From: a bacterium
Lineage (GTDB): Bacteria > Patescibacteriota > Andersenbacteria > UBA10190 > CAIZMI01
Assembly: GCA_030647555.1 (NCBI GenBank)
Contig: JAUSJG010000008.1
Coordinates: 193,467 to 257,466, forward strand
Direction of reading: 5' to 3'
DNA: 64,000 nucleotides
Part shown: piece after piece, positions 1 to 64,000 of the stretch
Numbering within the stretch: the first letter of the stretch is position 1
Layout: the number at the start of each line of letters is the position of its first letter
Notes under the pieces: model-generated
Seen by the model: only the letters and a program-made list of their open reading frames with translations
Databases searched by the model: none
Told to the model about the DNA's origin: nothing
Program-made: the position numbers and the translations under genes

Positions 1-1
1 C

Positions 2-460
2 AAGTTTCCCGAACGGAAAGAGCCGTGGGTTTGGATGATTCATATGCTCTCGCCATCGGCCTACGATGAAAAACGGTTCAGCGACTTGGTGGAACGCTTG
101 GTGCAATACAATGTCGGCGTGGTTGTTTGTCCCAGTGCTGTTCTCTCAAATCGACAGTTACGGCCGATTATGGCGCCAACGCACAACTCAATCACACGTA
201 TTCTGGAACTTTGTCATCGGCGCGTTCCGATGCGTATTGGAACGGATAATATTTGTGACGTGTTTGTTCCCCAAAGCGATGGGAATATGTTGACGGAATT
301 GAAACTGGCTGGACTTGGTGTGCGATTTTCAATTACACATGTCTGGGCGAAATTGGCGATGAATGTGCCGTTGAATGAAGTTGATCGCGACGCGATTGGG
401 CGCACTTTGTACGAAGATCGGAAGGCGTGGGCGAAATGTGACCCTGCGTGGCCCATTTAG
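2..460 (+). CDS. Partial (5'-truncated by window edge) amidohydrolase, cytosine-deaminase-like C-terminal region
   Basis: The open frame runs to position 2 with no upstream stop. 'RIGTDNICDVFVPQSDGNMLTEL' resembles the CodA 'GxDDVFDPWYPLGTANMLQV' C-terminal metal-binding segment. Confidence 0.35.
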   Translation, partial: KFPERKEPWVWMIHMLSPSAYDEKRFSDLVERLVQYNVGVVVCPSAVLSNRQLRPIMAPTHNSITRILELCHRRVPMRIGTDNICDVFVPQSDGNMLTELKLAGLGVRFSITHVWAKLAMNVPLNEVDRDAIGRTLYEDRKAWAKCDPAWPI

Positions 461-482
461 CGTAACTCTAGAAAAATTGAAA

Positions 483-510
483 CACCGAGGTTATTCCTCG
501 GTTTTTTTGT
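483..510 (+). terminator. Rho-independent terminator
   Basis: Hairpin ACCGAGG-TTATT-CCTCGGT followed by a T7 run. A second palindrome, CTTCGCGAAG, follows it. Confidence 0.7.
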
Positions 511-614
511 TTTTCTTCGCGAAGAAAAACAACCCCGAGCTTGCCCTGGGGTAAGATATATAAAGAGTGTCGGCTTCTCAAGAAGGTGAATTTGTTGTAC
601 ATTAGGCGCAGTCC

Positions 615-2645
615 ATGAGAGTCTTAAACTGTATAAAGAAAAACCGGGGGGTGCTTTTGGAAGCACTGATTATTTTGGTAGTGGCGATTTTGCCGCGACT
701 TTATGGCATTGGGCTTTTTCTCACGGCGGATGAAAAAAATTGGGTTGGCCGTTCGGCAGAATTTATCAAAGCGTGGCGACATTTGCGCATCAATGACACG
801 CTTCAAACAACGCATCCGGGTATCACGGTTTTGTGGGTTTCCGGATTAGCCGTTTACACCGCCCAGCAGGTTTATCATACGGTCTTCAATTTCAACGATA
901 TTTTGAAGTTTGCCGCGTTCGCGCAAGTGCCGATGGCGGTTATTAATTCCTTGCTTGTTGTGGCGATTTTTATTGTTTTACGGAAGCTTTTGCCCCGAAG
1001 TTTGGCGTTTGTCGCAGGGTTGGCGTTAGCGTTGGACCCGTATTTGATCGGGTTTAGTAAAATTGTGCATGTTGATGCTTTTCTCACAGGATTTTTAACG
1101 GTGGCGGTTCTTCTTTTAGTTTTATATGACAAAACAAAATCGCGAAAAGTTTATTTTTTGTCCGCAATTTTCGCATCGTTGGCGATTCTTACAAAATTAC
1201 CGGCAATCGTTATTTTGCCTTTTGCCGGTGTTTTATTTGCTTTTCGAAGTGATTTGTTTAAAAAAGAAGTATTTTGGAAGCAAATTAAATTATATGTCGG
1301 TTGGTTAACGATTGTTCTGGTGTTGGTTGTTATTCTCTGGCCGTCGCTTTGGTGGGTTCCACATCCTTTTGATAATATCAGTCAGGTCGGGAAAGATATG
1401 AAAGTGGCAACCCTGCAACCGCACGATATGGATGAGCCGTATACGATGGAAGCATGGCATTATCCGGCCACGATATTAACGCGCTCCACAATTTCCGTGA
1501 TGTTGGGCGTGGTGGTGCTTATTTCCATGTTGTGTTTTAAAAAAACACGAGAGAAGATATTTCAGATTGCGCACTGGCGTATTTTGTTTTTCCTTAGCTT
1601 GTTTGTTTTGATTTTTATGGTAGAAATGACAATTGGTGCCAAAAAAGGCGATCGGTATGTGTTGCCTGTTTTTCCGGCAATAACGATTTTGGGATGCATT
1701 GGTATATACGGAGCAGTTTCGGTGCTAAATCATAATAAATTATCAAAATATGCGCGAAGTGCGGTTGTCGCAGCATTGGTTTTAGTATCCGCCGGTGTGG
1801 CATTAATTAAATTAGGACCTTATGAATTGGCTTATTATAATCCATTGTTTCCGCCAAACATGAGCCAGGAATTAGGTTGGGGTGAAGGTTTTGATAAGGT
1901 CGCAAAATTCTTGGATGCGCAACCGGATAAAAACTATGTCGCCTCATGGTACCCCGAGGAGTTGGGTGCTTTAACAAAAAAGACCGTTTTGACGATTAGT
2001 GCTTATCAGGAAAATCGAATGGGTTACGTAGTTTTGTATCGCAATATGTTTGGTCGTAATCCGGATCATTGGGCAAATAATTTTATAGATGAATATTACA
2101 AAAAACGTACGCCAATTTTTACGGCACGTGTAAATGGTTTGGATTATGCTTGGGTTTACAGGAAACCGGTCGTGAATGCGATTGTCGGTGAAATTTTACC
2201 AGGGCAAGCAGTTGTGGTTGAAAAACAAATAATGGCGGAAAATTTATCGGCCGTGAGTGTCGCGGTGGCGACATATAGCGGAAAAGCAACGGCTGGCAGT
2301 ATGACTTTGCACGTAAAAACCGATTTAGCGGGGCCGGATTTAAGAACTGTTACGGTTGAAGCAAAACAATTACAGGATGGGGGATTAACTAAATTTTCGT
2401 TTGAACCATTGTCGGGTATTATTGGTAAGCAGGCGTATTTTATTTTTACAACATCCGGAACTTATGAAGGCAACGCGCCCACACTTCGAGTCGCCAAGGA
2501 TGAACCCAATTCATTTTATTCATTTATTAAGAGCGGTGTCGTAAATGAAAAAAATATGGAAATAAATACAAAACCCGGCTGGCTTGGTATTGATTGGTAT
2601 TTTATGCGGAATGGTAAGGAGATTTCGCAATTAGAGGTAAAATAA
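615..2645 (+). CDS. GT-C fold membrane glycosyltransferase, ArnT/PMT (GT39/GT83-like) family
   Basis: Multi-TM N-terminus with a 'TADEKNW' DE motif in the first loop, plus a large C-terminal extracytoplasmic domain. Confidence 0.6.
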   Translation: MRVLNCIKKNRGVLLEALIILVVAILPRLYGIGLFLTADEKNWVGRSAEFIKAWRHLRINDTLQTTHPGITVLWVSGLAVYTAQQVYHTVFNFNDILKFAAFAQVPMAVINSLLVVAIFIVLRKLLPRSLAFVAGLALALDPYLIGFSKIVHVDAFLTGFLTVAVLLLVLYDKTKSRKVYFLSAIFASLAILTKLPAIVILPFAGVLFAFRSDLFKKEVFWKQIKLYVGWLTIVLVLVVILWPSLWWVPHPFDNISQVGKDMKVATLQPHDMDEPYTMEAWHYPATILTRSTISVMLGVVVLISMLCFKKTREKIFQIAHWRILFFLSLFVLIFMVEMTIGAKKGDRYVLPVFPAITILGCIGIYGAVSVLNHNKLSKYARSAVVAALVLVSAGVALIKLGPYELAYYNPLFPPNMSQELGWGEGFDKVAKFLDAQPDKNYVASWYPEELGALTKKTVLTISAYQENRMGYVVLYRNMFGRNPDHWANNFIDEYYKKRTPIFTARVNGLDYAWVYRKPVVNAIVGEILPGQAVVVEKQIMAENLSAVSVAVATYSGKATAGSMTLHVKTDLAGPDLRTVTVEAKQLQDGGLTKFSFEPLSGIIGKQAYFIFTTSGTYEGNAPTLRVAKDEPNSFYSFIKSGVVNEKNMEINTKPGWLGIDWYFMRNGKEISQLEVK

Positions 2646-4657
2646 TGAACAAAAAAAGGATTTTGCTTAGTGTATTGCCGATACTGTTATTTACCGCGGT
2701 TGCTATTGTTTGGTTTTTTCCGGTAATAAGGAATTTTTCAACCTCTGTCGCGGGAATTGGCGGTGACCCCTACCAAACACTATGGCGGTTTAATCGTTTA
2801 GGAGAAACGGTAAGTCAAGGATCATTATTCGTTCCTGAAGAAAAATCGCTTCCGAATTTGGCGCCGCTTCCTTGGTTGCCGGTTTTTTATTTGTTTGGGG
2901 ACGTGGTTGCGTACAACACGGCGTGGTTGGTGTCCGCCATTTTGGCGGGTTATCTTTGTTTTGTTTTAGCGCGACTTTGGGGAGCACAATTTTGGCCGGC
3001 ACTTGTCGCCGGGTTATTGGTCGAGTTTGCGCCGTATCGCATTGCCCAGTCATTGGGCCATTTTGGGGCGATGCAGTTTTGGGTACTATTGGCCGTTTTG
3101 ATTTGTTTAACGGCTTGGTATCGCAAAAATAATCTGTGGTTTTTTCTGCTTGGAATGCTTTTCTCAATTTGGACGGCATGGACCGATCATCAGTTGTTTA
3201 TAGTTTTGATGATAATTATTGGCGTTGTAGCGTTAATTTATTGGCGAGAAACCATTCGTAACGTTAAAAAGACGCCACTTCTGGTGTTAATTGCAGTGGT
3301 GATGGTTTGTATTTCGGTTTTGCCTTTCGCGAGATCGATATTTACTGTTTCCGATAATAGCAACCACTTTAATTTGGGTGGTGTACAGCGCGATAGTTAT
3401 TCCGCGACGTTGCGGTCAGTGCTTTTGCCCGCGCCTTTTTCATTAATTGGATCGCGGGTTTATAGTTTCAATTTGGCGACGGACAATGTGCAGGCGCTTG
3501 GTGTGGTTTTGCCTGTTGTGGTGTTGGTTCTTTTCATTGTGTCCAATAAAATGAAAAAAGATGTTGGGTTTGCAATTCTTATTTTGCTCGGATTGGTTCT
3601 TTCCTTTGGTGCGTCAGTGAGTATTCGTGGAATAAATATTCCTCTACCCGGAAAGTTGTTATTTGAATTGCCCATATTGTCCTCGATTCGTACAATTGGA
3701 CGGTTTGTTGTTTTGCCGGTGATTTTTTTACCAATTTATTTGGCAATCAAATGGGTGGCGAAGAAAAATATATATTGGTTTGTTATTGCTTTATTTTGCT
3801 TGTTGGAAATTATTCCCATTGCCGGTTTTCCTGTTTTAGTAATTGAACATACTAAAGCTAAACAAGTTGCCGAAAATTTGGGTACCGGTTCCGTGTTGGC
3901 GATACCCGCTTATACCAATTACCAATACGGATCAGAACAATTATATTATTCTTTGGATTATCAAAAACCAGTAGTCGGCAATTCGGCGCTTTCGCGCATT
4001 ATTGATCCAAAATCTTTGGAAGAATTTTTGGCGACGCCGGTAATTCGTGATTTGGTTTTATTGCGACTTTCGGATTTTGATTTGCCGACAATATTTGGAC
4101 AGGCCAATAAAGACATTGTTAATCTGGCATTCGCTTCGCAGGAAATTGGTAATGTTTTGTTGGAGACTAATCCATTGGGTGGCATGGTTTCGTTGGAAGG
4201 AAATAAACAAACTACTTTGGATAGTGTAAAAATTGAACAAGTAAAAAAATATTTGCGTGACAGTCTTGGTTTAAAAGAGAGTATGGTTGGAACAAGCACG
4301 TTTGTTTATGGTTTGCCCGTTAGCGGTATCGGGACCGCACAGTATTTTGTAATGGAGGGAAAAGGGTGGCAGATAAAGAAAAAGCTTGCTGATCGTAGTG
4401 TCGTTGAGCTACAAAAAGTTTCGGAGTTTTTTGTTTATTCCACCGAAAACAATGTTTTGGATTTGAGTATGACGGTTCTTGATTCGGCCGGAAATAGTGA
4501 TGTGATTATGCGAAGCGACCAAGGTGAACAAAGGGTATCATTTGGAACAAATGAGCGCATAAATATGGAGCTGGAAACGCAGGCAAACAAATTGGTTAAA
4601 TATACTCTTATACTTGACAAAAACCCTATTTTGGTGGAAAATCCACGGATAAAATAA
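2645..4657 (+). CDS. Polytopic integral membrane protein with a large C-terminal soluble domain (possible GT-C/YfhO-like glycosyltransferase)
   Basis: About 12 hydrophobic segments. ATGA start/stop overlap with the upstream GT-C gene. No soluble catalytic motif recognised. Confidence 0.4.
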   Translation: MNKKRILLSVLPILLFTAVAIVWFFPVIRNFSTSVAGIGGDPYQTLWRFNRLGETVSQGSLFVPEEKSLPNLAPLPWLPVFYLFGDVVAYNTAWLVSAILAGYLCFVLARLWGAQFWPALVAGLLVEFAPYRIAQSLGHFGAMQFWVLLAVLICLTAWYRKNNLWFFLLGMLFSIWTAWTDHQLFIVLMIIIGVVALIYWRETIRNVKKTPLLVLIAVVMVCISVLPFARSIFTVSDNSNHFNLGGVQRDSYSATLRSVLLPAPFSLIGSRVYSFNLATDNVQALGVVLPVVVLVLFIVSNKMKKDVGFAILILLGLVLSFGASVSIRGINIPLPGKLLFELPILSSIRTIGRFVVLPVIFLPIYLAIKWVAKKNIYWFVIALFCLLEIIPIAGFPVLVIEHTKAKQVAENLGTGSVLAIPAYTNYQYGSEQLYYSLDYQKPVVGNSALSRIIDPKSLEEFLATPVIRDLVLLRLSDFDLPTIFGQANKDIVNLAFASQEIGNVLLETNPLGGMVSLEGNKQTTLDSVKIEQVKKYLRDSLGLKESMVGTSTFVYGLPVSGIGTAQYFVMEGKGWQIKKKLADRSVVELQKVSEFFVYSTENNVLDLSMTVLDSAGNSDVIMRSDQGEQRVSFGTNERINMELETQANKLVKYTLILDKNPILVENPRIK

Positions 4658-4660
4658 TTT

Positions 4661-5806
4661 ATGAAGATTCTCCTGATTAACTATGAGTATCCTCCGCTGG
4701 GTGGCGGTGGGGGCATTGAGGCGCAAGATTTGGCGGAGCAACTGGCCAAAACGCATGAGGTGACAGTGTTAACTACCGGTTTTCATAATCTGCCACACAA
4801 AGAGACACGAAATGGAGTAAAAATTTATCGCGTGCCGGTTTTTGGACGCACTGATTTGCCGACCGCTTCTACGGTTTCGCTTGTTTCTTTTTTCCCGTTC
4901 GCGCTTGTGTATGGTTTGTTTTTAGTACCACGAATTAAACCAAATGTCATTAACGCCCATTTTGCGATTCCATCTGGATTACCAGCCGCATTTTTGGCAA
5001 AAATATATCGGATTCCTTTTGTGTTAACACTAATTGGTGGAGACATCTATGATCCCAGCAAGGGCATTTCACCGCATCGTCATGCAATTTTGCGTTGGAC
5101 GATTAGACGCATTATGCGTTGCGCGGATAAAATTACGGCCATTTCTCATGATACGAAAGAACGGGCGATTCGTTATTATCAGGCGCCGGAAGGCATTGAG
5201 GTGATTCCATTGGGGCTAGTTCCACCAAAGGATCTAGTTGCCGAAGCTAGTGTGAAGGAAGTGAGTGATAAAATAAACTTTGTTTCGATTGGTCGGTTGG
5301 TGGCAAGAAAGGGCTACTTTGACTTGTTTCGAGCTTTTGCTGAAATGGAGAAAAAGAACGCAGTTTTGCATATTATCGGCGATGGACCATTGTTGCCGGA
5401 ACTACGAACGGAGATTAAAAACCTCGGTGTCGAAGAAAGAATCGTGATGCATGGTCGCGCGACCGAGGAAGGAAAATATAATATATTAAAAATGTCGGAT
5501 ATATATGTATCGGCATCGCACCACGAAGGTTTTGGGATTTGTTTTCTTGAGGCGATGTATACCGGGTTACCGATTATTACAACCAACATCGGAGGACAAA
5601 CTGATTTTCTCGTTCCGGGACGAAACGCTATTCTTGTTAATGTCGGTGATATCAATAAGCTCACTAAGGCGATGGACCAGTTGGTAATGGATGCGGAGAT
5701 GAGAAAAAATATCGGTGAGGTGAACAAAAAGGATGTTGAAAATTTTTTGATAGAAAACACAACGAAACGTTATGAAATTATTTTTCAAGAATTAAACGCT
5801 CACTAA
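4661..5806 (+). CDS. Glycosyltransferase family 4
   Basis: N-terminal 'YPPLGGGGG' and C-terminal 'EGFGICFLEAMYTGLPIITTNIGGQTDFL' GT4 EX7E motif. Confidence 0.85.
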   Translation: MKILLINYEYPPLGGGGGIEAQDLAEQLAKTHEVTVLTTGFHNLPHKETRNGVKIYRVPVFGRTDLPTASTVSLVSFFPFALVYGLFLVPRIKPNVINAHFAIPSGLPAAFLAKIYRIPFVLTLIGGDIYDPSKGISPHRHAILRWTIRRIMRCADKITAISHDTKERAIRYYQAPEGIEVIPLGLVPPKDLVAEASVKEVSDKINFVSIGRLVARKGYFDLFRAFAEMEKKNAVLHIIGDGPLLPELRTEIKNLGVEERIVMHGRATEEGKYNILKMSDIYVSASHHEGFGICFLEAMYTGLPIITTNIGGQTDFLVPGRNAILVNVGDINKLTKAMDQLVMDAEMRKNIGEVNKKDVENFLIENTTKRYEIIFQELNAH

Positions 5807-5807
5807 A

Positions 5808-6917
5808 ATGGCTCGGATTGCCCTTGAGGCGCGTTCATTGTCGACACTCGGTGGTGGCGTGCGTACTTACACAAAAGAAGTAATTAGTAGGATTTTGAAG
5901 GCTGAATCAAGTGATGAATATATTATTTATCACGATAGCAAAAAGAATCTCAGCAGTTTTCCCGGTGCGGAAGAAAAAGTTGTTTCGGTAGGGCACCCAT
6001 TGTTTCGCATCGGTTGGGACTATTTTTTACTGCCACAGGCGTTGAAACGGGACAAGATTGATTTCATTCATTATTTTAAACCGGCGACTACGCCATTTAA
6101 AAAACCCGTCGCGATTGCGACAATGTACGATGTTATTCCTTTGCTTTATCCGGAAACGCAAACGGCAATTCAGTTGGCTTATTGGCGCAAACAGTTACCG
6201 CTTACGGCGAAAACCTGCGCGCATTTGATAACGATATCGGAATGTTCAAAACGCGACATTGTGAGACTGTTGCAGGTTGATCCGGCCAAGATAACAGTGA
6301 CGCCACTCGGGGTTGATTCCAAGTTTAAACCGGTGTCGGAGATCGAAAAAATAGCGATGCGCGAAAAATATCGCTTGCCTGAAAAATATATATTGTATCT
6401 TGGTACAATAGAACCGCGAAAAAATGTCGCGCGATTAATTCGAGCGTTTAATAAAGTGGCCGGTAATATTCCACACAGTTTAGTGTTGGCTGGAAAATGG
6501 GGCTGGAGTTATGAGGATGTAAAAGAGGAAATTGCCAAATCGCCATTTAAAGACAGAATCATTAGTTTGTCATATGTCGAGTCGGAGTATTTGCCGTCAC
6601 TTTGTAGCGCCGCCAGTATATTTGTTTTTCCAAGCTTATATGAAGGTTATGGCTTGCCGCCACTGGAGGCAATGGCATGCGGAACGCCGGTAATTACATC
6701 AAATGTTTCCAGTTTACCGGAAGTGGTAGGTGACGCCGCGTTGACTGTTGATCCTTTGGACGAAGATGCTTTAAGTAAAGCAATTGAACGATTGGCTTTG
6801 GATACTGCGTTACAAAACGAATTAAGTGAAAAAGGATTAGCAAGAGCAAAACAATTTAATTGGGACAAGACAGCAGAAATGACGTTGGGTGTATACAAGA
6901 AAGTATTTCAATTATGA
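5808..6917 (+). CDS. Glycosyltransferase family 4
   Basis: 'EGYGLPPLEAMACGTPVITSNVSSLPEVVGDAA' GT4 signature. Confidence 0.85.
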   Translation: MARIALEARSLSTLGGGVRTYTKEVISRILKAESSDEYIIYHDSKKNLSSFPGAEEKVVSVGHPLFRIGWDYFLLPQALKRDKIDFIHYFKPATTPFKKPVAIATMYDVIPLLYPETQTAIQLAYWRKQLPLTAKTCAHLITISECSKRDIVRLLQVDPAKITVTPLGVDSKFKPVSEIEKIAMREKYRLPEKYILYLGTIEPRKNVARLIRAFNKVAGNIPHSLVLAGKWGWSYEDVKEEIAKSPFKDRIISLSYVESEYLPSLCSAASIFVFPSLYEGYGLPPLEAMACGTPVITSNVSSLPEVVGDAALTVDPLDEDALSKAIERLALDTALQNELSEKGLARAKQFNWDKTAEMTLGVYKKVFQL

Positions 6918-8227
6918 AAATCGCTTTCCTTTCCTCGCGTTTTCCGCCTGATTTTATTGGTGGTGGGGAATGGTCGACAAAATATATTGCAGAAGGCCTG
7001 GTCGCACTTGGTCACGACGTGACTGTTATTTGTGGTGCGGAAGAAAATAAAGAGGAAATAATTAATGGCTTAAAAGTTAAACGCGTCAAAGCGTTGTTTG
7101 GTCTTTGGGACAAACCGCTTTTGGAAAAACGAAAAAGTAAAAAACTGGCGTTGGTTCTAAAGAAAGAGCTTGATGAAAAATTCGACATAGTTCACGCGCA
7201 TGATTTTCGCACCGCGCAAGCTTTAGCATTATTGAATTTGCCAAACGCGGTTGTAACAATTCGTGATTTCGCGCCAATCTGTGGGACAACTAATAATATG
7301 TTGTTTGACGGTCAATCTTGTAATGGTTGTACGTTGGCAAGTGTTTGTTTTAAGTGTCATCGTGTGCGCGAAGCGTCGTTTGCGCGGAAGCCGTTTAGAA
7401 TTTGGCAATACAAATTCAATTTGGCTTTTCGCAATGAAACATATCAAAATATTAAGAATCAAATTTATATCAGTGAGGCATTGCGTTCGCGCGTCGTATC
7501 ACGACTGGAATTGCCAAAAAATACGGCGGTCATTTCGAATCCAGTTAGTCCGGATTGGTTGCAACCGATCATGTCGCAATTCCCTCCTTTGTTAAATGGC
7601 GCGGCGGGTTCCCCGAAAACATCCAGTGAATGTTTGAGAGGGTGCCAGCGCCGGCACATCAGTGCCGTGCTGGGCGGGGGTGGATTCCGAAATAAAATTG
7701 TTTACGCTGGCACGGTTGATGACTACAAGGGAGTAAAAATTTTAATCGATGCGTTCGCAAAGTTTCAGAAAATAGAAAAAGATGTTGAGTTGATAATTAT
7801 TGGTAAGGGCAAAATCGCAGAATATCAAAAATACATCGCGCAAAATTGTATCGATATATCGATACAATTTGTCGGTAAAAAAACACAAGAAGAAGTGAGA
7901 GAATATTTTGACGAGGCGTTGGTAATTGTACAGCCGAGTATTTGGGAAGAGCCGTTTGGCAGAACGATTATCGAAGCCTACGCGCGCGGTCGCGCCGTTG
8001 TGGCGTCTAATGTTGGCGGAATTAAAGAAACGTTCAAAGAAGGCACCGGTTATTTGGTAAAACCCGGGAGTGTTGATGAATTGCATTTAGCTCTTAAAAA
8101 GATTGTGGAAAACAAAGAAGAAACCCAAAAAATGGGCGAAATCGGCAGAGCATATGTAGAACAAAATTTTACCGCGCAAATTGTTGCGCAGAAATATTTG
8201 GATTATTATAATCATGCGACCAAATAG
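6914..8227 (+). CDS. Glycosyltransferase family 4 carrying a Cys-rich insertion and an in-frame repeat element
   Basis: Start taken at the ATG overlapping the upstream TGA (ATGA) rather than the ORF-track 6860. 'FPPDFIGGGEW' N-terminus and 'EEPFGRTIIEAYARGRAVVASNVGGIKE' C-terminus. The C-X12-C-X2-C-X5-C-X2-C segment lies at 7281-7370 and the repeat at 7579-7692. Confidence 0.8.
   Translation: MKIAFLSSRFPPDFIGGGEWSTKYIAEGLVALGHDVTVICGAEENKEEIINGLKVKRVKALFGLWDKPLLEKRKSKKLALVLKKELDEKFDIVHAHDFRTAQALALLNLPNAVVTIRDFAPICGTTNNMLFDGQSCNGCTLASVCFKCHRVREASFARKPFRIWQYKFNLAFRNETYQNIKNQIYISEALRSRVVSRLELPKNTAVISNPVSPDWLQPIMSQFPPLLNGAAGSPKTSSECLRGCQRRHISAVLGGGGFRNKIVYAGTVDDYKGVKILIDAFAKFQKIEKDVELIIIGKGKIAEYQKYIAQNCIDISIQFVGKKTQEEVREYFDEALVIVQPSIWEEPFGRTIIEAYARGRAVVASNVGGIKETFKEGTGYLVKPGSVDELHLALKKIVENKEETQKMGEIGRAYVEQNFTAQIVAQKYLDYYNHATK
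7579..7692. repeat. Composite hairpin repeat family A/B, copy 1 (left end plus A core), in-frame inside the GT4 CDS
   Basis: Near-identical to 27530-27645, including ...GAGGGTGCCAGCGCCGGCACATCAGTGCCGTGCYGGGCGGGGGTGGATTC. It is 114 bp, i.e. 38 codons. Confidence 0.8.
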
Positions 8228-8279
8228 TTAATTATAGAGAAAGATATTTATTCTTAAAACAAATTTATGACTGAGGATT

Positions 8280-8642
8280 TTGCGTCAAAATATCCGAAAG
8301 GGTTCACATGGTAATAAACAATATGCCTGGTCCGGAGGCCACATGGAATACATGGAGTCTTTTGTGGAAACCGCTAAACGGGAAGTTAAGGAAGAAACAG
8401 GTATGGAAATTGATAATATTAGATTCCTGCGTTTGTTAAATCTTAAAACCTACGCCCCAAAACATTATGTTGATCTTGGGTTTATTGCAGACTGGAAAAG
8501 TGGTGAACCGAAAGTAATGGAACCTGACCGCTGTGAGGGTTGGGGTTGGTATGAGATTGATAATTTACCGCAACCGGTCTTTGATACTATCCCAAGTTTC
8601 TTAGAAGCATACAGGACTGGCCGTAATTTCTGGGACGCTTAA
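8280..8642 (+). pseudogene. N-terminally truncated NUDIX hydrolase fragment (paralog of 16529-16993)
   Basis: Nudix box 'GGHMEYMESFVETAKREVKEETG' present, but the ~35 aa N-terminal β-strands are missing. Only 52 bp separate it from the upstream gene. Confidence 0.45.
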
Positions 8643-8656
8643 AACCATCTTTACGG

Positions 8657-10048
8657 TTATCGATCCGCTTTTTCGAGCATAAAGAATCTAGAGAGGACTA
8701 ATTTGTTTTCGCGGGCCACGGTGGCGATTATTTCATCGCCGTTTTGAATTACTTCGGCTGTGCCATCGCCACGATTGGTGCTGATTAGATTATATATTAT
8801 GTGGCCATTTCTTTGATCTATATCGGCCATTTTCAAAATATCTTTTTCAAAGAAGAGGATTTGGTGTGAACCGGCGTACCACGTTGGTTTGCGAATCGCG
8901 GAGGAAAGGCGGGCAATGAGTTCTGGAGAAAAATGGTTGAGTGGAGAGCGTTTTTCGTGTAGGTTCATTACCCAAAGGTCGAATTCCGATTCTTGCCAGG
9001 CGATTTTGTCTCCCTCTGGTGACCAGCTGACCGATTCTGCGTGCGTGGTAACGTTGTGCCACACTCGCTCGCTGTTATCCCAAACAATTAAACTTTGTGT
9101 TGGTTGAACAAGAATGGCAATATCTCCCGTTGGCGAGTAGATAAGATTGCTGATTGAGTTTTTGCTGAGTGTGGGAGTTTCAATTTGGTCTTGCTCGTTG
9201 CCACTGGAAGAGTAGGTGCGGATCGTGTATTTTTCGGCGTTATTTTCCAGGATCGCAAACCCGTTGGCCGTAAAACTAATTGCTTCCGCGTCTTGTGAAA
9301 TTGTTTCGGTGCCCGAACTTTTAAGGGAAGTAATGATTGCTTTCTTGTTTTTTAAAATAATTAATTTTTCTTCGGTGAGTGTCGCGATCCAGCCGACCAA
9401 TTTTGATTCATCATCCGTTAGCGGGGTTGCGGTGCCGGTACTGATTTCAATAAGATAATGACGGCTGGATTTTCCGGTGGTTAGCGTGAGAGCAATAAAA
9501 TCCTCGTTCGGTGACCATAAAATGTTGGCCGATTCTTTTTTATTGATAGAAAGTTTAACAATTGTTCCCGTATCAGAGTATTTATTAATCGGAACAATCC
9601 TTAATTGATACCCGTTCTTAATTTGTTCAAAGATACCCAGCAGTTGCCTTTTGGGGGAAATATTAAAATTAACTACGTTTGAGCGCATTACATCTTCTTC
9701 AATGTTGAATGGAACAAGTCGTACATCGCGCGCGTCGGTAATCATTGTGCCAATGATGGGCAGGTTTTTCACCCAAGATCGATAACCATCTTTTTCCAAT
9801 TTAATGTTGTAGTTTCCCGGCAGTAGATTTTGAATCGAGGTTGGTGTTTTATTGGAAAGTTTTTTGTCATTGATTGTTATTGTCGCGCTATTGGGAATTG
9901 TGCGAATTAAAAATGTACCAACCGAAACCGAGTTGGGAGAGATGGGCGTGAATCGGTGACCCATAGAATAGCTGATTAGAAAGGGCGCAACCAAAAGAAA
10001 AACCAGCCAAGCAAGGATGTTGACAATGAGGCGAATGCGAGGCGTCAT
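8657..10048 (-). CDS. Membrane-anchored PEGA-domain / TolB-like β-propeller protein
   Basis: N-terminal TM segment. 'GNYNIKLEKDGYRSW' is PEGA-like. Repeated 'WSPNEDFIAL / YSPTGDIAIL / WSPEGDKIAW' blades. Confidence 0.45.
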   Translation of the reverse strand: MTPRIRLIVNILAWLVFLLVAPFLISYSMGHRFTPISPNSVSVGTFLIRTIPNSATITINDKKLSNKTPTSIQNLLPGNYNIKLEKDGYRSWVKNLPIIGTMITDARDVRLVPFNIEEDVMRSNVVNFNISPKRQLLGIFEQIKNGYQLRIVPINKYSDTGTIVKLSINKKESANILWSPNEDFIALTLTTGKSSRHYLIEISTGTATPLTDDESKLVGWIATLTEEKLIILKNKKAIITSLKSSGTETISQDAEAISFTANGFAILENNAEKYTIRTYSSSGNEQDQIETPTLSKNSISNLIYSPTGDIAILVQPTQSLIVWDNSERVWHNVTTHAESVSWSPEGDKIAWQESEFDLWVMNLHEKRSPLNHFSPELIARLSSAIRKPTWYAGSHQILFFEKDILKMADIDQRNGHIIYNLISTNRGDGTAEVIQNGDEIIATVARENKLVLSRFFMLEKADR

Positions 10049-10119
10049 AGGATAATTAGTGAAATGATAGTTGAAATTGTTCTTTATTACCAGGGCTTTT
10101 TTGGGTAAAAATTATTCAT

Positions 10120-10246
10120 AAAATCCCAATGACCAAATCTCAAATCCCAACAAAACTCTAAAACCTTAAATGACCAAAACTTTAGTTTTTGGGATTTAGG
10201 TAATTATGATTTTGTTGGACATTGGGGTTTGGTCATTGGGATTTAA
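10120..10246. repeat. Intergenic imperfect palindrome, family D, copy 1
   Basis: Left arm AAATCCCAATGACCAAATCTCAAATCCCAACAAAAC. Right arm GATTTTGTTGGACATTGGGGTTTGGTCATTGGGATTT. Confidence 0.8.
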
Positions 10247-10318
10247 AAATATTGTAAATTTTGATTGAAATTATAGTGCTTCAGTGCTACATTGAGCCAA
10301 CTAACAACTACTCTATAA

Positions 10319-11329
10319 ATGTTTAACCATCGCATCGGCATCGATCTGGGAACCGCAAATACGCTGGTCTATTTGCCAAAGCGGGGCGTGGTTCTCTCTG
10401 AACCTACAGTGGTGGCTGTTTCAGTTGAAGATAACAGAATTTTAGCTGTTGGAAATGAAGCAAAGGAAATGTTGGGAAGAACTCCGGAAAGCGTCATAAC
10501 GTCGCGTCCTTTGCGTGACGGAGTAATTGCTGATTTTCGTGTTACAGAAGCCATGTTACGCTATTTTATCGAGCGCGCGCTGGGGCGTGGAATTAGTTTT
10601 TTTCGACCGGATGTGATGATTGCCGTGCCTGCCGGTATTACCAGCACGGAAAGACGTGCTGTGACAGAGGCGGCCTTGTCGGCGGGCGCGAAAAACGCTT
10701 ATTTGGTTAAAGAACCGTTGGCGGCGGCAATCGGCGCGGGTATTCCGATTGGTGAGTCTTCAGGGAATATGGTGATCGATATCGGTGGTGGTACGTCGGA
10801 AGTGGCGGTGATTTCGCTTGGTGGAATCGTGGCATCGCATTCCGCGCGGGTTGGCGGTAATAAAATTGATGCGGCCATTGCCGAATACATTCGTAAACGT
10901 CACGGATTGTCTATTGGCGAAAGAACGGCGGAAGACGTGAAAATTGCCATTGGTAGCGCGCTCCCGGTAGAAGAGCAAAAAGAATATGTCATACGTGGTC
11001 GTGATGTTAGTAGTGGGTTGCCAAAAGAGATATCTATTTCTTCATATGAAGTAACGGAAGCAATTCAGGATGAGTTGGAGAATATTACGCAAGCAATAAA
11101 ACTTGTTTTGCAAGATACGCCACCGGAACTTTCAGCGGATGTTATCGATAAGGGGATTGTTTTATCGGGTGGTGGTTCGTTATTGCGCAATATGGATAAG
11201 CTTGTCGCCAAGGTTACAAGTGTGCCGTGTTCAATCGCTGAAAATCCTTTGCAGTGTGTGATTAAGGGTGTTGGCGTGGCGGTGGAAAATTTGGAAGTGT
11301 ACAAAAAAAGCTTACTGGCCGCACGCTAA
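10319..11329 (+). CDS. mreB: Rod shape-determining protein MreB
   Basis: 'IGIDLGTANTLVY', 'DIGGGTSEVAVISLGG' and 'LSGGGSLLRNMDKL' actin-fold motifs. Confidence 0.9.
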   Translation: MFNHRIGIDLGTANTLVYLPKRGVVLSEPTVVAVSVEDNRILAVGNEAKEMLGRTPESVITSRPLRDGVIADFRVTEAMLRYFIERALGRGISFFRPDVMIAVPAGITSTERRAVTEAALSAGAKNAYLVKEPLAAAIGAGIPIGESSGNMVIDIGGGTSEVAVISLGGIVASHSARVGGNKIDAAIAEYIRKRHGLSIGERTAEDVKIAIGSALPVEEQKEYVIRGRDVSSGLPKEISISSYEVTEAIQDELENITQAIKLVLQDTPPELSADVIDKGIVLSGGGSLLRNMDKLVAKVTSVPCSIAENPLQCVIKGVGVAVENLEVYKKSLLAAR

Positions 11330-11333
11330 AGCC

Positions 11334-12365
11334 ATGCACATCGGAATTGACGGGTCACGCTGTAGTTCGAAAAAATCTACCGGCGTTGAACGCTATAGTT
11401 TGCTGGTATTGTTGCCTTTAATAAAAGAACTTAAAAAACGAGGGCATCAAGTTACGATTTATGCGCGTGAAAATTCTGATGTATTTAACGGTGCAAACGT
11501 TAAAGTTTTTCAGCTTCGTTATTTTTGGACACATTTATTTTTGGGTATAAAATCGCAATTCGATAAAGTTGATTGTTTGTTTGTTCCGTCGCATGTTTTG
11601 CCCATTATTCGTCCAAAACGAAACGTGCTGTTTGTACACGATGTTTGCTTTGAAGAATTTCCCGAAGCATATTCATTTTTTGATCGTATTTATTTGAGGT
11701 TTACCACGGCGAATGCCGTGCGCTCGGCAAATATCATTACGCACTCCACGTCCACTAAAGAAAAAATTGCAAACTTTTATGGCGCAAAAAAAGTTACTGT
11801 TATTAAGCCTGCGGCTATATCGGTGGTGAAGCGGGAGACATCAATTGCGTGGCCTAAGCCGTACTTACTATTTGTGGGGCGCATTGAGACAAAAAAGAAT
11901 GTCAAACTATTGTTGGAAGCATTTGATCATCTTCTTTCCAGAAAACCGGAAATCAAACATAATCTGGTTTTGTTGGGCAAGGATGGTTTTGGATCCGCCG
12001 AAATCAAGGATTTTGCCGAAAAACTGCGTCACAAGAATAGAATTATTTTTAATGGATACGCATCAGATGGTTTGCGAGATCAGGCGTTGAGAGAAGCAAG
12101 CGGTTTGGTTTTGCCAAGTCTTTGCGAAGGAAGTAGTTTGGTCTTATTGGAAGCGCGGATGGCGCGAGTGCCTTTTGCCTCTTCCGCGTGTGTACCTTGT
12201 GTTGAAGCGGGTGGTGATACCGGGATTTATGTCCAAAAACCGACAACTGCGAATTGGATTACGGCACTTGAGAATTTGATTTTTAAACCGGTAACACCGG
12301 CGCCCGCTTCCTATCGGACATGGGAAGACGTGGCGCGTGAAATCGCGGAAGTGATTACTTCATAA
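11334..12365 (+). CDS. Glycosyltransferase family 4
   Basis: Start chosen at the ATG (MHIGIDGS) just after the mreB stop rather than the overlapping 11268. 'CEGSSLVLLEARMARVPFASS' GT4-like C-terminus. Confidence 0.75.
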   Translation: MHIGIDGSRCSSKKSTGVERYSLLVLLPLIKELKKRGHQVTIYARENSDVFNGANVKVFQLRYFWTHLFLGIKSQFDKVDCLFVPSHVLPIIRPKRNVLFVHDVCFEEFPEAYSFFDRIYLRFTTANAVRSANIITHSTSTKEKIANFYGAKKVTVIKPAAISVVKRETSIAWPKPYLLFVGRIETKKNVKLLLEAFDHLLSRKPEIKHNLVLLGKDGFGSAEIKDFAEKLRHKNRIIFNGYASDGLRDQALREASGLVLPSLCEGSSLVLLEARMARVPFASSACVPCVEAGGDTGIYVQKPTTANWITALENLIFKPVTPAPASYRTWEDVAREIAEVITS

Positions 12366-12386
12366 TAACTCTCTCATAAAAATATT

Positions 12387-13496
12387 ATGAATGTCGCACT
12401 GGTACATGAGTCGTTGACACGGTTGGGCGGGGCAGAACGGGTATTGGCTGAAATGCATCGTCTTTATCCTGAAGCGCCAATTTACGCGTTACTGCATGAG
12501 AGTGCGGTTACGAAGGCCTTATTTCCGGGTGCCAATTTGCATTTTTCTTTTTTACGTCGATTTCCGGAATTTCTAAGAAAACGTGAAAGGTTATTTTTAC
12601 CACTTTTGCCGGTTGTTCCCGAGACGTTTGATTTGAGTCGGTATGATGTGGTGATTAGTAGCGCTTCGGCGTTCGCAAAGGGTGTTGTAACACGTCCGGG
12701 AACAATGCACATTTGTTATTGTCATTCGCCGACGCGCTATTTGTGGGATTGGTACCCACACGTTCTTGAGGAGTTTGGCGGTGGAACGATTAAATACGGA
12801 ATTCTCTCTATTTTATTGCATTATCTGCGTTTGTGGGATGCTGCGGCATCGCGTCGTGTTGATTTTTTTATTGCCAATTCAAAAACAACGGCTGGTCGGA
12901 TTAAAAAATATTATGGAAGAGATTCGGACGTAATTTATCCACCTGTTAACGTAAAAAGATTTAAACCAACGAAAGAGAACAAGGGGTATTTTTTAATTGT
13001 GTCTCGGTTGTCTCCCTACAAAAGGATAGACGTAGCAATTCACGCTTTTAATAAATTAGAGTTGTCGCTTGTTATTATTGGCGAGGGGCGCGATCGGGAA
13101 CGATTGCAGAGTATTGCCGGTGCGACAATTAAATTCAAAGGGTTTGTGAGCGACGAAAAATTGCCGGATTATTATGCCGGTGCCAGGGCGATAATTTTCC
13201 CGGGTGAAGATGATTTTGGTATTGTACCGGTGGAAGCAATGGCAAGTGGTAAACCGGTGATTGCGCTTCGACGCGGTGGGGCGATGGAAACGATCGTTGA
13301 GGGTATAACGGGTGAATTTTTTGACGAACCACACGAAGCACTCTTGGCGGAGGCAGTACGTGGCTTTATGGAAAAAGAAAGCTCGTATGATTATTTAAAA
13401 ATCAGGGAAAGAGCGGAACTATATTCGGAGGAAAAGTTTAAAGAGAAGCTTCAAAAATATGTGGAAGAAAAGTGGAACGAATGGCAAAATAGATAA
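12387..13496 (+). CDS. Glycosyltransferase family 4
   Basis: 'MNVALVHESLTRLGGAERV' N-terminus and 'EDDFGIVPVEAMASGKPVIALRRGGAMETI' C-terminus. Confidence 0.85.
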   Translation: MNVALVHESLTRLGGAERVLAEMHRLYPEAPIYALLHESAVTKALFPGANLHFSFLRRFPEFLRKRERLFLPLLPVVPETFDLSRYDVVISSASAFAKGVVTRPGTMHICYCHSPTRYLWDWYPHVLEEFGGGTIKYGILSILLHYLRLWDAAASRRVDFFIANSKTTAGRIKKYYGRDSDVIYPPVNVKRFKPTKENKGYFLIVSRLSPYKRIDVAIHAFNKLELSLVIIGEGRDRERLQSIAGATIKFKGFVSDEKLPDYYAGARAIIFPGEDDFGIVPVEAMASGKPVIALRRGGAMETIVEGITGEFFDEPHEALLAEAVRGFMEKESSYDYLKIRERAELYSEEKFKEKLQKYVEEKWNEWQNR

Positions 13497-13627
13497 GAAT
13501 TTTCAATTATCAATGACCAATTTTCAATCAATTATTAAATGGCTTAATTATCAAATAACGACGCCCCCATTGATAATTTAAGAATTGATCATTAATTGAT
13601 AATTGGTCATTGATAATTGAAAATTAG
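13497..13627. repeat. Intergenic palindromic element, family E, copy 1
   Basis: Perfect 25-bp inverted repeat AATTTTCAATTATCAATGACCAATT ... AATTGGTCATTGATAATTGAAAATT flanking a spacer of about 70 bp. Confidence 0.85.
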
Positions 13628-13706
13628 TTACAATGTTTTTATGGCACAGACAAGAGTGGTCCCCTTGTGAAATGTTGATATTTATTGCAATATAAAGCAT
13701 CAATAT

Positions 13707-16313
13707 ATGACCGCACTATTTGACCGTTTTATGGGCCGTGATTCGGCAAAACTTGAGAAAATCAAAAAAATTGCCGATCAGGTTCTTGTTTTAGAACCAG
13801 AAATGAGGAAGCTTTCGGATACCGGTTTGCCGGAAAAATTGAACGAACTTAAGTCTGCCGCAAAGGAAAAGACGGTAGACGAGTTATTGCCGGAAACTTT
13901 CGCGTTGGTACGCGAAACGGCGCGACGTGTGCTTGGCGAACATCCATTTCCTGTGCAAGTAATGGGTGGCATTATTTTGCACCAAGGAAATATTTCGGAA
14001 ATGAAAACAGGTGAGGGAAAAACTCTGGTTTCAACAATGCCGATAGTTTTGAATGCTTTGTATGGCAAGGGCGTGCACTTGGTAACCGCCAATGAATATC
14101 TGGCAAAACGTGACGCGGATTGGATGGGAAAAATTTATCAGGCATTGGGTTTATCGGTTGGCGTAACGGCGCATGGTCAAACGTCTGCCGAAAAACGCGC
14201 CGCTTACGCTTCTGATATAACTTATGGAACAAACAACGAATTCGGTTTTGATTATCTGCGAGATAATATGGCCTATCGCGTCGAAGAAAAAGTGCAACGC
14301 GAGTTACAATACGCGATCGTTGATGAGGTAGACTCGATTTTGATTGATGAGGCACGTACGCCATTAATTATTTCGGCGCCGGATGAAGAGTCTAGTAAAC
14401 AGTACGCAGAATTTGCGCGTATCGCACCGCAATTGGAAAAAGAAAAACATTACGAAGTGGATGAGAAAGAGCGGGCGGTTACATTGACTGATGAAGGTAT
14501 TTCCCGTGTGGAAAAAATATTAGGGGTTGAAAACATATACGGTTCCGGTGAAGTAAAAGTTGTGCACCACTTGGAGCAAGCCTTACGGGCCATGGCGTTA
14601 TATAAGCGCGATGTGGATTATGTCGTCAAAGAAGGTGAAGTGATGATTGTGGATTCTTTTACCGGTCGATTAATGCCGGGACGTCGTTATTCCGAAGGGC
14701 TTCATCAAGCCATTGAAGCAAAAGAAGGCGTGAAGGTGCAACAAGAAAGTCGCACAATGGCGACGATTACGTTTCAAAATTATTTTCGTTTATACAAAAA
14801 GTTGGCTGGTATGACCGGTACGGCAAAAACTTCCGAAGAAGAGTTTCAAAAAGTTTATAACTTGGATGTTTTGGTTGTGCCAACCAATAAGAATTTAATT
14901 AGAAATGATCAGGCGGATAGGATTTATCGAACAGAATTGGGAAAGTTTAGGAACGTTGTAAAAGAAATCAAGGAACGTAATAAGGCCGGTCAGCCCGTGT
15001 TGGTTGGTACGGTTGCCATTGAAAAATCGGAGTTATTGAGCAATATGCTTATTCGCGAAGGAGTGAAGCATGAAGTACTGAATGCAAAAAACCATGCGCG
15101 TGAAGCGGAAATTGTGGCGAATGCCGGACAAAAAGATTCCGTGACGATTTCCACGAACATGGCCGGTCGCGGAACGGATATAAAACTTGGCGAGGGTGTG
15201 CGTGAAGTTGGTGGGTTGCACATTATCGGAACCGAACGACATGAGGCCCGTCGCATCGATAATCAGTTGCGTGGCCGTGCCGGACGTCAGGGTGACCCCG
15301 GTAGTTCGCAGTTCTTTATTTCGGCCGAAGATGATGTGATGCGTATTTTTGGCGCGGACAGAATGAAGAATTTGTTGACGCGGTTTAATATTCCGGAAGA
15401 CGAACCGATTGAAAGTCGCCTTGTATCGAAAGCGGTAGAGAGCGCGCAAGCACGGGTGGAAGGTTTCTACTTTGATTCCAGAAAACATGTTTTGGATTAC
15501 GACGATGTGATGAATAAACAACGTGAAGCATTTTATCGTCTGCGCAATAATGTTTTGGAAACACAAGGCGATAATTCGAAATTGCGTGGCATTGTTACCG
15601 ATCTACTGTCACAAACGCTTGATGAAGTAACCAACACAGCGCTGATTGCGCCGGCGCCGGTAGAAAGTGAAACAGAGCACAATGTTGAAGCAGAGGTTAA
15701 AAAAGCGATTGAAAGATTGATTAATCTTACGGACACCGAATGGCAGACAATTAAAGAAACAATTCCGGTTGATGCCACGAGTGGTATTTCCGATAAAACA
15801 AAGGAAGTACTACATGGTTTTGTAGAACGTCACTATGATTCACAGGAAGAGCGAACGAATAAAGATCCAATGTTCTACGATGTGATTCGCAGCATCGTTT
15901 TGCGGGCTTTGGATTTTCTTTGGACGGATCATTTGGATACGATGGAATATTTGCGCACGGGGATCGGTTTGCGTGGTTATGGACAGCGGGACCCGTTGGT
16001 TGAATATCGTCGCGAGGGTCATCAGTTATTCCAAAATCTCATGGCGACATTTCGACAGGAAGCGGCCGCGGCAATTTTCCATTTGGATATCCATCCGCAA
16101 GCGGCGCCGCGTGTAGAGGAAATGCAGCCGAAAAATATCACAATGGTACATCCTGACGCGGTTAAACCAAACGAAGCGCTTGTTCCTGCCGGTTCAGTTT
16201 CTACAAATAACGCTACCGAGCAGTTACCAGCTAAAAAGAAACCGACAATCGGTCGCAACGACCCCTGTTTTTGCGGATCAGGCAAAAAATATAAGAAGTG
16301 CCACGGGAAATAA
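13707..16313 (+). CDS. secA: Preprotein translocase ATPase SecA
   Basis: DEAD-motor motifs ('GEGKTLVSTMP', 'VDEVDSILIDEARTPLIIS') and the C-terminal Zn finger 'CFCGSGKKYKKCHG'. Confidence 0.95.
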   Translation: MTALFDRFMGRDSAKLEKIKKIADQVLVLEPEMRKLSDTGLPEKLNELKSAAKEKTVDELLPETFALVRETARRVLGEHPFPVQVMGGIILHQGNISEMKTGEGKTLVSTMPIVLNALYGKGVHLVTANEYLAKRDADWMGKIYQALGLSVGVTAHGQTSAEKRAAYASDITYGTNNEFGFDYLRDNMAYRVEEKVQRELQYAIVDEVDSILIDEARTPLIISAPDEESSKQYAEFARIAPQLEKEKHYEVDEKERAVTLTDEGISRVEKILGVENIYGSGEVKVVHHLEQALRAMALYKRDVDYVVKEGEVMIVDSFTGRLMPGRRYSEGLHQAIEAKEGVKVQQESRTMATITFQNYFRLYKKLAGMTGTAKTSEEEFQKVYNLDVLVVPTNKNLIRNDQADRIYRTELGKFRNVVKEIKERNKAGQPVLVGTVAIEKSELLSNMLIREGVKHEVLNAKNHAREAEIVANAGQKDSVTISTNMAGRGTDIKLGEGVREVGGLHIIGTERHEARRIDNQLRGRAGRQGDPGSSQFFISAEDDVMRIFGADRMKNLLTRFNIPEDEPIESRLVSKAVESAQARVEGFYFDSRKHVLDYDDVMNKQREAFYRLRNNVLETQGDNSKLRGIVTDLLSQTLDEVTNTALIAPAPVESETEHNVEAEVKKAIERLINLTDTEWQTIKETIPVDATSGISDKTKEVLHGFVERHYDSQEERTNKDPMFYDVIRSIVLRALDFLWTDHLDTMEYLRTGIGLRGYGQRDPLVEYRREGHQLFQNLMATFRQEAAAAIFHLDIHPQAAPRVEEMQPKNITMVHPDAVKPNEALVPAGSVSTNNATEQLPAKKKPTIGRNDPCFCGSGKKYKKCHGK

Positions 16314-16334
16314 TTTTGCCTATGCAAAATTATT

Positions 16335-16488
16335 AAATCCCAATATCCAAACCCCAAATCCCAACAAAATCCCAATTATTTAAATCTCAAACCCCATGTT
16401 TGGTCATTTGTGGAATTAGGGTTTTGTTGGACATTGCCTGCCGGCCATAGCTTTAGCGACGGCTGGGTCATTAGGTTTTGGGATTTTT
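16335..16488. repeat. Intergenic imperfect palindrome, family D, copy 2
   Basis: Arms AAATCCCAATATCCAAACCCCAAATCCCAACAAAATCCC ... GGTCATTAGGTTTTGGGATTTTT, with an internal GTTTTGTTGGACATTG shared with copy 1. Confidence 0.8.
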
Positions 16489-16528
16489 GTATTGGTTATT
16501 GATAATAAAATTGGTGTATAATGGCTGT

Positions 16529-16993
16529 ATGGTTGAAATAGCTAATCACATTCATGATTTAAAACGGGGGGTTGATTTTATCGGTGTTGGCGTGGTTTTT
16601 ATTTGTCATGATGGGCACGGTCGGGTTTTGTTGCACAAACGCAGTAATAAATGTCGTGATGAACATGGACGCTGGAACAACGGGGGTGGGGCGGTAGAAT
16701 TTGGAGAAGACCTGGACACGGCGGTTCGTCGTGAGGTAATGGAAGAATATGGAGTTGAGCCGATTGAATTGAAATATCTCGAGCATAAGAATGTCATTAG
16801 ACAAAATGGCGACCATCAAACGCATTGGGTGGCAATGCGTTATTCAGTGTTAGTAGATCCTGAAAAAGTGATTAATGGTGACCCCGAAAAGATTGATGAA
16901 TTTGGTTGGTTTACGCTTGATAATTTACCGACGCCCCTACATGGGGTTTTGGCAAATGAACTCGAATTGGTAAAAAAGGTTTTGGGGGTGTAA
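16529..16993 (+). CDS. NUDIX hydrolase
   Basis: Nudix box 'GGGAVEFGEDLDTAVRREVMEEYGV'. Start moved to the internal ATG (MVEIANH) because the upstream ATG at 16478 lies inside the family-D repeat. Confidence 0.75.
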   Translation: MVEIANHIHDLKRGVDFIGVGVVFICHDGHGRVLLHKRSNKCRDEHGRWNNGGGAVEFGEDLDTAVRREVMEEYGVEPIELKYLEHKNVIRQNGDHQTHWVAMRYSVLVDPEKVINGDPEKIDEFGWFTLDNLPTPLHGVLANELELVKKVLGV

Positions 16994-17070
16994 TAATAAA
17001 GGTATGATGTAAAAGATAATTTTCACTAACCAAACAAGTGATGATTATTTTTAATGAATGAAGAACAGAT

Positions 17071-18366
17071 ATGAATAAAATCGCATTACAAAAAAGTGAT
17101 CCCGAAGTTTACGCGGCAGTAGAGGGAGAGATGCAAAGACAGCGCGAAGGCGTTGAATTAATTGCGTCTGAAAATTATGTTTCTCCGGCGGTGTTGGAGG
17201 CGCTTGGTAGTCATCTTACAAATAAGTATGCGGAAGGATTCCCTGGAAAACGCTATTATGGTGGTCAGGAGTTTACGGATGCGGTCGAGACCCTGGCGAT
17301 TGAAAGGGCGAAAAAAATCTTCCGTTGTGATCACGCTAATGTGCAACCGCTTTCCGGTGCGCCGGCAAATATTGCCGTCTATTTTTCTTGGTTAGAGCCG
17401 GGTGATGCAATTATGGGAATGGATCTCTCGCATGGTGGTCATTTAACGCACGGTAGCCCAGTTACATACATGTCGAAGCTTTTTAACTTTGTGCGTTATA
17501 AGATGGGTGATCCTGAAACCGGTGCGATTGATTACGACGATATGTTAAAAGTGGCGAAACAGGAAAAAGTGAAAATTATTCTCGCCGGCTTTTCAGCCTA
17601 TCCGCGGGAACTCGATTACGCTAAAATTCGTGCGATTGCGGACGAAGTGGGCGCAATTGCGATGGCGGACGTGGCGCATGTGGCCGGTTTGATTGCGGCC
17701 GGTGAGTTAAAGAATCCGTTTGATTTTGGCTTTAATGTTGTTACAACAACAACCCACAAAACCTTGCGTGGTCCGCGTGGGGGAATGATTATGTCGCGTG
17801 GAAAAGTATCGAACCCATTGAAAGCTGTCGAAAAAACAGTGGAGAATTTGCCCACACTAATCGATCGCAGTGTTTTCCCGGGGTTTCAGGGTGGTCCACA
17901 CATGAATAATATCGCCGCGATTGCGGTGGCTTTGGGTGAAGCGATGCAACCGGAATATAAAGTTTATGCCAAGCAGGTGATTGCTAATGCCAAAACGATG
18001 GCGGCGAGGCTAATGGCTAATGGTTGCAAACTGGTTACCAATGGTACCGATAATCACATGATGGTAGTGGATTGTGTAAAGTCGTTTGGTTTGAATGGCA
18101 AAGAAGCCCAACATATTTTGGATGAAGTGGGGATCAGTGCCAGTAAAAGCACGGTGCCGGACGATACATTACCGCCATATTCACCGAGCGGGTTGCGTTT
18201 GGGTACGCCGGCCGTAACAACGCGTGGTATGAAGGCGCCGGAAATTGAAAAACTCACCGATTTTATGCTACAAGCGATTCGCGAACATGAAGATACGGCA
18301 AAAATGGCACAACTAAAAAATGAAGTGCGTGAGTTTTGTTTGTCGTTTCCGTTGCCGGGGATGTAA
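17071..18366 (+). CDS. glyA: Serine hydroxymethyltransferase
   Basis: 'SHLTNKYAEGFPGKRYYGGQEF' and 'TTTTHKTLRGPRGGMI' (PLP-binding Lys). Confidence 0.95.
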   Translation: MNKIALQKSDPEVYAAVEGEMQRQREGVELIASENYVSPAVLEALGSHLTNKYAEGFPGKRYYGGQEFTDAVETLAIERAKKIFRCDHANVQPLSGAPANIAVYFSWLEPGDAIMGMDLSHGGHLTHGSPVTYMSKLFNFVRYKMGDPETGAIDYDDMLKVAKQEKVKIILAGFSAYPRELDYAKIRAIADEVGAIAMADVAHVAGLIAAGELKNPFDFGFNVVTTTTHKTLRGPRGGMIMSRGKVSNPLKAVEKTVENLPTLIDRSVFPGFQGGPHMNNIAAIAVALGEAMQPEYKVYAKQVIANAKTMAARLMANGCKLVTNGTDNHMMVVDCVKSFGLNGKEAQHILDEVGISASKSTVPDDTLPPYSPSGLRLGTPAVTTRGMKAPEIEKLTDFMLQAIREHEDTAKMAQLKNEVREFCLSFPLPGM

Positions 18367-18369
18367 CGC

Positions 18370-18460
18370 AAGGTCGGACTTTGCGAAAAGGTCCGACCTT
18401 GATTGGTCGGCAAGAAGGATGCGACCAATGAGGGTCGGACCCCGCGAGGAGTCCGACCCT
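18370..18460 (+). repeat. Three consecutive perfect hairpins (GGTCGGAC family C) directly after the glyA stop
   Basis: Hairpin 1: AGGTCGGACTTT-GCG-AAAGGTCCGACCT. Hairpin 2: ATTGGTCG-N12-CGACCAAT. Hairpin 3: GGGTCGGAC-CCCGCGAGGA-GTCCGACCC. Related copies lie at 62151-62192 and 63169-63215. Confidence 0.75.
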
Positions 18461-18514
18461 GCTTACGGTTAAATATGTTGTTTAATTGTAATAATTCTGC
18501 TATAATATTTTACT

Positions 18515-19375
18515 ATGAATCCACAAATTCTCGACGGTCGAAAATTAGCTTCAAAAATCGATGAGCAATTAGCGCGTCGTATTGCCGTGCTTAAGACGGC
18601 CGGAACTACTCCCGGGCTGGCGATTTTGCTAAAAGAAGGAGATAAAGAGAGCGCAATTTTTGTTCGTCAAAAGGAAAAGAAATGTGAATTGCTGGGTATT
18701 GAGGTTGTTATTGAAACATTGCCCAAAGAAGGTTTTTTGGAGAATGCCACGAAGATTGTTGCAAGATGGAACGCAAATCCAAAACTGCATGGTATTGTGA
18801 TTCAGGTCCCGCGGGGTGATGCGAGTGAAATGCGCGAAGTGACAAAGATGGTGGATCCAAAAAAAGACGTGGATTGTTTGCATCCGGAAAATATTGGTTT
18901 GCTGTCTTTTAGTAAGCCAAGATTTTTACCCCCAACACCGGCCGGTATTCATCAGTTGTTAATCAAAAATAAAATAAATTTTGACGGTAAACACGTTGTA
19001 ATAATCGGTCGCGGAAATTTAGTGGGGAAGCCGTTGGCATTATTGCTTTTGCAAAAGAAAAAAGACGCTAATGCGACCGTGACCGTTTGTCATCGTCACA
19101 CAAAAGATTTAGCTCATCACACAAAACAAGCCGATATTTTAGTTGTGGCGATCGGACAAAAAGAATTTATCGGCAGGGAATACATTAATAAAGGATGTGT
19201 GTTGGTTGATGTTGGAATTCACAAGGTTGGTGATAGTTGGTTCGGTGATGTAAAACATTCGGAAGTTGACAGATTAGTTTCCGCGGTAACACCTGTGCCG
19301 GGTGGCGTTGGTCCGATGACGGTGACGATGCTGTTGTCGAATGTAATTTTATCAGCAGAGAATTATTTAGTTTAG
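18515..19375 (+). CDS. folD: Bifunctional methylenetetrahydrofolate dehydrogenase / methenyl-THF cyclohydrolase
   Basis: 'ILDGRKLA...', 'GLAILLKEGDKESAIFVRQKEK' and 'VIIGRGNLVGKPLALLL' motifs. Confidence 0.9.
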   Translation: MNPQILDGRKLASKIDEQLARRIAVLKTAGTTPGLAILLKEGDKESAIFVRQKEKKCELLGIEVVIETLPKEGFLENATKIVARWNANPKLHGIVIQVPRGDASEMREVTKMVDPKKDVDCLHPENIGLLSFSKPRFLPPTPAGIHQLLIKNKINFDGKHVVIIGRGNLVGKPLALLLLQKKKDANATVTVCHRHTKDLAHHTKQADILVVAIGQKEFIGREYINKGCVLVDVGIHKVGDSWFGDVKHSEVDRLVSAVTPVPGGVGPMTVTMLLSNVILSAENYLV

Positions 19376-19407
19376 TTTTCCATAAAAAGTTTTTGTGGGT
19401 CGCTGAT

Positions 19408-19445
19408 TTGTATATAGTATTTGGTATATAGTATATGGATTTAGT
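19408..19445. repeat. Short repeat H (TGTATATAGTATATGGATTTA), copy 1
   Basis: Matches 51787-51808. It is inverted at 51891-51918. Confidence 0.6.
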
Positions 19446-19493
19446 GGGCAATAATTTCGCTAGAATTTTTACGAATAGAAGTAGTTAAACATA

Positions 19494-19527
19494 AAAAAAC
19501 ACCGAGCAAGGGTTACTTGCTCGGTTG
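19494..19527 (-). terminator. Rho-independent terminator for the minus-strand GC-rich gene
   Basis: CACCGAGCAAG-GGTTA-CTTGCTCGGTG hairpin with a T7 run on the minus strand. Confidence 0.65.
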
Positions 19528-19559
19528 TTGGGGTTTCTGAAAGAACGTTTTTTGCGACT

Positions 19560-20513
19560 CTACTTAGCCGCGAACTTCTCGAACGTCTCCGACTCGGGGT
19601 CGAAGACCAGCGGATCTCCGTCCCACGCGGTCAGGAGAATTTTGCCGTCGGCCTGTTTTTCGGCGCCCCGCACCATCGTGCCTTTGATCGGGCACTCGAC
19701 GAAACGCCAGGCGTTTTCATCGTCGGGGACGAGTAGTCCGCCGAAGATTGATGCGCTGGAGTGAGCCACTCGAATGAATTGGTCCTCTACGCCGGAGATG
19801 TAGGCAGGCCCCTCTGAAACGACGCGTATAACGACGCGATCGCCAAACGGACGCTCGGTGTCGGGGGACCACTCCAAAATCTGGTGGGAGGACACGATAA
19901 AGGTTTTTCCTCCTACTTCGAAGATGTTGGAAATGTTCGGTCCGACTGGAAACATCCGATATTTTCCTCCGGACGGCGCAACGAACACATCATGGCGCAT
20001 TCCGCCGTGATTATGTCCTTCGCCGTTTGCGCTGAAACGGCCGTAGCATGACACAACGGCGAATGTGCCGGCGGATGTCGTGTACTCTTCACGCCGATTT
20101 TGTGACGGATGATATTGGATCACCTTCCCCTCATTTGTCATCTTCGCCTCTTCGTAGGCGATTCCGACTTCAGTGGAGAAGTCTTCAATTTCCATTTTGG
20201 CCTCGTCGGCATCACTTATTTTTCGCCAAGAGTCGGCGAGCGACACTTGGCTAGCCCCGAACTCAAGTTGGATGGCCGGTGGGTTCTCTTGCTCGTATTT
20301 CCGCGCAGCCTCCGCGAGCGCCGTGTAATCGATCATGGGCGCGTTCGGCGCGACCGCGACTTCCGCCACTTTCTTCGGCGGGACAACTTTGTCCATCTCG
20401 GCGATCTGCCATTTGAGCATCATGATCCCGGCGACCGACAGGGCGCCGACAGCCACGAGAAAGTTGAGAAACAAAACCGTGGCCACCAAATTCACCGACC
20501 GTTGCGAGTGCAT
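19560..20513 (-). CDS. GC-rich (about 58% GC), probably horizontally acquired membrane-anchored protein of unknown function
   Basis: Start set at the internal ATG (MHSQRSVNL...) with a GGAGG 9 nt upstream. One N-terminal TM helix, then a soluble domain of about 280 aa. Composition differs sharply from its neighbours. Confidence 0.55.
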   Translation of the reverse strand: MHSQRSVNLVATVLFLNFLVAVGALSVAGIMMLKWQIAEMDKVVPPKKVAEVAVAPNAPMIDYTALAEAARKYEQENPPAIQLEFGASQVSLADSWRKISDADEAKMEIEDFSTEVGIAYEEAKMTNEGKVIQYHPSQNRREEYTTSAGTFAVVSCYGRFSANGEGHNHGGMRHDVFVAPSGGKYRMFPVGPNISNIFEVGGKTFIVSSHQILEWSPDTERPFGDRVVIRVVSEGPAYISGVEDQFIRVAHSSASIFGGLLVPDDENAWRFVECPIKGTMVRGAEKQADGKILLTAWDGDPLVFDPESETFEKFAAK

Positions 20514-20683
20514 GTAGCACCTCCATTGGGACAGAAACACGAAACAGAAACAACGCAAATTGTGAAAAAACAAGATAGTATTATACACCCGCTGGTTGAA
20601 TTTGTCAAGCCTGCCTAGTGTAACCGCTTTTATGATTATTTTACGGGGTAGGCACAATTTACATTATCCTATATAATTTTTTT

Positions 20684-22015
20684 GTGACGACTAAGAACAA
20701 ATCACTGCTCGGGGTATTGGGGATTGTTTTGCTGACAGTTTTGGCAGTTTTGATCATTATTCCCAATGGTCGTATTCCGGTTGTTAACAAGATTTTTAAT
20801 AAGAGTTTTCGGCTTGGTTTAGATTTACAGGGTGGAACCCAGCTTGTTTATCATGCCGATTTGGCATCAATAAAATCCGACAATAAAACTGAATCATTGC
20901 AAGGTGTGCGTGATGTTATCGAACGCAGGGTAAATGCCTTTGGTGTTTCCGAACCGCGCGTGCAAATTACCGGTGGTATTTCGGAAGCACGCATTGTGGT
21001 GGAATTGGCGGGTATTAAAAATCCGGATGACGCGATAAAGCTTATCGGCGAAACACCAATTTTAGATTTTCGCGAAGAAGGACAAATTAATGCCGAGAAT
21101 ATTAAAACAGAAAATGGGGCGTTGCCGATTGTTTGGAAGCCGACGGAATTAACGGGTCGTAATTTAACCAATGCGGCGGTGGAATATAATCAAAATTCAA
21201 ACGCGCCGGAAATTTCTTTGCAATTCGACAGTCAAGGTGCAAAACTATTTGAAGATATTACGGGACGCAATGTTGGTAAGAGGGTGGGAATTTTCCTGGA
21301 CGGTTCGGTGTTAACCGCGCCGACGGTTCAAACAAAAATTTCCGATGGTCGCGCCGTTATCACCGGCGCCTACAAGGTCGATGAAGCGAAACAACTGGCC
21401 ACTCGTTTAAACGCGGGTGCTTTGCCTGTCGCTATCACGCTGATCAATCGCACTTCCGTTGGTCCAACGTTGGGGCGTGATTCACTTGGTCGCAGTATGG
21501 TGGCCGGTGTGATTGGACTTTTGACGATGATTATTTATATGCTTGTTTTGTATCGCTACCCGGGTCTTCTTGCCGCCTATGCATTGGTGCTATACGCATT
21601 ACTCAATCTTGCAGTCTACAAAATTTTGGGCGTTACCATGACCTTGGCCGGTATTGCAGGCTTTATTCTGTCGATTGGGATGGCTGTGGACGCGAATGTC
21701 TTGATTTTTGAACGACTCAAAGAAGAACTGCGCAATGGTCGGCAACTTATTCCCGGTGTGACCGGGGCGTTTACGGAGGCTTGGGCTTCGATCCGCGATT
21801 CGAACGTATCGAGTCTAATTACCTGCGCGCTTTTGTATATGCTTGGCTCCAGTATTGTTAAAGGTTTCGCGTTAACGCTGGCGATTGGTATTCTTATCAG
21901 TATGTTTTCCGCAATTTCCGTTACTCGGACACTTCTGATGGCGTCGTCAAACATGAAACTTTTTCACAATAAGAAAATTTATACCGACGGGTTAACCACG
22001 GAGGTTAAGAAGTAA
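20684..22015 (+). CDS. secD: Protein translocase subunit SecD
   Basis: 'LGLDLQGGTQLVY', the periplasmic domain and the C-terminal six-TM bundle. Confidence 0.9.
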   Translation: MTTKNKSLLGVLGIVLLTVLAVLIIIPNGRIPVVNKIFNKSFRLGLDLQGGTQLVYHADLASIKSDNKTESLQGVRDVIERRVNAFGVSEPRVQITGGISEARIVVELAGIKNPDDAIKLIGETPILDFREEGQINAENIKTENGALPIVWKPTELTGRNLTNAAVEYNQNSNAPEISLQFDSQGAKLFEDITGRNVGKRVGIFLDGSVLTAPTVQTKISDGRAVITGAYKVDEAKQLATRLNAGALPVAITLINRTSVGPTLGRDSLGRSMVAGVIGLLTMIIYMLVLYRYPGLLAAYALVLYALLNLAVYKILGVTMTLAGIAGFILSIGMAVDANVLIFERLKEELRNGRQLIPGVTGAFTEAWASIRDSNVSSLITCALLYMLGSSIVKGFALTLAIGILISMFSAISVTRTLLMASSNMKLFHNKKIYTDGLTTEVKK

Positions 22016-22914
22016 TGCTGCTTAAGTTTCTAAGTATTTCAAAAACAGCGCGTTATTGGTTTAGTTTTTCCAGTGTTTTGATTGTGTTGAGTTTTGTTGC
22101 GATGGGTGTTTGGGGGTTGCGTCCCGGGATCGATTTTGTCGGTGGCAGTATTATGGAAGTGCGTGGGCAAAACGCGACGGTTGTCTCTATTAGAACGGCC
22201 CTTGAGAAAAATAACCAAAAAAGCATTGAAGTGCAGTCCACCGGCAACAATAGCGTTCAGGTGAGGATGCAACAATTGGATAACGATCAGCACACGAAAC
22301 TTTTGGCGGATTTGTTGAAGGAATTTCCCGGGTTAGAAGAACTGCGTTTTGACAGTGTTGGCCCAATCTTTAGCAAGGACTTGGTTTTCAAATCTATTTT
22401 GGCAATCGTGTTGTCTTCGTTTGGAATTCTTATTTATCTGGCGTTCGTATTTAATAAATCCAGCGCGATTGTTTCTTCGTGGGCATTTGGTATTTTCGCT
22501 GTAGTTGCCCTTATTCATGATGTAGTGATTATTGCCGGTTTCTTCGCGGTTTATGCGCACTATTTCAGTGCCTCGGCGGACTCATTGTTTGTTTCCGCTA
22601 TTTTGACGGTGATCGGCTTTTCGGTGCACGACACCATTGTTATTTATAATCGGGTGAAATCCAATTTAAGGATATTGCGGTTGCCGTTTGGCGAATTAGT
22701 TGATTTGAGTGTATTGGAAACATTTACGCGTTCCGTAAATACATCGGTAACAACGTTATTGGTTTTGCTTTCCTTGTTGTTCTTCGGTGGTAGCACTATT
22801 CGACCATTTGTCGCGACACTCTGTTTTGGTATTATTTTGGGTTCCTATTCCTCGGTCTTCGTAGCCGCACCACTTTTGGTTTGGTGGCAGGAACGGAACA
22901 AAAAGAAAAAATAA
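22015..22914 (+). CDS. secF: Protein translocase subunit SecF
   Basis: ATGA-coupled to secD. 'GIDFVGGSIMEV' and 'HDVVIIAGFFAV' match the SecF topology. Confidence 0.9.
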   Translation: MLLKFLSISKTARYWFSFSSVLIVLSFVAMGVWGLRPGIDFVGGSIMEVRGQNATVVSIRTALEKNNQKSIEVQSTGNNSVQVRMQQLDNDQHTKLLADLLKEFPGLEELRFDSVGPIFSKDLVFKSILAIVLSSFGILIYLAFVFNKSSAIVSSWAFGIFAVVALIHDVVIIAGFFAVYAHYFSASADSLFVSAILTVIGFSVHDTIVIYNRVKSNLRILRLPFGELVDLSVLETFTRSVNTSVTTLLVLLSLLFFGGSTIRPFVATLCFGIILGSYSSVFVAAPLLVWWQERNKKKK

Positions 22915-22971
22915 TTGGTTATTCGGTATTCTGTTTAGTAATTGGTGGGCGTGTTTGGCTAGAAAGCTTTT

Positions 22972-23096
22972 AAACCCCAAATCCTAAACACCAATGTCCA
23001 ACAAAATCCTAATTATTTAAATCACAAAAAATACGTTTTAGTCATTAGGTTTTTTTGATTTTTGTTGGGATTTGGTCATTGGGATTTGGGTTTTTA
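22972..23096. repeat. Intergenic imperfect palindrome, family D, copy 3
   Basis: AAACCCCAAATCCTAAACACCAATGTCCAACAAAATCC ... TTTTTGTTGGGATTTGGTCATTGGGATTTGGG. Confidence 0.8.
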
Positions 23097-23137
23097 TATT
23101 GCTTGGTTTCTCGTTATGAGTCTGTTAATGTGTCATT

Positions 23138-24100
23138 ATGCCAATTATACAAAACAAGATTATCGGCAATTCCGCCCTCGTCGATTTTCTAAATAAGCTT
23201 GTCGATGCCGACAAAATGCCCACTTCCGTCCTCTTGGCCGGTCCGGCAATGGTTGGTAAGTCGACGATATTGGATAGTGTTGCTCAACGGATTATTTGTG
23301 TTGATGGAACAATTTGCGGTCATTGTTCCGGTTGTACAATCGGAACAATAAACCATCCGGATGTTTTGCGTCTTGGTGCTTCCGAAGAAGAATCGTTGCG
23401 AAAGGGAATAAGCAATCTTTTGAAACGTATTCACCAAAAACCGGTGCTTGGGAAAAAACTGATTGTTTTTCTGGAAAATATTGATGAATTTTATTGGGCG
23501 TCATCACCGCTTTTATTAAAAGCGTTGGAAGACGCGCCAAGTTTTGTAATCTTCTTCTTAACCGCGGAAAATTTGGAAGCGGTGCTTCCCACAATTCGGT
23601 CTCGTTCGATGGTGCGGTATGTTGGCCCGATTGGCGCTATTGCTTTAAAAGAGCAACTTTCTCGACAGTTTGTCGCAAGGGGTAAACAGGTTCCGCCGAG
23701 TTCTCAAACTGCCGTCAATGATGTAGATTTAATAGACCAGATAGTTTCGCTGGCCGGCGGTCGGCCGGGTCTGGCGATAAGGCTTTTTGAAGATAGCGTG
23801 CTACGAGAGAAATATGGGTCTTGGCGCGCTAACTTGCTGAATATGCCAAATCTGACCGTTGGTGAAAGGTCGCAATTTGCGGAAACGATCGATAAGGCCG
23901 GAGAGGGAAAGGAAGTAATGAATTTATTACAAAGTTTGCTAAGAGAGCGTTTAGCGGAAGATGCTATCGTGAAAAAAGTGCGCATCGGCAGTTTTAAGAA
24001 TTTTTTAGGAACCATTAGGCGCAGTCGCGAGGCCACGGCAATGTTTAAGGCCAATATTCCTCAAAGATTGGTTCTGGAATACGTTTTCTTTAATCAATAA
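23138..24100 (+). CDS. holB: DNA polymerase III δ' subunit
   Basis: 'LLAGPAMVGKST', Zn module 'CGHCSGC', and 'TIRSRS' sensor. Confidence 0.75.
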   Translation: MPIIQNKIIGNSALVDFLNKLVDADKMPTSVLLAGPAMVGKSTILDSVAQRIICVDGTICGHCSGCTIGTINHPDVLRLGASEEESLRKGISNLLKRIHQKPVLGKKLIVFLENIDEFYWASSPLLLKALEDAPSFVIFFLTAENLEAVLPTIRSRSMVRYVGPIGAIALKEQLSRQFVARGKQVPPSSQTAVNDVDLIDQIVSLAGGRPGLAIRLFEDSVLREKYGSWRANLLNMPNLTVGERSQFAETIDKAGEGKEVMNLLQSLLRERLAEDAIVKKVRIGSFKNFLGTIRRSREATAMFKANIPQRLVLEYVFFNQ

Positions 24101-24119
24101 AAAATAATAGTGTCAAATT

Positions 24120-24668
24120 ATGAAAAACATAAAGTTATCTCCAAATTTTGAGCCGGCTGTCAGTCATCTGACAGAACAGTTGCGTGGTATTCGTACCGGT
24201 CGTGCGTCAACCGGCTTAGTGGAGGGGGTAACTGTCGATTATTATGGAACACAAACGCGTCTAAAAGATATGGCGTCTATCACCACCCCCGGCGCGCAAC
24301 TTATTCAAATTGAACCATGGGACAAAAATGCGGTTAGCAATGTTGTAAAAGCGATTGAAATTTCTTCCTTGGGCCTTAATCCAACCGTTGCCGGTTCAAT
24401 TATTCGTTTAAATTTACCGCAACTTACGGAAGATCGAAGAAAAGAGTTGGTAAAAGTTGTTGGCAAATATGTTGAAGAAGCAAAAATCGCCGTCAGGAAT
24501 GTGCGGGAAAAATTATTGCGTGAAATTAAAAACCAATTGGATGCCAAAGACCTTTCAGAGGATGAACATCGTGGCGAAAAAGATACGATTCAAAAAGAAG
24601 TGAATGATGCGTTGCTTGTAATTGACGAAGAAGGTAAGGAAAAGGAAGCTGAACTTCTTTCTGTCTAA
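24120..24668 (+). CDS. frr: Ribosome recycling factor
   Basis: 'ASITTPGAQLIQIEPWDKN' and 'IRLNLPQLTEDRRKELVK'. Confidence 0.9.
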   Translation: MKNIKLSPNFEPAVSHLTEQLRGIRTGRASTGLVEGVTVDYYGTQTRLKDMASITTPGAQLIQIEPWDKNAVSNVVKAIEISSLGLNPTVAGSIIRLNLPQLTEDRRKELVKVVGKYVEEAKIAVRNVREKLLREIKNQLDAKDLSEDEHRGEKDTIQKEVNDALLVIDEEGKEKEAELLSV

Positions 24669-24670
24669 CA

Positions 24671-25762
24671 ATGGTAACAATAATAATCTTCGTTCTTGTT
24701 CTCCTCGTACTGATTGTTTCGCACGAGTTTGGACACGCTATGGCGGCTTGGTTAACGGGTTGTCGGGTGGAGGAATTTGGTGTTGGATTCCCGCCAAAAT
24801 TATTCGGAAAAAAAATTGGTGATACATTGTTTACCGTCAATGCTGTGCCATTGGGCGGGTTTGTGCGGATTACCGGTGAAGACGGAGTGACCGGCGTGGA
24901 CGGCACAACCACAGTTGATAAAAAGTCGTTTGCGAATAAAAACTTTGTCGTAAAATTGATTATTTTGGTCGCGGGGGTGACGATGAATATCTTGTTGGCG
25001 GTGGTAATTTATACGATTATTGCCGGTGTTGGTTCCAGTGTTCCTATTGAAGGAATTCCCGCCAACCTGCCGATTGTGGATAAGCGAGTTGAGATTGTCG
25101 CCGTAGAAAAAAATGATATTCTAGCAAAAACAAACATTAAGGCCGGAGATGTAATTAGTAAAGTTGGGGATCAAATTGTCGCAGATTCGGCAGCCGCCGC
25201 TACGGCGATTAAAAGTTTTACGGGAAGCGAACTTTTCTTGACATTAAAAAACGAAAAAGAGACCAGAATTGTTAATATAAAATTTAACGGCCAACACGAG
25301 GCGGGAAAACCGGTCGGTCTTTCTTTGCTGGATGTTGGTACTTATCGCGTGGTTTGGTATCAAGCGCCGATCGAGGGCGTAAGGGCAACCGTGCGCGTGG
25401 TCAAAATGACGGCAACCGGTATAGGTGGTCTTTTTTACAATCTTATTTGGCAAAGACAGGTTCCATCTGATGTTGCCGGTCCGGTTGGGATTGCAAAGAT
25501 TGTTGGACAAGTTGGCAGTCAGGGGGTACTTCCACTAATGGAACTAATGGCGGTCTTGAGCGTAAATTTGGCGTTGATAAATATCTTACCAATTCCTGCC
25601 CTAGACGGCGGTCGGGTGTTGTTTGTGATAATCGAGGCGTTGGGAATTCGCACATTTAGAGGGAAAATTGAACAAATGGCCCATTCGATTGGGTTTGTCT
25701 TGCTCATTTTACTGGTTTTGCTTATAACAATTAATGATATTAGACGTATCATTCATCCATGA
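24671..25762 (+). CDS. rseP: Site-2 protease RseP (zinc metalloprotease with PDZ domain)
   Basis: 'HEFGHAMAA' HExxH, a PDZ segment, and the C-terminal 'NLALINILPIPALDGG'. Confidence 0.85.
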   Translation: MVTIIIFVLVLLVLIVSHEFGHAMAAWLTGCRVEEFGVGFPPKLFGKKIGDTLFTVNAVPLGGFVRITGEDGVTGVDGTTTVDKKSFANKNFVVKLIILVAGVTMNILLAVVIYTIIAGVGSSVPIEGIPANLPIVDKRVEIVAVEKNDILAKTNIKAGDVISKVGDQIVADSAAAATAIKSFTGSELFLTLKNEKETRIVNIKFNGQHEAGKPVGLSLLDVGTYRVVWYQAPIEGVRATVRVVKMTATGIGGLFYNLIWQRQVPSDVAGPVGIAKIVGQVGSQGVLPLMELMAVLSVNLALINILPIPALDGGRVLFVIIEALGIRTFRGKIEQMAHSIGFVLLILLVLLITINDIRRIIHP

Positions 25763-27513
25763 AAACCATGAAAAAACCATCTCAAAAAGTCCAAAGACAG
25801 TCTAAGTATTTTTGTAAAACCACAAGGGAAACACCCAAGGATGTTGAGTCCAATTCGCACGCATTTTTAATCAGGGGCGGGTATATTCGTGAATCCGTCG
25901 CGGGGCGTTATTACTTCTTACCGTTGGGTTATAAAGTGCAACAAAAAATAATGGATGTAGTGAGAGAAGAAATGAATAATGTCGGTGCGCAAGAAATGTT
26001 AGCACCAATTTTGCATCCTCTGGAACTTTGGAAAGAAACTAATCGCACAAACACAACCGGCTTTGAGTTGATGAAAGTCAAAGATCGTCGGGGAGGAGAA
26101 TTCGCGCTTGGCGGTACAGCAGAAGAAATGTTTGTTGATCTTGTTAGACAATTTAAATTGAGCTACAAAGATTTGCCATTTCAGCTATATCAATTCTCAA
26201 CAAAGTTTAGAGATGAACTAAGGGCGCGTGGTGGTTTACTGCGCGTGCGTGAATTTATTATGAAAGATGGTTATTCATTTCATCGCAACGAGGAAGATTT
26301 CAAAGAGACTTATGAAAAAATGAAAATTGCTTATACGAAAATGTTTGACCGTCTGGGTCTCAAAACGGCAATTGTTGAGTCGGATAACGGTTATATCGGT
26401 GGCGAATATTGCCACGAGTTTATTGTTGAATCAGAAATCGGCGAGAGTAAATATTTTACAACCGATGATGGTGCTTATTCGGCGCATGAAGATGTGGCGA
26501 AATTTAGAAAATTGGATGTAGAAAACACAGATGAGGCGGAGAAAGAAAGAGAGGATGTGGAAGGGGTCGGTATTGTTGGTGTGGAAGAGCTTGCTAAGTT
26601 TTTAAAAATTCCGGCCGAAAAAACAACAAAGACTATTCTTTTTGAAAATGAAAAGGGTGAAGTGGTCGCGGTAGCAGTAAGCGGTATTTATGACATCAAT
26701 GAAACGAAACTAAAAAACGTTCTTGATTGTACGCAATTAAAATTGGCTTCGCCGGAAGTTGTAGAAAAAGTTACCGGGGCAACAGTTGGATATGCAGGTA
26801 TTCTGAATTTACCCAATGGTGTAAAAGTTGTGATGGACGAATCACTTCAGGGTCGAAAGAATTTTGAGTGCGGTGCCAATAAGACAAATTTTCATTCGAT
26901 TAACATTAATTTTGGACGCGATTTGCCTGAACCGGAAAAATATTATGATATTGCTTTGGCCAAAGCGGGATATTTGGCACCAGATGGAAAGCAGAAACTA
27001 ATCGAGAAAAAGGGAATTGAGGTGGGGAACATTTTCCAGCTCGGGTATCATTACACAAAATTAATGAAGGGCGCGGTTTATATTGACGCGGATGGAAAAG
27101 AAAAGCCGTTTTATATGGGTTGTTATGGTTTTGGGATCGGACGTACAATGGCGACCATCGCCGAAAAATATCACGATGAAAAAGGATTGATGTGGCCAAG
27201 CGTGGTAGCGCCATTTGATGTTCACGTTGTTTCGCTTAAGGACAATGAGTACGCGGGTAAAGTGGCGGAAACGCTAAGCAATGAAGGTTTTGAAGTTTTG
27301 TTTGACGAACGGGATGGCGCGTCGGTTGGTGAAAAATTCGCGGATAGCGAACTAATCGGTATTCCCGTGCAGGTGATCGTTAGTGAACGCGGAGCGAAGG
27401 AAAATATCGTCGAAATCAGACAGCGTCGAGATTTGAAAAATTCACAAAAAATTAGTCGTGATAGCGAACAAATATTGGTAGTGGTTAATAAAATGTTGGA
27501 GGCGGTTAAGTGA
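25759..27513 (+). CDS. proS: Prolyl-tRNA synthetase
   Basis: 'LIRGGYIRESVAGRYYFLPLGYKV', class II motifs and the anticodon-binding C-terminus. Confidence 0.9.
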   Translation: MKTMKKPSQKVQRQSKYFCKTTRETPKDVESNSHAFLIRGGYIRESVAGRYYFLPLGYKVQQKIMDVVREEMNNVGAQEMLAPILHPLELWKETNRTNTTGFELMKVKDRRGGEFALGGTAEEMFVDLVRQFKLSYKDLPFQLYQFSTKFRDELRARGGLLRVREFIMKDGYSFHRNEEDFKETYEKMKIAYTKMFDRLGLKTAIVESDNGYIGGEYCHEFIVESEIGESKYFTTDDGAYSAHEDVAKFRKLDVENTDEAEKEREDVEGVGIVGVEELAKFLKIPAEKTTKTILFENEKGEVVAVAVSGIYDINETKLKNVLDCTQLKLASPEVVEKVTGATVGYAGILNLPNGVKVVMDESLQGRKNFECGANKTNFHSININFGRDLPEPEKYYDIALAKAGYLAPDGKQKLIEKKGIEVGNIFQLGYHYTKLMKGAVYIDADGKEKPFYMGCYGFGIGRTMATIAEKYHDEKGLMWPSVVAPFDVHVVSLKDNEYAGKVAETLSNEGFEVLFDERDGASVGEKFADSELIGIPVQVIVSERGAKENIVEIRQRRDLKNSQKISRDSEQILVVVNKMLEAVK

Positions 27514-27529
27514 GTATCGGTGTTGGAGT

Positions 27530-27720
27530 CATTCCCTCCTTTATCAAATGGCGCGGCGGATGCCCCGAGAACATCCGGTGGATGTTCGAGAGGGTGCCAG
27601 CGCCGGCACATCAGTGCCGTGCCGGGCGGGGGTGGATTCTGAAAAGAATTCGTAATAATTACTTAATCCCTCCCATCCTCCCTTTGGTAAAGGGAGGAGA
27701 CGCGGTGATTTCGCAGAATT
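27530..27720. repeat. Full-length composite hairpin repeat (A core plus B hairpin arm), intergenic copy
   Basis: TTCCCTCCTTT...GTGCCAGCGCCGGCAC...GGGGTGGATTC...TTAATCCCTCCCATCCTCCCTTTGGTAAAGGGAGGAGACG. It is partly shared with 7579-7692 and 48121-48242. Confidence 0.8.
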
Positions 27721-27747
27721 ATTTTCAATTACGTATAAAAACCCTAA

Positions 27748-28800
27748 ATGTTTGATCGACTATTCGGAAAATTTTCCCAGGATTTAGGGATCGATTTGGG
27801 CACCGCCAACACGCTTGTCTACAGCAAGGGAAAGGGAATTGTAATAAACGAACCATCGGTAGTGGCAATGAACACCAAGACCAAACAGATTTTGGCGATT
27901 GGCACCGAGGCGCGAAAAATGGTTGGTAAAACACCGGCCCACATTGTCGCCACGCGCCCACTCCGTGATGGTGTTATTTCCGATTTCGAAATTACCGAGC
28001 ACATGTTGCGTTATTTTATTGACAAAGTGCATCATGATTCGTTTTCGTTGGTGCCAAGACCACGCGTAATTATCGGTGTCCCGTCCGGTGTTACGGAGGT
28101 GGAAAAACGCGCCGTGGAAGACGCGGCCATGCGCGCCGGGGCACGCAAAGCTTTTCTTATTGAGGAACCAATGGCCGCGGCGATTGGTTCGAGACTTCCT
28201 GTTCAAGATTCGGCGGGAAATTTAATCGTTGATATTGGTGGAGGTACAACCGAAGTGGCCGTTATCTCTTTGGGAGGTGTCGTAGTGAGCCGTTCATTAA
28301 GAATTGCCGGAGACGAATTGAGCGAAAACGTCATTCAATACGCGCGTGATGAATTTAATTTGCTTTTGGGTGAACGTACAGCGGAAGGAATAAAAATCGG
28401 GATTGGGTCGGCTTGGGAACTTTCGGAACCGTTAGAAATGCCGATGCGAGGACGCGATCTTGTAACCGGACTTCCAAAGGAAGTAATTGTGAACGATACG
28501 CAAATTCGTGAAGCGTTAAGTCGTTCTGTGCGGACAATCGTCAACAGCGTTAAGGCCACAGTAGAAGAAACACCGCCGGAATTATTAGCCGATATTATGG
28601 AGCGGGGAATTGTCTTATCGGGTGGTGGCGCGCTTTTAAGAGGGTTAGATAAATTAATCGCGTCAACAACACATATTCCAACGCGTGTTGCCGATGATCC
28701 GTTAACCGCCGTCGTGCGAGGCACAGGCATTGTGTTGGAGGAATTGGAGTCATTACAGGAAGTGTTAGCCCCCTCCCCATCCCCAAAACCGTTGCGCTAG
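27748..28800 (+). CDS. mreB: MreB/Mbl actin-like paralog
   Basis: 'LGIDLGTANTLVY', 'DIGGGTTEVAVISLGG' and 'LSGGGALLRGLDKL'. Confidence 0.85.
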   Translation: MFDRLFGKFSQDLGIDLGTANTLVYSKGKGIVINEPSVVAMNTKTKQILAIGTEARKMVGKTPAHIVATRPLRDGVISDFEITEHMLRYFIDKVHHDSFSLVPRPRVIIGVPSGVTEVEKRAVEDAAMRAGARKAFLIEEPMAAAIGSRLPVQDSAGNLIVDIGGGTTEVAVISLGGVVVSRSLRIAGDELSENVIQYARDEFNLLLGERTAEGIKIGIGSAWELSEPLEMPMRGRDLVTGLPKEVIVNDTQIREALSRSVRTIVNSVKATVEETPPELLADIMERGIVLSGGGALLRGLDKLIASTTHIPTRVADDPLTAVVRGTGIVLEELESLQEVLAPSPSPKPLR

Positions 28801-28824
28801 TATTTACATTTTTCTATTAATCAA

Positions 28825-30303
28825 ATGATGATTTCTAAAACCGAATATATGATGTTTTTGAAGCACCCGGCTTGGCTGTGGTTAAAAAAACATAACCCAA
28901 AAAAACTTCCACCGGTTACGGCCGGCACGCAAGCGCTTTTTGATTCCGGTCACCGGTTTGAGCAATATGCCGAGAAACTTTTTCCCGTTGGCGTTCGTCT
29001 TGGTTTTGATAATTATGGCGAATATCTATCATTACCCGAGCGTACCACGAAGGCACTGGCTGATGGCGCAAAGACGATATTTCAGGGTCGTTTTGAGTTT
29101 AATCAACTCACTTTTATTTGTGACATTGTGGATGTTGTTGGGGATAAAACCGTTGATCTTATTGAAATAAAATCGAGTACGACGGCAAAAGATGAACACG
29201 AATTTGATTTGGCATTTCAAATGGTCGTGCTTGAAGGGTGTGGTTTTACGGTACGCAATATCTCGGTTATTCATGTCAATAATGATTATGTACGTGAAGG
29301 AGAAGTTGATCCGAAAGCAATAACAAAAACAAGCGAAATTACCGAAGCGGTGAAGGCTAAACGTGAATATACCAAGGAGCGAATTGAGCAGGCGTTGAAG
29401 GTGGCAAATTCGGATAAGTGTCCCGATCTTTCTCCCTCGTTTGTTCAGCTTGGTTCGGTTGGGGATTGGCTGAATATCTACAGAAGTCTTGCGGACGTTA
29501 AACCATTGAGTATTTATGACTTGTGTAGCATTAGCGCGCAAACAATCGGCGAGTTGGAAAAGTCGGGTGTAGAGTTGATTGTTGATATACGCGACGATGT
29601 TAAATTAAACTTTAAACAGTCGCTTCAGGTGCGCGCTACCAAACAAGGGGGAGCAATTATTAATAAAGATACAATCAAGCAGTTTTTGGATGAACTGATA
29701 TTTCCACTTTATTTCTTTGATTATGAAACTCTTTCCAGCAGTGTGCCTTATTTTGATGGGATGCGTCCGTATAAACAATATCCATTTCAGTATTCGTTGC
29801 ATATTCTTGACGCACCGGACTTAGAGCTTCGTCATATGGGTTATTTGCACAAAGACAACTCCGATCCGGCGGAAGTGTTGAGTAAAACTCTAAGGGCGCA
29901 AATTGGGGAATCCGGTTCCGTTGTTACGTGGAATATGGGTTTTGAAAAAGGTTGCAACGAACTTATCGGTTCCAGGTTGCCGGAATATGCCGATTTTTAT
30001 AAATCGCTCAACAATAGAATTGTCGATTTGATGACTCCTTTTTCGACGGGTTTGTATGTTGATAAGGATTTCAAAGGAAGCGCTTCGATTAAAAATGTTT
30101 TACCTGTTTTGGTGCCGGAGTTGTCTTATAAGAATTTAGGAATTCAAGAAGGCGGTTCGGCGCAACGGCTGTGGATGGAGGCTATTTTGGATGGCAAGCG
30201 AATAAACGAGAAAGAAAAGATTCTAAGTGATCTGCACGAATACTGTAAGCTCGATACATTGGCGATGGTGGAAATATACAGGAGACTTAGAGGACTGACG
30301 TAA
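28825..30303 (+). CDS. PD-(D/E)xK nuclease-like N-terminal domain plus DUF2779-like C-terminal domain protein
   Basis: 'DLIEIKSSTTAKDEHEFDLAFQ' is a RecB/Cas4-like motif. 'FFDYETLSSSVPYFDGMRPYKQYPFQYSLH' resembles the DUF2779 'DFET...PFQ' signature. Confidence 0.45.
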   Translation: MMISKTEYMMFLKHPAWLWLKKHNPKKLPPVTAGTQALFDSGHRFEQYAEKLFPVGVRLGFDNYGEYLSLPERTTKALADGAKTIFQGRFEFNQLTFICDIVDVVGDKTVDLIEIKSSTTAKDEHEFDLAFQMVVLEGCGFTVRNISVIHVNNDYVREGEVDPKAITKTSEITEAVKAKREYTKERIEQALKVANSDKCPDLSPSFVQLGSVGDWLNIYRSLADVKPLSIYDLCSISAQTIGELEKSGVELIVDIRDDVKLNFKQSLQVRATKQGGAIINKDTIKQFLDELIFPLYFFDYETLSSSVPYFDGMRPYKQYPFQYSLHILDAPDLELRHMGYLHKDNSDPAEVLSKTLRAQIGESGSVVTWNMGFEKGCNELIGSRLPEYADFYKSLNNRIVDLMTPFSTGLYVDKDFKGSASIKNVLPVLVPELSYKNLGIQEGGSAQRLWMEAILDGKRINEKEKILSDLHEYCKLDTLAMVEIYRRLRGLT

Positions 30304-30337
30304 AGGATCAGACGGTTAAACTGATTCCCGCCCTTCA

Positions 30338-30364
30338 GGGCGAGGCTCGCCCAGATGGGCGGCC
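30338..30364. repeat. 25-nt GC-rich repeat G, intergenic copy
   Basis: GGGCGAGGCTCGCCCAGATGGGCGGCC, nested inside CCCGCCC...GGGCGG. Confidence 0.8.
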
Positions 30365-30451
30365 TGCTTGATACAGGAATGACACGGCGGGAGATTTAGT
30401 TCTTAGTACCGGGTTGCGGCGGTAACCACTAATTTCGTTTCTTGTGGTAAA

Positions 30452-31264
30452 GTGTTTTTGAAGATGGCTAAAGAAAAGAAAAAAAGACCGATAATTGCTT
30501 TTGTGGTCCTGTTTATGGCCGTGATTTATGTTTTTAGTCGTGGGTGGCTGGCGCCCTTTCAGGGGGCTTTTTTGCGATTAATTTCCCCGATAACTGCTCC
30601 AAGCGCAAGTGCGACGCAAACGGTTGGGGCGTATTTTTTGTCGTTTCTTCGTGTTGGAACCCTCAGTCGCACGGTGCGTATTCTTGAAAACACGATCGTG
30701 GAAGACCAAGTATTATTGGCGAAATATTCCGGCATTGACGCGGAAAATAAAGTCCTGCGAGAACAATTACGCTTACTACCCAAAAACAAATTTCAGTTAG
30801 TGAGCGCTGATGTGATCGCTCATAGCACCGACGGCGGTAAGGATGTCTTAATTATAAATAGAGGTAATCGTGACGGCATTAAGGAGAATATGCCGGTGAT
30901 TATGAATGATGGAGTGGTGGTTGGTAAAATAGCGCGAGCGGACAATCTTGTGGCGACCGTTATGTTAATGACGGATGTCGATTTTAAGTTGGCGGCAATT
31001 GTAGTCGGAACGAAGGCCCCAGGGCTTATTCATGGAACAAAGGGCTTGGACGTTTCATTGGAGGAAGTGCCGCGTGCGGAAAAGATAAAGATCGGAGAAT
31101 CGGTTGTTACTACGGGGGTTGATGGTGTTTTTCCTCCGGATTTATTAGTGGGGAAAATAAGATCAGTGGACGCGCCGGAAAATGAAATTTTTCAGTCGGC
31201 CAAAGTAACACCGGTTATTGATATCCGACAAGCAAGAATTGTTAGTGTTATAAGGGCTTGGTAA
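30452..31264 (+). CDS. mreC: Rod shape-determining protein MreC
   Basis: N-terminal TM and coiled coil, then 'LREQLRLL' and a β-rich 'GKDVLIINRGNRDGI...GVVVGKI' domain. Confidence 0.7.
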   Translation: MFLKMAKEKKKRPIIAFVVLFMAVIYVFSRGWLAPFQGAFLRLISPITAPSASATQTVGAYFLSFLRVGTLSRTVRILENTIVEDQVLLAKYSGIDAENKVLREQLRLLPKNKFQLVSADVIAHSTDGGKDVLIINRGNRDGIKENMPVIMNDGVVVGKIARADNLVATVMLMTDVDFKLAAIVVGTKAPGLIHGTKGLDVSLEEVPRAEKIKIGESVVTTGVDGVFPPDLLVGKIRSVDAPENEIFQSAKVTPVIDIRQARIVSVIRAW

Positions 31265-31783
31265 ATGAAATATTATCTGACACTAATTGGTTTTTTTGTT
31301 GTTTTGGTCGGTTTGGACATGTTTTTTTCACGGTTGTTTATGCGATCGAATGTATCGTTGGTATTGGCGTTTTTACTCACGACAGCTTTTATTATTCCGC
31401 AAAAAACACGTTATATTTTTAGAACATTAATTCCTCTGATGCTGATTTGCGGTTTGGCGGGAGATAGTATGTCTGCCGTTTCGCCCGGGATAATATTTAT
31501 AACTTATTGTTTATTGGCAATTATTGTTTTATCGATTTCTAAAAATATACCCAGTGCCGATAGTATCGGCTATTTAATACTCGTTGTATTTTCTGTTTGT
31601 CTTATCTATCGTCTTTTCTTTGGTGTTGTATTTAATGGAATTAGTTTTGAGATTGTCTCTTCTGTTTTATTACCTTCTTTTTTCTCGGCAATCTATACGA
31701 CAGTTGGCGCAGTAGTGATTGCTTATTTGTTTGAGACGTCATTCGGGCGTGGTCTCGGAAAAATTATTTTTAATGAAGATTAA
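31265..31783 (+). CDS. mreD: Probable MreD (small polytopic membrane protein)
   Basis: Five hydrophobic segments. Position between mreC and PBP2. Confidence 0.5.
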   Translation: MKYYLTLIGFFVVLVGLDMFFSRLFMRSNVSLVLAFLLTTAFIIPQKTRYIFRTLIPLMLICGLAGDSMSAVSPGIIFITYCLLAIIVLSISKNIPSADSIGYLILVVFSVCLIYRLFFGVVFNGISFEIVSSVLLPSFFSAIYTTVGAVVIAYLFETSFGRGLGKIIFNED

Positions 31784-33797
31784 TAATACCGGTAAAATAA
31801 GGGCGCGACAGATTCTCACAAATATACACAGTTCCAGTCAGACTAGTGGCGAGGATTTTTTTGTTCTGCCAACCGGAGAATTGCATCCTATGGCTGATGC
31901 TGTTCCGATAAATCGTCTAAAGTTTTTAGGTTTTGCGGGTATTTTATTACTTGGAATTTTAGTTTTAAGAGGGACGTATCTTCAAGCATCACAGGGTATT
32001 TTCAGAAAACAAGTGCAGAATAATTGGTTGCGTTTGCGGGTTGAATACGCACCACGTGGCGTGATATTTGATCATAAGGGTCAGCAACTCGTGCAAAATG
32101 TTGCTTCGACCGACTTGGTTATTTATCCTATTCAACTGCCAAAAGATATTGAATCAGAAATTACAATTTTAAGAGAGATATTTACGAATGTACCGGCCGA
32201 AGCCTTTCAGGAAATCATGAATGGGGCAAATAGAACTTCAACGTTGCCGGTGCCGCTTTTATCGAATATCACACACGAACAAATGGTGGCCGTTCTTGCC
32301 AGAGAGGATGAGCTTCCGGGTTTAAGTGTTGAAAATTTGCCGACGCGTGAATACAAAGACGGAAATATCTTCGCGCATATTATGGGTTACATGGGCCGAA
32401 TTAGCGAGGAAGAACATAAAAAGAATCCGGATTATTTATTGACCGAATCCTTGGGGAAAAACGGTGTAGAGAGCGCGTACGAAAGTGTGCTTAGGGGTGA
32501 ACACGGGGCAAGGCGAGAAGAAGTGAATTCGAGTGGGCGTATTATTAATGATTTGGGTACCGTTCCCGCTAAACCGGGATTGAATTTAAAATTGAATATT
32601 GATGCCGATTTGCAAAAAAGACTATATCAAGATTTGGAGATTGAACTAAAAAATGCGGGGGCGTCCAGAGCAACGGCGGTCGCGCTTGATCCAAGAACCG
32701 GCGGTGTGCTGGCGATGGTGAGTATTCCGTCGTTTGATAATACGAAATTAACGCAGGGAATTTCCGGTAAAGACGCTACGGATCTGTTTTCCAACAAAGA
32801 CACGCCAATGCTGAATCGCGCGATTCAAGGAGAATATCCTCCCGGTTCAACATTTAAGTTGGCCGTTGCGATTGCCGGGTTAGAGGAAAAAATTATTACA
32901 TCGGAAACTACCATAAACAGTACCGGGGGAATTAGAGTGGGATCTTGGTTTTTCCCTGATTGGAAACCGGGTGGTCATGGAATTACAAATCTTAATAAGG
33001 CTATCGCGGAATCGGTAAATACTTATTTTTATACATTGGGTGGAGGTTTGGATAATGTAAAAGGGCTCGGAATTGAAAAAATGGAAAGTTGGGCAAAAAA
33101 AATGGGTTTTGGCGGACAAGTCGGCATTGATATTCCCGGTGAAGTCGATGGTTTCTTGCCAACCGCGGATTGGAAGTTAAAAGTTAAAAAAGAACCTTGG
33201 TATATTGGCGATACTTATCATGCCGCGATTGGTCAAGGAGATATCTTAGTAACGCCGTTGCAGATCGCCCAGATTACCGCCGTGATTGCCAATGGTGGAA
33301 TATTTTACGAGCCGCGGATTGTGAATAGTTTGGTAAAAAACGATGGGGGGGTAGTTGAAGAAATTAAGCCGGTAAAACGTCCCGGAAGCTCGATTGATGC
33401 TTCTATCGCCAATATAATGCGTCAGGCGATGCGTGAGACGGTATTAACCGGTTCGGGCAGGGCACTGGGTGATTTGTCGGTTGCTGTGGCCGGTAAGACG
33501 GGCACCGCTCAATCGGCGAGCGGGTTGGAGAATACCCATGCCTGGTTTACGTCATTCGCGCCTTATGATAATCCGCAAATCGCGCTGACAATTTTATTGG
33601 AAAAAGCGGGTGGAGGAGATAAAATTGCCGTTCCAATCGCCAAAGATATTTATGGTTGGTATTTTGGGGACAGGACGAAGGAGAGCACGTTACTAAAATC
33701 CAATGATGTATCTACGGTAAAACCGCCTTTGAGTGTGGTCCCGACACTACTACCAAGTATAAAGCCTGTTCCTGCTGTTTTGCCAAAGAATAATTAA
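31783..33797 (+). CDS. mrdA: Penicillin-binding protein 2 (peptidoglycan D,D-transpeptidase)
   Basis: Start at the TAATG overlap with mreD. 'PPGSTFKLAVAIAG' (SxxK) and 'KTGTAQ'. Confidence 0.85.
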
Positions 33798-33802
33798 TAA
33801 GT

Positions 33803-33940
33803 GAGTCAATTTGAAATTTGAAATTTAGAATTTGAAATCAATTTTTAATATCTAAATTTGAAATACGAACGCGTTTTTTCAAATTAATTTATTACGATAT
33901 TTCAAATTGATTAAAAATTTCAAATTATAAATTAAAAATT
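33803..33940. repeat. Intergenic palindromic element, family F (TTGAAATTT words)
   Basis: TCAATTTGAAATTTGAAATTTAGAATTTGAAATCAATTTTTAA ... ATTTCAAATTGATTAAAAATTTCAAATT. Confidence 0.75.
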
Positions 33941-34148
33941 GGGGAACCCATATTGTGCATTGTTTGGAATATTATTATTGATGCCACTTTCCCCTTGACG
34001 TCAATTTGAATGTCGTGTACCGTATCTGTCCATAGCACATAAAAAATCAGTGTTTGGCATGGCGAAGTGACCATATAACGGTTATTGTCACAAGCCCCAA
34101 GCACGAAATTATGTGTTTAAGATTAATTTGTCAGTAACCAATAACATC

Positions 34149-34610
34149 ATGTATCAGAAAAAAAATCCGATAACCGAAGAAGGTCTGCGAAAATTACAGG
34201 AAGAGTTGAATATTTTGAAGACCACCCGTCGTCATGAGGTTGCGCAAGCAATTCAAACGGCGAAGGAACAAGGTGATTTGTCTGAAAATGCCGAATATGT
34301 TGACGCGAAGGACGCGCAAGGTTTGTTGGAACAACGGATTATCGATTTGGAAGCACTCTTAAAAAATGCCGAAATTATCCATAAGGATTCCAATGGCCGG
34401 ATCAATGTTGGCGATACTGTTAAAGTCGATATGGCCGGTAAAGAAACTTTGTTTACAATTGTTGGGCCGAATGAGGCGGAACCCGCCAAAGGAAAAATTT
34501 CCAATGAATCACCTTTGGGCGTCGCGTTGCAGGGAAAAAAAGCGGGTGATGTTGCATCGGTTCGCACACCAAACGGCAACAAGCAAGTGAAGGTATTGAG
34601 CGTCGGGTAA
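34149..34610 (+). CDS. greA: Transcription elongation factor GreA
   Basis: Start at MYQKKNPIT. 'GDLSENAEYVDAKDAQGLLEQRIIDLEALL' coiled coil and the FKBP-like C-terminus. Confidence 0.85.
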   Translation: MYQKKNPITEEGLRKLQEELNILKTTRRHEVAQAIQTAKEQGDLSENAEYVDAKDAQGLLEQRIIDLEALLKNAEIIHKDSNGRINVGDTVKVDMAGKETLFTIVGPNEAEPAKGKISNESPLGVALQGKKAGDVASVRTPNGNKQVKVLSVG

Positions 34611-34625
34611 GAAATAGGAATGCTA

Positions 34626-34656
34626 AAAATAGCGACCGGTTTGGTCGCTATTTTTG
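34626..34656 (+). terminator. Rho-independent terminator after greA
   Basis: ATAGCGACC-GGTT-TGGTCGCTAT followed by TTTTT. Confidence 0.7.
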
Positions 34657-34668
34657 TAACCGGCGTAC

Positions 34669-34712
34669 CACTCCCGAAGTGGCCCAACGGATTCACTTCG
34701 GGAGTGGTTTTC
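34669..34712 (+). other. Second perfect 14-bp stem hairpin, 13 nt downstream of the greA terminator
   Basis: CCACTCCCGAAGTG-N12-CACTTCGGGAGTGG followed by TTTTCGG. Confidence 0.5.
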
Positions 34713-34745
34713 GGTTGGCGTCAATTTTTGTAGTATCATTAGGTA

Positions 34746-36323
34746 ATGCTCCAAAAAGAAGTTCTTGATATTCTTAAGACCGGTGCCTCGGTTTTTTTGA
34801 CCGGTGAACCCGGTAGTGGGAAGACACACGTTATTCGCGAATATATCAGATATTTGCGTTCCGTGAAAATTGATGTCGCGGTTACCGCTTCTACTGGAAT
34901 TGCGGCGACGCACCTTGGTGGCGTGACGATTAATTCTTGGAGCGGGATTGGGATTAAGAAAATTCTTTCGAAATATGATCTCGATTACATCGCGAGTAAT
35001 GAGTATTTGGTAAAAAGAATTACTAAAACGAAGGTGCTCATTATTGATGAGGTATCGATGTTGGATGGTAGTACATTGGATAGTATTGAACGTGTTTGTC
35101 GCGCCATCAAACAGTCGGAGTTGCCTTTTGGCGGGATGCAAACTGTTTTGGTTGGTGATTTTTTTCAACTTCCGCCCGTGGCCAGACAGGGCGAACCGCC
35201 GGCCAAATTCGCGTTTGATTGCGCCGCTTGGTTTAAGGGGAAATTTTTGGTCTGTTATTTGCATGAGCAGTTTCGGCAAAGTGATCAAGATTTTTTAAAT
35301 GTTTTATCGGCCGTGCGAAAAAACGCGGTAACAGATGAACATTTAGCGCATTTGGATAAGCGATGTGTGGAACTGGATTTTAGCGGTGCGACGCCCGCCC
35401 CGGGAGGCGAGGCTCGCCCTGATGGGCGGCAATTAACACGGTTATATTCACATAATTTGGATGTTGATAATGTTAATAATGAGGCGCTAAAGAAAATTCC
35501 CGGCGAGGCAAAGATATTTAAAATGGAAACAACCGGACGCAGAATATTGGTTGATCAAATTAAACGCGGTTGCTTATCGCCGGAAACTTTAGTGTTAAAA
35601 AAGGACGCAGTGGTGATGTTTACCAAAAATAGCCCCAAAGGATTGTTTGTTAACGGTACTTTGGGTCGTGTGGTGGAATTTAATTCATTTAGCGGAATGC
35701 CGGTGGTAAAAACAAAAGACGGCAGAAAGATTGAAACCGAAAAAATGGATTGGGCGATTGATGACAACGGGCGCGTGTTGGCGCGGGTCAGTCAAATTCC
35801 ATTGCGTCTGGCATGGGCTTTAACTGTTCATAAGAGTCAGGGGATGTCGCTGGACGTGGCGTTTATCGACTTGAGAACCGCTTTTGTGGCCGGTCAGGGT
35901 TATGTGGCATTATCGCGCGTGCGAACATTGCAGGGTTTGTTTTTGTGCGGGTATAACAAACAGGCTTTATTGGTGCATCCGGAAGTTTTAGTGAAAGATG
36001 TGGATTTTCGGGCGCAATCGGAAGCCCTGTCGCAAGAGTTTTCTAAATTATCGGCAGAGGAACTGGAAAAGATGCATCGGAATTATATTCAAGGAATGGG
36101 CGGTGTTTTGAAAACTAGCGGGGAAAGTGAAAAAAAATATTCCTTGGAAATAATTCGCGAAAAATTTAAAAATGCGTACGCCAAATGGACGGAGGAAGAT
36201 GACAAATTATTGGCGGAATTATTTGGCCAGGGCAGGGGATATAAGGATATGGCCAATCACTTTGGTCGTAAAACCGGCGCGATTACGGCGCGTTTAAAGA
36301 AACTAAAGCTGATTGAGGAATAA
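34746..36323 (+). CDS. SF1B RecD/Pif1-family DNA helicase with a C-terminal HTH-like tail
   Basis: 'LTGEPGSGKTH', 'LIIDEVSMLD' and 'VHKSQGMSLD'. Contains repeat G in-frame at 35406-35430. Confidence 0.75.
   Translation: MLQKEVLDILKTGASVFLTGEPGSGKTHVIREYIRYLRSVKIDVAVTASTGIAATHLGGVTINSWSGIGIKKILSKYDLDYIASNEYLVKRITKTKVLIIDEVSMLDGSTLDSIERVCRAIKQSELPFGGMQTVLVGDFFQLPPVARQGEPPAKFAFDCAAWFKGKFLVCYLHEQFRQSDQDFLNVLSAVRKNAVTDEHLAHLDKRCVELDFSGATPAPGGEARPDGRQLTRLYSHNLDVDNVNNEALKKIPGEAKIFKMETTGRRILVDQIKRGCLSPETLVLKKDAVVMFTKNSPKGLFVNGTLGRVVEFNSFSGMPVVKTKDGRKIETEKMDWAIDDNGRVLARVSQIPLRLAWALTVHKSQGMSLDVAFIDLRTAFVAGQGYVALSRVRTLQGLFLCGYNKQALLVHPEVLVKDVDFRAQSEALSQEFSKLSAEELEKMHRNYIQGMGGVLKTSGESEKKYSLEIIREKFKNAYAKWTEEDDKLLAELFGQGRGYKDMANHFGRKTGAITARLKKLKLIEE
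35406..35430. repeat. 25-nt GC-rich repeat G, in-frame copy inside the helicase CDS
   Basis: GGCGAGGCTCGCCCTGATGGGCGGC. It encodes ...GGEARPDGRQ... Confidence 0.8.
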
Positions 36324-36351
36324 AAAAAACCGTAGCTCGTAAGCTACGGGG
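36323..36351. terminator. Bidirectional terminator between convergent genes
   Basis: A8-CCGTAGCT-CGTA-AGCTACGG. Confidence 0.6.
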
Positions 36352-37807
36352 GAGTCGGATTTTGTTCACTCAGCAACCATTTGGCTGCATCCTCGGCGGT
36401 GTAGGAATTTCCCGGGCCTGTCATAAGATGTCGAAGGAAGTCGACATTTCCAAGTGTAACAATTGCCGGTTCTCCTTCATTGTTCATTCCTGCTGTCGTG
36501 AGAAGACCATTGCAAAGGCATTTTCGTCCTTCTGTGTCCTCTCTGATGCCTCCTTGGGCAACATAGTGGTCGATGGGCCCGCTTGGACATCGGTACCCGA
36601 TTGTGCCATCGGATTTTTGGTAAGGTGTACAAAGTACACCATGGTCACAAATGCGTTCGCGATTTTCGAAAACCTTGGTTTCTGCAACGGTTCCTTCCAG
36701 CATGGCAACCATAAAGGGGTAACCAGTCGGCGACACTTGCATGTCCTGGTTAGTTTTCAGTTTCCCAAAAAAACCTAGAGCACGCAGTCTTCTGCGCAGT
36801 TTTGGATCCATCCCTGATTCCTCGCAGAGAGCAAAAATGGAACCAACTTGAACTCCTTGTGCGCCCAATGCCAAGGCTTCGGCAAGTTTTTTTGGCGAAG
36901 CATAATTGCCTCCGATCCAAAACGGAAGGCCGAGGGAGGCAATTCTGGCGTGATCAATTACGTCTTTCTCTCCATAGATCGGAAGCATTTTTCCACCAGC
37001 ATCGAAAACTGGACGTCGTGGAGGAGCGTTGTGCCCGGCCGCGGTGTTTTCCTCAACGCCAAATCCGGAAATGCTTCCTTTGGGGAGTCTGCTGGACAAC
37101 CTGACAAAGGCATTTGCAGCTGCATAAGAAGAAACGACTGGGATAAATCCTGGTCTTTCCATTGTAGGCAACTTAGCCCCAAAGAATGACTCAAAATCAA
37201 ACAACACCGTGTGTTTATTTGATTTTGAACCTAGAACAGGGACTTCATAGTGCGCGGGCCTTCCTTCGAGGATGTCTGTGATCATTGCCGGAACAGACAA
37301 AGCCATTCCCGCCCCCATTGTGATGAAGTTTGCGTTGGCGAGCATTGCTCCCACAACAGCGAAGGGATGGGGCATAGCGATCTTTTCGAGGTAGTTGATC
37401 GTGATCGGATGATCGTGTCCTTCTTTGGCAAGCCAAACGAAGGAGTAGTTTGCGCAAACTACGAGGGCAATGAGGAGTCTGCTTGGGTTGACCGTAAAAG
37501 AGGGCGCATTTTTGAAGCGACCTTTCTTTACACCACCGGCGACGAAGTATTTATCCATTACTTCATTAACAACGGCTTGAAATGGAAATGTTGCCAACGC
37601 GCGACGAATGTTTTCATCGGGGTCGCCTCGTTGCAAAATGGCCACCAACACCCTTTCCAGCGCGACACCGGAAACGGTGCCGTATTGGCCTAACATGGCG
37701 ATAGTCTTTGCTAGTCTTGGGCAGGAAATGTTTACACCCATTCCGCCACAACGAATCATTCCGAAGGTTTTGTTGCTCACTGTATGTTCCTTATTTTTGA
37801 GTGTCAA
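36344..37807 (-). CDS. Nitronate monooxygenase / NMO-family FMN oxidoreductase-like protein
   Basis: 'MIRCGGMGVNIS' N-terminus and glycine-rich TIM-barrel segments. About 50% GC, slightly above background. Confidence 0.45.
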   Translation of the reverse strand: MTLKNKEHTVSNKTFGMIRCGGMGVNISCPRLAKTIAMLGQYGTVSGVALERVLVAILQRGDPDENIRRALATFPFQAVVNEVMDKYFVAGGVKKGRFKNAPSFTVNPSRLLIALVVCANYSFVWLAKEGHDHPITINYLEKIAMPHPFAVVGAMLANANFITMGAGMALSVPAMITDILEGRPAHYEVPVLGSKSNKHTVLFDFESFFGAKLPTMERPGFIPVVSSYAAANAFVRLSSRLPKGSISGFGVEENTAAGHNAPPRRPVFDAGGKMLPIYGEKDVIDHARIASLGLPFWIGGNYASPKKLAEALALGAQGVQVGSIFALCEESGMDPKLRRRLRALGFFGKLKTNQDMQVSPTGYPFMVAMLEGTVAETKVFENRERICDHGVLCTPYQKSDGTIGYRCPSGPIDHYVAQGGIREDTEGRKCLCNGLLTTAGMNNEGEPAIVTLGNVDFLRHLMTGPGNSYTAEDAAKWLLSEQNPTPP

Positions 37808-37860
37808 TGTTCAATCCCACGGTTAGAATAGCAGAAAAGGAGAAAAAATCTATATTTGTC

Positions 37861-39363
37861 ATGAGTAGTGAATTTCAGTATAATCACTGCATGCGCGAAG
37901 ATTTGATTACAACCCGTGAAGAACATGTTAAACGGCTTCAAGACGCGGGCCGAAATCTTTATCCAACTTGGAATGGGCGGACACATTCCGTAACCGACAT
38001 CCATGAACAAAGTGAAGTATTAATAAGTGATAAAACTGTTGTTACTACGGCGGGGAGGTTGAGTGCAAAAAGGAAACATGGCGGGTCTACATTCGCGGAT
38101 ATTGTCGATGGTGGTGGAAAAATTCAAATTTGGATAAAGCGCGACTTGGTTGGCGTTGAAAATTATACATTGATCGAAGCTTTGGATTTGGGTGATATTG
38201 TGGCGTTTACGGGGGCAGTTATTAAAACAGAGGCCGGTGAGTTAACGGTGCAGTGTGAAAAATGGGAGCTCCTTACAAAGTCTCTTACACCGCTTCCCGA
38301 TACTTGGTATGGCCTAAAAGATGTTGAAGTACGTGCCAGACAACGCGAGTTGGATTTGTTGATAAATAAAGAATCAAGAGAGACGTTTGTGATGCGAAGC
38401 AAAATTATTCAAGCGATGCGCGAATTTCTTTTACGGAATAATTTTATGGAAGTGGAAACACCTGTTTTGCAGAGTATTGCGGGTGGGGCTTCGGCGCGTC
38501 CGTTTACAACGCATCATAACGCTTTGGATTTGGATTTATTTTTGCGTATTTCGCCGGAACTTTATTTGAAGCGGATGGTTGTAGGTGGTTTTGAACGTGT
38601 GTTTGAAGTGGCGCGCAATTTTCGTAATGAGGGCGTGGATCGCCAACATAATCCGGAATTTACAATGTGTGAGTTTTATATGGCCTACGCGAACATTGAT
38701 GATTTGATCAGTTTATCCGAAAAAATGTTTTCCGCGATTTTTTCCGGCGTTGGCAAAGGGGACAAAATTACATACCAGGGCGTTGAACTGGATTTCAAAG
38801 CGCCATGGAAACAAATATCTTATGTTGATACGATTAAAAAAGAAACGGGGATTGATGTATTAGAAGATGTTGACCCGCAAATTTATATTAATTATATGAA
38901 TGATAATAATTTTGATTTACCGGAATCAAAATCATTGCCGGCACTGGTTGATACGTTATTTAAGGAAGCGATTCGCAAGAAAGTAGTACAGCCGGTAATT
39001 GTGAGGGATTTTCCGACGTATATGGAACCTCTGGCAAAACGCGTAGAAGGTAATCCAAAATTGGTACAGCGTGCGCAATTGGTGGCGATGGGGGCGGAAT
39101 TATTTAAAGCTTATACCGAATTAAACGATCCGATTGATCAGGAGAAGCGTTTTATTGAACAGGAACGATATCGTGAGGCCGGCGACGCGGAAGCCCAACA
39201 TATCGATCAAGCTTTTTTGACGGCACTGAAAATAGGTTTACCGCCAACGGCCGGCTGGGGAATGGGTATTGATCGTTTAACAATGCTTTTAACCGATCAA
39301 TCACACATCCGAGACGTGATTACTTTTCCCCTAATGCGCCCGGAGACTGACTCAAATGCTTGA
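37861..39363 (+). CDS. lysS: Lysyl-tRNA synthetase, class II
   Basis: OB domain, then 'RISPELYLKRMVVGGFERVFEVARNFRNEG' and 'GWGMGIDRL'. Confidence 0.9.
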   Translation: MSSEFQYNHCMREDLITTREEHVKRLQDAGRNLYPTWNGRTHSVTDIHEQSEVLISDKTVVTTAGRLSAKRKHGGSTFADIVDGGGKIQIWIKRDLVGVENYTLIEALDLGDIVAFTGAVIKTEAGELTVQCEKWELLTKSLTPLPDTWYGLKDVEVRARQRELDLLINKESRETFVMRSKIIQAMREFLLRNNFMEVETPVLQSIAGGASARPFTTHHNALDLDLFLRISPELYLKRMVVGGFERVFEVARNFRNEGVDRQHNPEFTMCEFYMAYANIDDLISLSEKMFSAIFSGVGKGDKITYQGVELDFKAPWKQISYVDTIKKETGIDVLEDVDPQIYINYMNDNNFDLPESKSLPALVDTLFKEAIRKKVVQPVIVRDFPTYMEPLAKRVEGNPKLVQRAQLVAMGAELFKAYTELNDPIDQEKRFIEQERYREAGDAEAQHIDQAFLTALKIGLPPTAGWGMGIDRLTMLLTDQSHIRDVITFPLMRPETDSNA

Positions 39364-40666
39364 TATAAATTTTGTTAAGGAAAATCTTACATTAGTAAAA
39401 AACGTTTGTCGGGATAAAAATATTGACGTCGATGTTGATAGGCTTGTTGCATTGAATTTGGAAATCGTTAAAAAGAAACAGGAAATTGATGGTCTAAACG
39501 CGGAAAGAAATAAGCTAGCCAAAAGTACCGGTGGCGGAAAACCGACGGAAGAACAATTAAAATTGGCGAGAGAACTGAAGGAAAAAATTGCCACAGTTAC
39601 TGATGGTGCAAATTTGAATGCGCTAGAAAAAGAATATGTCGTTTTGCTCGAAAAACTGCCGAATATTCCTACCGGCGACACGCCTATCGGGAAAAATGAG
39701 GATGAAAATGTTGTTTTGAGTCAATGGGGCGAGATTAAAAAGTTGGATTTCAAACCTCGCGAACACTGGGAAATCGCGGAAAAATTAAATTTGTTGGATA
39801 CGGAAAGAGCAACAAAAGTTTCCGGTTCCCGTTTCGTTTATTTGAGAGGGGATTTGGTGCTTTTGCAATATGCGTTAATCCAGCAAGCTATGGGAATTTT
39901 GATGAGTAGAGAAGCGTTGGCAAAAATAATTGCAGAATTCGGATTATCTGTTTCCGATAAGCCTTTTACTCCGGTTATTCCTCCCGTAATTGTTAAAGCT
40001 GAGGTAATGCAGAGAATGGCGCGGTTGGAGCCCAAAGAGGAACGCTATCACATCGAACAAGACGATTTGTATTTAGTTGGCAGTGCCGAACACACACTTG
40101 GACCAACCTATATGGATGAAACATTAAACGCGGAAGAATTGCCAATTCGTTTAGTAGGTGTTTCATCGGCTTTTAGAAGAGAAGCGGGATCATATGGTAA
40201 AGATACGAAAGGAATGATTCGTTTGCATCAGTTTGAAAAGTGTGAAATGGAATCTTTTTCCGCGCCGGATGCGTCACTGGAAGAACATAAACTGTTTTCG
40301 GCGATTCAGGAAACTTTGATGCGGACATTAAATATTCCTTACCAGGTAATTCTAAAATGCACGGGTGATATGGGTACGCCAAACGCGAGAGCAGCTGATA
40401 TTGAAGCTTGGTTTCCGGGGCAAAATAAATATCGTGAAACGCACACCGCGGATTATATGACGGATTATCAAACGCGTCGTTTGAAGACAAAAATCAAAAT
40501 GAAAGACGGCACTACGACATTCGCGCACATGAATGATGGGACAGCTTTTGCCGGACGAACGATTGCCGCCATTATTGAAAACTATCAACAAGAAGACGGA
40601 AGTGTGATTATTCCGGAAGTGTTGCGCGGTTACTTTGGAGGACGAGAGAAAATTTTAGCCGTCTAA
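39356..40666 (+). CDS. serS: Seryl-tRNA synthetase
   Basis: N-terminal coiled coil. 'SSAFRREAGSYGKDTKGMIRLHQFEKCE' class II motifs. Confidence 0.9.
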   Translation: MLDINFVKENLTLVKNVCRDKNIDVDVDRLVALNLEIVKKKQEIDGLNAERNKLAKSTGGGKPTEEQLKLARELKEKIATVTDGANLNALEKEYVVLLEKLPNIPTGDTPIGKNEDENVVLSQWGEIKKLDFKPREHWEIAEKLNLLDTERATKVSGSRFVYLRGDLVLLQYALIQQAMGILMSREALAKIIAEFGLSVSDKPFTPVIPPVIVKAEVMQRMARLEPKEERYHIEQDDLYLVGSAEHTLGPTYMDETLNAEELPIRLVGVSSAFRREAGSYGKDTKGMIRLHQFEKCEMESFSAPDASLEEHKLFSAIQETLMRTLNIPYQVILKCTGDMGTPNARAADIEAWFPGQNKYRETHTADYMTDYQTRRLKTKIKMKDGTTTFAHMNDGTAFAGRTIAAIIENYQQEDGSVIIPEVLRGYFGGREKILAV

Positions 40667-40679
40667 TTTTTTAAGACCG

Positions 40680-41501
40680 ATGACGCGAGAGGTCAAATCG
40701 GAATCGCAGTCTTTTTTGCAAAAAGACCCGTCAAGAACGTGGTTGTGGGTGTTTGGTGGAATAATTATTCTAATAATTTTGGTTGGTTTGGGAAGTGTAT
40801 TTTTACCGGAACAATTTATGGTAAAAAATGTGGTTGTTAGCAATACCCGACCGGAAGTGGCGCAACAAATTAAAAACTATGTTCAGGAGGTTGTACAAAA
40901 TAAGTCAAAATTATTTGGCAAGACAAGTATCTTTCTTGTTCCGCGAGATTTCTTAGAGTATGAATTACCGAATAAATTTGCCATTATCAAAACAGTACAA
41001 ATACTGCGTGAATTGCCAAGTACGGTTCATATTGTTATTCAAGAAAAAGTTCCCGTGGCGGTTTTGATATCGGGCGGGGTAAGTTACGCGCTTGATCCCG
41101 GCGGTGTGGCCTTTGAAGAATTTTCCCAAGAGAGAATGCAGACAAATAAATATCCGATTATCAGCGACGAGCGAAAAACGACGGAAATAGATGTTGGTAA
41201 ATCCGTAATGGATCCGAGGATTTTGACTATGATGCACGATATCGCCCGTCTATTTCCCGAAAGGTTTGGGATACAAATTGATAAAATTACGATCCCCGCG
41301 ATTGGTAGTCAGGAATTGCATGTTTACACCAGTGAAGGTTGGATGTTAGTTTTGGACAATAGCAGAACGCTGGATGAGCAGTTTTTGGTACTGGAAAAAA
41401 TACTCACGGAACAGATCACTAATGATAAAAGACCAATGTTGAGCTATATTGACCTAAGGGCGGCAGGAAAAGCTTTTTTTAAGTTTAAGGATGGCACATG
41501 A
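40680..41501 (+). CDS. FtsQ/DivIB-like (POTRA) membrane protein
   Basis: One TM segment followed by an extracytoplasmic α/β domain of about 200 aa. Position upstream of the Mur-ligase gene. Confidence 0.45.
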   Translation: MTREVKSESQSFLQKDPSRTWLWVFGGIIILIILVGLGSVFLPEQFMVKNVVVSNTRPEVAQQIKNYVQEVVQNKSKLFGKTSIFLVPRDFLEYELPNKFAIIKTVQILRELPSTVHIVIQEKVPVAVLISGGVSYALDPGGVAFEEFSQERMQTNKYPIISDERKTTEIDVGKSVMDPRILTMMHDIARLFPERFGIQIDKITIPAIGSQELHVYTSEGWMLVLDNSRTLDEQFLVLEKILTEQITNDKRPMLSYIDLRAAGKAFFKFKDGT

Positions 41502-42307
41502 TACTAACGGAAGAAGAAATCGAAATCGACGGTATTTCATATCGTTATTTGCATGGCGGAAAAAGCGGTGGAATTCCGATTTTGTTTTTACATGGCTGGG
41601 GCAGTAAGGCGGAAAGCTACCGAAAAGCGAGCACTTTTTTTCCGGATGATTTTCCGGAAATTGTTATTCCCAATCTTCCTGGTTTTGGATTTGCCCCGGT
41701 ACCGAGCACAATTTGGGGTATTAAAGAATACACTGACTGGGTAAACAAGCTCATTCAAAAACTTGGCTGGTCAAAACTGTTTTTGGCTGGACATTCATTT
41801 GGCGGTCGTTTGACTATATATATTGCTTCTCATCAGCCGGAGTTGTTATCGGGAATTATTTTATACGCCACGGCGGGAACAACAAGGCGCAACCAAAAAA
41901 GACTCTCATTCTTTAATATTATCGCCAAATTAGGAAAGGCGATATTGAGTTTGCCAGGGCTTCATTTTATTTATCCAATCGCGGAAAAAACTCTATACAA
42001 ATTAGTTGGCAACACAGATTACTTGTATGCGGGAGAAAAACGCGAAATATTCAAAAAAGTTATTAACGAGGACCTTTCTGGGTTAGTAAAAGATATTTTT
42101 GTTCCAACGAAGCTCCTTTGGGGAAAAGATGATTTTCAAACACCGCTCGCCGATGCCGAATATATTCATCAAAACATAAAGGGTTCGGAACTTAAGGTAA
42201 TCTCTGGCGAGGGGCATATTATGCACTCGAGAAATCCGGAACTGTTTGCAAAAGAATTTTCCGAATTGGTTGCTAAATTATTGAGTGAAACAAGCCATGG
42301 TAAATAG
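41498..42307 (+). CDS. α/β-hydrolase fold protein
   Basis: 'LHGWGS' and the 'GHSFGG' nucleophile elbow. Confidence 0.7.
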   Translation: MILTEEEIEIDGISYRYLHGGKSGGIPILFLHGWGSKAESYRKASTFFPDDFPEIVIPNLPGFGFAPVPSTIWGIKEYTDWVNKLIQKLGWSKLFLAGHSFGGRLTIYIASHQPELLSGIILYATAGTTRRNQKRLSFFNIIAKLGKAILSLPGLHFIYPIAEKTLYKLVGNTDYLYAGEKREIFKKVINEDLSGLVKDIFVPTKLLWGKDDFQTPLADAEYIHQNIKGSELKVISGEGHIMHSRNPELFAKEFSELVAKLLSETSHGK

Positions 42308-43895
42308 TATTTTGGTATTTGCGATCGGTGTACTGTGGTTGATTGCGATTTGTCGCTTGATTATTTTGCAGGTGGCTACCTGGCAATTAAAAGAATATCG
42401 TTGGGACAGAATGCGTGAATATCTTCGGTTGGGAAGCACGAAACAGGTTCTTATGAGTCCGATAGAATTGGCCAAATGGTTGTTGCTATTTCTGTTTTTT
42501 GCCGGAAACACCTTATTTGGTTTATATTCCTGGTTTGTACTCGCGATATATATTCTTGATTTATTGTTATTAGTAAAAGAGTTAAGACGACACATGATCA
42601 TACGGCCGGCAATGACGATAAAGGCAATCGGTATGATAGCAATATCTCTTTCGGTCATCTTTGCGCTCTTAGGTCTAATGTTTCTTAACGGGGTATTTAT
42701 TGTGGCGACGTTGGTGTTTCTGGATCGTCTCACGGCGGTTATTGTTACGACATTTGTGTTTTTATTTTTTCCATTGTCTGCAATACTAAAGCGACGAAAA
42801 ATTAACGCGGCAAAAAAATTACGCGGAGGCCTGGGACAAGTTGTAGTGATTGGTATTACCGGAAGTTATGGTAAGTCGAGTACAAAAAATATTTTAGCTA
42901 CAATATTAGATGGCGATAATATATTGGTGACTCCCGGCAACACGAACACAGAAATTGGTGTTGCGCAATTGATGCTTAATCAACTAACAGAAAACATAAA
43001 CTATTTTGTTGCGGAAATGGGTGCTTATCGTATTGGAGAAATTAAGAGTTTGGCCGAATTAGTTCAGCCCAAAATTGGCATTCTTACGGCAGTGGGGAAT
43101 CAGCATCTTGGGCTTTTTGGTTCCCATGAAAATATCAGAAAGGCAAAATCCGAACTTATTGCATCGTTGCCGGCAGACGGGACAGCAATATTAAATGCGG
43201 ATGATCCGATTTGTTTCGATATATCGAAACAAATTACGCACTGTGAGGTTTTGACGTATGGACTGTCGGATGAGGCCGATTTGCAAGCAAAAATAATTAG
43301 TTCTAATGAAAATGGAATTGAGGTTAAAATATTTGGATTAGTGCCGGAAACGATGATTGTTATGCCTGTAGTTGGACAGCATCAACTTGGTAATGTTTTG
43401 GCCGGCATTTTAACGGCTATTGTCCTTGGAAAAAAATGGCCGGAAATTCAATTAAAACTTCAAAATATCAGGATGGTTAAACAAACGATGGAAAAATATA
43501 CTACCGCGCAAGGCGCATTGGTTATCAACGATTCTTATAATGCCAACGTAAGTGGGGTTATCGCGGCGATAGAAAATCTAAAATCTTTTTCGCAATCCCA
43601 AAAAATTGTTATTTTAACGCCGATGATTGAATTGGGAAGTGACTCGGCAACCGCGCACGAGCAAGTGGGGGCCGTGCTAGCTAGGGTTGCGACGCGTGTT
43701 TATTATACCGGGACGGATTTTAAAAATGAACTCTTGGCGGGCGCTAAATTAGTAAATCCCGATTTCAAAATTAAAACTCAGACGCAAGCAAGTGAAATTA
43801 TTAAAGATCTGTATCCTGTCCTCGGAAATGACGCGGTTGTACTGCTAGAGGGCCGTGTTCCGAAATTAATTCGAGAATCATTGCATACAAAATGA
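42285..43895 (+). CDS. Mur-ligase family enzyme (MurF-like) with an N-terminal polytopic membrane domain of about 170 aa
   Basis: 4-5 TM helices, then 'VIGITGSYGKSSTKN' P-loop and 'INDSYNAN' MurF-type C-terminal motif. Confidence 0.7.
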   Translation: MKQAMVNSILVFAIGVLWLIAICRLIILQVATWQLKEYRWDRMREYLRLGSTKQVLMSPIELAKWLLLFLFFAGNTLFGLYSWFVLAIYILDLLLLVKELRRHMIIRPAMTIKAIGMIAISLSVIFALLGLMFLNGVFIVATLVFLDRLTAVIVTTFVFLFFPLSAILKRRKINAAKKLRGGLGQVVVIGITGSYGKSSTKNILATILDGDNILVTPGNTNTEIGVAQLMLNQLTENINYFVAEMGAYRIGEIKSLAELVQPKIGILTAVGNQHLGLFGSHENIRKAKSELIASLPADGTAILNADDPICFDISKQITHCEVLTYGLSDEADLQAKIISSNENGIEVKIFGLVPETMIVMPVVGQHQLGNVLAGILTAIVLGKKWPEIQLKLQNIRMVKQTMEKYTTAQGALVINDSYNANVSGVIAAIENLKSFSQSQKIVILTPMIELGSDSATAHEQVGAVLARVATRVYYTGTDFKNELLAGAKLVNPDFKIKTQTQASEIIKDLYPVLGNDAVVLLEGRVPKLIRESLHTK

Positions 43896-45133
43896 TTGCT
43901 ATTTCCCTCGCTCCAAATTTTGAAACAAAGGACGCTTTATTGGCACTGAAACAGCTGTTTTTGCCATGGCGTTGGCGTAAAGGTACTGCCAATCAAAGAT
44001 TGGTCGCTAAATTACAAGCAATACTTGGCAGGAAGGAAATTTATACGGTTAATAGCGCGCGTTGGGGACTATATTTATTGCTTCAGAATTTGCGTCTTGA
44101 GAAAGATACGGAAGTTTTATTGCAGGCGTTTACTTGCGTCTCCGTTCCAGGCCCGGTGCTCTGGAATAATTTGAAACCGGTTTACGTTGATATTCTGGAA
44201 AGAGAATTAACAATGGATCCTCTTGATCTGGAGCGAAAAATTACAGCTAAAAGTCGGGTAATTATTGTTCAACACACTTTTGGCATACCGGCTCGGATGG
44301 ACGAAATAATGACGATTGCCAAGAAACACAACTTAATTGTGATCGAGGATTGCGCACATACGCTTGGAGGGAAACATCGCGATAAGCTTTTGGGCACGAT
44401 TGGTGACGCCTCAATTTTTAGTTTTGGTCGCGACAAAGCAATCTCAAGTGTTTTTGGTGGTGCAATTATGGTTAATAATCAAAAAGTGTTTACTAGTATT
44501 AAGTCTGCTGTGGCAGAATTGCCATTGAGTAAAAACGGGTGGGTTCTCCAGCAACTGATGCATCCGATTTTGTTTGAGTTGATTATTAAGCCATTATATT
44601 TCACGGCGCAGATCGGAAAGATAAAATTAGTCTTCGCTCAGAAGGTCGGTCTGCTTTCTAAAGCCATCGCGTCACATGAAAAGTCTGGCGGTAAGCCCGC
44701 TTTTGAATGCGCAAAATTATCAAACGCGTTGGCGGAACTGGCCTGTTTTCAATTAAGCCGGTTAGAGGCATTTAACGCGCGTCGTCGCGAAATCGTTGAA
44801 ATATACAACAAGGAATTACACCAATCTGGTTTTGATGGACAGAGTTTATTGCGTTATCCGATTTTTGTTGATGAACCGCGAAAATTGTTATTAGCGGCTC
44901 GCAAAGAAAAGATTTTGCTAGGGGACTGGTATGAAGTGATTGCGCCAAAAGACACGGATCTAAAGGCCGTACAATATGTCGCGGGTTCTTGTCCAGTGGC
45001 GGAATCGGTCGCTAAGAGAGAGATAAATTTACCGACCTACTACACGCTAAAAAACAGTGACCTAAAGAAAATCGTGGAGTTTACTTTAAGGACTGTCCCT
45101 AAAGTAAACGGCTACTTTAGGGACAGTCCTTAA
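43892..45133 (+). CDS. DegT/DnrJ/EryC1/ArnB-family PLP-dependent sugar aminotransferase
   Basis: 'DASIFSFGRDKAISSVFGGAI' (PLP Lys region) and 'IIVQHTFGIPARMDEI'. Confidence 0.7.
   Translation: MIAISLAPNFETKDALLALKQLFLPWRWRKGTANQRLVAKLQAILGRKEIYTVNSARWGLYLLLQNLRLEKDTEVLLQAFTCVSVPGPVLWNNLKPVYVDILERELTMDPLDLERKITAKSRVIIVQHTFGIPARMDEIMTIAKKHNLIVIEDCAHTLGGKHRDKLLGTIGDASIFSFGRDKAISSVFGGAIMVNNQKVFTSIKSAVAELPLSKNGWVLQQLMHPILFELIIKPLYFTAQIGKIKLVFAQKVGLLSKAIASHEKSGGKPAFECAKLSNALAELACFQLSRLEAFNARRREIVEIYNKELHQSGFDGQSLLRYPIFVDEPRKLLLAARKEKILLGDWYEVIAPKDTDLKAVQYVAGSCPVAESVAKREINLPTYYTLKNSDLKKIVEFTLRTVPKVNGYFRDSP
45090..45129 (+). other. Perfect 17-bp stem hairpin within the last 14 codons of the aminotransferase CDS
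   Basis: GGACTGTCCCTAAAGTA-AACGGC-TACTTTAGGGACAGTCC. Confidence 0.6.
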
Positions 45134-45145
45134 AGTGTTAAACCT

Positions 45146-46153
45146 ATGCAAATAAAAGAAATCACGAGTAAGTCGGACTGGGAAGGATTCTTGATAACCC
45201 AAAACTCCAACACGTTTTTACATGGTTGGAATTATGGTGTAATGCAGGAAAAACTCGGCGAAAAAGTAATTCGTTTTGGGTGTTACGAAAATGATGTTCT
45301 TGTTGGTGTTGCGATGGGTGTTTCGGTTACGGCAAGACGCGGTAAATTTTTGTTTTGCCCGCATGGCCCGATCGTTGTAAATAATGATTCTGAAAAAACG
45401 GAAGCTTTAATTTTGGCATTAAAGAAATCTGCGCAAGAAATCAGCTCGGCGTTTTTGCGGATCAGTCCGTTAGAATTGCAGGATGGTAAAAACGCCGAAC
45501 TCTATAAAAAACTGGGGATGCGACCGGCACCGATGCATATGCACGCCGAAACGATGTGGGTTTTGGATATTAAACCTTTCGAAGAAGATTTAATGAAGGG
45601 AATGCGTAAAACAACTCGGAATTTAGTGCGTCGTGCCGAGCGCGATGGTGTAAAAATTCGCATCAGTCGTGACGCAAAAGATTTGGATGTTTTTGAACAG
45701 CTGTACAAAGAAACAGCGGACCGCGAGAACTTTGTTGGATTTTCACGCAAATATTTGGAGGCGGAATTTAACGCGCTGGTGAATGACGGGCAAGTTTTCA
45801 TCGCTTTAGCGGAATATCAGGGCGATGTAATTTCCACAGCTCTTATTACTGTTTACGGCAATACCGGTTTTTATCATCAGGGCGCGTCAACGCGCAAACA
45901 TGCGAAAGTGCCGGGTGCGTATCTGCTCCAGTGGGAAATTATTCGCGAATTAAAGCGTCTTGGGATTCAGCGTTATAACTTTTGGGGTATCTCTGATGAT
46001 ATAAAACACCCTTGGGCGGGCTTATCGCTCTTCAAGCAGGGTTTTGGCGGTTATCGAGAAGATTACCTGCACGCACAGGATCTGCCACTAAAACCGTCAT
46101 ATTGGCTAACATACATAATCGAGCAAATAAGACGCAAAAAACGGGGGTATTGA
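45146..46153 (+). CDS. FemAB-family (aminoacyl-tRNA-dependent) peptidyltransferase-like protein
   Basis: GNAT-like duplicated fold. Motifs and length are typical of FemX/FemAB (PF02388). Confidence 0.6.
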   Translation: MQIKEITSKSDWEGFLITQNSNTFLHGWNYGVMQEKLGEKVIRFGCYENDVLVGVAMGVSVTARRGKFLFCPHGPIVVNNDSEKTEALILALKKSAQEISSAFLRISPLELQDGKNAELYKKLGMRPAPMHMHAETMWVLDIKPFEEDLMKGMRKTTRNLVRRAERDGVKIRISRDAKDLDVFEQLYKETADRENFVGFSRKYLEAEFNALVNDGQVFIALAEYQGDVISTALITVYGNTGFYHQGASTRKHAKVPGAYLLQWEIIRELKRLGIQRYNFWGISDDIKHPWAGLSLFKQGFGGYREDYLHAQDLPLKPSYWLTYIIEQIRRKKRGY

Positions 46154-46237
46154 CATGAATCTAGTCTGGTAGTAGGGTTACATCTTGTTGTTTACAATCT
46201 ACGTTGTGTTTGTGTTTCTTTTTCAAGGAGGTGTTCC

Positions 46238-46465
46238 ATGGACACCGGAATTGTGGCTATCGTGGTTGGGGTAATCGGTGCGGGTTTGTTTTTGATCGGT
46301 GCCCTTGTCTGGGCTGGGAGTCGTGTCTCTAAAGGTTGGACCGGTCGAGACACGGTGATTGTGATCATAATGGTCGTATTGGTGATTCCTGTCGCAGTCG
46401 TCGCCCCTGGAGTGATTGTTCGATGGCAAGTTGCTCACGATGCAACTAGCACAATCGCGAAATAA
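46238..46465 (+). CDS. Small 2-TM membrane protein (75 aa), about 52% GC, with a strong SD
   Basis: AAGGAGG 7 nt upstream of the ATG. Two hydrophobic helices. Terminator hairpin at 46481-46510. Confidence 0.4.
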   Translation: MDTGIVAIVVGVIGAGLFLIGALVWAGSRVSKGWTGRDTVIVIIMVVLVIPVAVVAPGVIVRWQVAHDATSTIAK

Positions 46466-46480
46466 TGCGACTAATTCGTT

Positions 46481-46510
46481 GTGGTTGATTCAGAATAGGT
46501 AACACCTGTT
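46481..46510 (+). terminator. Rho-independent terminator
   Basis: CAGAATAGGTAACACCTGTTCTG followed by T8. Confidence 0.6.
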
Positions 46511-46539
46511 CTGTTTTTTTATTTCTTTGTTTATCCACT

Positions 46540-48249
46540 TTAAGGGTTACCCTTAAAGTACTTTCTCACCACGATATCTCCTTGATATCCAAACAGTTCC
46601 GAAAAACTTTTTTCCGATTCTAGTTTATATTCATCCGATACTGATAGTTTTGAACCTCCGAAACCGGTTGTGTCCACCGCCCAAATTACATCCGGTTTTT
46701 CTTGAAATATTTCGGGGCCGACAATATCATCTTTTGTTAGAATCGGTCCGCCACTGAAATGGGAAAGTTCGCCTGTTTCAGAATATAAACGCGGTGGCGT
46801 AATCTCCCCTTGCCCCGCTCTGATGAGCGAGGCTCGCCCAGATGGGCGGCCCTCTTTATTAAAGAAGGGAACGCTTGAGTGAAACAAGACCGAAAAATAG
46901 ACAAAACTGGAACTAACAAGGATTGGTTCGTTTTGATTGGCATTTTGTCGGAGATATTGTACGGCCGTGACTGTTCCGGGGTGATCTTGAAAATGCAGTG
47001 ATGTCCAGAATTGATTGACTGTATAAAAGCCATATCCGGCTATTATTAGCGCCACAACGGAACTAATATAAAACTTTTTTGGTAATAACGAAATACTGCG
47101 GGCAAGCAAGATAATTAATGGAATAGACGCAAAAACAAAGTAGCGGTCTTGGTAGATACTTGTTCCGCGTGATAGATACCACGCGCCAAGAAATGGAATA
47201 ATGAATGATGAAACAAGAAGCCAGTCGCCTTTTTTTCGACCAAATAATAGAGGAATAATTAATAATAAGGCAACCAAGACGGTGCAAATTATTGCGGTTT
47301 GATGAGAGAAATCACTTACTCCACCCAAGAGAAGGCGGGACATTGTGTTTGGAATCGACCAATCGTTCATCGGCGGAATCCAGTAGCTTTGTTGGACTTG
47401 GGCACGCTGTTTCAGGAAAGTTGTAAGCCAGGGCAGAAAAATGAGAACGGATAAAATCATACCGGATACTAATGACCATGTGTTGGCACTGCGAAGAGTC
47501 ACTAATGGTTTTTTAACAAGACGCAATATTAAATATCCGCCGATAAAAATAAAAATTCCCACGATGCTAAACAGGGCAAAGTAGTGGACATGAAATAACG
47601 CACCGATCAAAAGTCCTAAAATGATTCCGTCTCGCCAAATTTTTTTCGTCTCGGTTTGTTGTGCCGTCTTAATCATATATACCAACGCAAAACAGAGAAT
47701 TAGCGTACCGAGAGTGTACATTCTGGTTTCCCATGCGTATTGCACTTGAAAGGCGGAGACAGACGTTAAAAGGGCGCCAATAATCCCAACGCGTCTTGAG
47801 TTGAATAAAACTTTACCAGAAAAATAAACACCAAGGACTGTGGCGAAGGAAAGCAGTACGGAAAGAAGACGCAACCAAAATAAACTCACGTCTATTCCAA
47901 GTATGTGGAGAGGCGCGTTCCATAACCAAAGAATTAAGTAATAAAGAATCGGATGCACATCAGCGGCGGCGCGCTGTAAAAATTCCAGAAATGGGAATTG
48001 GATGAGACGCCACGAAAAGGCTTCGTCAAACCAAAGGGAACGGTCGGTGAGATGGGTAAGGCGGATAAGGAATGCAGACAGAAGAATGATGAACAGCGTG
48101 AAAGTAGTTATCAAGTTGTGCGCGTCGCGTTTCCCTCCCTTATTCAAGGGAGGGAGAGGGTGGGTTAGGAATGGGATCGCGCAAAACTTTCTTAATCCCT
48201 CCCAACCTCCCTTTGGTAAAGGGAGGAGACGACGCGACACCATTTTCAC
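46540..48249 (-). CDS. GT-C glycosyltransferase, ArnT/PMT-like, with a repeat-encoded N-terminus and a soluble C-terminal domain
   Basis: 'LWFDEAFSWRL' DE motif after TM1. GTG start. Residues about 3-43 are encoded by the composite repeat. Repeat G lies in-frame at 46825-46851. Confidence 0.6.
   Translation of the reverse strand: MKMVSRRLLPLPKGGWEGLRKFCAIPFLTHPLPPLNKGGKRDAHNLITTFTLFIILLSAFLIRLTHLTDRSLWFDEAFSWRLIQFPFLEFLQRAAADVHPILYYLILWLWNAPLHILGIDVSLFWLRLLSVLLSFATVLGVYFSGKVLFNSRRVGIIGALLTSVSAFQVQYAWETRMYTLGTLILCFALVYMIKTAQQTETKKIWRDGIILGLLIGALFHVHYFALFSIVGIFIFIGGYLILRLVKKPLVTLRSANTWSLVSGMILSVLIFLPWLTTFLKQRAQVQQSYWIPPMNDWSIPNTMSRLLLGGVSDFSHQTAIICTVLVALLLIIPLLFGRKKGDWLLVSSFIIPFLGAWYLSRGTSIYQDRYFVFASIPLIILLARSISLLPKKFYISSVVALIIAGYGFYTVNQFWTSLHFQDHPGTVTAVQYLRQNANQNEPILVSSSFVYFSVLFHSSVPFFNKEGRPSGRASLIRAGQGEITPPRLYSETGELSHFSGGPILTKDDIVGPEIFQEKPDVIWAVDTTGFGGSKLSVSDEYKLESEKSFSELFGYQGDIVVRKYFKGNP
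46825..46851. repeat. 25-nt GC-rich repeat G, in-frame copy inside the GT-C CDS
   Basis: GAGCGAGGCTCGCCCAGATGGGCGGCC. On the minus strand it encodes ...EGRPSGRASLIRAG... Confidence 0.8.
48121..48242. repeat. Composite hairpin repeat, short variant with terminal inverted repeats
   Basis: CGCGTCGCGTTTCCCTCCCTTATTCAAGGGAGGG...CTTAATCCCTCCCAACCTCCCTTTGGTAAAGGGAGGAGACGACGCGAC. Confidence 0.8.
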
Positions 48250-49841
48250 GGCTTTAATCCAAAAACAATCATTGTCGTTTCTTCGAACTGGTTTTTAGTA
48301 CGCATTAATTCTTTTATTTCCGGATGTTTGTTTATGTATCGCTCAGCGTCGGGCAGAGTGGATTGATTGAAGATTATTACATCACCTTGTTGAATGGTGG
48401 TTGTTTCACACTTTTCCGGTTTTAACAAAATATATGGGTAATTATATTTTGTCGTAAGAAAGTGAACGGTTTGTACAGAAAACTCGTCTAAAACCAGATA
48501 TGATCTTCCGGAATTGAGTTTCGCGCGTTGGTTAAGATAATTACTCACTGTTGTTAAATCACTGCGGTATTCGTACCAGTATTTTGGCAGGGAAGCAGAG
48601 ACGCCAAAATAGAGAAATAAATCATAAACACATGTTAGTGCCAAGAGAATCAATAATGCACCCATGGCAATTCTGCGAGCGTTGAGTGATGGTAATCTTT
48701 TTAGTCGATGAATAAACCATGCTCCACCGATTCCCGCGAGCCAAAAAACGACGGGGATTTCGCCAATTGAACGAAGACCATGGGGAATTCCTTCTGCTGT
48801 CGCGACGGCCGGTACCAGCATTATTGCTAACAACAAAAGCATAATAAAAAAGGCGAGAGTTTGTCCTGTGTGTCTTCCGCGAAGTAGGCGATGAAGGTAT
48901 TGAATAGAACGAATTAGTGCGATTATTATGCCGATTAAGCCAAAGACAGCGGGAATTGGTGACAGAAATGGATAACCGGGCACATTGTGACGAGGATTAA
49001 CATCACCGGCGGTGAAAAAAGCCAATATGCTTTTTTCCAGTACATCAGTTGCCGTACCGAGTAAGTTTCCTTTATTGATATCCGGATTAAGGATTGAAAC
49101 TTGCCCCGATCGACCGGCAAAAGACCCAGGGTGATTGTTGAAATATGCAAAAAGCGGGGTCATAGTAACGACCGCTGATAAAAATAGCGCAACTATTGCT
49201 CCGCGATACATTTTAAAGCCGAAAAGACGAGGTTTCCTAAGTAAACTTTGCAGTAGTAAGACAACGGCAACAATCACGATAACGCCCACGAATGCGCGAA
49301 AAGCGATATATGTGTACCAACCTAATCCAAAGGACACACCACAACCGATGGCTTGCCAAATTCGCGTCTTTGGATTTTTAGTTTGAAAAAGTCCCATAAA
49401 AAAATAAACCGTAAGGGCCATAAATAAAGGAATAGTGATCGCGCGAAAACCTGTTCTTGATAATGAAACATGCCACTGATTCGTGGCGATAAATAACCCG
49501 GCTAAAATTCCTACCAGATCGCCAAACATTCGCCGGCCCGCGGCATAGGTGAAATACACCGTCGCCGTTCCAACCAACGCCGAGGCAAAAAACATTGGCC
49601 AGACGCCGATGCCGAAAATGGCGATTAAGACAGCTTGCAGGTAGAAAAATAGCGCCTCGCGCCCGTTGCCACGTTCATAAAATGGCTGCAAGTGTCCATG
49701 GAGAATTGAAATCGCGTCCTCACCATTGGCAGCTTGATCGGGGAAAAGACCGCCCGGCATGGTGGTGATGTGCCAGAATCTGCCAAAAATCGCGAGCAAC
49801 AAAATTATTCCCACTAATATTTTTCTGTTTGCTGGTGTCAT
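48246..49841 (-). CDS. GT-C glycosyltransferase, ArnT/PMT (GT39/GT83-like) family
   Basis: 'GGLFPDQAANGEDAISIL' first-loop acidic motif and about 11 TM helices. Confidence 0.7.
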   Translation of the reverse strand: MTPANRKILVGIILLLAIFGRFWHITTMPGGLFPDQAANGEDAISILHGHLQPFYERGNGREALFFYLQAVLIAIFGIGVWPMFFASALVGTATVYFTYAAGRRMFGDLVGILAGLFIATNQWHVSLSRTGFRAITIPLFMALTVYFFMGLFQTKNPKTRIWQAIGCGVSFGLGWYTYIAFRAFVGVIVIVAVVLLLQSLLRKPRLFGFKMYRGAIVALFLSAVVTMTPLFAYFNNHPGSFAGRSGQVSILNPDINKGNLLGTATDVLEKSILAFFTAGDVNPRHNVPGYPFLSPIPAVFGLIGIIIALIRSIQYLHRLLRGRHTGQTLAFFIMLLLLAIMLVPAVATAEGIPHGLRSIGEIPVVFWLAGIGGAWFIHRLKRLPSLNARRIAMGALLILLALTCVYDLFLYFGVSASLPKYWYEYRSDLTTVSNYLNQRAKLNSGRSYLVLDEFSVQTVHFLTTKYNYPYILLKPEKCETTTIQQGDVIIFNQSTLPDAERYINKHPEIKELMRTKNQFEETTMIVFGLKP

Positions 49842-49945
49842 GTGTATATTATAGGACTTTCGCTAATGGTTGACAAAAATGGTAAAAAGGAATATAATTG
49901 TGTGTTCTTTCCCAACCCCAGGAGTCTTTTTAAAGGAGTGAAGGA

Positions 49946-50413
49946 ATGGTTGCAAATACAACCAAAAGAAAGACGACGGCTTCGAAAATTAGTGCGATTA
50001 AGGTTCGCGCCAACGATTTGTTCAATGCGATGGAACGCATTGCCAACAAGTTGTTCGACGACGACGAGCTGGAGGATACCTGCCGTCGCGTCGACATCGG
50101 CGACACGCAACTGTGGCTGAAACCGCCACCGATGCCCAACACGACGAATTTTTCGGTTCTTGTTACAACCGCAAAAATCGCAGGGTGGCGAATTACTAAG
50201 GAGTTGAAGGAGCGGATCAACTCCACATCCCTCGATTCTTCCTGGATTGCGTGGATTCTCGACGGTCTCGCGGGGATCGTTCAAGACCTGCAGGACAACA
50301 GGGCAACAGGTTTCGCCGCTACGTACAACGTCTGCTTTTATGAGACGGTCGTGGATGGCTACGAAACCGTCCTCGCACCGCTCTTGAAAAAGGCGGAAGA
50401 AGCCGGCTTGTAA
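49946..50413 (+). CDS. GC-rich (about 55% GC) hypothetical protein, 155 aa
   Basis: AAGGAGTGAAGGA SD. Followed by a terminator at 50445-50477. Composition is atypical. Confidence 0.35.
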   Translation: MVANTTKRKTTASKISAIKVRANDLFNAMERIANKLFDDDELEDTCRRVDIGDTQLWLKPPPMPNTTNFSVLVTTAKIAGWRITKELKERINSTSLDSSWIAWILDGLAGIVQDLQDNRATGFAATYNVCFYETVVDGYETVLAPLLKKAEEAGL

Positions 50414-50444
50414 GTAGTAAGTCGATTCGAGAAGCCGCGAGTCA

Positions 50445-50477
50445 ACCGGAAGCTAAACCTAGCCTCCGGTTTTTTTA
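50445..50477 (+). terminator. Rho-independent terminator (imperfect stem)
   Basis: AACCGGAAGC-TAAACCTAG-CCTCCGGTT followed by T7. Confidence 0.5.
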
Positions 50478-50573
50478 TTCCTCTAGACAAAAATTTCCCC
50501 CTATGCTATTTTCCAAGCAGTTAGTAGGGGGAGGAAATACTAACACAAAGACAATTTAAATAAGACATTTTAT

Positions 50574-51197
50574 ATGGCATCATTAGAACCCGAAACAATC
50601 GCTCTTTTAAGGCGTCGCTTAGAGGAGGCGGAACGTAATATACAACTTTGTAGGCAATTACTCGGCGGAACCGCCCCAGGGAGCGGGTCGGATGTTTCAT
50701 TACTCGTTTTTTCGTCATCGGCAAAGATGGACGCGATTGAAGTAGACGAAAATTTTGGAGGAAAAATTATTCACGGTGAGTTTGATGGCGAACACATGAA
50801 AGGCGAAGATGGTCAGTTGTATCCGGTTCCGGCCAACTATGCTTCAAAATCAAAATTGGTCGAAGGTGATAAACTTAAATTGGCTATCGAACAGGATGGC
50901 GCGTTTGTCTATAAACAGGTAGGACCAACTGATCGCATCCGTGTGCGCGGTGTTTTTGATATCAATGAACAAGGGCAGTATGTTGTAAAATCAGAAGATA
51001 AAGAATACCGCCTCCTGTTAGCATCCGTTACTTTTTATCACATTGACCGTGGCGATACCGTTACAATTTTGTTGCCGGCCGAAGGCAAAGCGGTTTGGGG
51101 TGCGGTGGAAAATGTTATCAAGGCCGGAAGTAAAAAAAGCGATGAAATAAGTGACGATGACGATGAAAAGGATGAAGAATTAGATGAAATTATCTAA
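50574..51197 (+). CDS. Hypothetical cytoplasmic protein with a poly-acidic C-terminal tail
   Basis: No recognisable motif. Tail 'SDDDDEKDEELDEII'. Overlaps the gtrA start. Confidence 0.4.
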   Translation: MASLEPETIALLRRRLEEAERNIQLCRQLLGGTAPGSGSDVSLLVFSSSAKMDAIEVDENFGGKIIHGEFDGEHMKGEDGQLYPVPANYASKSKLVEGDKLKLAIEQDGAFVYKQVGPTDRIRVRGVFDINEQGQYVVKSEDKEYRLLLASVTFYHIDRGDTVTILLPAEGKAVWGAVENVIKAGSKKSDEISDDDDEKDEELDEII

Positions 51198-51714
51198 CTT
51201 ACTAAAGATTTTTTTGTCTGGAGAGTTTATTCGGTTCGCCGTTGTCGGAGGAATCGGTTTTTGCGTGGACTTTGGCAGTTATTTGGTGATGACACGCATT
51301 CTCGGTTTGCGTTCAGTTTTTTGTTATGGCTTAGGTGAACAGCAATCATATTGGACGGCCCTGACGCAAAACGCCAGCGAAACGTGCAGTGTTTCGCATT
51401 TTCCGATCATTTTGGCCACGATGATCAGTGTCTTGTTGGCGATATTATCAAATTTTCTTTTCAATAAGTTTTGGACTTTCCGCAAGACTGCCGGAACGGG
51501 CGATGTGGCAAAACAAGGTTTAAGTTATTTTGGGTTAAATTTTGTAACTTATATTATGAATCAACTATTGGTTGGGTTTTTTGTTTCCGATTTTGGTCTG
51601 CTACGAGTTTTCCCAAACTACGTCGATGTGTCCGCGAAAGTCCTGGCCGTCGGTATTGTGCTTTTTTTCAATTTTTTCGGCTCAAAGTTTTTGGTGTTTC
51701 GGCGGGGGGAATAG
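51184..51714 (+). CDS. GtrA-family polyprenyl-phosphate-sugar flippase-like membrane protein
   Basis: 'FIRFAVVGGIGFCVDF' GtrA N-terminal signature and 4 TM segments. Confidence 0.65.
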   Translation: MKLSNLLKIFLSGEFIRFAVVGGIGFCVDFGSYLVMTRILGLRSVFCYGLGEQQSYWTALTQNASETCSVSHFPIILATMISVLLAILSNFLFNKFWTFRKTAGTGDVAKQGLSYFGLNFVTYIMNQLLVGFFVSDFGLLRVFPNYVDVSAKVLAVGIVLFFNFFGSKFLVFRRGE

Positions 51715-51772
51715 ATTTTACCTGCCGTAGAGACATTTGTCTGCGATAGAATTATTTTTGATATTCAGAACA

Positions 51773-51918
51773 ATGTATATGGTATTTTGTATATAGTATA
51801 TGGATTTATTGACCGAAGACATGAAACGAAATATTTTAAAAAAACTTTTATTGGTGCGGAATACTTGACGACAGATTCGCCTTCTAAATCAATATACTAC
51901 ATACCATATACAAAATAC
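51773..51918. repeat. Inverted pair of H repeats flanking about 80 bp upstream of dnaX
   Basis: CAATGTATATGGTATTTTGTATATAGTATATGG and its inverted partner AATATACTACATACCATATACAAAATAC. Confidence 0.6.
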
Positions 51919-51946
51919 TCGCCGGCAGTGTTACACTGGAATTTCA

Positions 51947-53647
51947 ATGGAAAATAACATCTCATCTCTAAACCAAGAGCGTACTCTTTATCGTAAGCAT
52001 CGACCCCAAGCATTGTCGGATGTCTCCGGTCAGCAACATATTTTGGCGGTTATTAAAAATGCTTTAAGTGGGGGGAAAATTACGCATGCCTATCTGTTTT
52101 CCGGCCCTCGTGGAACCGGTAAAACTACTATCGCGCGTATTATAGCGAAGCGACTTAATTGCCAAAACGCGCAAGGTTCGGATCCTTGCGGGCAATGTTC
52201 ACAATGTATTGCGTTTCAAAATAAAGCCTGCCTTGATCTGATAGAAATTGATGCTGCCAGTAATCGGGGTATCGACGAAATTCGCGCCCTAAAAGATCGG
52301 ATTAGCTTGGCGCCAACAGCGGGAAAATATAAAGTCTATATTATCGACGAAGTGCATATGCTTACCAAAGAAGCATTTAATGCATTACTTAAAACGCTGG
52401 AGGAACCGCCAAGTCACGCTATCTTCATTTTAGCCACGACGGAGTTGCACAAAGTTCCCGAGACAATCAAGTCGCGCTGTCAGACTTTTATTTTTCGCAG
52501 GGCTTCGGCAGAACAATTAATTGAACGCTTGAAAAAGATTTCCGGGATTGAAAATGTGGAGATTGAAGACAGTGTGTTGAGTTTAATCGCGAGTCATAGC
52601 GAGGGTTGTTTTCGCGACGCCGAAGGTTTGCTCGGACAAGTAATTTCAATGCAGAGCGGTAAAATTTCCATTGGCGATGTGGAAACTATGCTTGGCGTAA
52701 TTGGTTTTAAGGAAATTCAGAATTTTGTTGATAATATCTTGACCAGAAACGCGCAGGGTTCACTTCAGCAATTATTAAGAGTAATAGAGAGAGGCGCATC
52801 ATTGAGACGCTTCGCGGATGACATCACGCGTTATTTGCGAGCGGTGGCAACTTTTACCATCGCGCAAACTTCTAACGAGTCTTTTGATCCGGAGGTTATG
52901 GAAAAATTGCAAATTCACGCGAAAAGTTACACTTTGGATAGTTTTACAAAATTATTAAGATTATTTTTACGTGCCAAATCGGAAATGCGCGACGTAACAT
53001 ATGAAGAATTGCCATTAGAACTGGTGATTATGGAGTGGTGCGGGGAAGTGCAAAACACAACATCATTGATTACTAAAACACAAAGTGTTGTTTCTCAACA
53101 ACCAATTCAACAACCTGTCCAACCGTCGGTATTAGGAAAAATGGCTCAACCAATTATGAACGCGCCAATAATTGCTAGGGAATCTCCGGTACCTACAATC
53201 AATCGCTCACAGGACAAATTGGCGACAGATCAGCGAAATTCCATGGTGGAAAACCTAGAGTTATTTGAGAAGGTAATGGTGGTTTGGTCGCAATTTTTGG
53301 AAAAAACGAGGACATTAAATCCGCTTTTGCTTTCTACACTTGAGGCTTGTAAGCCAAGTATTGTAAGGGGAAATATGTTATATATGATTACCGAATTTAA
53401 TCTCTACAAGGAACGCGTGACAGATAATCAGGTGCGTGAGTCTCTTGAAGACTTGTTGGCAAGCCTGGTTGGTGAAAAAATTCTGATGCGTGTGGCGCTT
53501 AAGAGTGAGGCTGTGGGAATGCGTTTACCTGAACCAAAATCTGGTAGCACAGTAGTAGTTGCCTCCATTGAAAGTCCTATTGCGATAAATACAAACCCAA
53601 CAGCAGAAGCCCTGGCAGTATTAGGCGGGGAATTGGTGGGTGGGTAA
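51947..53647 (+). CDS. dnaX: DNA polymerase III τ/γ subunit
   Basis: 'YLFSGPRGTGKTTIARIIAK', Zn module 'CGQCSQC', and 'VYIIDEVHML'. Confidence 0.9.
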   Translation: MENNISSLNQERTLYRKHRPQALSDVSGQQHILAVIKNALSGGKITHAYLFSGPRGTGKTTIARIIAKRLNCQNAQGSDPCGQCSQCIAFQNKACLDLIEIDAASNRGIDEIRALKDRISLAPTAGKYKVYIIDEVHMLTKEAFNALLKTLEEPPSHAIFILATTELHKVPETIKSRCQTFIFRRASAEQLIERLKKISGIENVEIEDSVLSLIASHSEGCFRDAEGLLGQVISMQSGKISIGDVETMLGVIGFKEIQNFVDNILTRNAQGSLQQLLRVIERGASLRRFADDITRYLRAVATFTIAQTSNESFDPEVMEKLQIHAKSYTLDSFTKLLRLFLRAKSEMRDVTYEELPLELVIMEWCGEVQNTTSLITKTQSVVSQQPIQQPVQPSVLGKMAQPIMNAPIIARESPVPTINRSQDKLATDQRNSMVENLELFEKVMVVWSQFLEKTRTLNPLLLSTLEACKPSIVRGNMLYMITEFNLYKERVTDNQVRESLEDLLASLVGEKILMRVALKSEAVGMRLPEPKSGSTVVVASIESPIAINTNPTAEALAVLGGELVGG

Positions 53648-53652
53648 GAACG

Positions 53653-54336
53653 TTAATTACCGAGAAATTTTTTGGTTGATAATTCCGTCCAGATTGAAAT
53701 TTGTCGATTGAGCCAGGTACTTTTTTTAACAGTTAGCCGAATCAATCCAATATAGTTTGCGTCTTTATTGTGACGAAATACTGAATTATTGTTCTTAATT
53801 ACAACTAGTAAATCATTCGGTTGAATCTGTAGTTTTTGTGACCATTGTATTCGTGATAAATTTATATCAGCGGTTTTGTGGATATATAGACTATATATTA
53901 ATTCGGAGTCCTGTTTATTGGCATAGGTTTTCAACCATTGACGCATAATCATAATCGCCGATGGATCAGAGTTGCTGAATTGAACCCGCGCGGACACGTT
54001 CCATGGTTTTTGTTTTGATCCTTCGGCCCAATAAAGTGAAAGTCCGAAATTAAAGAATGGGTCAGAATATAGGTTGCTAAAATTTGCGGTGATTTCGTTT
54101 TTTAGTGAATTGGTTTTAGAAATTCTTTGATTTCTTTTTGCGAGTGCCCCCGCATTTTGACCGGCTTTACGTAGTGAATCCAGGCGTTTTTTTAATGGGG
54201 GCGCCAACTTGATTTTGCAAAGCCATGTAGAAAGAGTAGACTTTGTTACAGGAATTTGTTGAGCAATTTCACTATAGGAAAAACCTTGAAGTCGTAATTG
54301 TTCTGCCTCATGCCTTTCTTTAGTTTTAGATATCAT
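53653..54336 (-). CDS. Hypothetical protein with an N-terminal HTH and a degenerate LAGLIDADG-like segment
   Basis: 'GFSYSEIAQQIPVTKSTLSTWL' HTH and 'FNFGLSLYWAEGSK'. No confident family assignment. Confidence 0.35.
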   Translation of the reverse strand: MISKTKERHEAEQLRLQGFSYSEIAQQIPVTKSTLSTWLCKIKLAPPLKKRLDSLRKAGQNAGALAKRNQRISKTNSLKNEITANFSNLYSDPFFNFGLSLYWAEGSKQKPWNVSARVQFSNSDPSAIMIMRQWLKTYANKQDSELIYSLYIHKTADINLSRIQWSQKLQIQPNDLLVVIKNNNSVFRHNKDANYIGLIRLTVKKSTWLNRQISIWTELSTKKFLGN

Positions 54337-54415
54337 ATCAATTGGTGAGTTATTAGATGATATTGATTAGAACCAAGGTTAATAGTACCATAATAATAGA
54401 TTGATAGTTAGTTAA

Positions 54416-54489
54416 TCCGGGATCGTCTAACGGCAGGACGCCGCTCTTTGGAAGCGATAATCTTGGTTCGATTCCAAGTCCCGGAGCCA
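54416..54489 (+). tRNA. tRNA-Gln (anticodon UUG)
   Basis: Acceptor stem TCCGGGA/TCCCGGA, T-arm CTTGG-TTCGATT-CCAAG, anticodon loop CTTTGGA, discriminator G, and an encoded CCA. Confidence 0.8.
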
Positions 54490-54497
54490 AAAAATAT

Positions 54498-54524
54498 GGC
54501 CACCTTTAGGTGGCTGTATTTTTT
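54498..54524. terminator. Bidirectional terminator between the tRNA and the convergent methyltransferase gene
   Basis: GGCCACC-TTT-AGGTGGC, with T-runs on both strands. Confidence 0.6.
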
Positions 54525-54559
54525 GTGCGTTAGGGAAGCAACCACCTGCGTTGCTTGCT

Positions 54560-55309
54560 TTATGCGCCCATACCAATATTTTTCTTAATCCTTCCAAACG
54601 CGAATATCGCCGGTTTTAAAATTCCGGGAGCAAACTTTTGGTGAAAAACTCCTAAAAAATAAATAATTTTTGAAAATGAAAGATAGGATGGTTCAGCCTC
54701 ATAACCGTATGCAACTCCATCAATACCGTATTTTTTCATAATCTTTTTTAATTTTCGAATACTATTACATTTGTAAATAGTCGGAAAAACATCTTCCTCG
54801 GTTCTACTATTTTGGACAACAGAAGTTATGCGCGAATGGTACTTATTGGGGATTAACCTCGCGATTATTGCGACATAGCTCCATCGATTGGGCGTTCTTA
54901 CGCACAAATAACCGCCTTTTTTCAACACACGACGCACTTCCGAAAACAGCAAATCTGGATTTGAAATATGCTCCAAAACATTATCGCAGACGATTAGATC
55001 AACTGAATTGCTCTCAACCGGCCAGGAGTCACCCTTAATAAGACGGAACTCGTCTATAAACGGATTGTTTTGGGCTCGCTGATCAACATCAATCCCAATA
55101 ACTCGCGCAACTTTTCCTTTTAGAATTCTAAGATTCCGCCTGAATGGTACGACATCATCATTAAATTCACCTCTTCCGCAACCGACATCAAGAATTACAA
55201 AAGACGAATTAATAAGCGAATTGACTCTATTGAAGAAAGCGATTGTTCCATCAACATCCGTAAACCCGCCGAATTTTGATTCAGGATAGAATGTTTCTCT
55301 GTTATTCAT
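54560..55309 (-). CDS. Class I SAM-dependent methyltransferase
   Basis: 'ILDVGCGRGEF' motif I and 'LIVCDNVLEH'. Confidence 0.8.
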   Translation of the reverse strand: MNNRETFYPESKFGGFTDVDGTIAFFNRVNSLINSSFVILDVGCGRGEFNDDVVPFRRNLRILKGKVARVIGIDVDQRAQNNPFIDEFRLIKGDSWPVESNSVDLIVCDNVLEHISNPDLLFSEVRRVLKKGGYLCVRTPNRWSYVAIIARLIPNKYHSRITSVVQNSRTEEDVFPTIYKCNSIRKLKKIMKKYGIDGVAYGYEAEPSYLSFSKIIYFLGVFHQKFAPGILKPAIFAFGRIKKNIGMGA

Positions 55310-55326
55310 CTGAGTGTTTCAGTTTT

Positions 55327-56193
55327 CTAGCTTCCCTGGATTCCGAATTTTCGCCAGATAAAACGGAAGGAATAACCGGCCATAAAAATCAACACCAAAG
55401 CAACAATACTAACGTAAAGAATATCAAAAAACGATACTCTTCCGGTACCGAGCCAGGCCGTTCGTGCAAACGAGAGCGCGGTATTGAGCGGATTGTAGCG
55501 AATCAACGGATCCAATAGGATATTTAAGGGGTGGGGAAGTTTGTCGATAACTTCAATCGGGTAGAAAAACGGCGTCAGAAAAGTAAACGCCGAAATTATG
55601 TATGACAAAAACGGCGTAATGTTTTCCGTAGCCAATGAAGCGCCACCAAAAATTAATCCCACACATAAACCGATTAAAGTTACTAAAATAAACATGAGAA
55701 ATGCGAGTAAAAAACCGGCAAAAGTGGTAGGGTATATAACCCATAAGGCCAAAAGGAAGGCGAAAAAAGTGGGAGTATTTTTAACAATTTCTGATATTCC
55801 AAAACCAACAATAATCGCGGAGGTTTTTACCGGAGTAATAAATAAAAGCTCAACAGTACGCGACCACTTGTCTCTTTGAAATTTATCTTTAAAAACCGAG
55901 GTGCTGGCACGCCAAGTAGTGTGAAATATTATTCCTAAAGCCAAAAAAGGAATATATGTTTCCTTCGTTAAGCCGGGGATTGGAGAAATGGCGTTTTGAC
56001 CCACCGTTGCCACATAAACCGTAAGAATCGGGATAAGTCGGCCAAGCGGTGAGACGATGCTTTGAAAAATATAAGAGATCGCGAATCGTAAATCGATCTG
56101 TATTTCTTTGCGGGCGATCGCCAACGTCTCGCGGATAGTGTTATTTTGATAAAACATGTTTTTTGTGAAGGGTTGGACAATAATTTTTATCAC
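55327..56193 (-). CDS. ABC-2 type polysaccharide exporter permease (Wzm/TagG-like)
   Basis: Six TM segments. Translationally overlaps the ATPase gene. The true start is possibly an internal Met. Confidence 0.7.
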   Translation of the reverse strand: MIKIIVQPFTKNMFYQNNTIRETLAIARKEIQIDLRFAISYIFQSIVSPLGRLIPILTVYVATVGQNAISPIPGLTKETYIPFLALGIIFHTTWRASTSVFKDKFQRDKWSRTVELLFITPVKTSAIIVGFGISEIVKNTPTFFAFLLALWVIYPTTFAGFLLAFLMFILVTLIGLCVGLIFGGASLATENITPFLSYIISAFTFLTPFFYPIEVIDKLPHPLNILLDPLIRYNPLNTALSFARTAWLGTGRVSFFDILYVSIVALVLIFMAGYSFRFIWRKFGIQGS

Positions 56194-56989
56194 CGGATAA
56201 GGTTTTTCTTAGCAGTCCCTGTACAAATTCAATAATGGAGAGGGTTTTTTTGCCGACGTGAGTTGGGGCAACCTCGGACAAATCCGTAAAATTAACATCC
56301 CTGACAAGCTCGCCTCGATGCAAAAGAATTAATCGCTCTGTCATATTTTCAATATCCTCCAAGTTGTGTGTCGCTAAAATAATCGTTGCTTTGCTCTTCA
56401 TAATTATTTCTTTTGCTTCTTCCGCGAAATGAAGATCAAACGCGCCAAATGGTTCATCTAAAATTATAAGTGACGGATCGGGTAATAAAACACGCGCAAA
56501 ATCGAGTCGAGAAACCATTCCCGTGGAATATTGTTCGACATATTTATCAATAACGTCTGATAGCCCGACAATCTCTGCCATTTTTTTTATTCTTTCTTCG
56601 CTGTGCTTGATGTGATAAAGATTGGCGATGAATCGTAAATTTTCGTAACCGGTCAGTTGGCGATAAATAAGGGGAAACGCTGCCATATAACCAACAGGTT
56701 GTCTGTCGGGACTGGATGCTTCCACACCATCAATAATCATTGTACCGTTTGCCGGATTAAGAGCTCCTGCCATCGTTCGAAACAATGTTGTCTTTCCCGC
56801 GCCATTCATTCCTACAACACCGACCCGTTCGCCAGGGGAAATATTTAAAGAAATATTGTGAAGAGCCCGAAAATGGTGGTGCGAATGAGTTTGTCCTGTG
56901 CCAAGTAATTGTTTTTTTAGAAACCAATTAAAAGGTAACGGATAATCAACACTAAGATGGTTTATCTCGATAGAACTTCCTTGGATCAT
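56141..56989 (-). CDS. ABC transporter ATP-binding protein (Wzt/TagH-like)
   Basis: Walker A 'GVVGMNGAGKTT', signature 'YSTGMVSRL' and Walker B 'IILDEP'. Confidence 0.85.
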   Translation of the reverse strand: MIQGSSIEINHLSVDYPLPFNWFLKKQLLGTGQTHSHHHFRALHNISLNISPGERVGVVGMNGAGKTTLFRTMAGALNPANGTMIIDGVEASSPDRQPVGYMAAFPLIYRQLTGYENLRFIANLYHIKHSEERIKKMAEIVGLSDVIDKYVEQYSTGMVSRLDFARVLLPDPSLIILDEPFGAFDLHFAEEAKEIIMKSKATIILATHNLEDIENMTERLILLHRGELVRDVNFTDLSEVAPTHVGKKTLSIIEFVQGLLRKTLSGDKNYCPTLHKKHVLSK

Positions 56990-57181
56990 TGAGGATATTA
57001 TAGCGGAAATATAAAGAAAAGTAACTCGAATTGTTGAAAAGAGTGCTTATTGATAAAAATGGGCCTGAATTATGATAATGATCAATGAATGGTGAGTGGA
57101 CAAAGTGGAAACATATTCATAAATCATTAATCATATATCGTTATTCACAAAATGGATGTATTCCACTATCTTTTGTATATG

Positions 57182-57622
57182 GATAAACTGGTTCTCGACA
57201 CAAATGTCTTAATTGATGGTATTAAGGATGAAAATTCCGCCGCCTGGCAGATTATTAATGCCGTGTTTGAGAGAAAGGTTGAACTATATGTTAGCCACCC
57301 TGTCGTGAGAGAATATCGACGCATTTTGCAACGGGAAATTTCCGATCCGGCGTATAGTGAACGTGTTTTGGGTTTGCTCGATCTGGCGATCAAAATTGAT
57401 GTACATAATATTCAGCGCCTGGTTGTGGACGATCCGGAAGATGACAAAGTGATCGCCACGGCACTTACTGCCGGCGCGGACGCGTTGATTTCGGAAGATA
57501 AACATCTATTGGATTTAGACAAGCAATACGATTTAAGAATTATGAAACCGAAGGAATATCTTAATCGTAACCAGCAAGATTCTTCATGGAGTGACTTTGC
57601 TAAGCTAATCGGGTTAAACTAG
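57182..57622 (+). CDS. PIN-domain nuclease (COG1569-type, TA-toxin-like), orphan
   Basis: 'LVLDTNVLIDG' and 'DDPEDDKVIATALTAGADALISED'. No adjacent antitoxin ORF. Confidence 0.7.
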   Translation, partial: DKLVLDTNVLIDGIKDENSAAWQIINAVFERKVELYVSHPVVREYRRILQREISDPAYSERVLGLLDLAIKIDVHNIQRLVVDDPEDDKVIATALTAGADALISEDKHLLDLDKQYDLRIMKPKEYLNRNQQDSSWSDFAKLIGLN

Positions 57623-57627
57623 AGTAG

Positions 57628-58923
57628 ATGGTTATTGATCGTAGGAAAATATTATTTATCGCGTCCGCGATATTTTTTGTGTTGACTGCGAGTGTTAGTA
57701 GAGCGCAAGAGGTAAATAACAATGGTGATGCGGTTATTGATAATTCCGCGGCAATATTGAGTAAAGAAGCGGAATTAAAAGCAGTTCAAGAAAAAATTGA
57801 TGCCCTGAACACGGCGAAAAAGGTGCATGAACTGGAAAAGAATAATTTAGTACGATCGATCGATATAATAAACGATAACATTCAATCAACGCGTCTGGAG
57901 TTAGATAAAACGGCAATTTCAATTGATTTCGCGCGATTGCAAATTAAAGATAATCAACAAGGCATGAAAAATGCGGAAAAACAAGTCAATGGTTTACGAG
58001 TGGAGTTGCAAGGTATTTTGCGAGAGATGAGCGCTTTAGACCAGCTTTCCTTGTGGCAATCTCTATTTTCCAAAGGATCATTCACAGACTTTCTACAGGC
58101 CAATGGGGCGTTTAGCTCTCTCCAGCGCAAGATGATGAATAATATCGTAGTCGCGCAAGACGCGCGAAAAGTGCTGGGAAAACAAAAAAATGATCTAATC
58201 CAGAAGCAAGAAGATCTTTCTCAATTGCAGGGCTTGCAAGAAGCGCAAAAAAACTCTCTTAACGCGGAAGAAGGGAATAAACAAACGGCGCTAACAAAAA
58301 CTGTTGCCGAACAAAAAAAGGTTTCCGGTCTTATCGCTGAAGCGGAACAAGCCAGAACGGAAATCAATCAAAAATTATTTTCTTTGCGCAGTGCCGGAAT
58401 TAGTATGTCATTGACGGATGCCTTAAAAATGGCCAAATATGCCGGAAAAGTGACGGGGGTGAGACCGGCACTATTACTTGGTGTTTTAAAAATTGAATCA
58501 AATCTTGGCACAAATGTCGGTTCCGGTCGCTATCCCGACGATATTCACCCATTGCATCGCGAAGCGTTTCTTCGAGTCGTAAAAAAACTTGGCCTAGACT
58601 TTGCAACGGCGCCGGTTTCCGCAAAACCGAAATCTTATCCGGGTTGGGGTGGGGCAATAGGGCCGGGACAAATTATGCCGGGAATTTGGGAAAGTATCGA
58701 AAATACAGTTGCCGAGCTAACGGGACGCGCCCTTCCATCGCCGTATAATCTGCAAGACGCCTTTGTGGCGACGGCAATTATTTTGCGAAACTCGGGCGCG
58801 GTCTCGGGAAGTGAGTTTGAAGCGGTAAATCGCTACTTCGCGGGAGGAAACTGGCAACGATTTACCTGGTATGGGGATAGAGTGTTGGCTGTCGCTAAGG
58901 AGTATGAGAGTAACGAAATATAG
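57628..58923 (+). CDS. Secreted or anchored coiled-coil protein with a C-terminal MltB-like lytic transglycosylase domain
   Basis: N-terminal hydrophobic segment, a coiled coil of about 250 aa, then 'LGVLKIESNLG', 'GAIGPGQIMP' and 'RYFAGGNW' SLT-type motifs. Confidence 0.5.
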   Translation: MVIDRRKILFIASAIFFVLTASVSRAQEVNNNGDAVIDNSAAILSKEAELKAVQEKIDALNTAKKVHELEKNNLVRSIDIINDNIQSTRLELDKTAISIDFARLQIKDNQQGMKNAEKQVNGLRVELQGILREMSALDQLSLWQSLFSKGSFTDFLQANGAFSSLQRKMMNNIVVAQDARKVLGKQKNDLIQKQEDLSQLQGLQEAQKNSLNAEEGNKQTALTKTVAEQKKVSGLIAEAEQARTEINQKLFSLRSAGISMSLTDALKMAKYAGKVTGVRPALLLGVLKIESNLGTNVGSGRYPDDIHPLHREAFLRVVKKLGLDFATAPVSAKPKSYPGWGGAIGPGQIMPGIWESIENTVAELTGRALPSPYNLQDAFVATAIILRNSGAVSGSEFEAVNRYFAGGNWQRFTWYGDRVLAVAKEYESNEI

Positions 58924-58983
58924 TGTTTCTATTATTATAGTATCGTTATAAAACTTAAGGAACGACTGTGTAAAATTGCCTCC

Positions 58984-59115
58984 AAAATTTTCAATTATCA
59001 ATTTTACAATTTTCAATTAATTTTCAAAATTATAATTATCAAACGATGGCGGTTTTTTGAAAATTTGGTCATTTAGAAATTAATTGAAAATTGGCCATTG
59101 ATAATTGATAATTAA
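58984..59115. repeat. Intergenic palindromic element, family E, copy 2
   Basis: AAATTTTCAATTATCAATTTTACAATTTTCAATTAATTTTC ... GAAAATTGGCCATTGATAATTGATAATT, plus an internal TTTGGTCATTT. Confidence 0.75.
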
Positions 59116-59141
59116 AGATCTTGAGTTATACTCTTTGAGCA

Positions 59142-62069
59142 ATGTCTGTTAAAAAACAAGGGAAAACAAAAAAGATTAGCATCGATCTCTCTGATCTCAA
59201 TACCGAGCAACGCGCGGCCGTAACGCACGAAAAGGGGCCGCTTTTGCTGATTGCCGGCGCCGGTACGGGCAAAACAACGGTAATCGCGAATAAAATTTTG
59301 TGGTTAATCCAAGAACGGGGCATAAGACCGGATAATATACTCGCCCTTACTTTTACGGAAAAAACCGCGAAGGAAATGGAAGAACGCGTTGATCGTTTAC
59401 TTCCTATGGGTTTAAGTAGGGTGCGCATCGCCACCTTTCACGGTTTCTGCGAGCGCCTGCTCCGCGACTACGCGATTGAAATCGGACTCGATCCGTCGTT
59501 TAAAATCTTAACCGTTCCCGAGCAATGGTTGTTGTTGCGGAGGCATCTTTTTGAATTGCCGTTGAATTATTACCGTCCGCTCGGCAATCCCACCAGCTTT
59601 ATCAAAGATATTGTCCGCGCCATCGGTGCTTCTAAAGACCAAGATTTGATGCCCGAACGCTATATTTCCTACGCCGGAGTTTTAAGAGAATCCGCGGAGA
59701 CGGAAAACGACGAAAAAAAGAAAGCGGGTCTGCTCGAATCGGCCGTACGCTGGAACGAATTTGGCGAGGTCTATCGCGCCTACCAGCAAATTGTTTTGCA
59801 AGAAGGAGCGATGGATTTCGGCGATATTATTCTTAACGCTGTACGTCTTTTGGAAGAACGCCCCTCGGTGGCGATGCGTCTCCGCGAAACTTTAGAAGAA
59901 GTTTTAGTGGACGAATTTCAGGACACCAACGGCGCACAAAATACACTTCTTCGCCTTTTAGTGCCGGACAAAAATGGCCAAATCACTGTGGTGGGTGACG
60001 ACGATCAATCCATTTATGCTTGGCGTGGTTCCAATATCGCCAACATTCTCACATTTCAAGAATGGTATCCGGGCGCGAAAAAAATTGTCCTAACCAAAAA
60101 TTATCGTTCCCCCCAAACCTTACTTGATTCGGCGTATAAACTGATTCAGTTTAATAATCCAATGCGGTTGGAAAAAACCGCCAACGTTGATAAGCGCCTG
60201 CAAAGCGCCACGGGGGAACAAAACAGTCTTTCCGTTTCGCACCATCATTTTCCAACCATTGAAGATGAGTGCGCGTTTATCGCCGATCAAATTATTTACG
60301 GCGTGGAAAAAATGAATCGGTCGTTGAGCGACTTTACAATTCTTTTACGCGCCAACGCGCAATCTGATATTATCGTTCCGGCGCTCATTCAGCGAGACAT
60401 TCTTTTTCATGTTTCGGACGCGCGCGGATTACTGCTTCGGCCGGAGGTGCGCGACGTGATCGCCTATTTGCGCGTGGTTTTTAATCCGCGCGACAATGTT
60501 TCTATTTTTCGGCTAATTTCGCATCCGATTTATAATCTCGCGCCATATGAACGCCAGCGTTTATTTAATGACAGTCGGCAGGAAAATTTTGATTTGACGG
60601 AAAAATTACGCACGGCCAGCAAGCAACCGGAATATTCCGAAGAAACTAAAACCGGTTTAAAAAAGTTTATCGATTTGCTCGATCAGCACGTCGCCAGTGC
60701 CCCTTCGGCGCAACCGTCGCGAATCGCGCTCGAATATCTCCAAAAAAGCGGATATTTGGAGTGGGCGATTAAAAATAGCGAGCAAACTCCCGAAATTCTG
60801 CCGAATATCAGCGAGTTTGTGCAATTTATCAAGGAATACGAACGCTCCGACCAAGAAGCCTCGTTATTAAGCTTTTTGGATTATCTTGAACTGGTTGTTT
60901 CCTCCGGCGAAAGCCCCGCGCAAGCTTCATTGAGTGGTGATTTTGAAGCGGTAAAAATTCAAACCGTACACAGCGCGAAAGGCTTGGAATTTCCTGTCGT
61001 GTTTATTTTAGGGGCCACGAAAGATAAATATCCGGGAGCAAACAGAAGCAATCCATTGGAAATTCCAAATTATTTTTCCGACAGCCAGGGAATTGACGAA
61101 CGTGAAGCGCACACAATGGAAGAACGGCGCTTGTTTTACGTGGCGATGACGCGCGCCAAGGAAAGACTTTTTATTACTTCCGCCAGTCAAAGTTTGACCG
61201 GCAAATCGATCAAGAAACCATCGTTATTTATTGAAGAAGCGGAAATTGAAACCGTGGCGGGCAAAGGAACAACCATCGCCCAACAATTAAAATTACCGAT
61301 TAGTTTGGAGAAAAAAGCGACCAAAAATTCGATTTCTTTGACCATTCCTAAAACAACCAGTGTTTCGCAAATTGAAAACTACGAAAAATGCCCATTGCAA
61401 TATAAATTTCAGTATATCTATCGCATTCCTGTTTTACAGGGCCACGCGATGACATTTGGAAATACAATCCATAAAATATTGAAAGAGGTGGCGCAAAAAG
61501 TGACCGCCGGACAAACACTGGAGATTGCCGACGCGCTTTCGTTATATAAAAAACATTGGAACAGTGACGGTTTTGAGGACCGTCAACATGAAGAAGAGCG
61601 TAAAGAAAAAGGAAAAATAATTTTAACCGCCTATCTGGAAGCCAATCCGTACTTGTTAAATACCAAACCGCTTTATGCGGAAGAATCTTTTCGCTTGCGG
61701 ATCGATGATGTAATAGTAAATGGGCGCATCGACCGCGTTGATAAAATTGACGGGCTGATAACGGTTACCGATTTCAAAACAGGAAAAGTAAAAGATCAAA
61801 AAGACGCGGATAAAAGTTTACAGCTTTCCGTGTACGCAATCGCGCTCAAAGACGCTTTTGATATCAAGGCGGAGCGTCTGGTTTTATCATATTTGGAAGG
61901 GCCAACCGACCGTCGCACGACGCGCACCGACGCGGTTTTGAAAAAAACGCGCAAAAGATTGATGGAAACGGTTAACAAAATAGTCGCGCAAGATTTCACC
62001 CCCAAACCGGAAAAAATGACCTGTCACTTCTGCGCCTTCAATAAAATCTGCGACTTCTCGCTGGAGTAA
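59142..62069 (+). CDS. UvrD/PcrA-like SF1A helicase fused to a C-terminal PD-(D/E)xK (RecB/Cas4-like) nuclease domain with a Cys cluster
   Basis: 'LIAGAGTGKTT', 'VDEFQDTN', 'VHSAKGLEFPVVF', then 'RIDRVDK...VTDFKTGK' and 'CHFCAFNKIC'. Confidence 0.85.
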   Translation: MSVKKQGKTKKISIDLSDLNTEQRAAVTHEKGPLLLIAGAGTGKTTVIANKILWLIQERGIRPDNILALTFTEKTAKEMEERVDRLLPMGLSRVRIATFHGFCERLLRDYAIEIGLDPSFKILTVPEQWLLLRRHLFELPLNYYRPLGNPTSFIKDIVRAIGASKDQDLMPERYISYAGVLRESAETENDEKKKAGLLESAVRWNEFGEVYRAYQQIVLQEGAMDFGDIILNAVRLLEERPSVAMRLRETLEEVLVDEFQDTNGAQNTLLRLLVPDKNGQITVVGDDDQSIYAWRGSNIANILTFQEWYPGAKKIVLTKNYRSPQTLLDSAYKLIQFNNPMRLEKTANVDKRLQSATGEQNSLSVSHHHFPTIEDECAFIADQIIYGVEKMNRSLSDFTILLRANAQSDIIVPALIQRDILFHVSDARGLLLRPEVRDVIAYLRVVFNPRDNVSIFRLISHPIYNLAPYERQRLFNDSRQENFDLTEKLRTASKQPEYSEETKTGLKKFIDLLDQHVASAPSAQPSRIALEYLQKSGYLEWAIKNSEQTPEILPNISEFVQFIKEYERSDQEASLLSFLDYLELVVSSGESPAQASLSGDFEAVKIQTVHSAKGLEFPVVFILGATKDKYPGANRSNPLEIPNYFSDSQGIDEREAHTMEERRLFYVAMTRAKERLFITSASQSLTGKSIKKPSLFIEEAEIETVAGKGTTIAQQLKLPISLEKKATKNSISLTIPKTTSVSQIENYEKCPLQYKFQYIYRIPVLQGHAMTFGNTIHKILKEVAQKVTAGQTLEIADALSLYKKHWNSDGFEDRQHEEERKEKGKIILTAYLEANPYLLNTKPLYAEESFRLRIDDVIVNGRIDRVDKIDGLITVTDFKTGKVKDQKDADKSLQLSVYAIALKDAFDIKAERLVLSYLEGPTDRRTTRTDAVLKKTRKRLMETVNKIVAQDFTPKPEKMTCHFCAFNKICDFSLE

Positions 62070-62150
62070 AAAATGGGAACAAAAAGTGGGGAGCCGCCAT
62101 ACCCCTCTTTTTTTAAAGAGGGGCGAGGGGAGATTCCGTCGTCATTCGTA

Positions 62151-62192
62151 GGGGGTCCGTTCCTGTTACGCAGCGTCGGACACTGATCGACG
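62151..62192 (+). repeat. GGTCGGAC hairpin repeat (family C), copy 2
   Basis: GGGGGTCCGTTCCTGTTACGCAGCGTCGGACACTGATCGACG. Confidence 0.6.
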
Positions 62193-62239
62193 TAAAAAAA
62201 CGGAAGGGTGGAATTCAAAATGAGAGAGTCCGGTACTTC

Positions 62240-62268
62240 TTGCAAACAAAACACGAACGATTTATAAT
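62240..62268 (+). promoter_or_regulatory. Near-consensus σ70-type promoter TTGCAA-17-TATAAT upstream of the DinD-like gene
   Basis: TTGCAAacaaaacacgaacgattTATAAT. Duplicated at 63252-63280. Confidence 0.6.
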
Positions 62269-62297
62269 AATGATGTAAAACAATTAATTTAATAAAT

Positions 62298-63134
62298 ATG
62301 AATATTGAAATAACAACACAAATAGCGTTATTCAGAGGTGAAAAAATTAGAAGGACGCTTCATCAAAACGAATGGTGGTTTTCAGTGGTGGACGCGTGCG
62401 GAGTTCTTACAGACAGTAAAGATGCTGGGGCATATTGGCGAAAACTCAAGCAGAGATTAATTGAAGAGGGAAGCGAGGTCGTGACATTTTGTCACGGACT
62501 GAAATTGGAAGCCACAGACGGTAAAAAATACGAAACCGATTGTGCTACAACTGAAGGTCTCTTTCGTATCGCGCAGTCCATCCCATTCTCCAAAGCCGAG
62601 CCTTTTAAGCGCTGGTTGGCCAAGGTGGGGTATGAACGCGTGCAAGAAATTGAAAATCCCGAACTGGCCACAAAAAGAACACGCGTTCTTTACAAACTCA
62701 AAGGATACTCGGATAATTGGATTGAAAAAAGAATGCGTGGTATCGCTATTCGGGAAGAATTGACCGATGAGTGGCTAAAACGGGGAGCACAGGAAGAAAG
62801 AGATTATGCAATTCTTACCGCGGAAATATCCAAAGTGGCTTTTGGTGTTACGCCCAACGAATACAAAAAACTTAAAGGTTTGAAACGGGAAAATCTGCGT
62901 GATCATATGGATGATTTTGAGCTAATTTTTACAATGCTGGGAGAACGATCTACCACGGAAATCCATCGCACTGAAAATTCGAAAGGTGTTCCAAAACTGC
63001 GTAGTGACGCAAAAGCCGGAGGCGAAATTGCCGGTGGCGCAAGAAAAAAACTAGAAGATCGTCTTGGTCGTTCGGTGGTTACGAAAAATAACTTTTTCCA
63101 AAAACCGGCGGATAAAATGGACTTGAAAAAATAG
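62298..63134 (+). CDS. dinD: DinD-like DNA-damage-inducible protein (Bro-N domain)
   Basis: Bro-N-like 'NEWWFSVVDACGVLT' and a DinD-like 'FGVTPNEYKKLKGLKRENLRDHMDDFELIF' segment. Confidence 0.65.
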   Translation: MNIEITTQIALFRGEKIRRTLHQNEWWFSVVDACGVLTDSKDAGAYWRKLKQRLIEEGSEVVTFCHGLKLEATDGKKYETDCATTEGLFRIAQSIPFSKAEPFKRWLAKVGYERVQEIENPELATKRTRVLYKLKGYSDNWIEKRMRGIAIREELTDEWLKRGAQEERDYAILTAEISKVAFGVTPNEYKKLKGLKRENLRDHMDDFELIFTMLGERSTTEIHRTENSKGVPKLRSDAKAGGEIAGGARKKLEDRLGRSVVTKNNFFQKPADKMDLKK

Positions 63135-63168
63135 GATGAACGAATAATTGTTGTTGTTGCGTAGTAAA

Positions 63169-63215
63169 AGGGTCCGTCCTTGCCGTACAAGGTCGGACTC
63201 TGATTGGCGTGCGTC
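63169..63215 (+). repeat. GGTCGGAC hairpin repeat (family C), copy 3
   Basis: GGGTCCGTCCTTGCCGTACAAGGTCGGACTCTGATTGGCG. Confidence 0.6.
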
Positions 63216-63251
63216 GCTCACCCTCCCCAAAAAAACGTCCACAACTCGCTC

Positions 63252-63280
63252 TTGCAAACAATACACGAACGTCATATAAT
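63252..63280 (+). promoter_or_regulatory. Second copy of the TTGCAA-17-TATAAT promoter module
   Basis: TTGCAAacaatacacgaacgtcaTATAAT. The ATG lies 5 nt downstream, so the mRNA may be leaderless. Confidence 0.6.
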
Positions 63281-63284
63281 AATT

Positions 63285-63560
63285 ATGAAAGCGAAGGGGG
63301 AAAGCAATATATTATTAATTCAATTAGTATATGAAATACAAAAAAATAAAATTGTTCCGAATAACAGTTATACGGAATTTTTGCTTTATACCACTCCGAA
63401 CGGCAAGGTAAAAGTTGAAATATTTTTACGAAATGAAGATATCTGGCTGACTCAAGCAAAAATCACTGAACTTTTTGGCGTTGAAAGAAGTGTTGTTACA
63501 AAGCACCTGCAAAATATTTATTTAGACAAGGAGCTCAAAAAGGAAGCAACAAGTCAATAA
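63285..63560 (+). pseudogene. RhuM-family N-terminal fragment (truncated)
   Basis: 'LYTTPNGKVKVEIFLRNEDIWLTQAKITELFGVERSVVTKHLQNIY' matches the RhuM N-terminus. It stops after about 91 aa, whereas the family is about 330 aa. Confidence 0.5.
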
Positions 63561-63632
63561 TTGCACAGGTTAAAATGAGGGAGAAAAATAATAATGAATT
63601 TAAAAAATATCGGGTTTGAAATTAAATAAAAT

Positions 63633-63971
63633 ATGTATATTTTTTTAGACGAAAGCGGACAGTTCATAAAACACAATGACGATGATTATTTTGTTGTAGC
63701 ATCTTTTACTGTTGATGATCCGCGGCGAACGCAAAAAAGATTTAAAACCTGGCAGAAAACAAGGTTCCCCAAAAGAATGCGCAATCAGGCGGAAATAAAA
63801 TATTCTGCGGTAGATATTTCCGAATTACTGCGTTTGAGGACGCTAAAGTTTATTTCTAGACTTGATGTGCGAATAAATTATACATTCCTGAAGAGAAAAA
63901 ATATTCCTGACAATTTTGTTAAGAAAAACAAAAATAAATTATACATTCCTGAAGAGAAAAAATATTCCTGA
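63633..63971 (+). pseudogene. DUF3800-family gene, frameshifted by a 61-bp tandem duplication
   Basis: 'MYIFLDESGQF' DUF3800 N-terminal hallmark. The duplication at 63876-63997 shifts the frame to a premature TGA. Confidence 0.5.
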
Positions 63972-63997
63972 CAATTTTGTTAAGAAAAACAAAACTC
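63876..63997 (+). repeat. Perfect 61-bp tandem duplication (2 copies)
   Basis: AAATTATACATTCCTGAAGAGAAAAAATATTCCTGACAATTTTGTTAAGAAAAACAAAA repeated head-to-tail. Confidence 0.85.
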
Positions 63998-64000
63998 AAC

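What the first reader, a model, noticed from the sequence alone, without database searches (positions are those of the whole stretch)
40680..46153. Translationally coupled operon: FtsQ-like / α/β-hydrolase / membrane-anchored MurF-like ligase / DegT aminotransferase / FemAB-like transferase
Five genes overlap at start and stop (41498/41501, 42285/42307, 43892/43895), and the fifth follows after a 12-bp gap. The Mur-ligase enzyme has MurF hallmarks (GITGSYGKSST, NDSYNAN), but its usual N-terminal UDP-binding domain is replaced by 4-5 TM helices. That is unusual for a cytoplasmic Mur ligase. It is followed by an ArnB/DegT-type sugar aminotransferase and a FemAB-family enzyme, which in known systems adds amino acids from aa-tRNA to lipid-linked precursors. 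The combination points to a membrane-associated pathway that builds a peptide-decorated amino-sugar. This could be a variant peptidoglycan precursor route or a separate glycoconjugate. I do not recognise it as a described system.
Basis: inference. Interest (0 to 1): 0.65.

Follow-up and report, generated by a model that had tools for sequence, protein, structure and literature searches.

The report
Membrane-embedded MurF operon of Patescibacteria
In this ultra-small (CPR/Patescibacteria) bacterium the cell-wall enzyme MurF, soluble in textbook bacteria, is built into the membrane through a conserved five-helix domain that replaces its usual nucleotide-binding domain. It sits in a widely conserved operon with three enzymes whose roles in wall synthesis are unknown or only partly predictable.

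Summary
Five co-oriented, overlapping or near-abutting genes encode an FtsQ-like protein, an α/β-hydrolase, a Mur ligase with a membrane N-terminus, a DegT-type PLP enzyme and a short FemX-type transferase.

The ligase is a MurF by sequence and fold, but it lacks MurF domain 1. In its place are five TM helices carrying invariant cytoplasmic motifs (WQxKEYRxDR, RPxxTxK). This is not a mis-called upstream ORF. The architecture recurs in at least 576 species-level genomes; those listed whose labels are informative are Patescibacteria. The N-domain occurs only on these ligases and has no solved structural relative.

The module abH–TM-MurF–DegT–FemX is conserved:
- DegT follows the ligase in 65 of 73 loci.
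- FemX lies downstream in 60 of 68 loci.
- abH lies immediately upstream in 56 of 72 loci.

In 35 of 86 sequences examined (85 loci plus the window; all 35 are fetched loci) the module adjoins dcw genes, in the best-resolved ones at the murF position (murE-murC … TM-MurF … mraY-ftsW-murG-ftsA-ftsZ). No other murF appears in those loci.

So this is the lineage's peptidoglycan MurF, not a separate glycoconjugate pathway, but it is an undescribed membrane-integrated variant. The roles of DegT and abH remain open. I found no paper describing it. Verdict: new variant of a known kind, interest about 0.65.

The parts
40680..41501 (+). FtsQ/DivIB-like bitopic protein (273 aa): N-terminal TM, POTRA domain, FtsQ C-domain
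   Evidence: Pfam POTRA_1 E 1.3e-4 (22.7 bits, cut-off 23) and FtsQ_DivIB_C E 4.4e-3, in the correct order. NCBIfam FtsQ E 5.8e-5. The gene sits at this position only in close relatives (L001-L003). In L004, L016, L049, L072 and L083 it lies downstream of FemX.
41498..42307 (+). α/β-fold serine hydrolase (269 aa), substrate unknown
   Evidence: Abhydrolase_1 67 bits. S100/D212/H240 and the HGW oxyanion motif are invariant in 59 orthologues. It lies immediately upstream of TM-MurF in 56 of 72 species-level loci. PDB sequence matches are only generic.
42297..43895 (+). Membrane-integrated MurF-type Mur ligase (532 aa from ATG 42297; the ORF opens at GTG 42285)
   Evidence: TIGR01143 murF scores 257.5 bits, against 88 bits for the next paralogue (MurC), aligned from profile position 73. 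BLASTP against E. coli MurF aligns residues 184-494 with Ec 102-411 at 32% identity. The ten best Foldseek PDB hits are all MurF, best E 1e-26. AF2 pLDDT 93.5, pTM 0.88.
42297..42836 (+). N-terminal five-TM domain that replaces MurF domain 1 (the UDP-binding domain)
   Evidence: Helices at 2-31, 55-68, 74-97, 108-130 and 135-177. The K+R distribution gives N-out/C-in. Against 1.84e9 representative proteins, the full-length matches are N-termini of roughly 490-560-aa ligases and the shorter ones look like gene fragments. It has no relative in the PDB by sequence or by fold.
42381..42410 (+). Invariant cytoplasmic-face motif WQxKEYRxDR (here WQLKEYRWDR, residues 29-38)
   Evidence: W29, Q30, K32, E33, Y34, R35 and D37 are invariant and R38 is at least 90% conserved in 35 diverse homologues. 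This motif was one of two patterns that together retrieved 576 confirmed loci. Coordinates verified.
42603..42623 (+). Second conserved cytoplasmic loop motif RPxxTxK (here RPAMTIK, residues 103-109)
   Evidence: P104 and T107 are invariant and K109 is at least 90% conserved. Coordinates verified.
42852..42884 (+). ATP-binding P-loop GITGSYGKSST of the Mur ligase central domain
   Evidence: T188, G189, S190 and K193 are invariant. Coordinates verified.
43892..45133 (+). DegT/DnrJ/EryC1-family PLP enzyme (413 aa) with a divergent C-terminal half
   Evidence: PF01041 192 bits. All specific NCBIfam equivalogs score far below their cut-offs. PLP-Lys K182 and D153 are invariant in 66 orthologues. 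PDB sugar aminotransferases align only over residues ~40-212. It lies immediately downstream of TM-MurF in 65 of 73 loci. One natural TM-MurF–DegT fusion exists, P0134, 944 aa.
45146..46153 (+). Short FemX-type (FemAB family) aminoacyl-tRNA-dependent transferase (335 aa)
   Evidence: PF02388 113 bits. Residues 52-300 align with Weissella FemX (UDP-MurNAc-pentapeptide-lysine N6-alanyltransferase, also 335 aa, no coiled coil). It lies downstream of TM-MurF in 60 of 68 loci.
46491..46513 (+). Terminator-like hairpin with a T-run; probable operon end
   Evidence: 10-bp stem followed by TTTTTTTATT, just before the convergent gene that ends at 46540. This is a consensus match only.
37801..40666 (+). 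Upstream co-oriented lysS and serS, overlapping each other and separated from the FtsQ-like gene by 13 bp; probably the same transcription unit
   Evidence: ORF layout. A promoter-like site lies at 37856-37884. LysRS/SerRS lie upstream of the module in 27-30 of 85 loci.

Best explanation
This is the Patescibacteria (CPR) version of the last soluble steps of peptidoglycan precursor synthesis.

The ligase is the lineage's MurF, the ATP-dependent D-Ala-D-Ala-adding enzyme. Its N-terminal UDP-binding domain has been replaced by a rigidly attached five-TM domain. Two invariant, basic and aromatic cytoplasmic-face motifs in that domain (WQxKEYRxDR and RPxxTxK) most likely take over binding of the nucleotide-diphosphate end of UDP-MurNAc-tripeptide. 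The reaction would then take place at the inner face of the membrane.

The product would be handed to a short FemX-type transferase, which adds an L-amino acid from aminoacyl-tRNA to the position-3 side chain while the precursor is still nucleotide-linked. It would then go to MraY. Gene order equals pathway order in the dcw-embedded versions.

The co-conserved DegT-like PLP enzyme and the serine hydrolase are predicted to be active and to act on the same precursor pool, but their reactions are unknown.

Shown here: identity as a MurF-type ligase, loss of domain 1, membrane topology, motif conservation, operon conservation and dcw placement. Inferred: the substrate, the role of the motifs, the FemX substrate level, and any role for DegT or abH.
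For: MurF identity:
- TIGR01143 scores 257 bits, against 88 bits or less for the MurC/D/E models.
- The ten best Foldseek hits are MurF structures.
- The protein is 32% identical to E. coli MurF over the M and C domains.
- The catalytic P-loop, Glu, His and the DDSYNAN residues are invariant.

Domain replacement:
- The alignments start at profile position 73 and at E. coli residue 102.
- Five TM helices continue as one 43-residue helix into the P-loop domain, with pLDDT 93.5 and pTM 0.88.
- The positive-inside rule places both motifs in the cytoplasm.

Not an artefact:
- At least 576 genome loci carry the architecture, and full-length coverage is seen in 120 of the 120 listed homologues.
- The N-domain is found only on these ligases.

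Peptidoglycan context:
- In 35 of 86 sequences examined (85 loci plus the window) the gene adjoins dcw genes.
- In L071 the order is mraZ-rsmH-ftsI-murE-murC-murA-glmU(split)-abH-TMmurF-degT-femX-mraY-ftsW-murG-ftsA-ftsZ.
- In L010, L026, L027, L030 and L036, TM-MurF is the nearest detected gene upstream of mraY, 83 bp away in L026.
- No second murF was detected in 1.5 Mb of these loci.
- MurC and MurD in these clusters align with E. coli from residues 1-20, so they keep their N-domains.

Module conservation: 65/73, 60/68 and 56/72 loci.

Partner proteins:
- The catalytic residues of all three partners are invariant.
- The FemX is the short Weissella type, which acts on UDP-MurNAc-pentapeptide.
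Against: - No biochemical data exist.
- The rest of the window's own genome could not be inspected, so a second, canonical murF elsewhere in it is not formally excluded.
- TIGR01143 falls below its curated cut-off (257.5 against 288.6).
- I could not read model coordinates, so the proximity of the conserved motifs to the active-site cleft is untested.
- Loss of the UDP-binding domain combined with gain of a membrane domain is equally what one would expect if the substrate were lipid-linked.
- DegT and abH have no place in the canonical pathway, so the pathway as stated is incomplete.
Confidence: 0.55

Rival explanations
1. Same enzyme family, but the acceptor is lipid-linked. MraY would first transfer phospho-MurNAc-tripeptide to undecaprenyl phosphate. 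TM-MurF would then add D-Ala-D-Ala (or another dipeptide) to lipid I- or lipid II-tripeptide at the membrane, with the conserved basic motifs binding the polyprenyl-pyrophosphate head group. Precedents for cytoplasmic-face enzymes that work on lipid II are MurT/GatD and the S. aureus FemXAB proteins.
For: - The UDP-binding domain is lost completely and replaced by an integral membrane domain whose invariant residues are K/R/W/Y/E/D at the membrane-cytoplasm interface.
- The upstream ligases MurC and MurD keep their N-domains while only MurF has lost it.
- The TM domain is specific to this ligase.
Against: - Gene order keeps TM-MurF upstream of mraY, as in canonical clusters.
- The accompanying FemX is the short, coiled-coil-less type whose characterised member uses the UDP-linked pentapeptide.
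- There is no direct evidence for a lipid substrate.
Confidence: 0.2
2. The TM domain is only an anchor or scaffold. It would hold an otherwise ordinary MurF at the membrane next to MraY and the elongasome or divisome (channelling in a tiny cell). The invariant motifs would be an inter-domain or protein-protein interface rather than a substrate site.
For: - The pTM of 0.88 implies a fixed packing of the TM and ligase domains, which by itself would conserve interface residues.
- The module neighbours MreBCD-PBP2 or FtsQ/FtsA/FtsZ genes.
Against: - A simple anchor needs one helix, not five helices carrying seven invariant polar and aromatic residues across a superphylum.
- MurF still needs something to hold the UDP end of its substrate once domain 1 is gone.
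Confidence: 0.15
3. One reading: the module builds a separate peptide-decorated amino-sugar glycoconjugate that is unrelated to peptidoglycan, and a normal MurF exists elsewhere in the genome.
For: - A DegT-family enzyme and nearby glycosyltransferase, PMT_2 and GtrA genes are present in the window.
- The window itself holds no mraY, murG or murC-E.
Against: - In 35 loci the module adjoins the dcw cluster; in the best-resolved ones it lies between murC/murA/glmU and mraY, with no other murF there.
- In the window and in L071, no dehydratase or oxidoreductase that could make a keto-sugar for DegT lies next to the module.
- The ligase M and C domains are specifically MurF-like.
Confidence: 0.05
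4. Annotation artefact: the TM stretch is a separate small upstream ORF, or a frameshift fusion, wrongly joined to a truncated MurF.
For: The start codon is ambiguous (GTG 42285 or ATG 42297), and the gene overlaps the hydrolase gene.
Against: - It is one uninterrupted reading frame.
- The 120 listed homologues run from 472 to 598 aa, most 520-560 aa, and all cover at least 83% of the query.
- At least 576 genomes carry it.
- AF2 models helix 135-177 as running straight into strand 183-188 of the ligase.
Confidence: 0.01

Closest known systems
MurF (UDP-MurNAc-tripeptide:D-alanyl-D-alanine ligase; TIGR01143; e.g. E. coli 1GG4, A. baumannii 4QF5, P. aeruginosa 4CVK)
   Same: - The central ATP-binding domain and C-terminal domain have MurF-specific sequence and fold.
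- The P-loop, metal ligands and DDSYNAN motif are present.
- Related genomes place the gene at the dcw position between murE/murC and mraY.
   Different: - Domain 1 (about 80-100 residues, which binds the UDP moiety) is absent.
- It is replaced by a roughly 180-residue five-TM domain with invariant cytoplasmic motifs and no known structural relative.
- The protein is integral to the membrane.
- It scores below the curated TIGR01143 cut-off.
MurT/GatD (lipid II isoglutamine amidotransferase; MurT is a Mur-ligase homologue)
   Same: It is a Mur-ligase-fold enzyme without the canonical UDP-binding N-domain, and it acts late in the pathway at the membrane face.
   Different: - MurT is soluble.
- MurT has a DUF1727 C-domain and a GatD glutaminase partner.
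- MurT amidates rather than adds a dipeptide.
- The window's protein is specifically MurF-like in both domains.
CapB/PgsB (poly-γ-glutamate synthetase, Mur-ligase superfamily) — comparison from my own knowledge, not tested here
   Same: It is a Mur-ligase-superfamily ATP-dependent amide ligase that is membrane-associated through an N-terminal hydrophobic segment and works with membrane partners.
   Different: - CapB has a single anchor, not a conserved polytopic domain.
- CapB polymerises glutamate.
- NCBIfam returned no CapB/PgsB model among the hits, which were dominated by MurF.
FemX of Weissella viridescens (UDP-MurNAc-pentapeptide-lysine N6-alanyltransferase; 1NE9, 4II9)
   Same: - Same length (335 aa).
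- Alignable over residues 52-300.
- No coiled-coil insertion.
- Encoded directly downstream of MurF/DegT and, in the dcw-embedded versions, upstream of MraY. This is consistent with action on the nucleotide precursor.
   Different: - The sequence match is only weak (E 1e-7; NCBIfam 61 bits against a cut-off of 500).
- The donor tRNA and acceptor residue are unknown.
DegT/DnrJ/EryC1/StrS sugar aminotransferases (PseC, WecE, ArnB, QdtB)
   Same: The N-terminal PLP-binding half matches, with the Schiff-base lysine and the Asp that binds the pyridine nitrogen.
   Different: - The C-terminal half is divergent.
- No partner that generates a keto-sugar was found next to the module.
- The conserved position between murF and femX has no precedent that I could find.
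- All equivalog cut-offs are missed by a wide margin.

Membership tests
MurF (TIGR01143) | Mur ligase central (ATP-binding, P-loop) domain | tested here: met
   PF08245 142 bits, residues 191-377. T188, G189, S190, K193, E240 and H270 are invariant.
MurF (TIGR01143) | Mur ligase C-terminal domain | tested here: met
   PF02875 48.4 bits, residues 402-523. The DDSYNAN and ELG motifs are conserved.
MurF (TIGR01143) | Closer to MurF than to any other Mur-ligase paralogue | tested here: met
   murF 257.5 bits, against MurC 88.5, MurD 86, MurE 64 and cyanophycin synthetase 42. Foldseek ranks 1-10 are all MurF.
MurF (TIGR01143) | Score above the curated family cut-off | tested here: not met
   257.5 bits against a cut-off of 288.6. 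The shortfall corresponds to the missing first 72 profile positions.
MurF (TIGR01143) | N-terminal domain 1 that binds the UDP moiety of UDP-MurNAc-tripeptide | tested here: not met
   The alignment starts at profile position 73 and at E. coli residue 102. Residues 1-180 form five TM helices.
MurF (TIGR01143) | dcw-cluster position between murE/murC and mraY, as the only murF there | tested here: met
   Met in related loci such as L071, L034, L035, L065 and L026. Not met in the window itself, where the module follows mreBCD-PBP2-greA-lysS-serS.
MurF (TIGR01143) | Sole MurF in the genome | not testable with these tools
MurF (TIGR01143) | Catalyses ATP-dependent addition of D-Ala-D-Ala to UDP-MurNAc-tripeptide | not testable with these tools
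   Requires an enzyme assay.
FemAB family (PF02388), FemX-type | FemAB/GNAT-like double domain above the Pfam threshold | tested here: met
   113.5 bits against a cut-off of 24. Residues 52-300 align with Weissella FemX.
FemAB family (PF02388), FemX-type | Equivalog-level identity with UDP-MurNAc-pentapeptide-lysine N6-alanyltransferase | tested here: not met
   NF047883 scores 61.4 bits against a cut-off of 500.
FemAB family (PF02388), FemX-type | Aminoacyl-tRNA as donor | not testable with these tools
   Inference from the family only.
DegT/DnrJ/EryC1/StrS aminotransferases (PF01041) | Family HMM above threshold, with the PLP-binding lysine | tested here: met
   191.7 bits. K182 and D153 are invariant in 66 orthologues. 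The lysine aligns with the Schiff-base Lys of 7B0M.
DegT/DnrJ/EryC1/StrS aminotransferases (PF01041) | Membership of a characterised nucleotide-sugar aminotransferase equivalog (PseC, WecE, ArnB, LegC, DesI) | tested here: not met
   The best is PseC at 122.7 bits against a cut-off of 423.5. The C-terminal half has no significant PDB match.
DegT/DnrJ/EryC1/StrS aminotransferases (PF01041) | Neighbouring dehydratase or oxidoreductase that supplies a keto-sugar substrate | tested here: not met
   None found in the window operon or in the L071 cluster.
FtsQ/DivIB | POTRA plus FtsQ C-terminal domain above threshold | tested here: inconclusive
   22.7 against 23 bits, and 18.3 against 21 bits. The domain order is correct and there is an N-terminal TM helix. 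E. coli FtsQ finds only L085 by tblastn.
α/β-hydrolase fold (PF00561) | Fold HMM plus a nucleophile-acid-His triad | tested here: met
   67 bits. S100 (in GHSFGG), D212 and H240 are invariant.

The most novel reading that the evidence does not exclude
In Patescibacteria the stem peptide would be completed and remodelled on the membrane by chemistry not seen elsewhere.
- TM-MurF would act on a polyprenyl-pyrophosphate-linked tripeptide precursor through its new membrane domain.
- The universally co-encoded DegT-like PLP enzyme and the serine hydrolase would act on the peptide rather than on a sugar. For example, they might epimerise, transaminate or trim the free-amino branch residue installed by FemX.

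The result would be a CPR-specific peptidoglycan structure and a new class of PLP enzyme acting on wall precursors.
Probability: 0.15. Interest if true: 0.85.

Novelty: new variant of a known kind. Interest (0 to 1): 0.65.

Why it matters
Mur ligases are textbook soluble cytoplasmic enzymes. The boundary between the cytoplasmic and membrane stages of wall synthesis is conventionally drawn at MraY.

Here a whole superphylum, estimated at 15-50% of bacterial species (abstract of 10.64898/2026.03.03.709456, listed), appears to have moved MurF into the membrane. The enzyme has swapped its nucleotide-binding domain for a new, highly conserved membrane domain. It is also tied genetically to a PLP enzyme and a hydrolase that have no role in the known pathway.

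This gives three things:
- a concrete, testable entry point into the still unknown peptidoglycan chemistry of CPR bacteria;
- a lineage-specific signature, WQxKEYRxDR, which was one of the two patterns whose scan returned, among listed loci with informative labels, only Patescibacteria;
- a case study of domain replacement in an essential enzyme.

It also shows that routine 'MurF' annotation hides a major architectural difference.

Tried and rejected
- **Exact look-up of the 536-aa GTG-start protein** found nothing. The database holds the 532-aa and 536-aa forms under other entries.
- **TM region as a separate ORF or frameshift:** rejected.
- **Non-peptidoglycan glycoconjugate pathway:** rejected on dcw embedding.
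- **Other mur or mraY genes in the window:** I scanned all large ORFs and found none.
- **A second murF in 85 related loci (1.5 Mb):** none found. E. coli ddlB also found nothing there.
- **A relative of the TM domain:**
  - Pfam gave no match.
  - The profile against PDB sequences gave nothing better than E 0.16.
  - Foldseek against the PDB gave a best E of 3.7.
- **The N-domain in other architectures:** only ligases and fragments, plus one TM-MurF–DegT fusion.
- **Eight literature searches and three papers read**: no description of a membrane-anchored MurF or of this module. Absence from this library is not proof of absence.
- **The 75-aa ORF at 46238-46465,** which has a strong RBS, is not conserved in any locus, so I did not count it as part of the module.
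- **Model coordinates are not exposed,** so I could not measure the distance from the motif to the active site.

Full report
**Observation**

- 40680-41501
- 41498-42307
- 42285-43895
- 43892-45133
- 45146-46153

The overlaps are 4 bp, 23 bp (11 bp if the ATG at 42297 is the start) and 4 bp, followed by a 12-bp gap.

Pfam and NCBIfam confirm the domain calls:
- **FtsQ-like protein.** POTRA plus FtsQ C-domain hits sit just under their thresholds but are in the right order.
- **α/β-hydrolase.**
- **Mur ligase.** It has central and C-terminal domains but no N-terminal domain hit.
- **DegT/DnrJ/EryC1 PLP enzyme.**
- **FemAB-family protein.**

Upstream, lysS and serS are co-oriented and overlap each other. 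Downstream, a terminator-like hairpin at 46491-46513 precedes a convergent gene. The unit therefore probably runs from lysS to femX.

**The ligase**

Among Mur-ligase models, MurF wins by a wide margin:
- TIGR01143 scores 257.5 bits.
- MurC scores 88, MurD 86 and MurE 64.

The alignment begins only at profile position 73, and the score stays under the curated cut-off of 288.6.

Against E. coli MurF, residues 184-494 align with E. coli 102-411 at 32% identity. E. coli residues 1-101 have no counterpart.

An AlphaFold2 model built from 35 homologues is confident (pLDDT 93.5, pTM 0.88):
- It shows five TM helices at 2-31, 55-68, 74-97, 108-130 and 135-177.
- The last helix runs straight into the first β-strand of the P-loop domain.

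The ten best Foldseek PDB hits to this model are all MurF structures (best E 1e-26). They align about 375 columns, which corresponds to the M and C domains only.

Lys and Arg counts per loop across the alignment give an N-out, C-in topology:
- Loop 1, loop 3 and the stretch after TM5 average 6.0, 3.0 and 6.0 K+R.
- The N-terminus, loop 2 and loop 4 average 0.1-0.3.

**The N-terminal domain is real, conserved and specific**

Conservation:
- The 120 listed homologues run from 472 to 598 aa, most 520-560 aa, and all cover at least 83% of the query.
- W29, Q30, K32, E33, Y34, R35 and D37 (WQxKEYRxDR, nt 42381-42410) are invariant. So are P104 and T107 (RPxxTxK, nt 42603-42623). Both motifs lie in cytoplasmic loops.

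Specificity:
- The domain alone (residues 1-180) finds 134 proteins among 1.84 billion representatives.
- The full-length matches are N-termini of roughly 490-560-aa proteins. The four shorter hits I scanned carried at most a truncated Mur_ligase_M domain, so I take the short hits to be gene fragments.
- One hit is a 944-aa natural fusion of TM-MurF with DegT.

No known relative:
- There is no Pfam match to the domain.
- A profile of the domain finds nothing in PDB sequences.
- A separate high-confidence model of the domain (pLDDT 93.6) has no Foldseek match in the PDB; the best E is 3.7.

**Distribution and synteny**

The best 80 whose labels are informative are Patescibacteria lineages:
- Saccharimonadales
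- Peribacteria
- Peregrinibacteria
- Gracilibacteria
- Magasanikbacteria
- Spechtbacteria
- Gottesmanbacteria
- Levybacteria
- Kerfeldbacteria
- Andersenbacteria
- Blackburnbacteria
- Moranbacteria

Many other contigs carry implausible labels such as 'uncultured Gammaproteobacteria'. Their gene order matches that of the Patescibacteria-labelled loci.

I mapped the window's proteins onto these loci with tblastn. Counting only loci with enough flanking sequence:
- DegT lies immediately downstream of the ligase in 65 of 73.
- FemX lies downstream in 60 of 68.
- The hydrolase lies immediately upstream in 56 of 72.

Look-ups of three homologues at 73%, 46% and 36% ligase identity gave the same order, with independent gene calls.

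**Peptidoglycan context**

I mapped the E. coli dcw proteins onto the same loci. In 35 of the 86 sequences searched (85 loci plus the window; all 35 are fetched loci) the ligase adjoins dcw genes.

The fullest example is L071:
- Its order is mraZ-rsmH-ftsI-murE-murC-[MurA]-[NTP-transferase]-[hexapeptide transferase]-abH-TM-MurF-DegT-FemX-MraY-ftsW-murG-ftsA-ftsZ.
- The bracketed genes and MraY were identified by Pfam.

Further points:
- In L010, L026, L027, L030 and L036, TM-MurF is the nearest detected gene upstream of mraY (83 bp in L026). None of abH, DegT or FemX is present in these five loci.
- No other murF-like gene appears in any locus.
- MurC and MurD in these clusters align with their E. 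coli counterparts from residues 1-20, so they keep their N-domains.

Three conclusions follow:
- TM-MurF occupies the murF slot of Patescibacteria.
- The TM domain is a property of MurF in this superphylum and does not depend on the accessory genes.
- abH, DegT and FemX form a common add-on inserted between murF and mraY.

The window itself has no other mur or mraY gene. Here the module follows mreB-mreC-(mreD)-PBP2-greA-lysS-serS, an arrangement shared with Magasanikbacteria-like loci.

**The partner proteins**

All three look catalytically competent:
- **Hydrolase:** S100, D212, H240 and the HGW oxyanion motif are invariant.
- **DegT:** the PLP lysine K182 and D153 are invariant.
- **FemX:** a set of Arg, Lys, Tyr and Trp residues is invariant.

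The FemX is 335 aa long. It aligns over residues 52-300 with Weissella FemX, which is the same length, has no coiled coil and acts on UDP-MurNAc-pentapeptide.

The DegT is the odd member:
- Only its PLP-binding half (about residues 40-212) matches solved sugar aminotransferases. The C-terminal half is divergent.
- It misses every equivalog cut-off.
- No enzyme that generates a keto-sugar accompanies it in the window or in L071.
- It is nevertheless more conserved across the CPR (44-48% identity) than the ligase (33-36%).

The hydrolase gives only generic matches.

**Mechanism**

Best-supported reading (confidence about 0.55):
- This is the lineage's peptidoglycan MurF, working at the inner face of the membrane.
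- The invariant cytoplasmic motifs of the new domain take over the job of domain 1, which is to hold the nucleotide-diphosphate end of UDP-MurNAc-tripeptide.
- The product then passes to a nucleotide-level FemX and on to MraY, following the gene order.

Main rival (about 0.2):
- Losing a UDP-binding domain while gaining a membrane domain could mean the acceptor has become lipid-linked (lipid I- or lipid II-tripeptide).
- MurT/GatD and the staphylococcal Fem enzymes are precedents for working on lipid II.

Third reading (about 0.15):
- The domain is a scaffold, and its motifs form an interface.

The tools could not separate these three readings, because model coordinates are not exposed and no complete genome was available.

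The roles of DegT and abH are unknown. One idea is that a PLP enzyme acts on the free α-amino group of a branch residue or of the distal DAP centre. This is my speculation, not a result.

**Comparison with known systems, and novelty**

By its catalytic domains and genomic slot the ligase is a MurF. It fails two defining features of the family as curated: the domain-1 architecture and the TIGR01143 cut-off. I therefore file it as a variant of MurF, not as a standard member.

Public annotations call these proteins plain 'MurF'. Eight full-text searches and three papers read turned up no description of a membrane-integrated MurF or of the abH–MurF–DegT–FemX module. The papers included the CPR protein-family survey PMC6744442 and a closed Gracilibacteria genome paper, PMC6851277, which simply states that the peptidoglycan pathway is complete.

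**Verdict**
- Novelty: new variant of a known kind.
- Interest: 0.65.

Noticed in passing
P0134 (944 aa; not in the window): A natural single-chain fusion of the five-TM domain, the MurF M and C domains, and the DegT-like enzyme (Pfam: Mur_ligase_M 178-366, Mur_ligase_C 390-510, DegT 541-727). It may be a Rosetta-stone hint of functional coupling. Because the two genes normally overlap by 4 bp, it could equally be a one-base sequencing error.
   Followed up: partly
window 37801-40666; loci L014, L015, L019, L041, L046, L049, L051-L053, L056 and others: lysS and serS sit directly upstream of the module in 27-30 of 85 loci. FemX-type enzymes use aminoacyl-tRNA donors (Ser or Ala in MurM-type enzymes), and Lys is the usual FemX acceptor residue. 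The linkage may be functional, or it may just be inherited synteny.
   Followed up: partly
window 46238-46465 (+): A 75-aa ORF with two predicted TM helices and a strong AAGGAGG ribosome-binding site lies between femX and the terminator-like hairpin. It has no tblastn match in any of the 85 related loci, not even in L003.
   Followed up: yes
window 10319-11329 and 27748-28800: There are two MreB paralogues in one 64-kb stretch (Pfam MreB_Mbl 445 and 472 bits). The second heads a run of mreC, an unassigned 172-aa ORF (a possible mreD) and a class B PBP. This suggests a full rod-shape system in a presumably very small cell.
   Followed up: no
window 615-13496: A large envelope-glycosylation block contains a PMT_2-type membrane glycosyltransferase, a 670-aa protein with no Pfam hit, five GT4 glycosyltransferases and a PEGA-domain protein. 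A second PMT_2 gene plus a DUF6541-like membrane protein lie convergent to the operon at 46540-49841. A GtrA-like gene lies at 51184-51714.
   Followed up: no
L071 7905-9265: In this dcw cluster the GlmU-like function is split into separate nucleotidyltransferase (247 aa) and hexapeptide acetyltransferase (206 aa) genes. They sit between murA and the hydrolase.
   Followed up: no
loci L009, L010, L014, L016, L017, L042, L043, L055, L074 and others (record titles): Many contigs with a gene order matching that of the Patescibacteria-labelled loci are labelled 'uncultured Gammaproteobacteria', 'Bathyarchaeia archaeon', 'Pacearchaeota', 'Anaerolineae' or 'Nitrospirota' in the public records. These look like taxonomy or binning errors.
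   Followed up: no
all 85 related loci (about 1.5 Mb): E. coli DdlB found no tblastn match at E 1e-4 in any locus, including the 35 with dcw genes. The D-Ala-D-Ala ligase is therefore encoded elsewhere or is absent or divergent in these lineages. This bears on what dipeptide TM-MurF adds.
   Followed up: no
window 36344-37807 (-) and 19560-20657 (-): Two minus-strand ORFs interrupt long plus-strand gene runs. Both coincide with local GC peaks (0.47 against about 0.42) and dips in GC skew. One has only a faint NMO hit and the other has no Pfam hit. The first is conserved at the same place in L003.
   Followed up: no
window 53653-63134: A possible mobile or defence-like patch downstream contains an HTH protein, tRNA-Gln (54416-54489), a methyltransferase, an ABC-2 exporter pair, a PIN-domain protein, an AddA-like UvrD helicase with a PD-(D/E)XK nuclease (975 aa) and a BRO-N domain protein.
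   Followed up: no

Follow-up and report, generated by a model that had tools for sequence, protein, structure and literature searches.

Toward the right end of the window, by which is meant the whole 64-kb stretch of DNA that was analysed, a helicase gene is followed on the same strand by a gene for a Bro-N domain protein, by the remnant of a RhuM-family gene, and by a DUF3800 gene that runs to the window end (Table 1). The intergenic regions preceding the Bro-N gene and the RhuM remnant are two copies of one module, in each of which a hairpin block, a spacer, and a promoter block follow one another.

Table 1. Features of the locus and of one distant site, numbered from the first letter of the window
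Feature	Position	Strand	Description
GC-rich nested palindromes, possible relatives of the module hairpin	18368..18469 (about)		GGTCGGAC/GTCCGACC arms, between glyA and folD
UvrD/PcrA-type helicase with PD-(D/E)XK nuclease domain	59142..62069	+	Pfam; last syntenic housekeeping gene
Separate hairpin, intergenic region 1	62090..62141	+	CCCCTCTTT/AAAGAGGGG core at 62103-62124; fold -23.5 kcal/mol; outside the duplicated module
Hairpin block, copy 1	62146..62193	+	CGTAG head, degenerate stem-loop 62153-62183, conserved tail CTGATCGACGT
Spacer, copy 1	62194..62237	+	A7CG at 62194-62202, the sole part common with copy 2
Promoter block, copy 1	62238..62278	+	-35 TTGCAA 62240-62245, -10 TATAAT 62263-62268, ATG-TAA 62273-62278
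Bro-N domain gene, MDO8512259.1	62298..63134	+	278 aa; phage-defence candidate, family PDC-S13; behind copy 1
Hairpin block, copy 2	63160..63210	+	CGTAG head, strong stem-loop 63170-63200, conserved tail CTGATTGGCGT
Spacer, copy 2	63211..63249	+	A7CG at 63229-63237
Promoter block, copy 2	63250..63290	+	-35 TTGCAA 63252-63257, -10 TATAAT 63275-63280, ATG 63285
RhuM-family N-terminal remnant, pseudogene	63331..63625 (right end approximate)	+	Behind copy 2; remainder of gene missing
DUF3800 gene	63633..64000 (window end)	+	Pfam DUF3800; perfect 61-nt tandem duplication 63872-63993

Genes of the Accessory Island

Five relatives have a syntenic locus with the gene order ABC transporter, PIN, 431-aa protein, helicase, small gene, GT2, GT4, and L21, and their helicases are 62%–74% identical to the one in the window. 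DNA homology between these relatives and the window ends at the helicase stop codon, which marks the left edge of the island; the Bro-N island is missing from all five, which continue with the small gene, GT2, GT4, and L21. Because homology stops at this codon and other genes follow it in the relatives, the comparison of gene order shows that the Bro-N gene, the RhuM remnant, and the DUF3800 gene belong to an accessory island inserted directly behind the helicase gene. On its right side, the island extends past the end of the window.

The Bro-N protein matches the Pfam family PF02498 (E = 5.5e-11, 43.4 bits for a gathering cutoff of 25.6) and, over its full length (residues 7–273), the PADLOC model of PDC-S13 (PDLC04920, E = 3.6e-115). 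Homologues with at least 80% identity are found in Patescibacteria, Omnitrophota, Nitrospirota, Planctomycetota, and other phyla; viral relatives are only 38%–68% identical, and no phage context was found. A previous reading of the window, made from the sequence only, had called this gene dinD-like. The label does not fit a Bro-N protein that leaves the NCBIfam DinD model unmatched and aligns with the DinD protein of Escherichia coli at E = 0.54 in BLASTP. Some of the homologues carry the name DinD, in JGI only.

The same reading had named the next gene rhuM-like, and here the homologues bear it out. Of the original protein the N-terminal 75 aa are left; this fragment has no Pfam match itself, but its longer closest homologues carry PF13310 and it matches the PADLOC models of PDC-S05 with E values down to 9e-22. 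RhuM-like genes have been described as putative toxins within restriction-modification and defence loci in a survey of HEPN proteins (PMC3710099).

The true start of the remnant is shown to be ATG 63331 by the agreement of homologue N-termini, which read MKKK..IVPNNS(Y/F)TEFLLY, of blastn homology to two RhuM homologue loci, which begins at 63329–63331, and of an alignment with homologous DNA in which one base is missing from the A7 run at 63340–63346 (a −1 frameshift) and a second 1-nt deletion lies after 63554. The same ATG is the one aligned with the Bro-N ATG when the two intergenic regions are compared. Since the −1 frameshift fuses an upstream ATG, at 63285, to the reading frame, the annotated 91-aa ORF that begins there (MDO8512260.1, “hypothetical protein”) is a frameshift artefact. 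The 5-nt distance noticed between the −10 hexamer and ATG 63285 is correct; the leaderless rhuM transcript deduced from this spacing has to be given up, because the real start is ATG 63331 and ATG 63285 only heads the frameshift-fused ORF. Leaderless-type geometry, in which the −10 hexamer lies 5–9 nt before the start, is common in the window (18515, 49841 and 56989 on the minus strand, and 59142).

One Control Region in Two Copies

The proposal that a unit of hairpin and promoter is duplicated in front of two adjacent genes proved correct, each of the two blocks recurring in two copies. When the whole window is scanned with the 33-nt pattern of the promoter block, the exact matches are 62239–62271 and 63251–63283; there is no third match with up to 3 mismatches in the window, and 100 shuffles gave 0. 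The 41-nt block that contains TTGCAA-17-TATAAT is 85% identical between the copies (35/41), which lie ∼1,015 nt apart. The hairpin block (41–48 nt) has likewise only two copies in the window, 62153–62193 and 63170–63210, with 71% identity, and its form GGGTCCGT..GTCGGACNCTGAT occurs exactly twice, at 62153 and 63170. As for the motif thought to be shared by the hairpins, GTCGGAC is common to both copies and the full GGTCGGAC is not. In the alignment of the two regions, the duplicated unit is the whole intergenic region from CGTAG to the start codon (∼150–170 nt). The duplicated object is one entire control region, rather than two separate motifs.

Conservation within this region is a mosaic. 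When aligned segments are compared with shuffles, the promoter block reaches z = 8.7 and the hairpin block z = 6.1; the remaining 5′UTR, that is, the AT-rich leader up to the ATG, is weaker (z = 2.7), the spacer between the blocks has a random level of similarity (z = −1.2), and the DNA 5′ of CGTAG gives z = 0. The similarity of the spacers is limited to A7CG, which is displaced between the copies. A small inversion in the spacer (GGAAGGGTG versus CACCCTCCC) was considered and found to be at chance level (p = 0.41). The hairpin block was also considered as a relic of coding sequence, with 7 of 13 differences falling at third codon positions in one frame, which is not significant (binomial p ∼ 0.1). 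Neither strand of the module holds conserved small ORFs beyond what DNA identity alone gives, and Rfam yielded no family for the module, whether judged by the gathering score or by a limit of E = 10. Several other dispersed intergenic repeat families occur in the same genome, where duplicated intergenic DNA is common.

In the module hairpins, a 5-nt centre separates imperfect inverted arms of 13 nt, and CGTAG lies 0–5 nt 5′ of each stem. The fold of copy 2 is strong (−21 kcal/mol, z = −3.8 against shuffles), and that of copy 1 is no better than the fold of shuffled sequence (−11.6 kcal/mol, z = +0.5), its arms being degenerate and complementary at 9/13 positions. Pairing is retained across the copies in 22/24 cells (92%), as compared with 25%–50% when the partners are slid. 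There is one double (compensatory) change, C-G to U-A, which with two sequences only is not significant, as 234/500 shuffles reach it. With a covariance model of both copies, copy 1 scores 59 bits and copy 2 scores 61 bits. Neither hairpin is called as a terminator and neither is followed by a U-tract, the tails being CTGATCGACG and CTGATTGGCG, whereas canonical terminators with a hairpin and a U-tract are present after other genes in the window. The hairpin thus differs from the canonical terminators of this genome, and its role is a guess. It was considered as a phased activator site and rejected as such: the hairpin centre of copy 1 is near −107 and that of copy 2 near −102, a 5-nt shift that equals half a helical turn.

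Possible relatives of the module hairpin are the GC-rich palindromes near 18.4 kb, which are the best non-self matches of the covariance model, at a borderline E = 0.05–0.2, and which match the module hairpin in nhmmer at E = 0.6. A promoter follows them, although without the conserved promoter block. A 12-mer shared with position 18369 (CAAGGTCGGACT) was discarded as evidence of kinship, as some 12-mer in common with the window turned up in 70% of shuffles. The covariance matches suggest, but do not prove, that the module hairpin and the 18.4-kb palindromes form a small REP-like family. The separate hairpin at 62090–62141 bears a loose resemblance to a repeat found at 27651 and 48180.

Outside the locus, no copy of the module was recovered. 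It is absent from the five syntenic relatives, from upstream of a 90%-identical Bro-N gene in an operon of SNF2/MmeI type (L002) and of an 82%-identical one beside T4SS genes (L003), and from upstream of two RhuM homologues. Being absent before these homologues, the control region is local, whereas the coding sequences are widely shared. Exact-pattern scans for the promoter block gave 0 matches in viral contigs, 1 in species-representative genomes, and 3 in JGI metagenomes; these last four were rejected as true copies, since all lack TATAAT, stand in unrelated contexts, and are at chance level for 19 specified bases. The hairpin pattern has 0 matches in viral contigs, nhmmer with both blocks found no match in all fetched loci, and blastn against phage and plasmid collections gave nothing significant. 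The sequence-only reading had wondered whether the block marks a genome-wide set of stress-induced genes; this idea finds no further copy in the window, in the relatives, or in the viral, genome, metagenome, phage, and plasmid collections. The feature is real but ordinary, and appears to be private to this lineage.

Putative Promoter, Hairpin, and Competing Explanations

To read the 3′ block as a promoter is reasonable, since both copies have good hexamers at a good spacing, point in the right direction, and lie just 5′ of a gene start. The claim that both copies keep exact −35 and −10 hexamers with 17-nt spacing also holds: TTGCAA-17-TATAAT agrees with the sigma-70 type at 10/12 positions in each and is co-oriented with the downstream gene. 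The −10 hexamer lies 29 nt before ATG 62298 in copy 1 and 50 nt before ATG 63331 in copy 2. A single match of this quality is not above chance in AT-rich DNA, as 9 matches at 10/12 are found in 3 kb for 6.5 ± 2.9 expected, and the significance rests on the duplication, not on the promoter score. The only plus-strand 10/12 matches just 5′ of the Bro-N and RhuM genes are the two module copies. Where the two promoter blocks differ, they do so mainly in the hexamer spacer (4/17 positions, versus 2/24 elsewhere), and both hexamers are identical. Elsewhere in the window there are further well-placed promoters of the form TTGxxx-17-TATAAT. The A7 tract was dismissed as an UP element, as its position is not kept (near −55 in copy 2 versus near −78 in copy 1).

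One may ask whether anything in this mosaic has been under selection. A one-time duplication could have left a neutral relic in which neither block is selected, the hairpin is functionless, and the uneven conservation is the product of chance and indels. Such a history would agree with the existence of two copies only, with a pseudogene behind copy 2, with a copy-1 hairpin no stabler than shuffled sequence, and with the non-significant covariation. It is nevertheless rather unlikely, because the two blocks (z = 8.7 and 6.1) are far better conserved than the spacer between them (z = −1.2), the hexamers and their 17-nt spacing are intact in both copies, and pairing in the hairpin is kept far above the level of slid partners. 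With two copies only, selection is not cleanly separable from history. Further, as copy 2 fronts a pseudogene, continued selection on it hinges on read-through into DUF3800, which we infer from the plus strand, where the stretch from 63290 to 63633 shows no terminator-like site; the DUF3800 gene is probably transcribed from the copy-2 promoter in this way.

Selection might also act on an operator. In a repressor-controlled promoter pair, the hexamer spacer with ACAAWACACGAACG, or the −10 region, would bind LexA, an island-encoded repressor, or a repressor of the Fur family, and both genes would be stress-inducible. The 13/17 identical positions of the hexamer spacer would fit this reading; yet such identity is as expected within a block that is 85% identical overall. 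A 7-1-7 box of Fur/PerR type overlaps the −10 hexamer of copy 2 with 2 mismatches, but copy 1 has no such match within 2 mismatches, and the box was rejected. The suggestion of LexA and SOS control, drawn from the CGAACG half-site in the spacer, fares no better. There is no dyad or direct repeat in the hexamer spacer of either copy, CGAACG has 33 occurrences in the window, and the only full GAAC-N4-GTTC (CGAACRNRYGTTCG) of the window, at 62677, lies inside the Bro-N coding sequence. In tblastn, the LexA protein of E. coli has a best E value of 0.22 against the 64-kb window, where no LexA homologue is thus detectable. As the Bro-N protein is not detectably DinD, the SOS analogy has no basis in the protein, and the collections searched hold no additional module copies that a regulon would share. 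A repressor-controlled pair is in our view unlikely.

The arrangement of the hairpins around the Bro-N gene raises another possibility: spacer, promoter, and Bro-N could make up a mobile cassette of ∼1 kb, bounded by hairpins that lie in direct orientation and serve as sites of recombination or transposition, the module then being a capture-and-express adaptor. Such sites could be REP/RAYT-like (with a GTAG head), attC-like, IS200/IS605-like, or Xer/dif-like. The geometry of arms, centre, and CGTAG described above would suit such sites, as would the high mobility of the Bro-N gene across phyla, an island location that is empty in relatives, and a spacer that becomes non-homologous just 3′ of the hairpin tail, as at a junction. 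However, A7CG and the promoter block were duplicated along with the hairpins and follow them in matching order, which means that the whole intergenic region was copied and not a site alone. The core sites of attC (RYYYAAC/GTTRRRY) are absent from the sequence, the copy-1 arms are degenerate, no recombinase was seen beside the module within the window, and the viral, genome, and metagenome collections contain zero copies. Bro-N homologues in L002 and L003 are embedded in operons without a flanking hairpin. Recombination sites are therefore quite an improbable explanation. An extension of the idea is very improbable: a CGTAG-headed hairpin as recombination site together with an outward promoter would make a portable adaptor with which a genome of Patescibacteria type collects highly mobile defence candidates of one gene each (PDC-S13 Bro-N, PDC-S05 RhuM) in an integron-like array, each cassette bringing or receiving its own promoter. 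Were many copies to be found at cassette borders genome-wide, the module would represent an interesting gene-capture system in uncultured bacteria.

The opposite strand was considered as well. A small RNA that starts on the minus strand in the AT-rich 5′UTR, runs antisense through the promoter block, and ends at the hairpin would make use of a promoter-like site at 63335–63306 and of the UUUU that follows the copy-2 hairpin on that strand. But on this strand copy 1 lacks a U-run behind its hairpin, folding is nothing out of the ordinary (z = −0.4 and −1.0), Rfam gives no match with E up to 10, and the region is antisense to no coding sequence, so that we give this small RNA hardly any credence.

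The explanation that we hold to be the probable one is more modest: an ordinary control region, composed of a REP-like 3′-end hairpin and a sigma-70 promoter, would have been duplicated within an island of defence type, its blocks being retained while its spacer decayed. The GC-rich palindrome of the 5′ part has no U-tract, and its most likely role is in the RNA, where it would form a 3′-end hairpin for the upstream gene. It would stabilise or insulate the upstream transcript in the manner of REP elements, and it may be one of a small set of related palindromes that the genome carries. The 3′ part would be a sigma-70-type promoter, TTGCAA-17-TATAAT. From copy 1, transcription is predicted to start near 62275 and to give the Bro-N gene a short leader without a Shine-Dalgarno sequence; from copy 2, it would start near 63287 and proceed through the dead RhuM remnant, probably into DUF3800. 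That two unrelated genes have one upstream region could mean either that the control region was duplicated or that the genes accreted behind its copies. Selection would then preserve the hairpin and the promoter and let the spacer decay.

The importance of these results lies mainly in annotation. MDO8512260.1 is to be read as a RhuM remnant, frameshifted and starting at 63331, and the “dinD-like” gene as a Bro-N/PDC-S13 defence candidate without an SOS signal. Beyond this, one control region would seem to be reused for unrelated accessory genes in this genome, which belongs to an uncultured group whose regulation and mobile elements are poorly known.

Comparison with Known Systems

The dinD gene of E. 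coli has a classic perfect CTGT-N8-ACAG box, AACTGTATATAAATACAGTT. The module has no comparable box and no LexA-type dyad, and the proteins have no significant similarity (E = 0.54).

Integrons offer a parallel, in that the locus alternates hairpins and genes along one strand in the manner of an array, imperfect palindromes separating accessory genes that are not related. There are also differences. An attC site has R′′ and R′ core sites, which are lacking here, where the arms are GGGTCCG.. and ..CGGACNC, without AAC/GTT cores. Integron cassettes usually lack a promoter, whereas every unit here has a putative one. An integrase was not seen, and the duplicated segment reaches far beyond the hairpin.

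Some MITEs carry promoters, as do the Correia elements of Neisseria. The module resembles them as a repeated intergenic element of ∼150 nt with a hairpin-forming part and a promoter for the downstream gene. It differs in having no visible terminal inverted repeats or target-site duplication and just two adjacent copies, with none elsewhere in the window or in public collections.

In phage morons and the units of defence islands, a gene comes with a promoter of its own and with a terminator or hairpin. The Bro-N and RhuM accessory genes, each with its own putative promoter, a hairpin between the units, and an island set in a conserved backbone correspond to this description. In contrast with morons, two unrelated genes here have homologous control regions, the hairpin is no canonical terminator, and a phage context was not found.

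REP and BIME are repetitive extragenic palindromes of Enterobacteria and Pseudomonas. Like them, the module contains an imperfect GC-rich palindrome of ∼30–35 nt that is intergenic, lies just 3′ of a stop codon, and lacks a U-tract. Both palindromes also have a GTAG-type head 5′ of the stem, which counts as one observation, the copies being related by descent, and the possibly related units at 18.4 kb form an inverted pair, as in BIMEs. The likeness to REP has its bounds, since at most 4–5 units are present in the 64 kb, with borderline family membership (E = 0.05–0.2), and the genome is not known to have a RAYT transposase. What sets the module apart from REP is that its palindrome has been copied together with a promoter, within a whole intergenic region.

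Conservation of the Bro-N protein and features of its neighbours

The Bro-N protein, identified as PDC-S13, keeps about 80% identity across very distant phyla among its homologues (P0002–P0120) and has 8000 matches at E ≤ 1e-10. The housekeeping helicase next to it is less conserved, with 74% identity to its nearest relative. At L002, the locus with a 90%-identical homologue, the gene is flanked by an SNF2/PLD helicase and an MmeI-type methyltransferase. The Bro-N coding sequence also contains the only GAAC-N4-GTTC of the window, a Cheo-box-like core (AAGAACACGCGTTCTT).

Among the homologues of the RhuM remnant (P0242–P0360), short N-terminal fragments of 75–130 amino acids, 65–90% identical, are very frequent in metagenomic contigs of many phyla, some of them occurring on tens of contigs. 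Such fragments represent either a frequent outcome of gene decay or a short form that stands alone. Near the window end, the DUF3800 gene contains a perfect 61-nt tandem duplication, which could be either a genuine frameshifting duplication or an assembly artefact.

Gene starts and upstream ATGs

In at least seven genes of the window, a TATAAT-like −10 hexamer lies just 5–9 nt ahead of the start codon and a Shine-Dalgarno sequence is absent, an arrangement that makes leaderless transcription seem common in this organism. In both copies of the duplicated hairpin-promoter module, an ATG lies 4 nt past the −10 hexamer, and the main ORFs behind them lack a Shine-Dalgarno sequence. This ATG is followed directly by a stop codon in copy 1 (ATG-TAA), and it opens a short upstream ORF overlapping the RhuM start in copy 2. 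Purely as speculation, ribosomes for the main ORFs could load at this ATG in leaderless fashion.

Palindromes and dispersed repeats

The best non-self matches of the covariance model built from the two module hairpins (E = 0.05–0.2) fall on the glyA-folD palindrome, whose fold has an energy of −65 kcal/mol (z = −7.7). It is followed by a TTGTTT-17-TATAAT promoter, with 8 nt between the −10 and the folD ATG.

Coordinates of the features in the window; (−), minus strand
Feature	Position	Remarks
Bro-N gene	62298-63134	
GAAC-N4-GTTC	62675-62690	
RhuM remnant, region with homologues	63331-63557	
DUF3800 tandem duplication	63872-63993	
Starts with close −10, no Shine-Dalgarno	18515, 20657(−), 34746, 49841(−), 51947, 56989(−), 59142	
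Module ATGs	62273-62278; 63285-63287	copy 1; copy 2
Nested GC-rich palindrome	18367-18466	between glyA (SHMT) and folD; arms GGTCGGAC/GTCCGACC
GC-rich structured dispersed repeats	7579-7701 vs 27531-27653; 30327-30386, 35394-35430 and 46814-46873; 27651-27702 vs 48180-48231	
First hairpin, helicase/Bro-N intergenic region	62098-62140	
38-nt repeat TGTATATAGTATTTGGTATATAGTATATGGATTTAGTG	19409-19446 vs 51774-51811	92% identical; two intergenic regions
Perfect palindrome	45083-45136	24-nt arms, 100% complementary; 6-nt gap; where two + strand genes meet
Long AT-rich palindromic intergenic repeats, two families (AAATCCCAATGACCAAA.. / TTTTCAATTATCAATGACCAA..)	10112-10254, 16325-16436, 22963-23098; also 13498-13625, 59052-59114 and perhaps 33798-33950	

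The genome's GC content is about 42%. Its GC-rich dispersed repeats are 77–90% identical and have no family match in Rfam, and some copies lie within long ORFs. The first hairpin between the helicase and Bro-N genes bears a loose likeness to the 27651/48180 element. In the two AT-rich families the arms span 40–70 nt with 75–90% complementarity, and these repeats look MITE-like.
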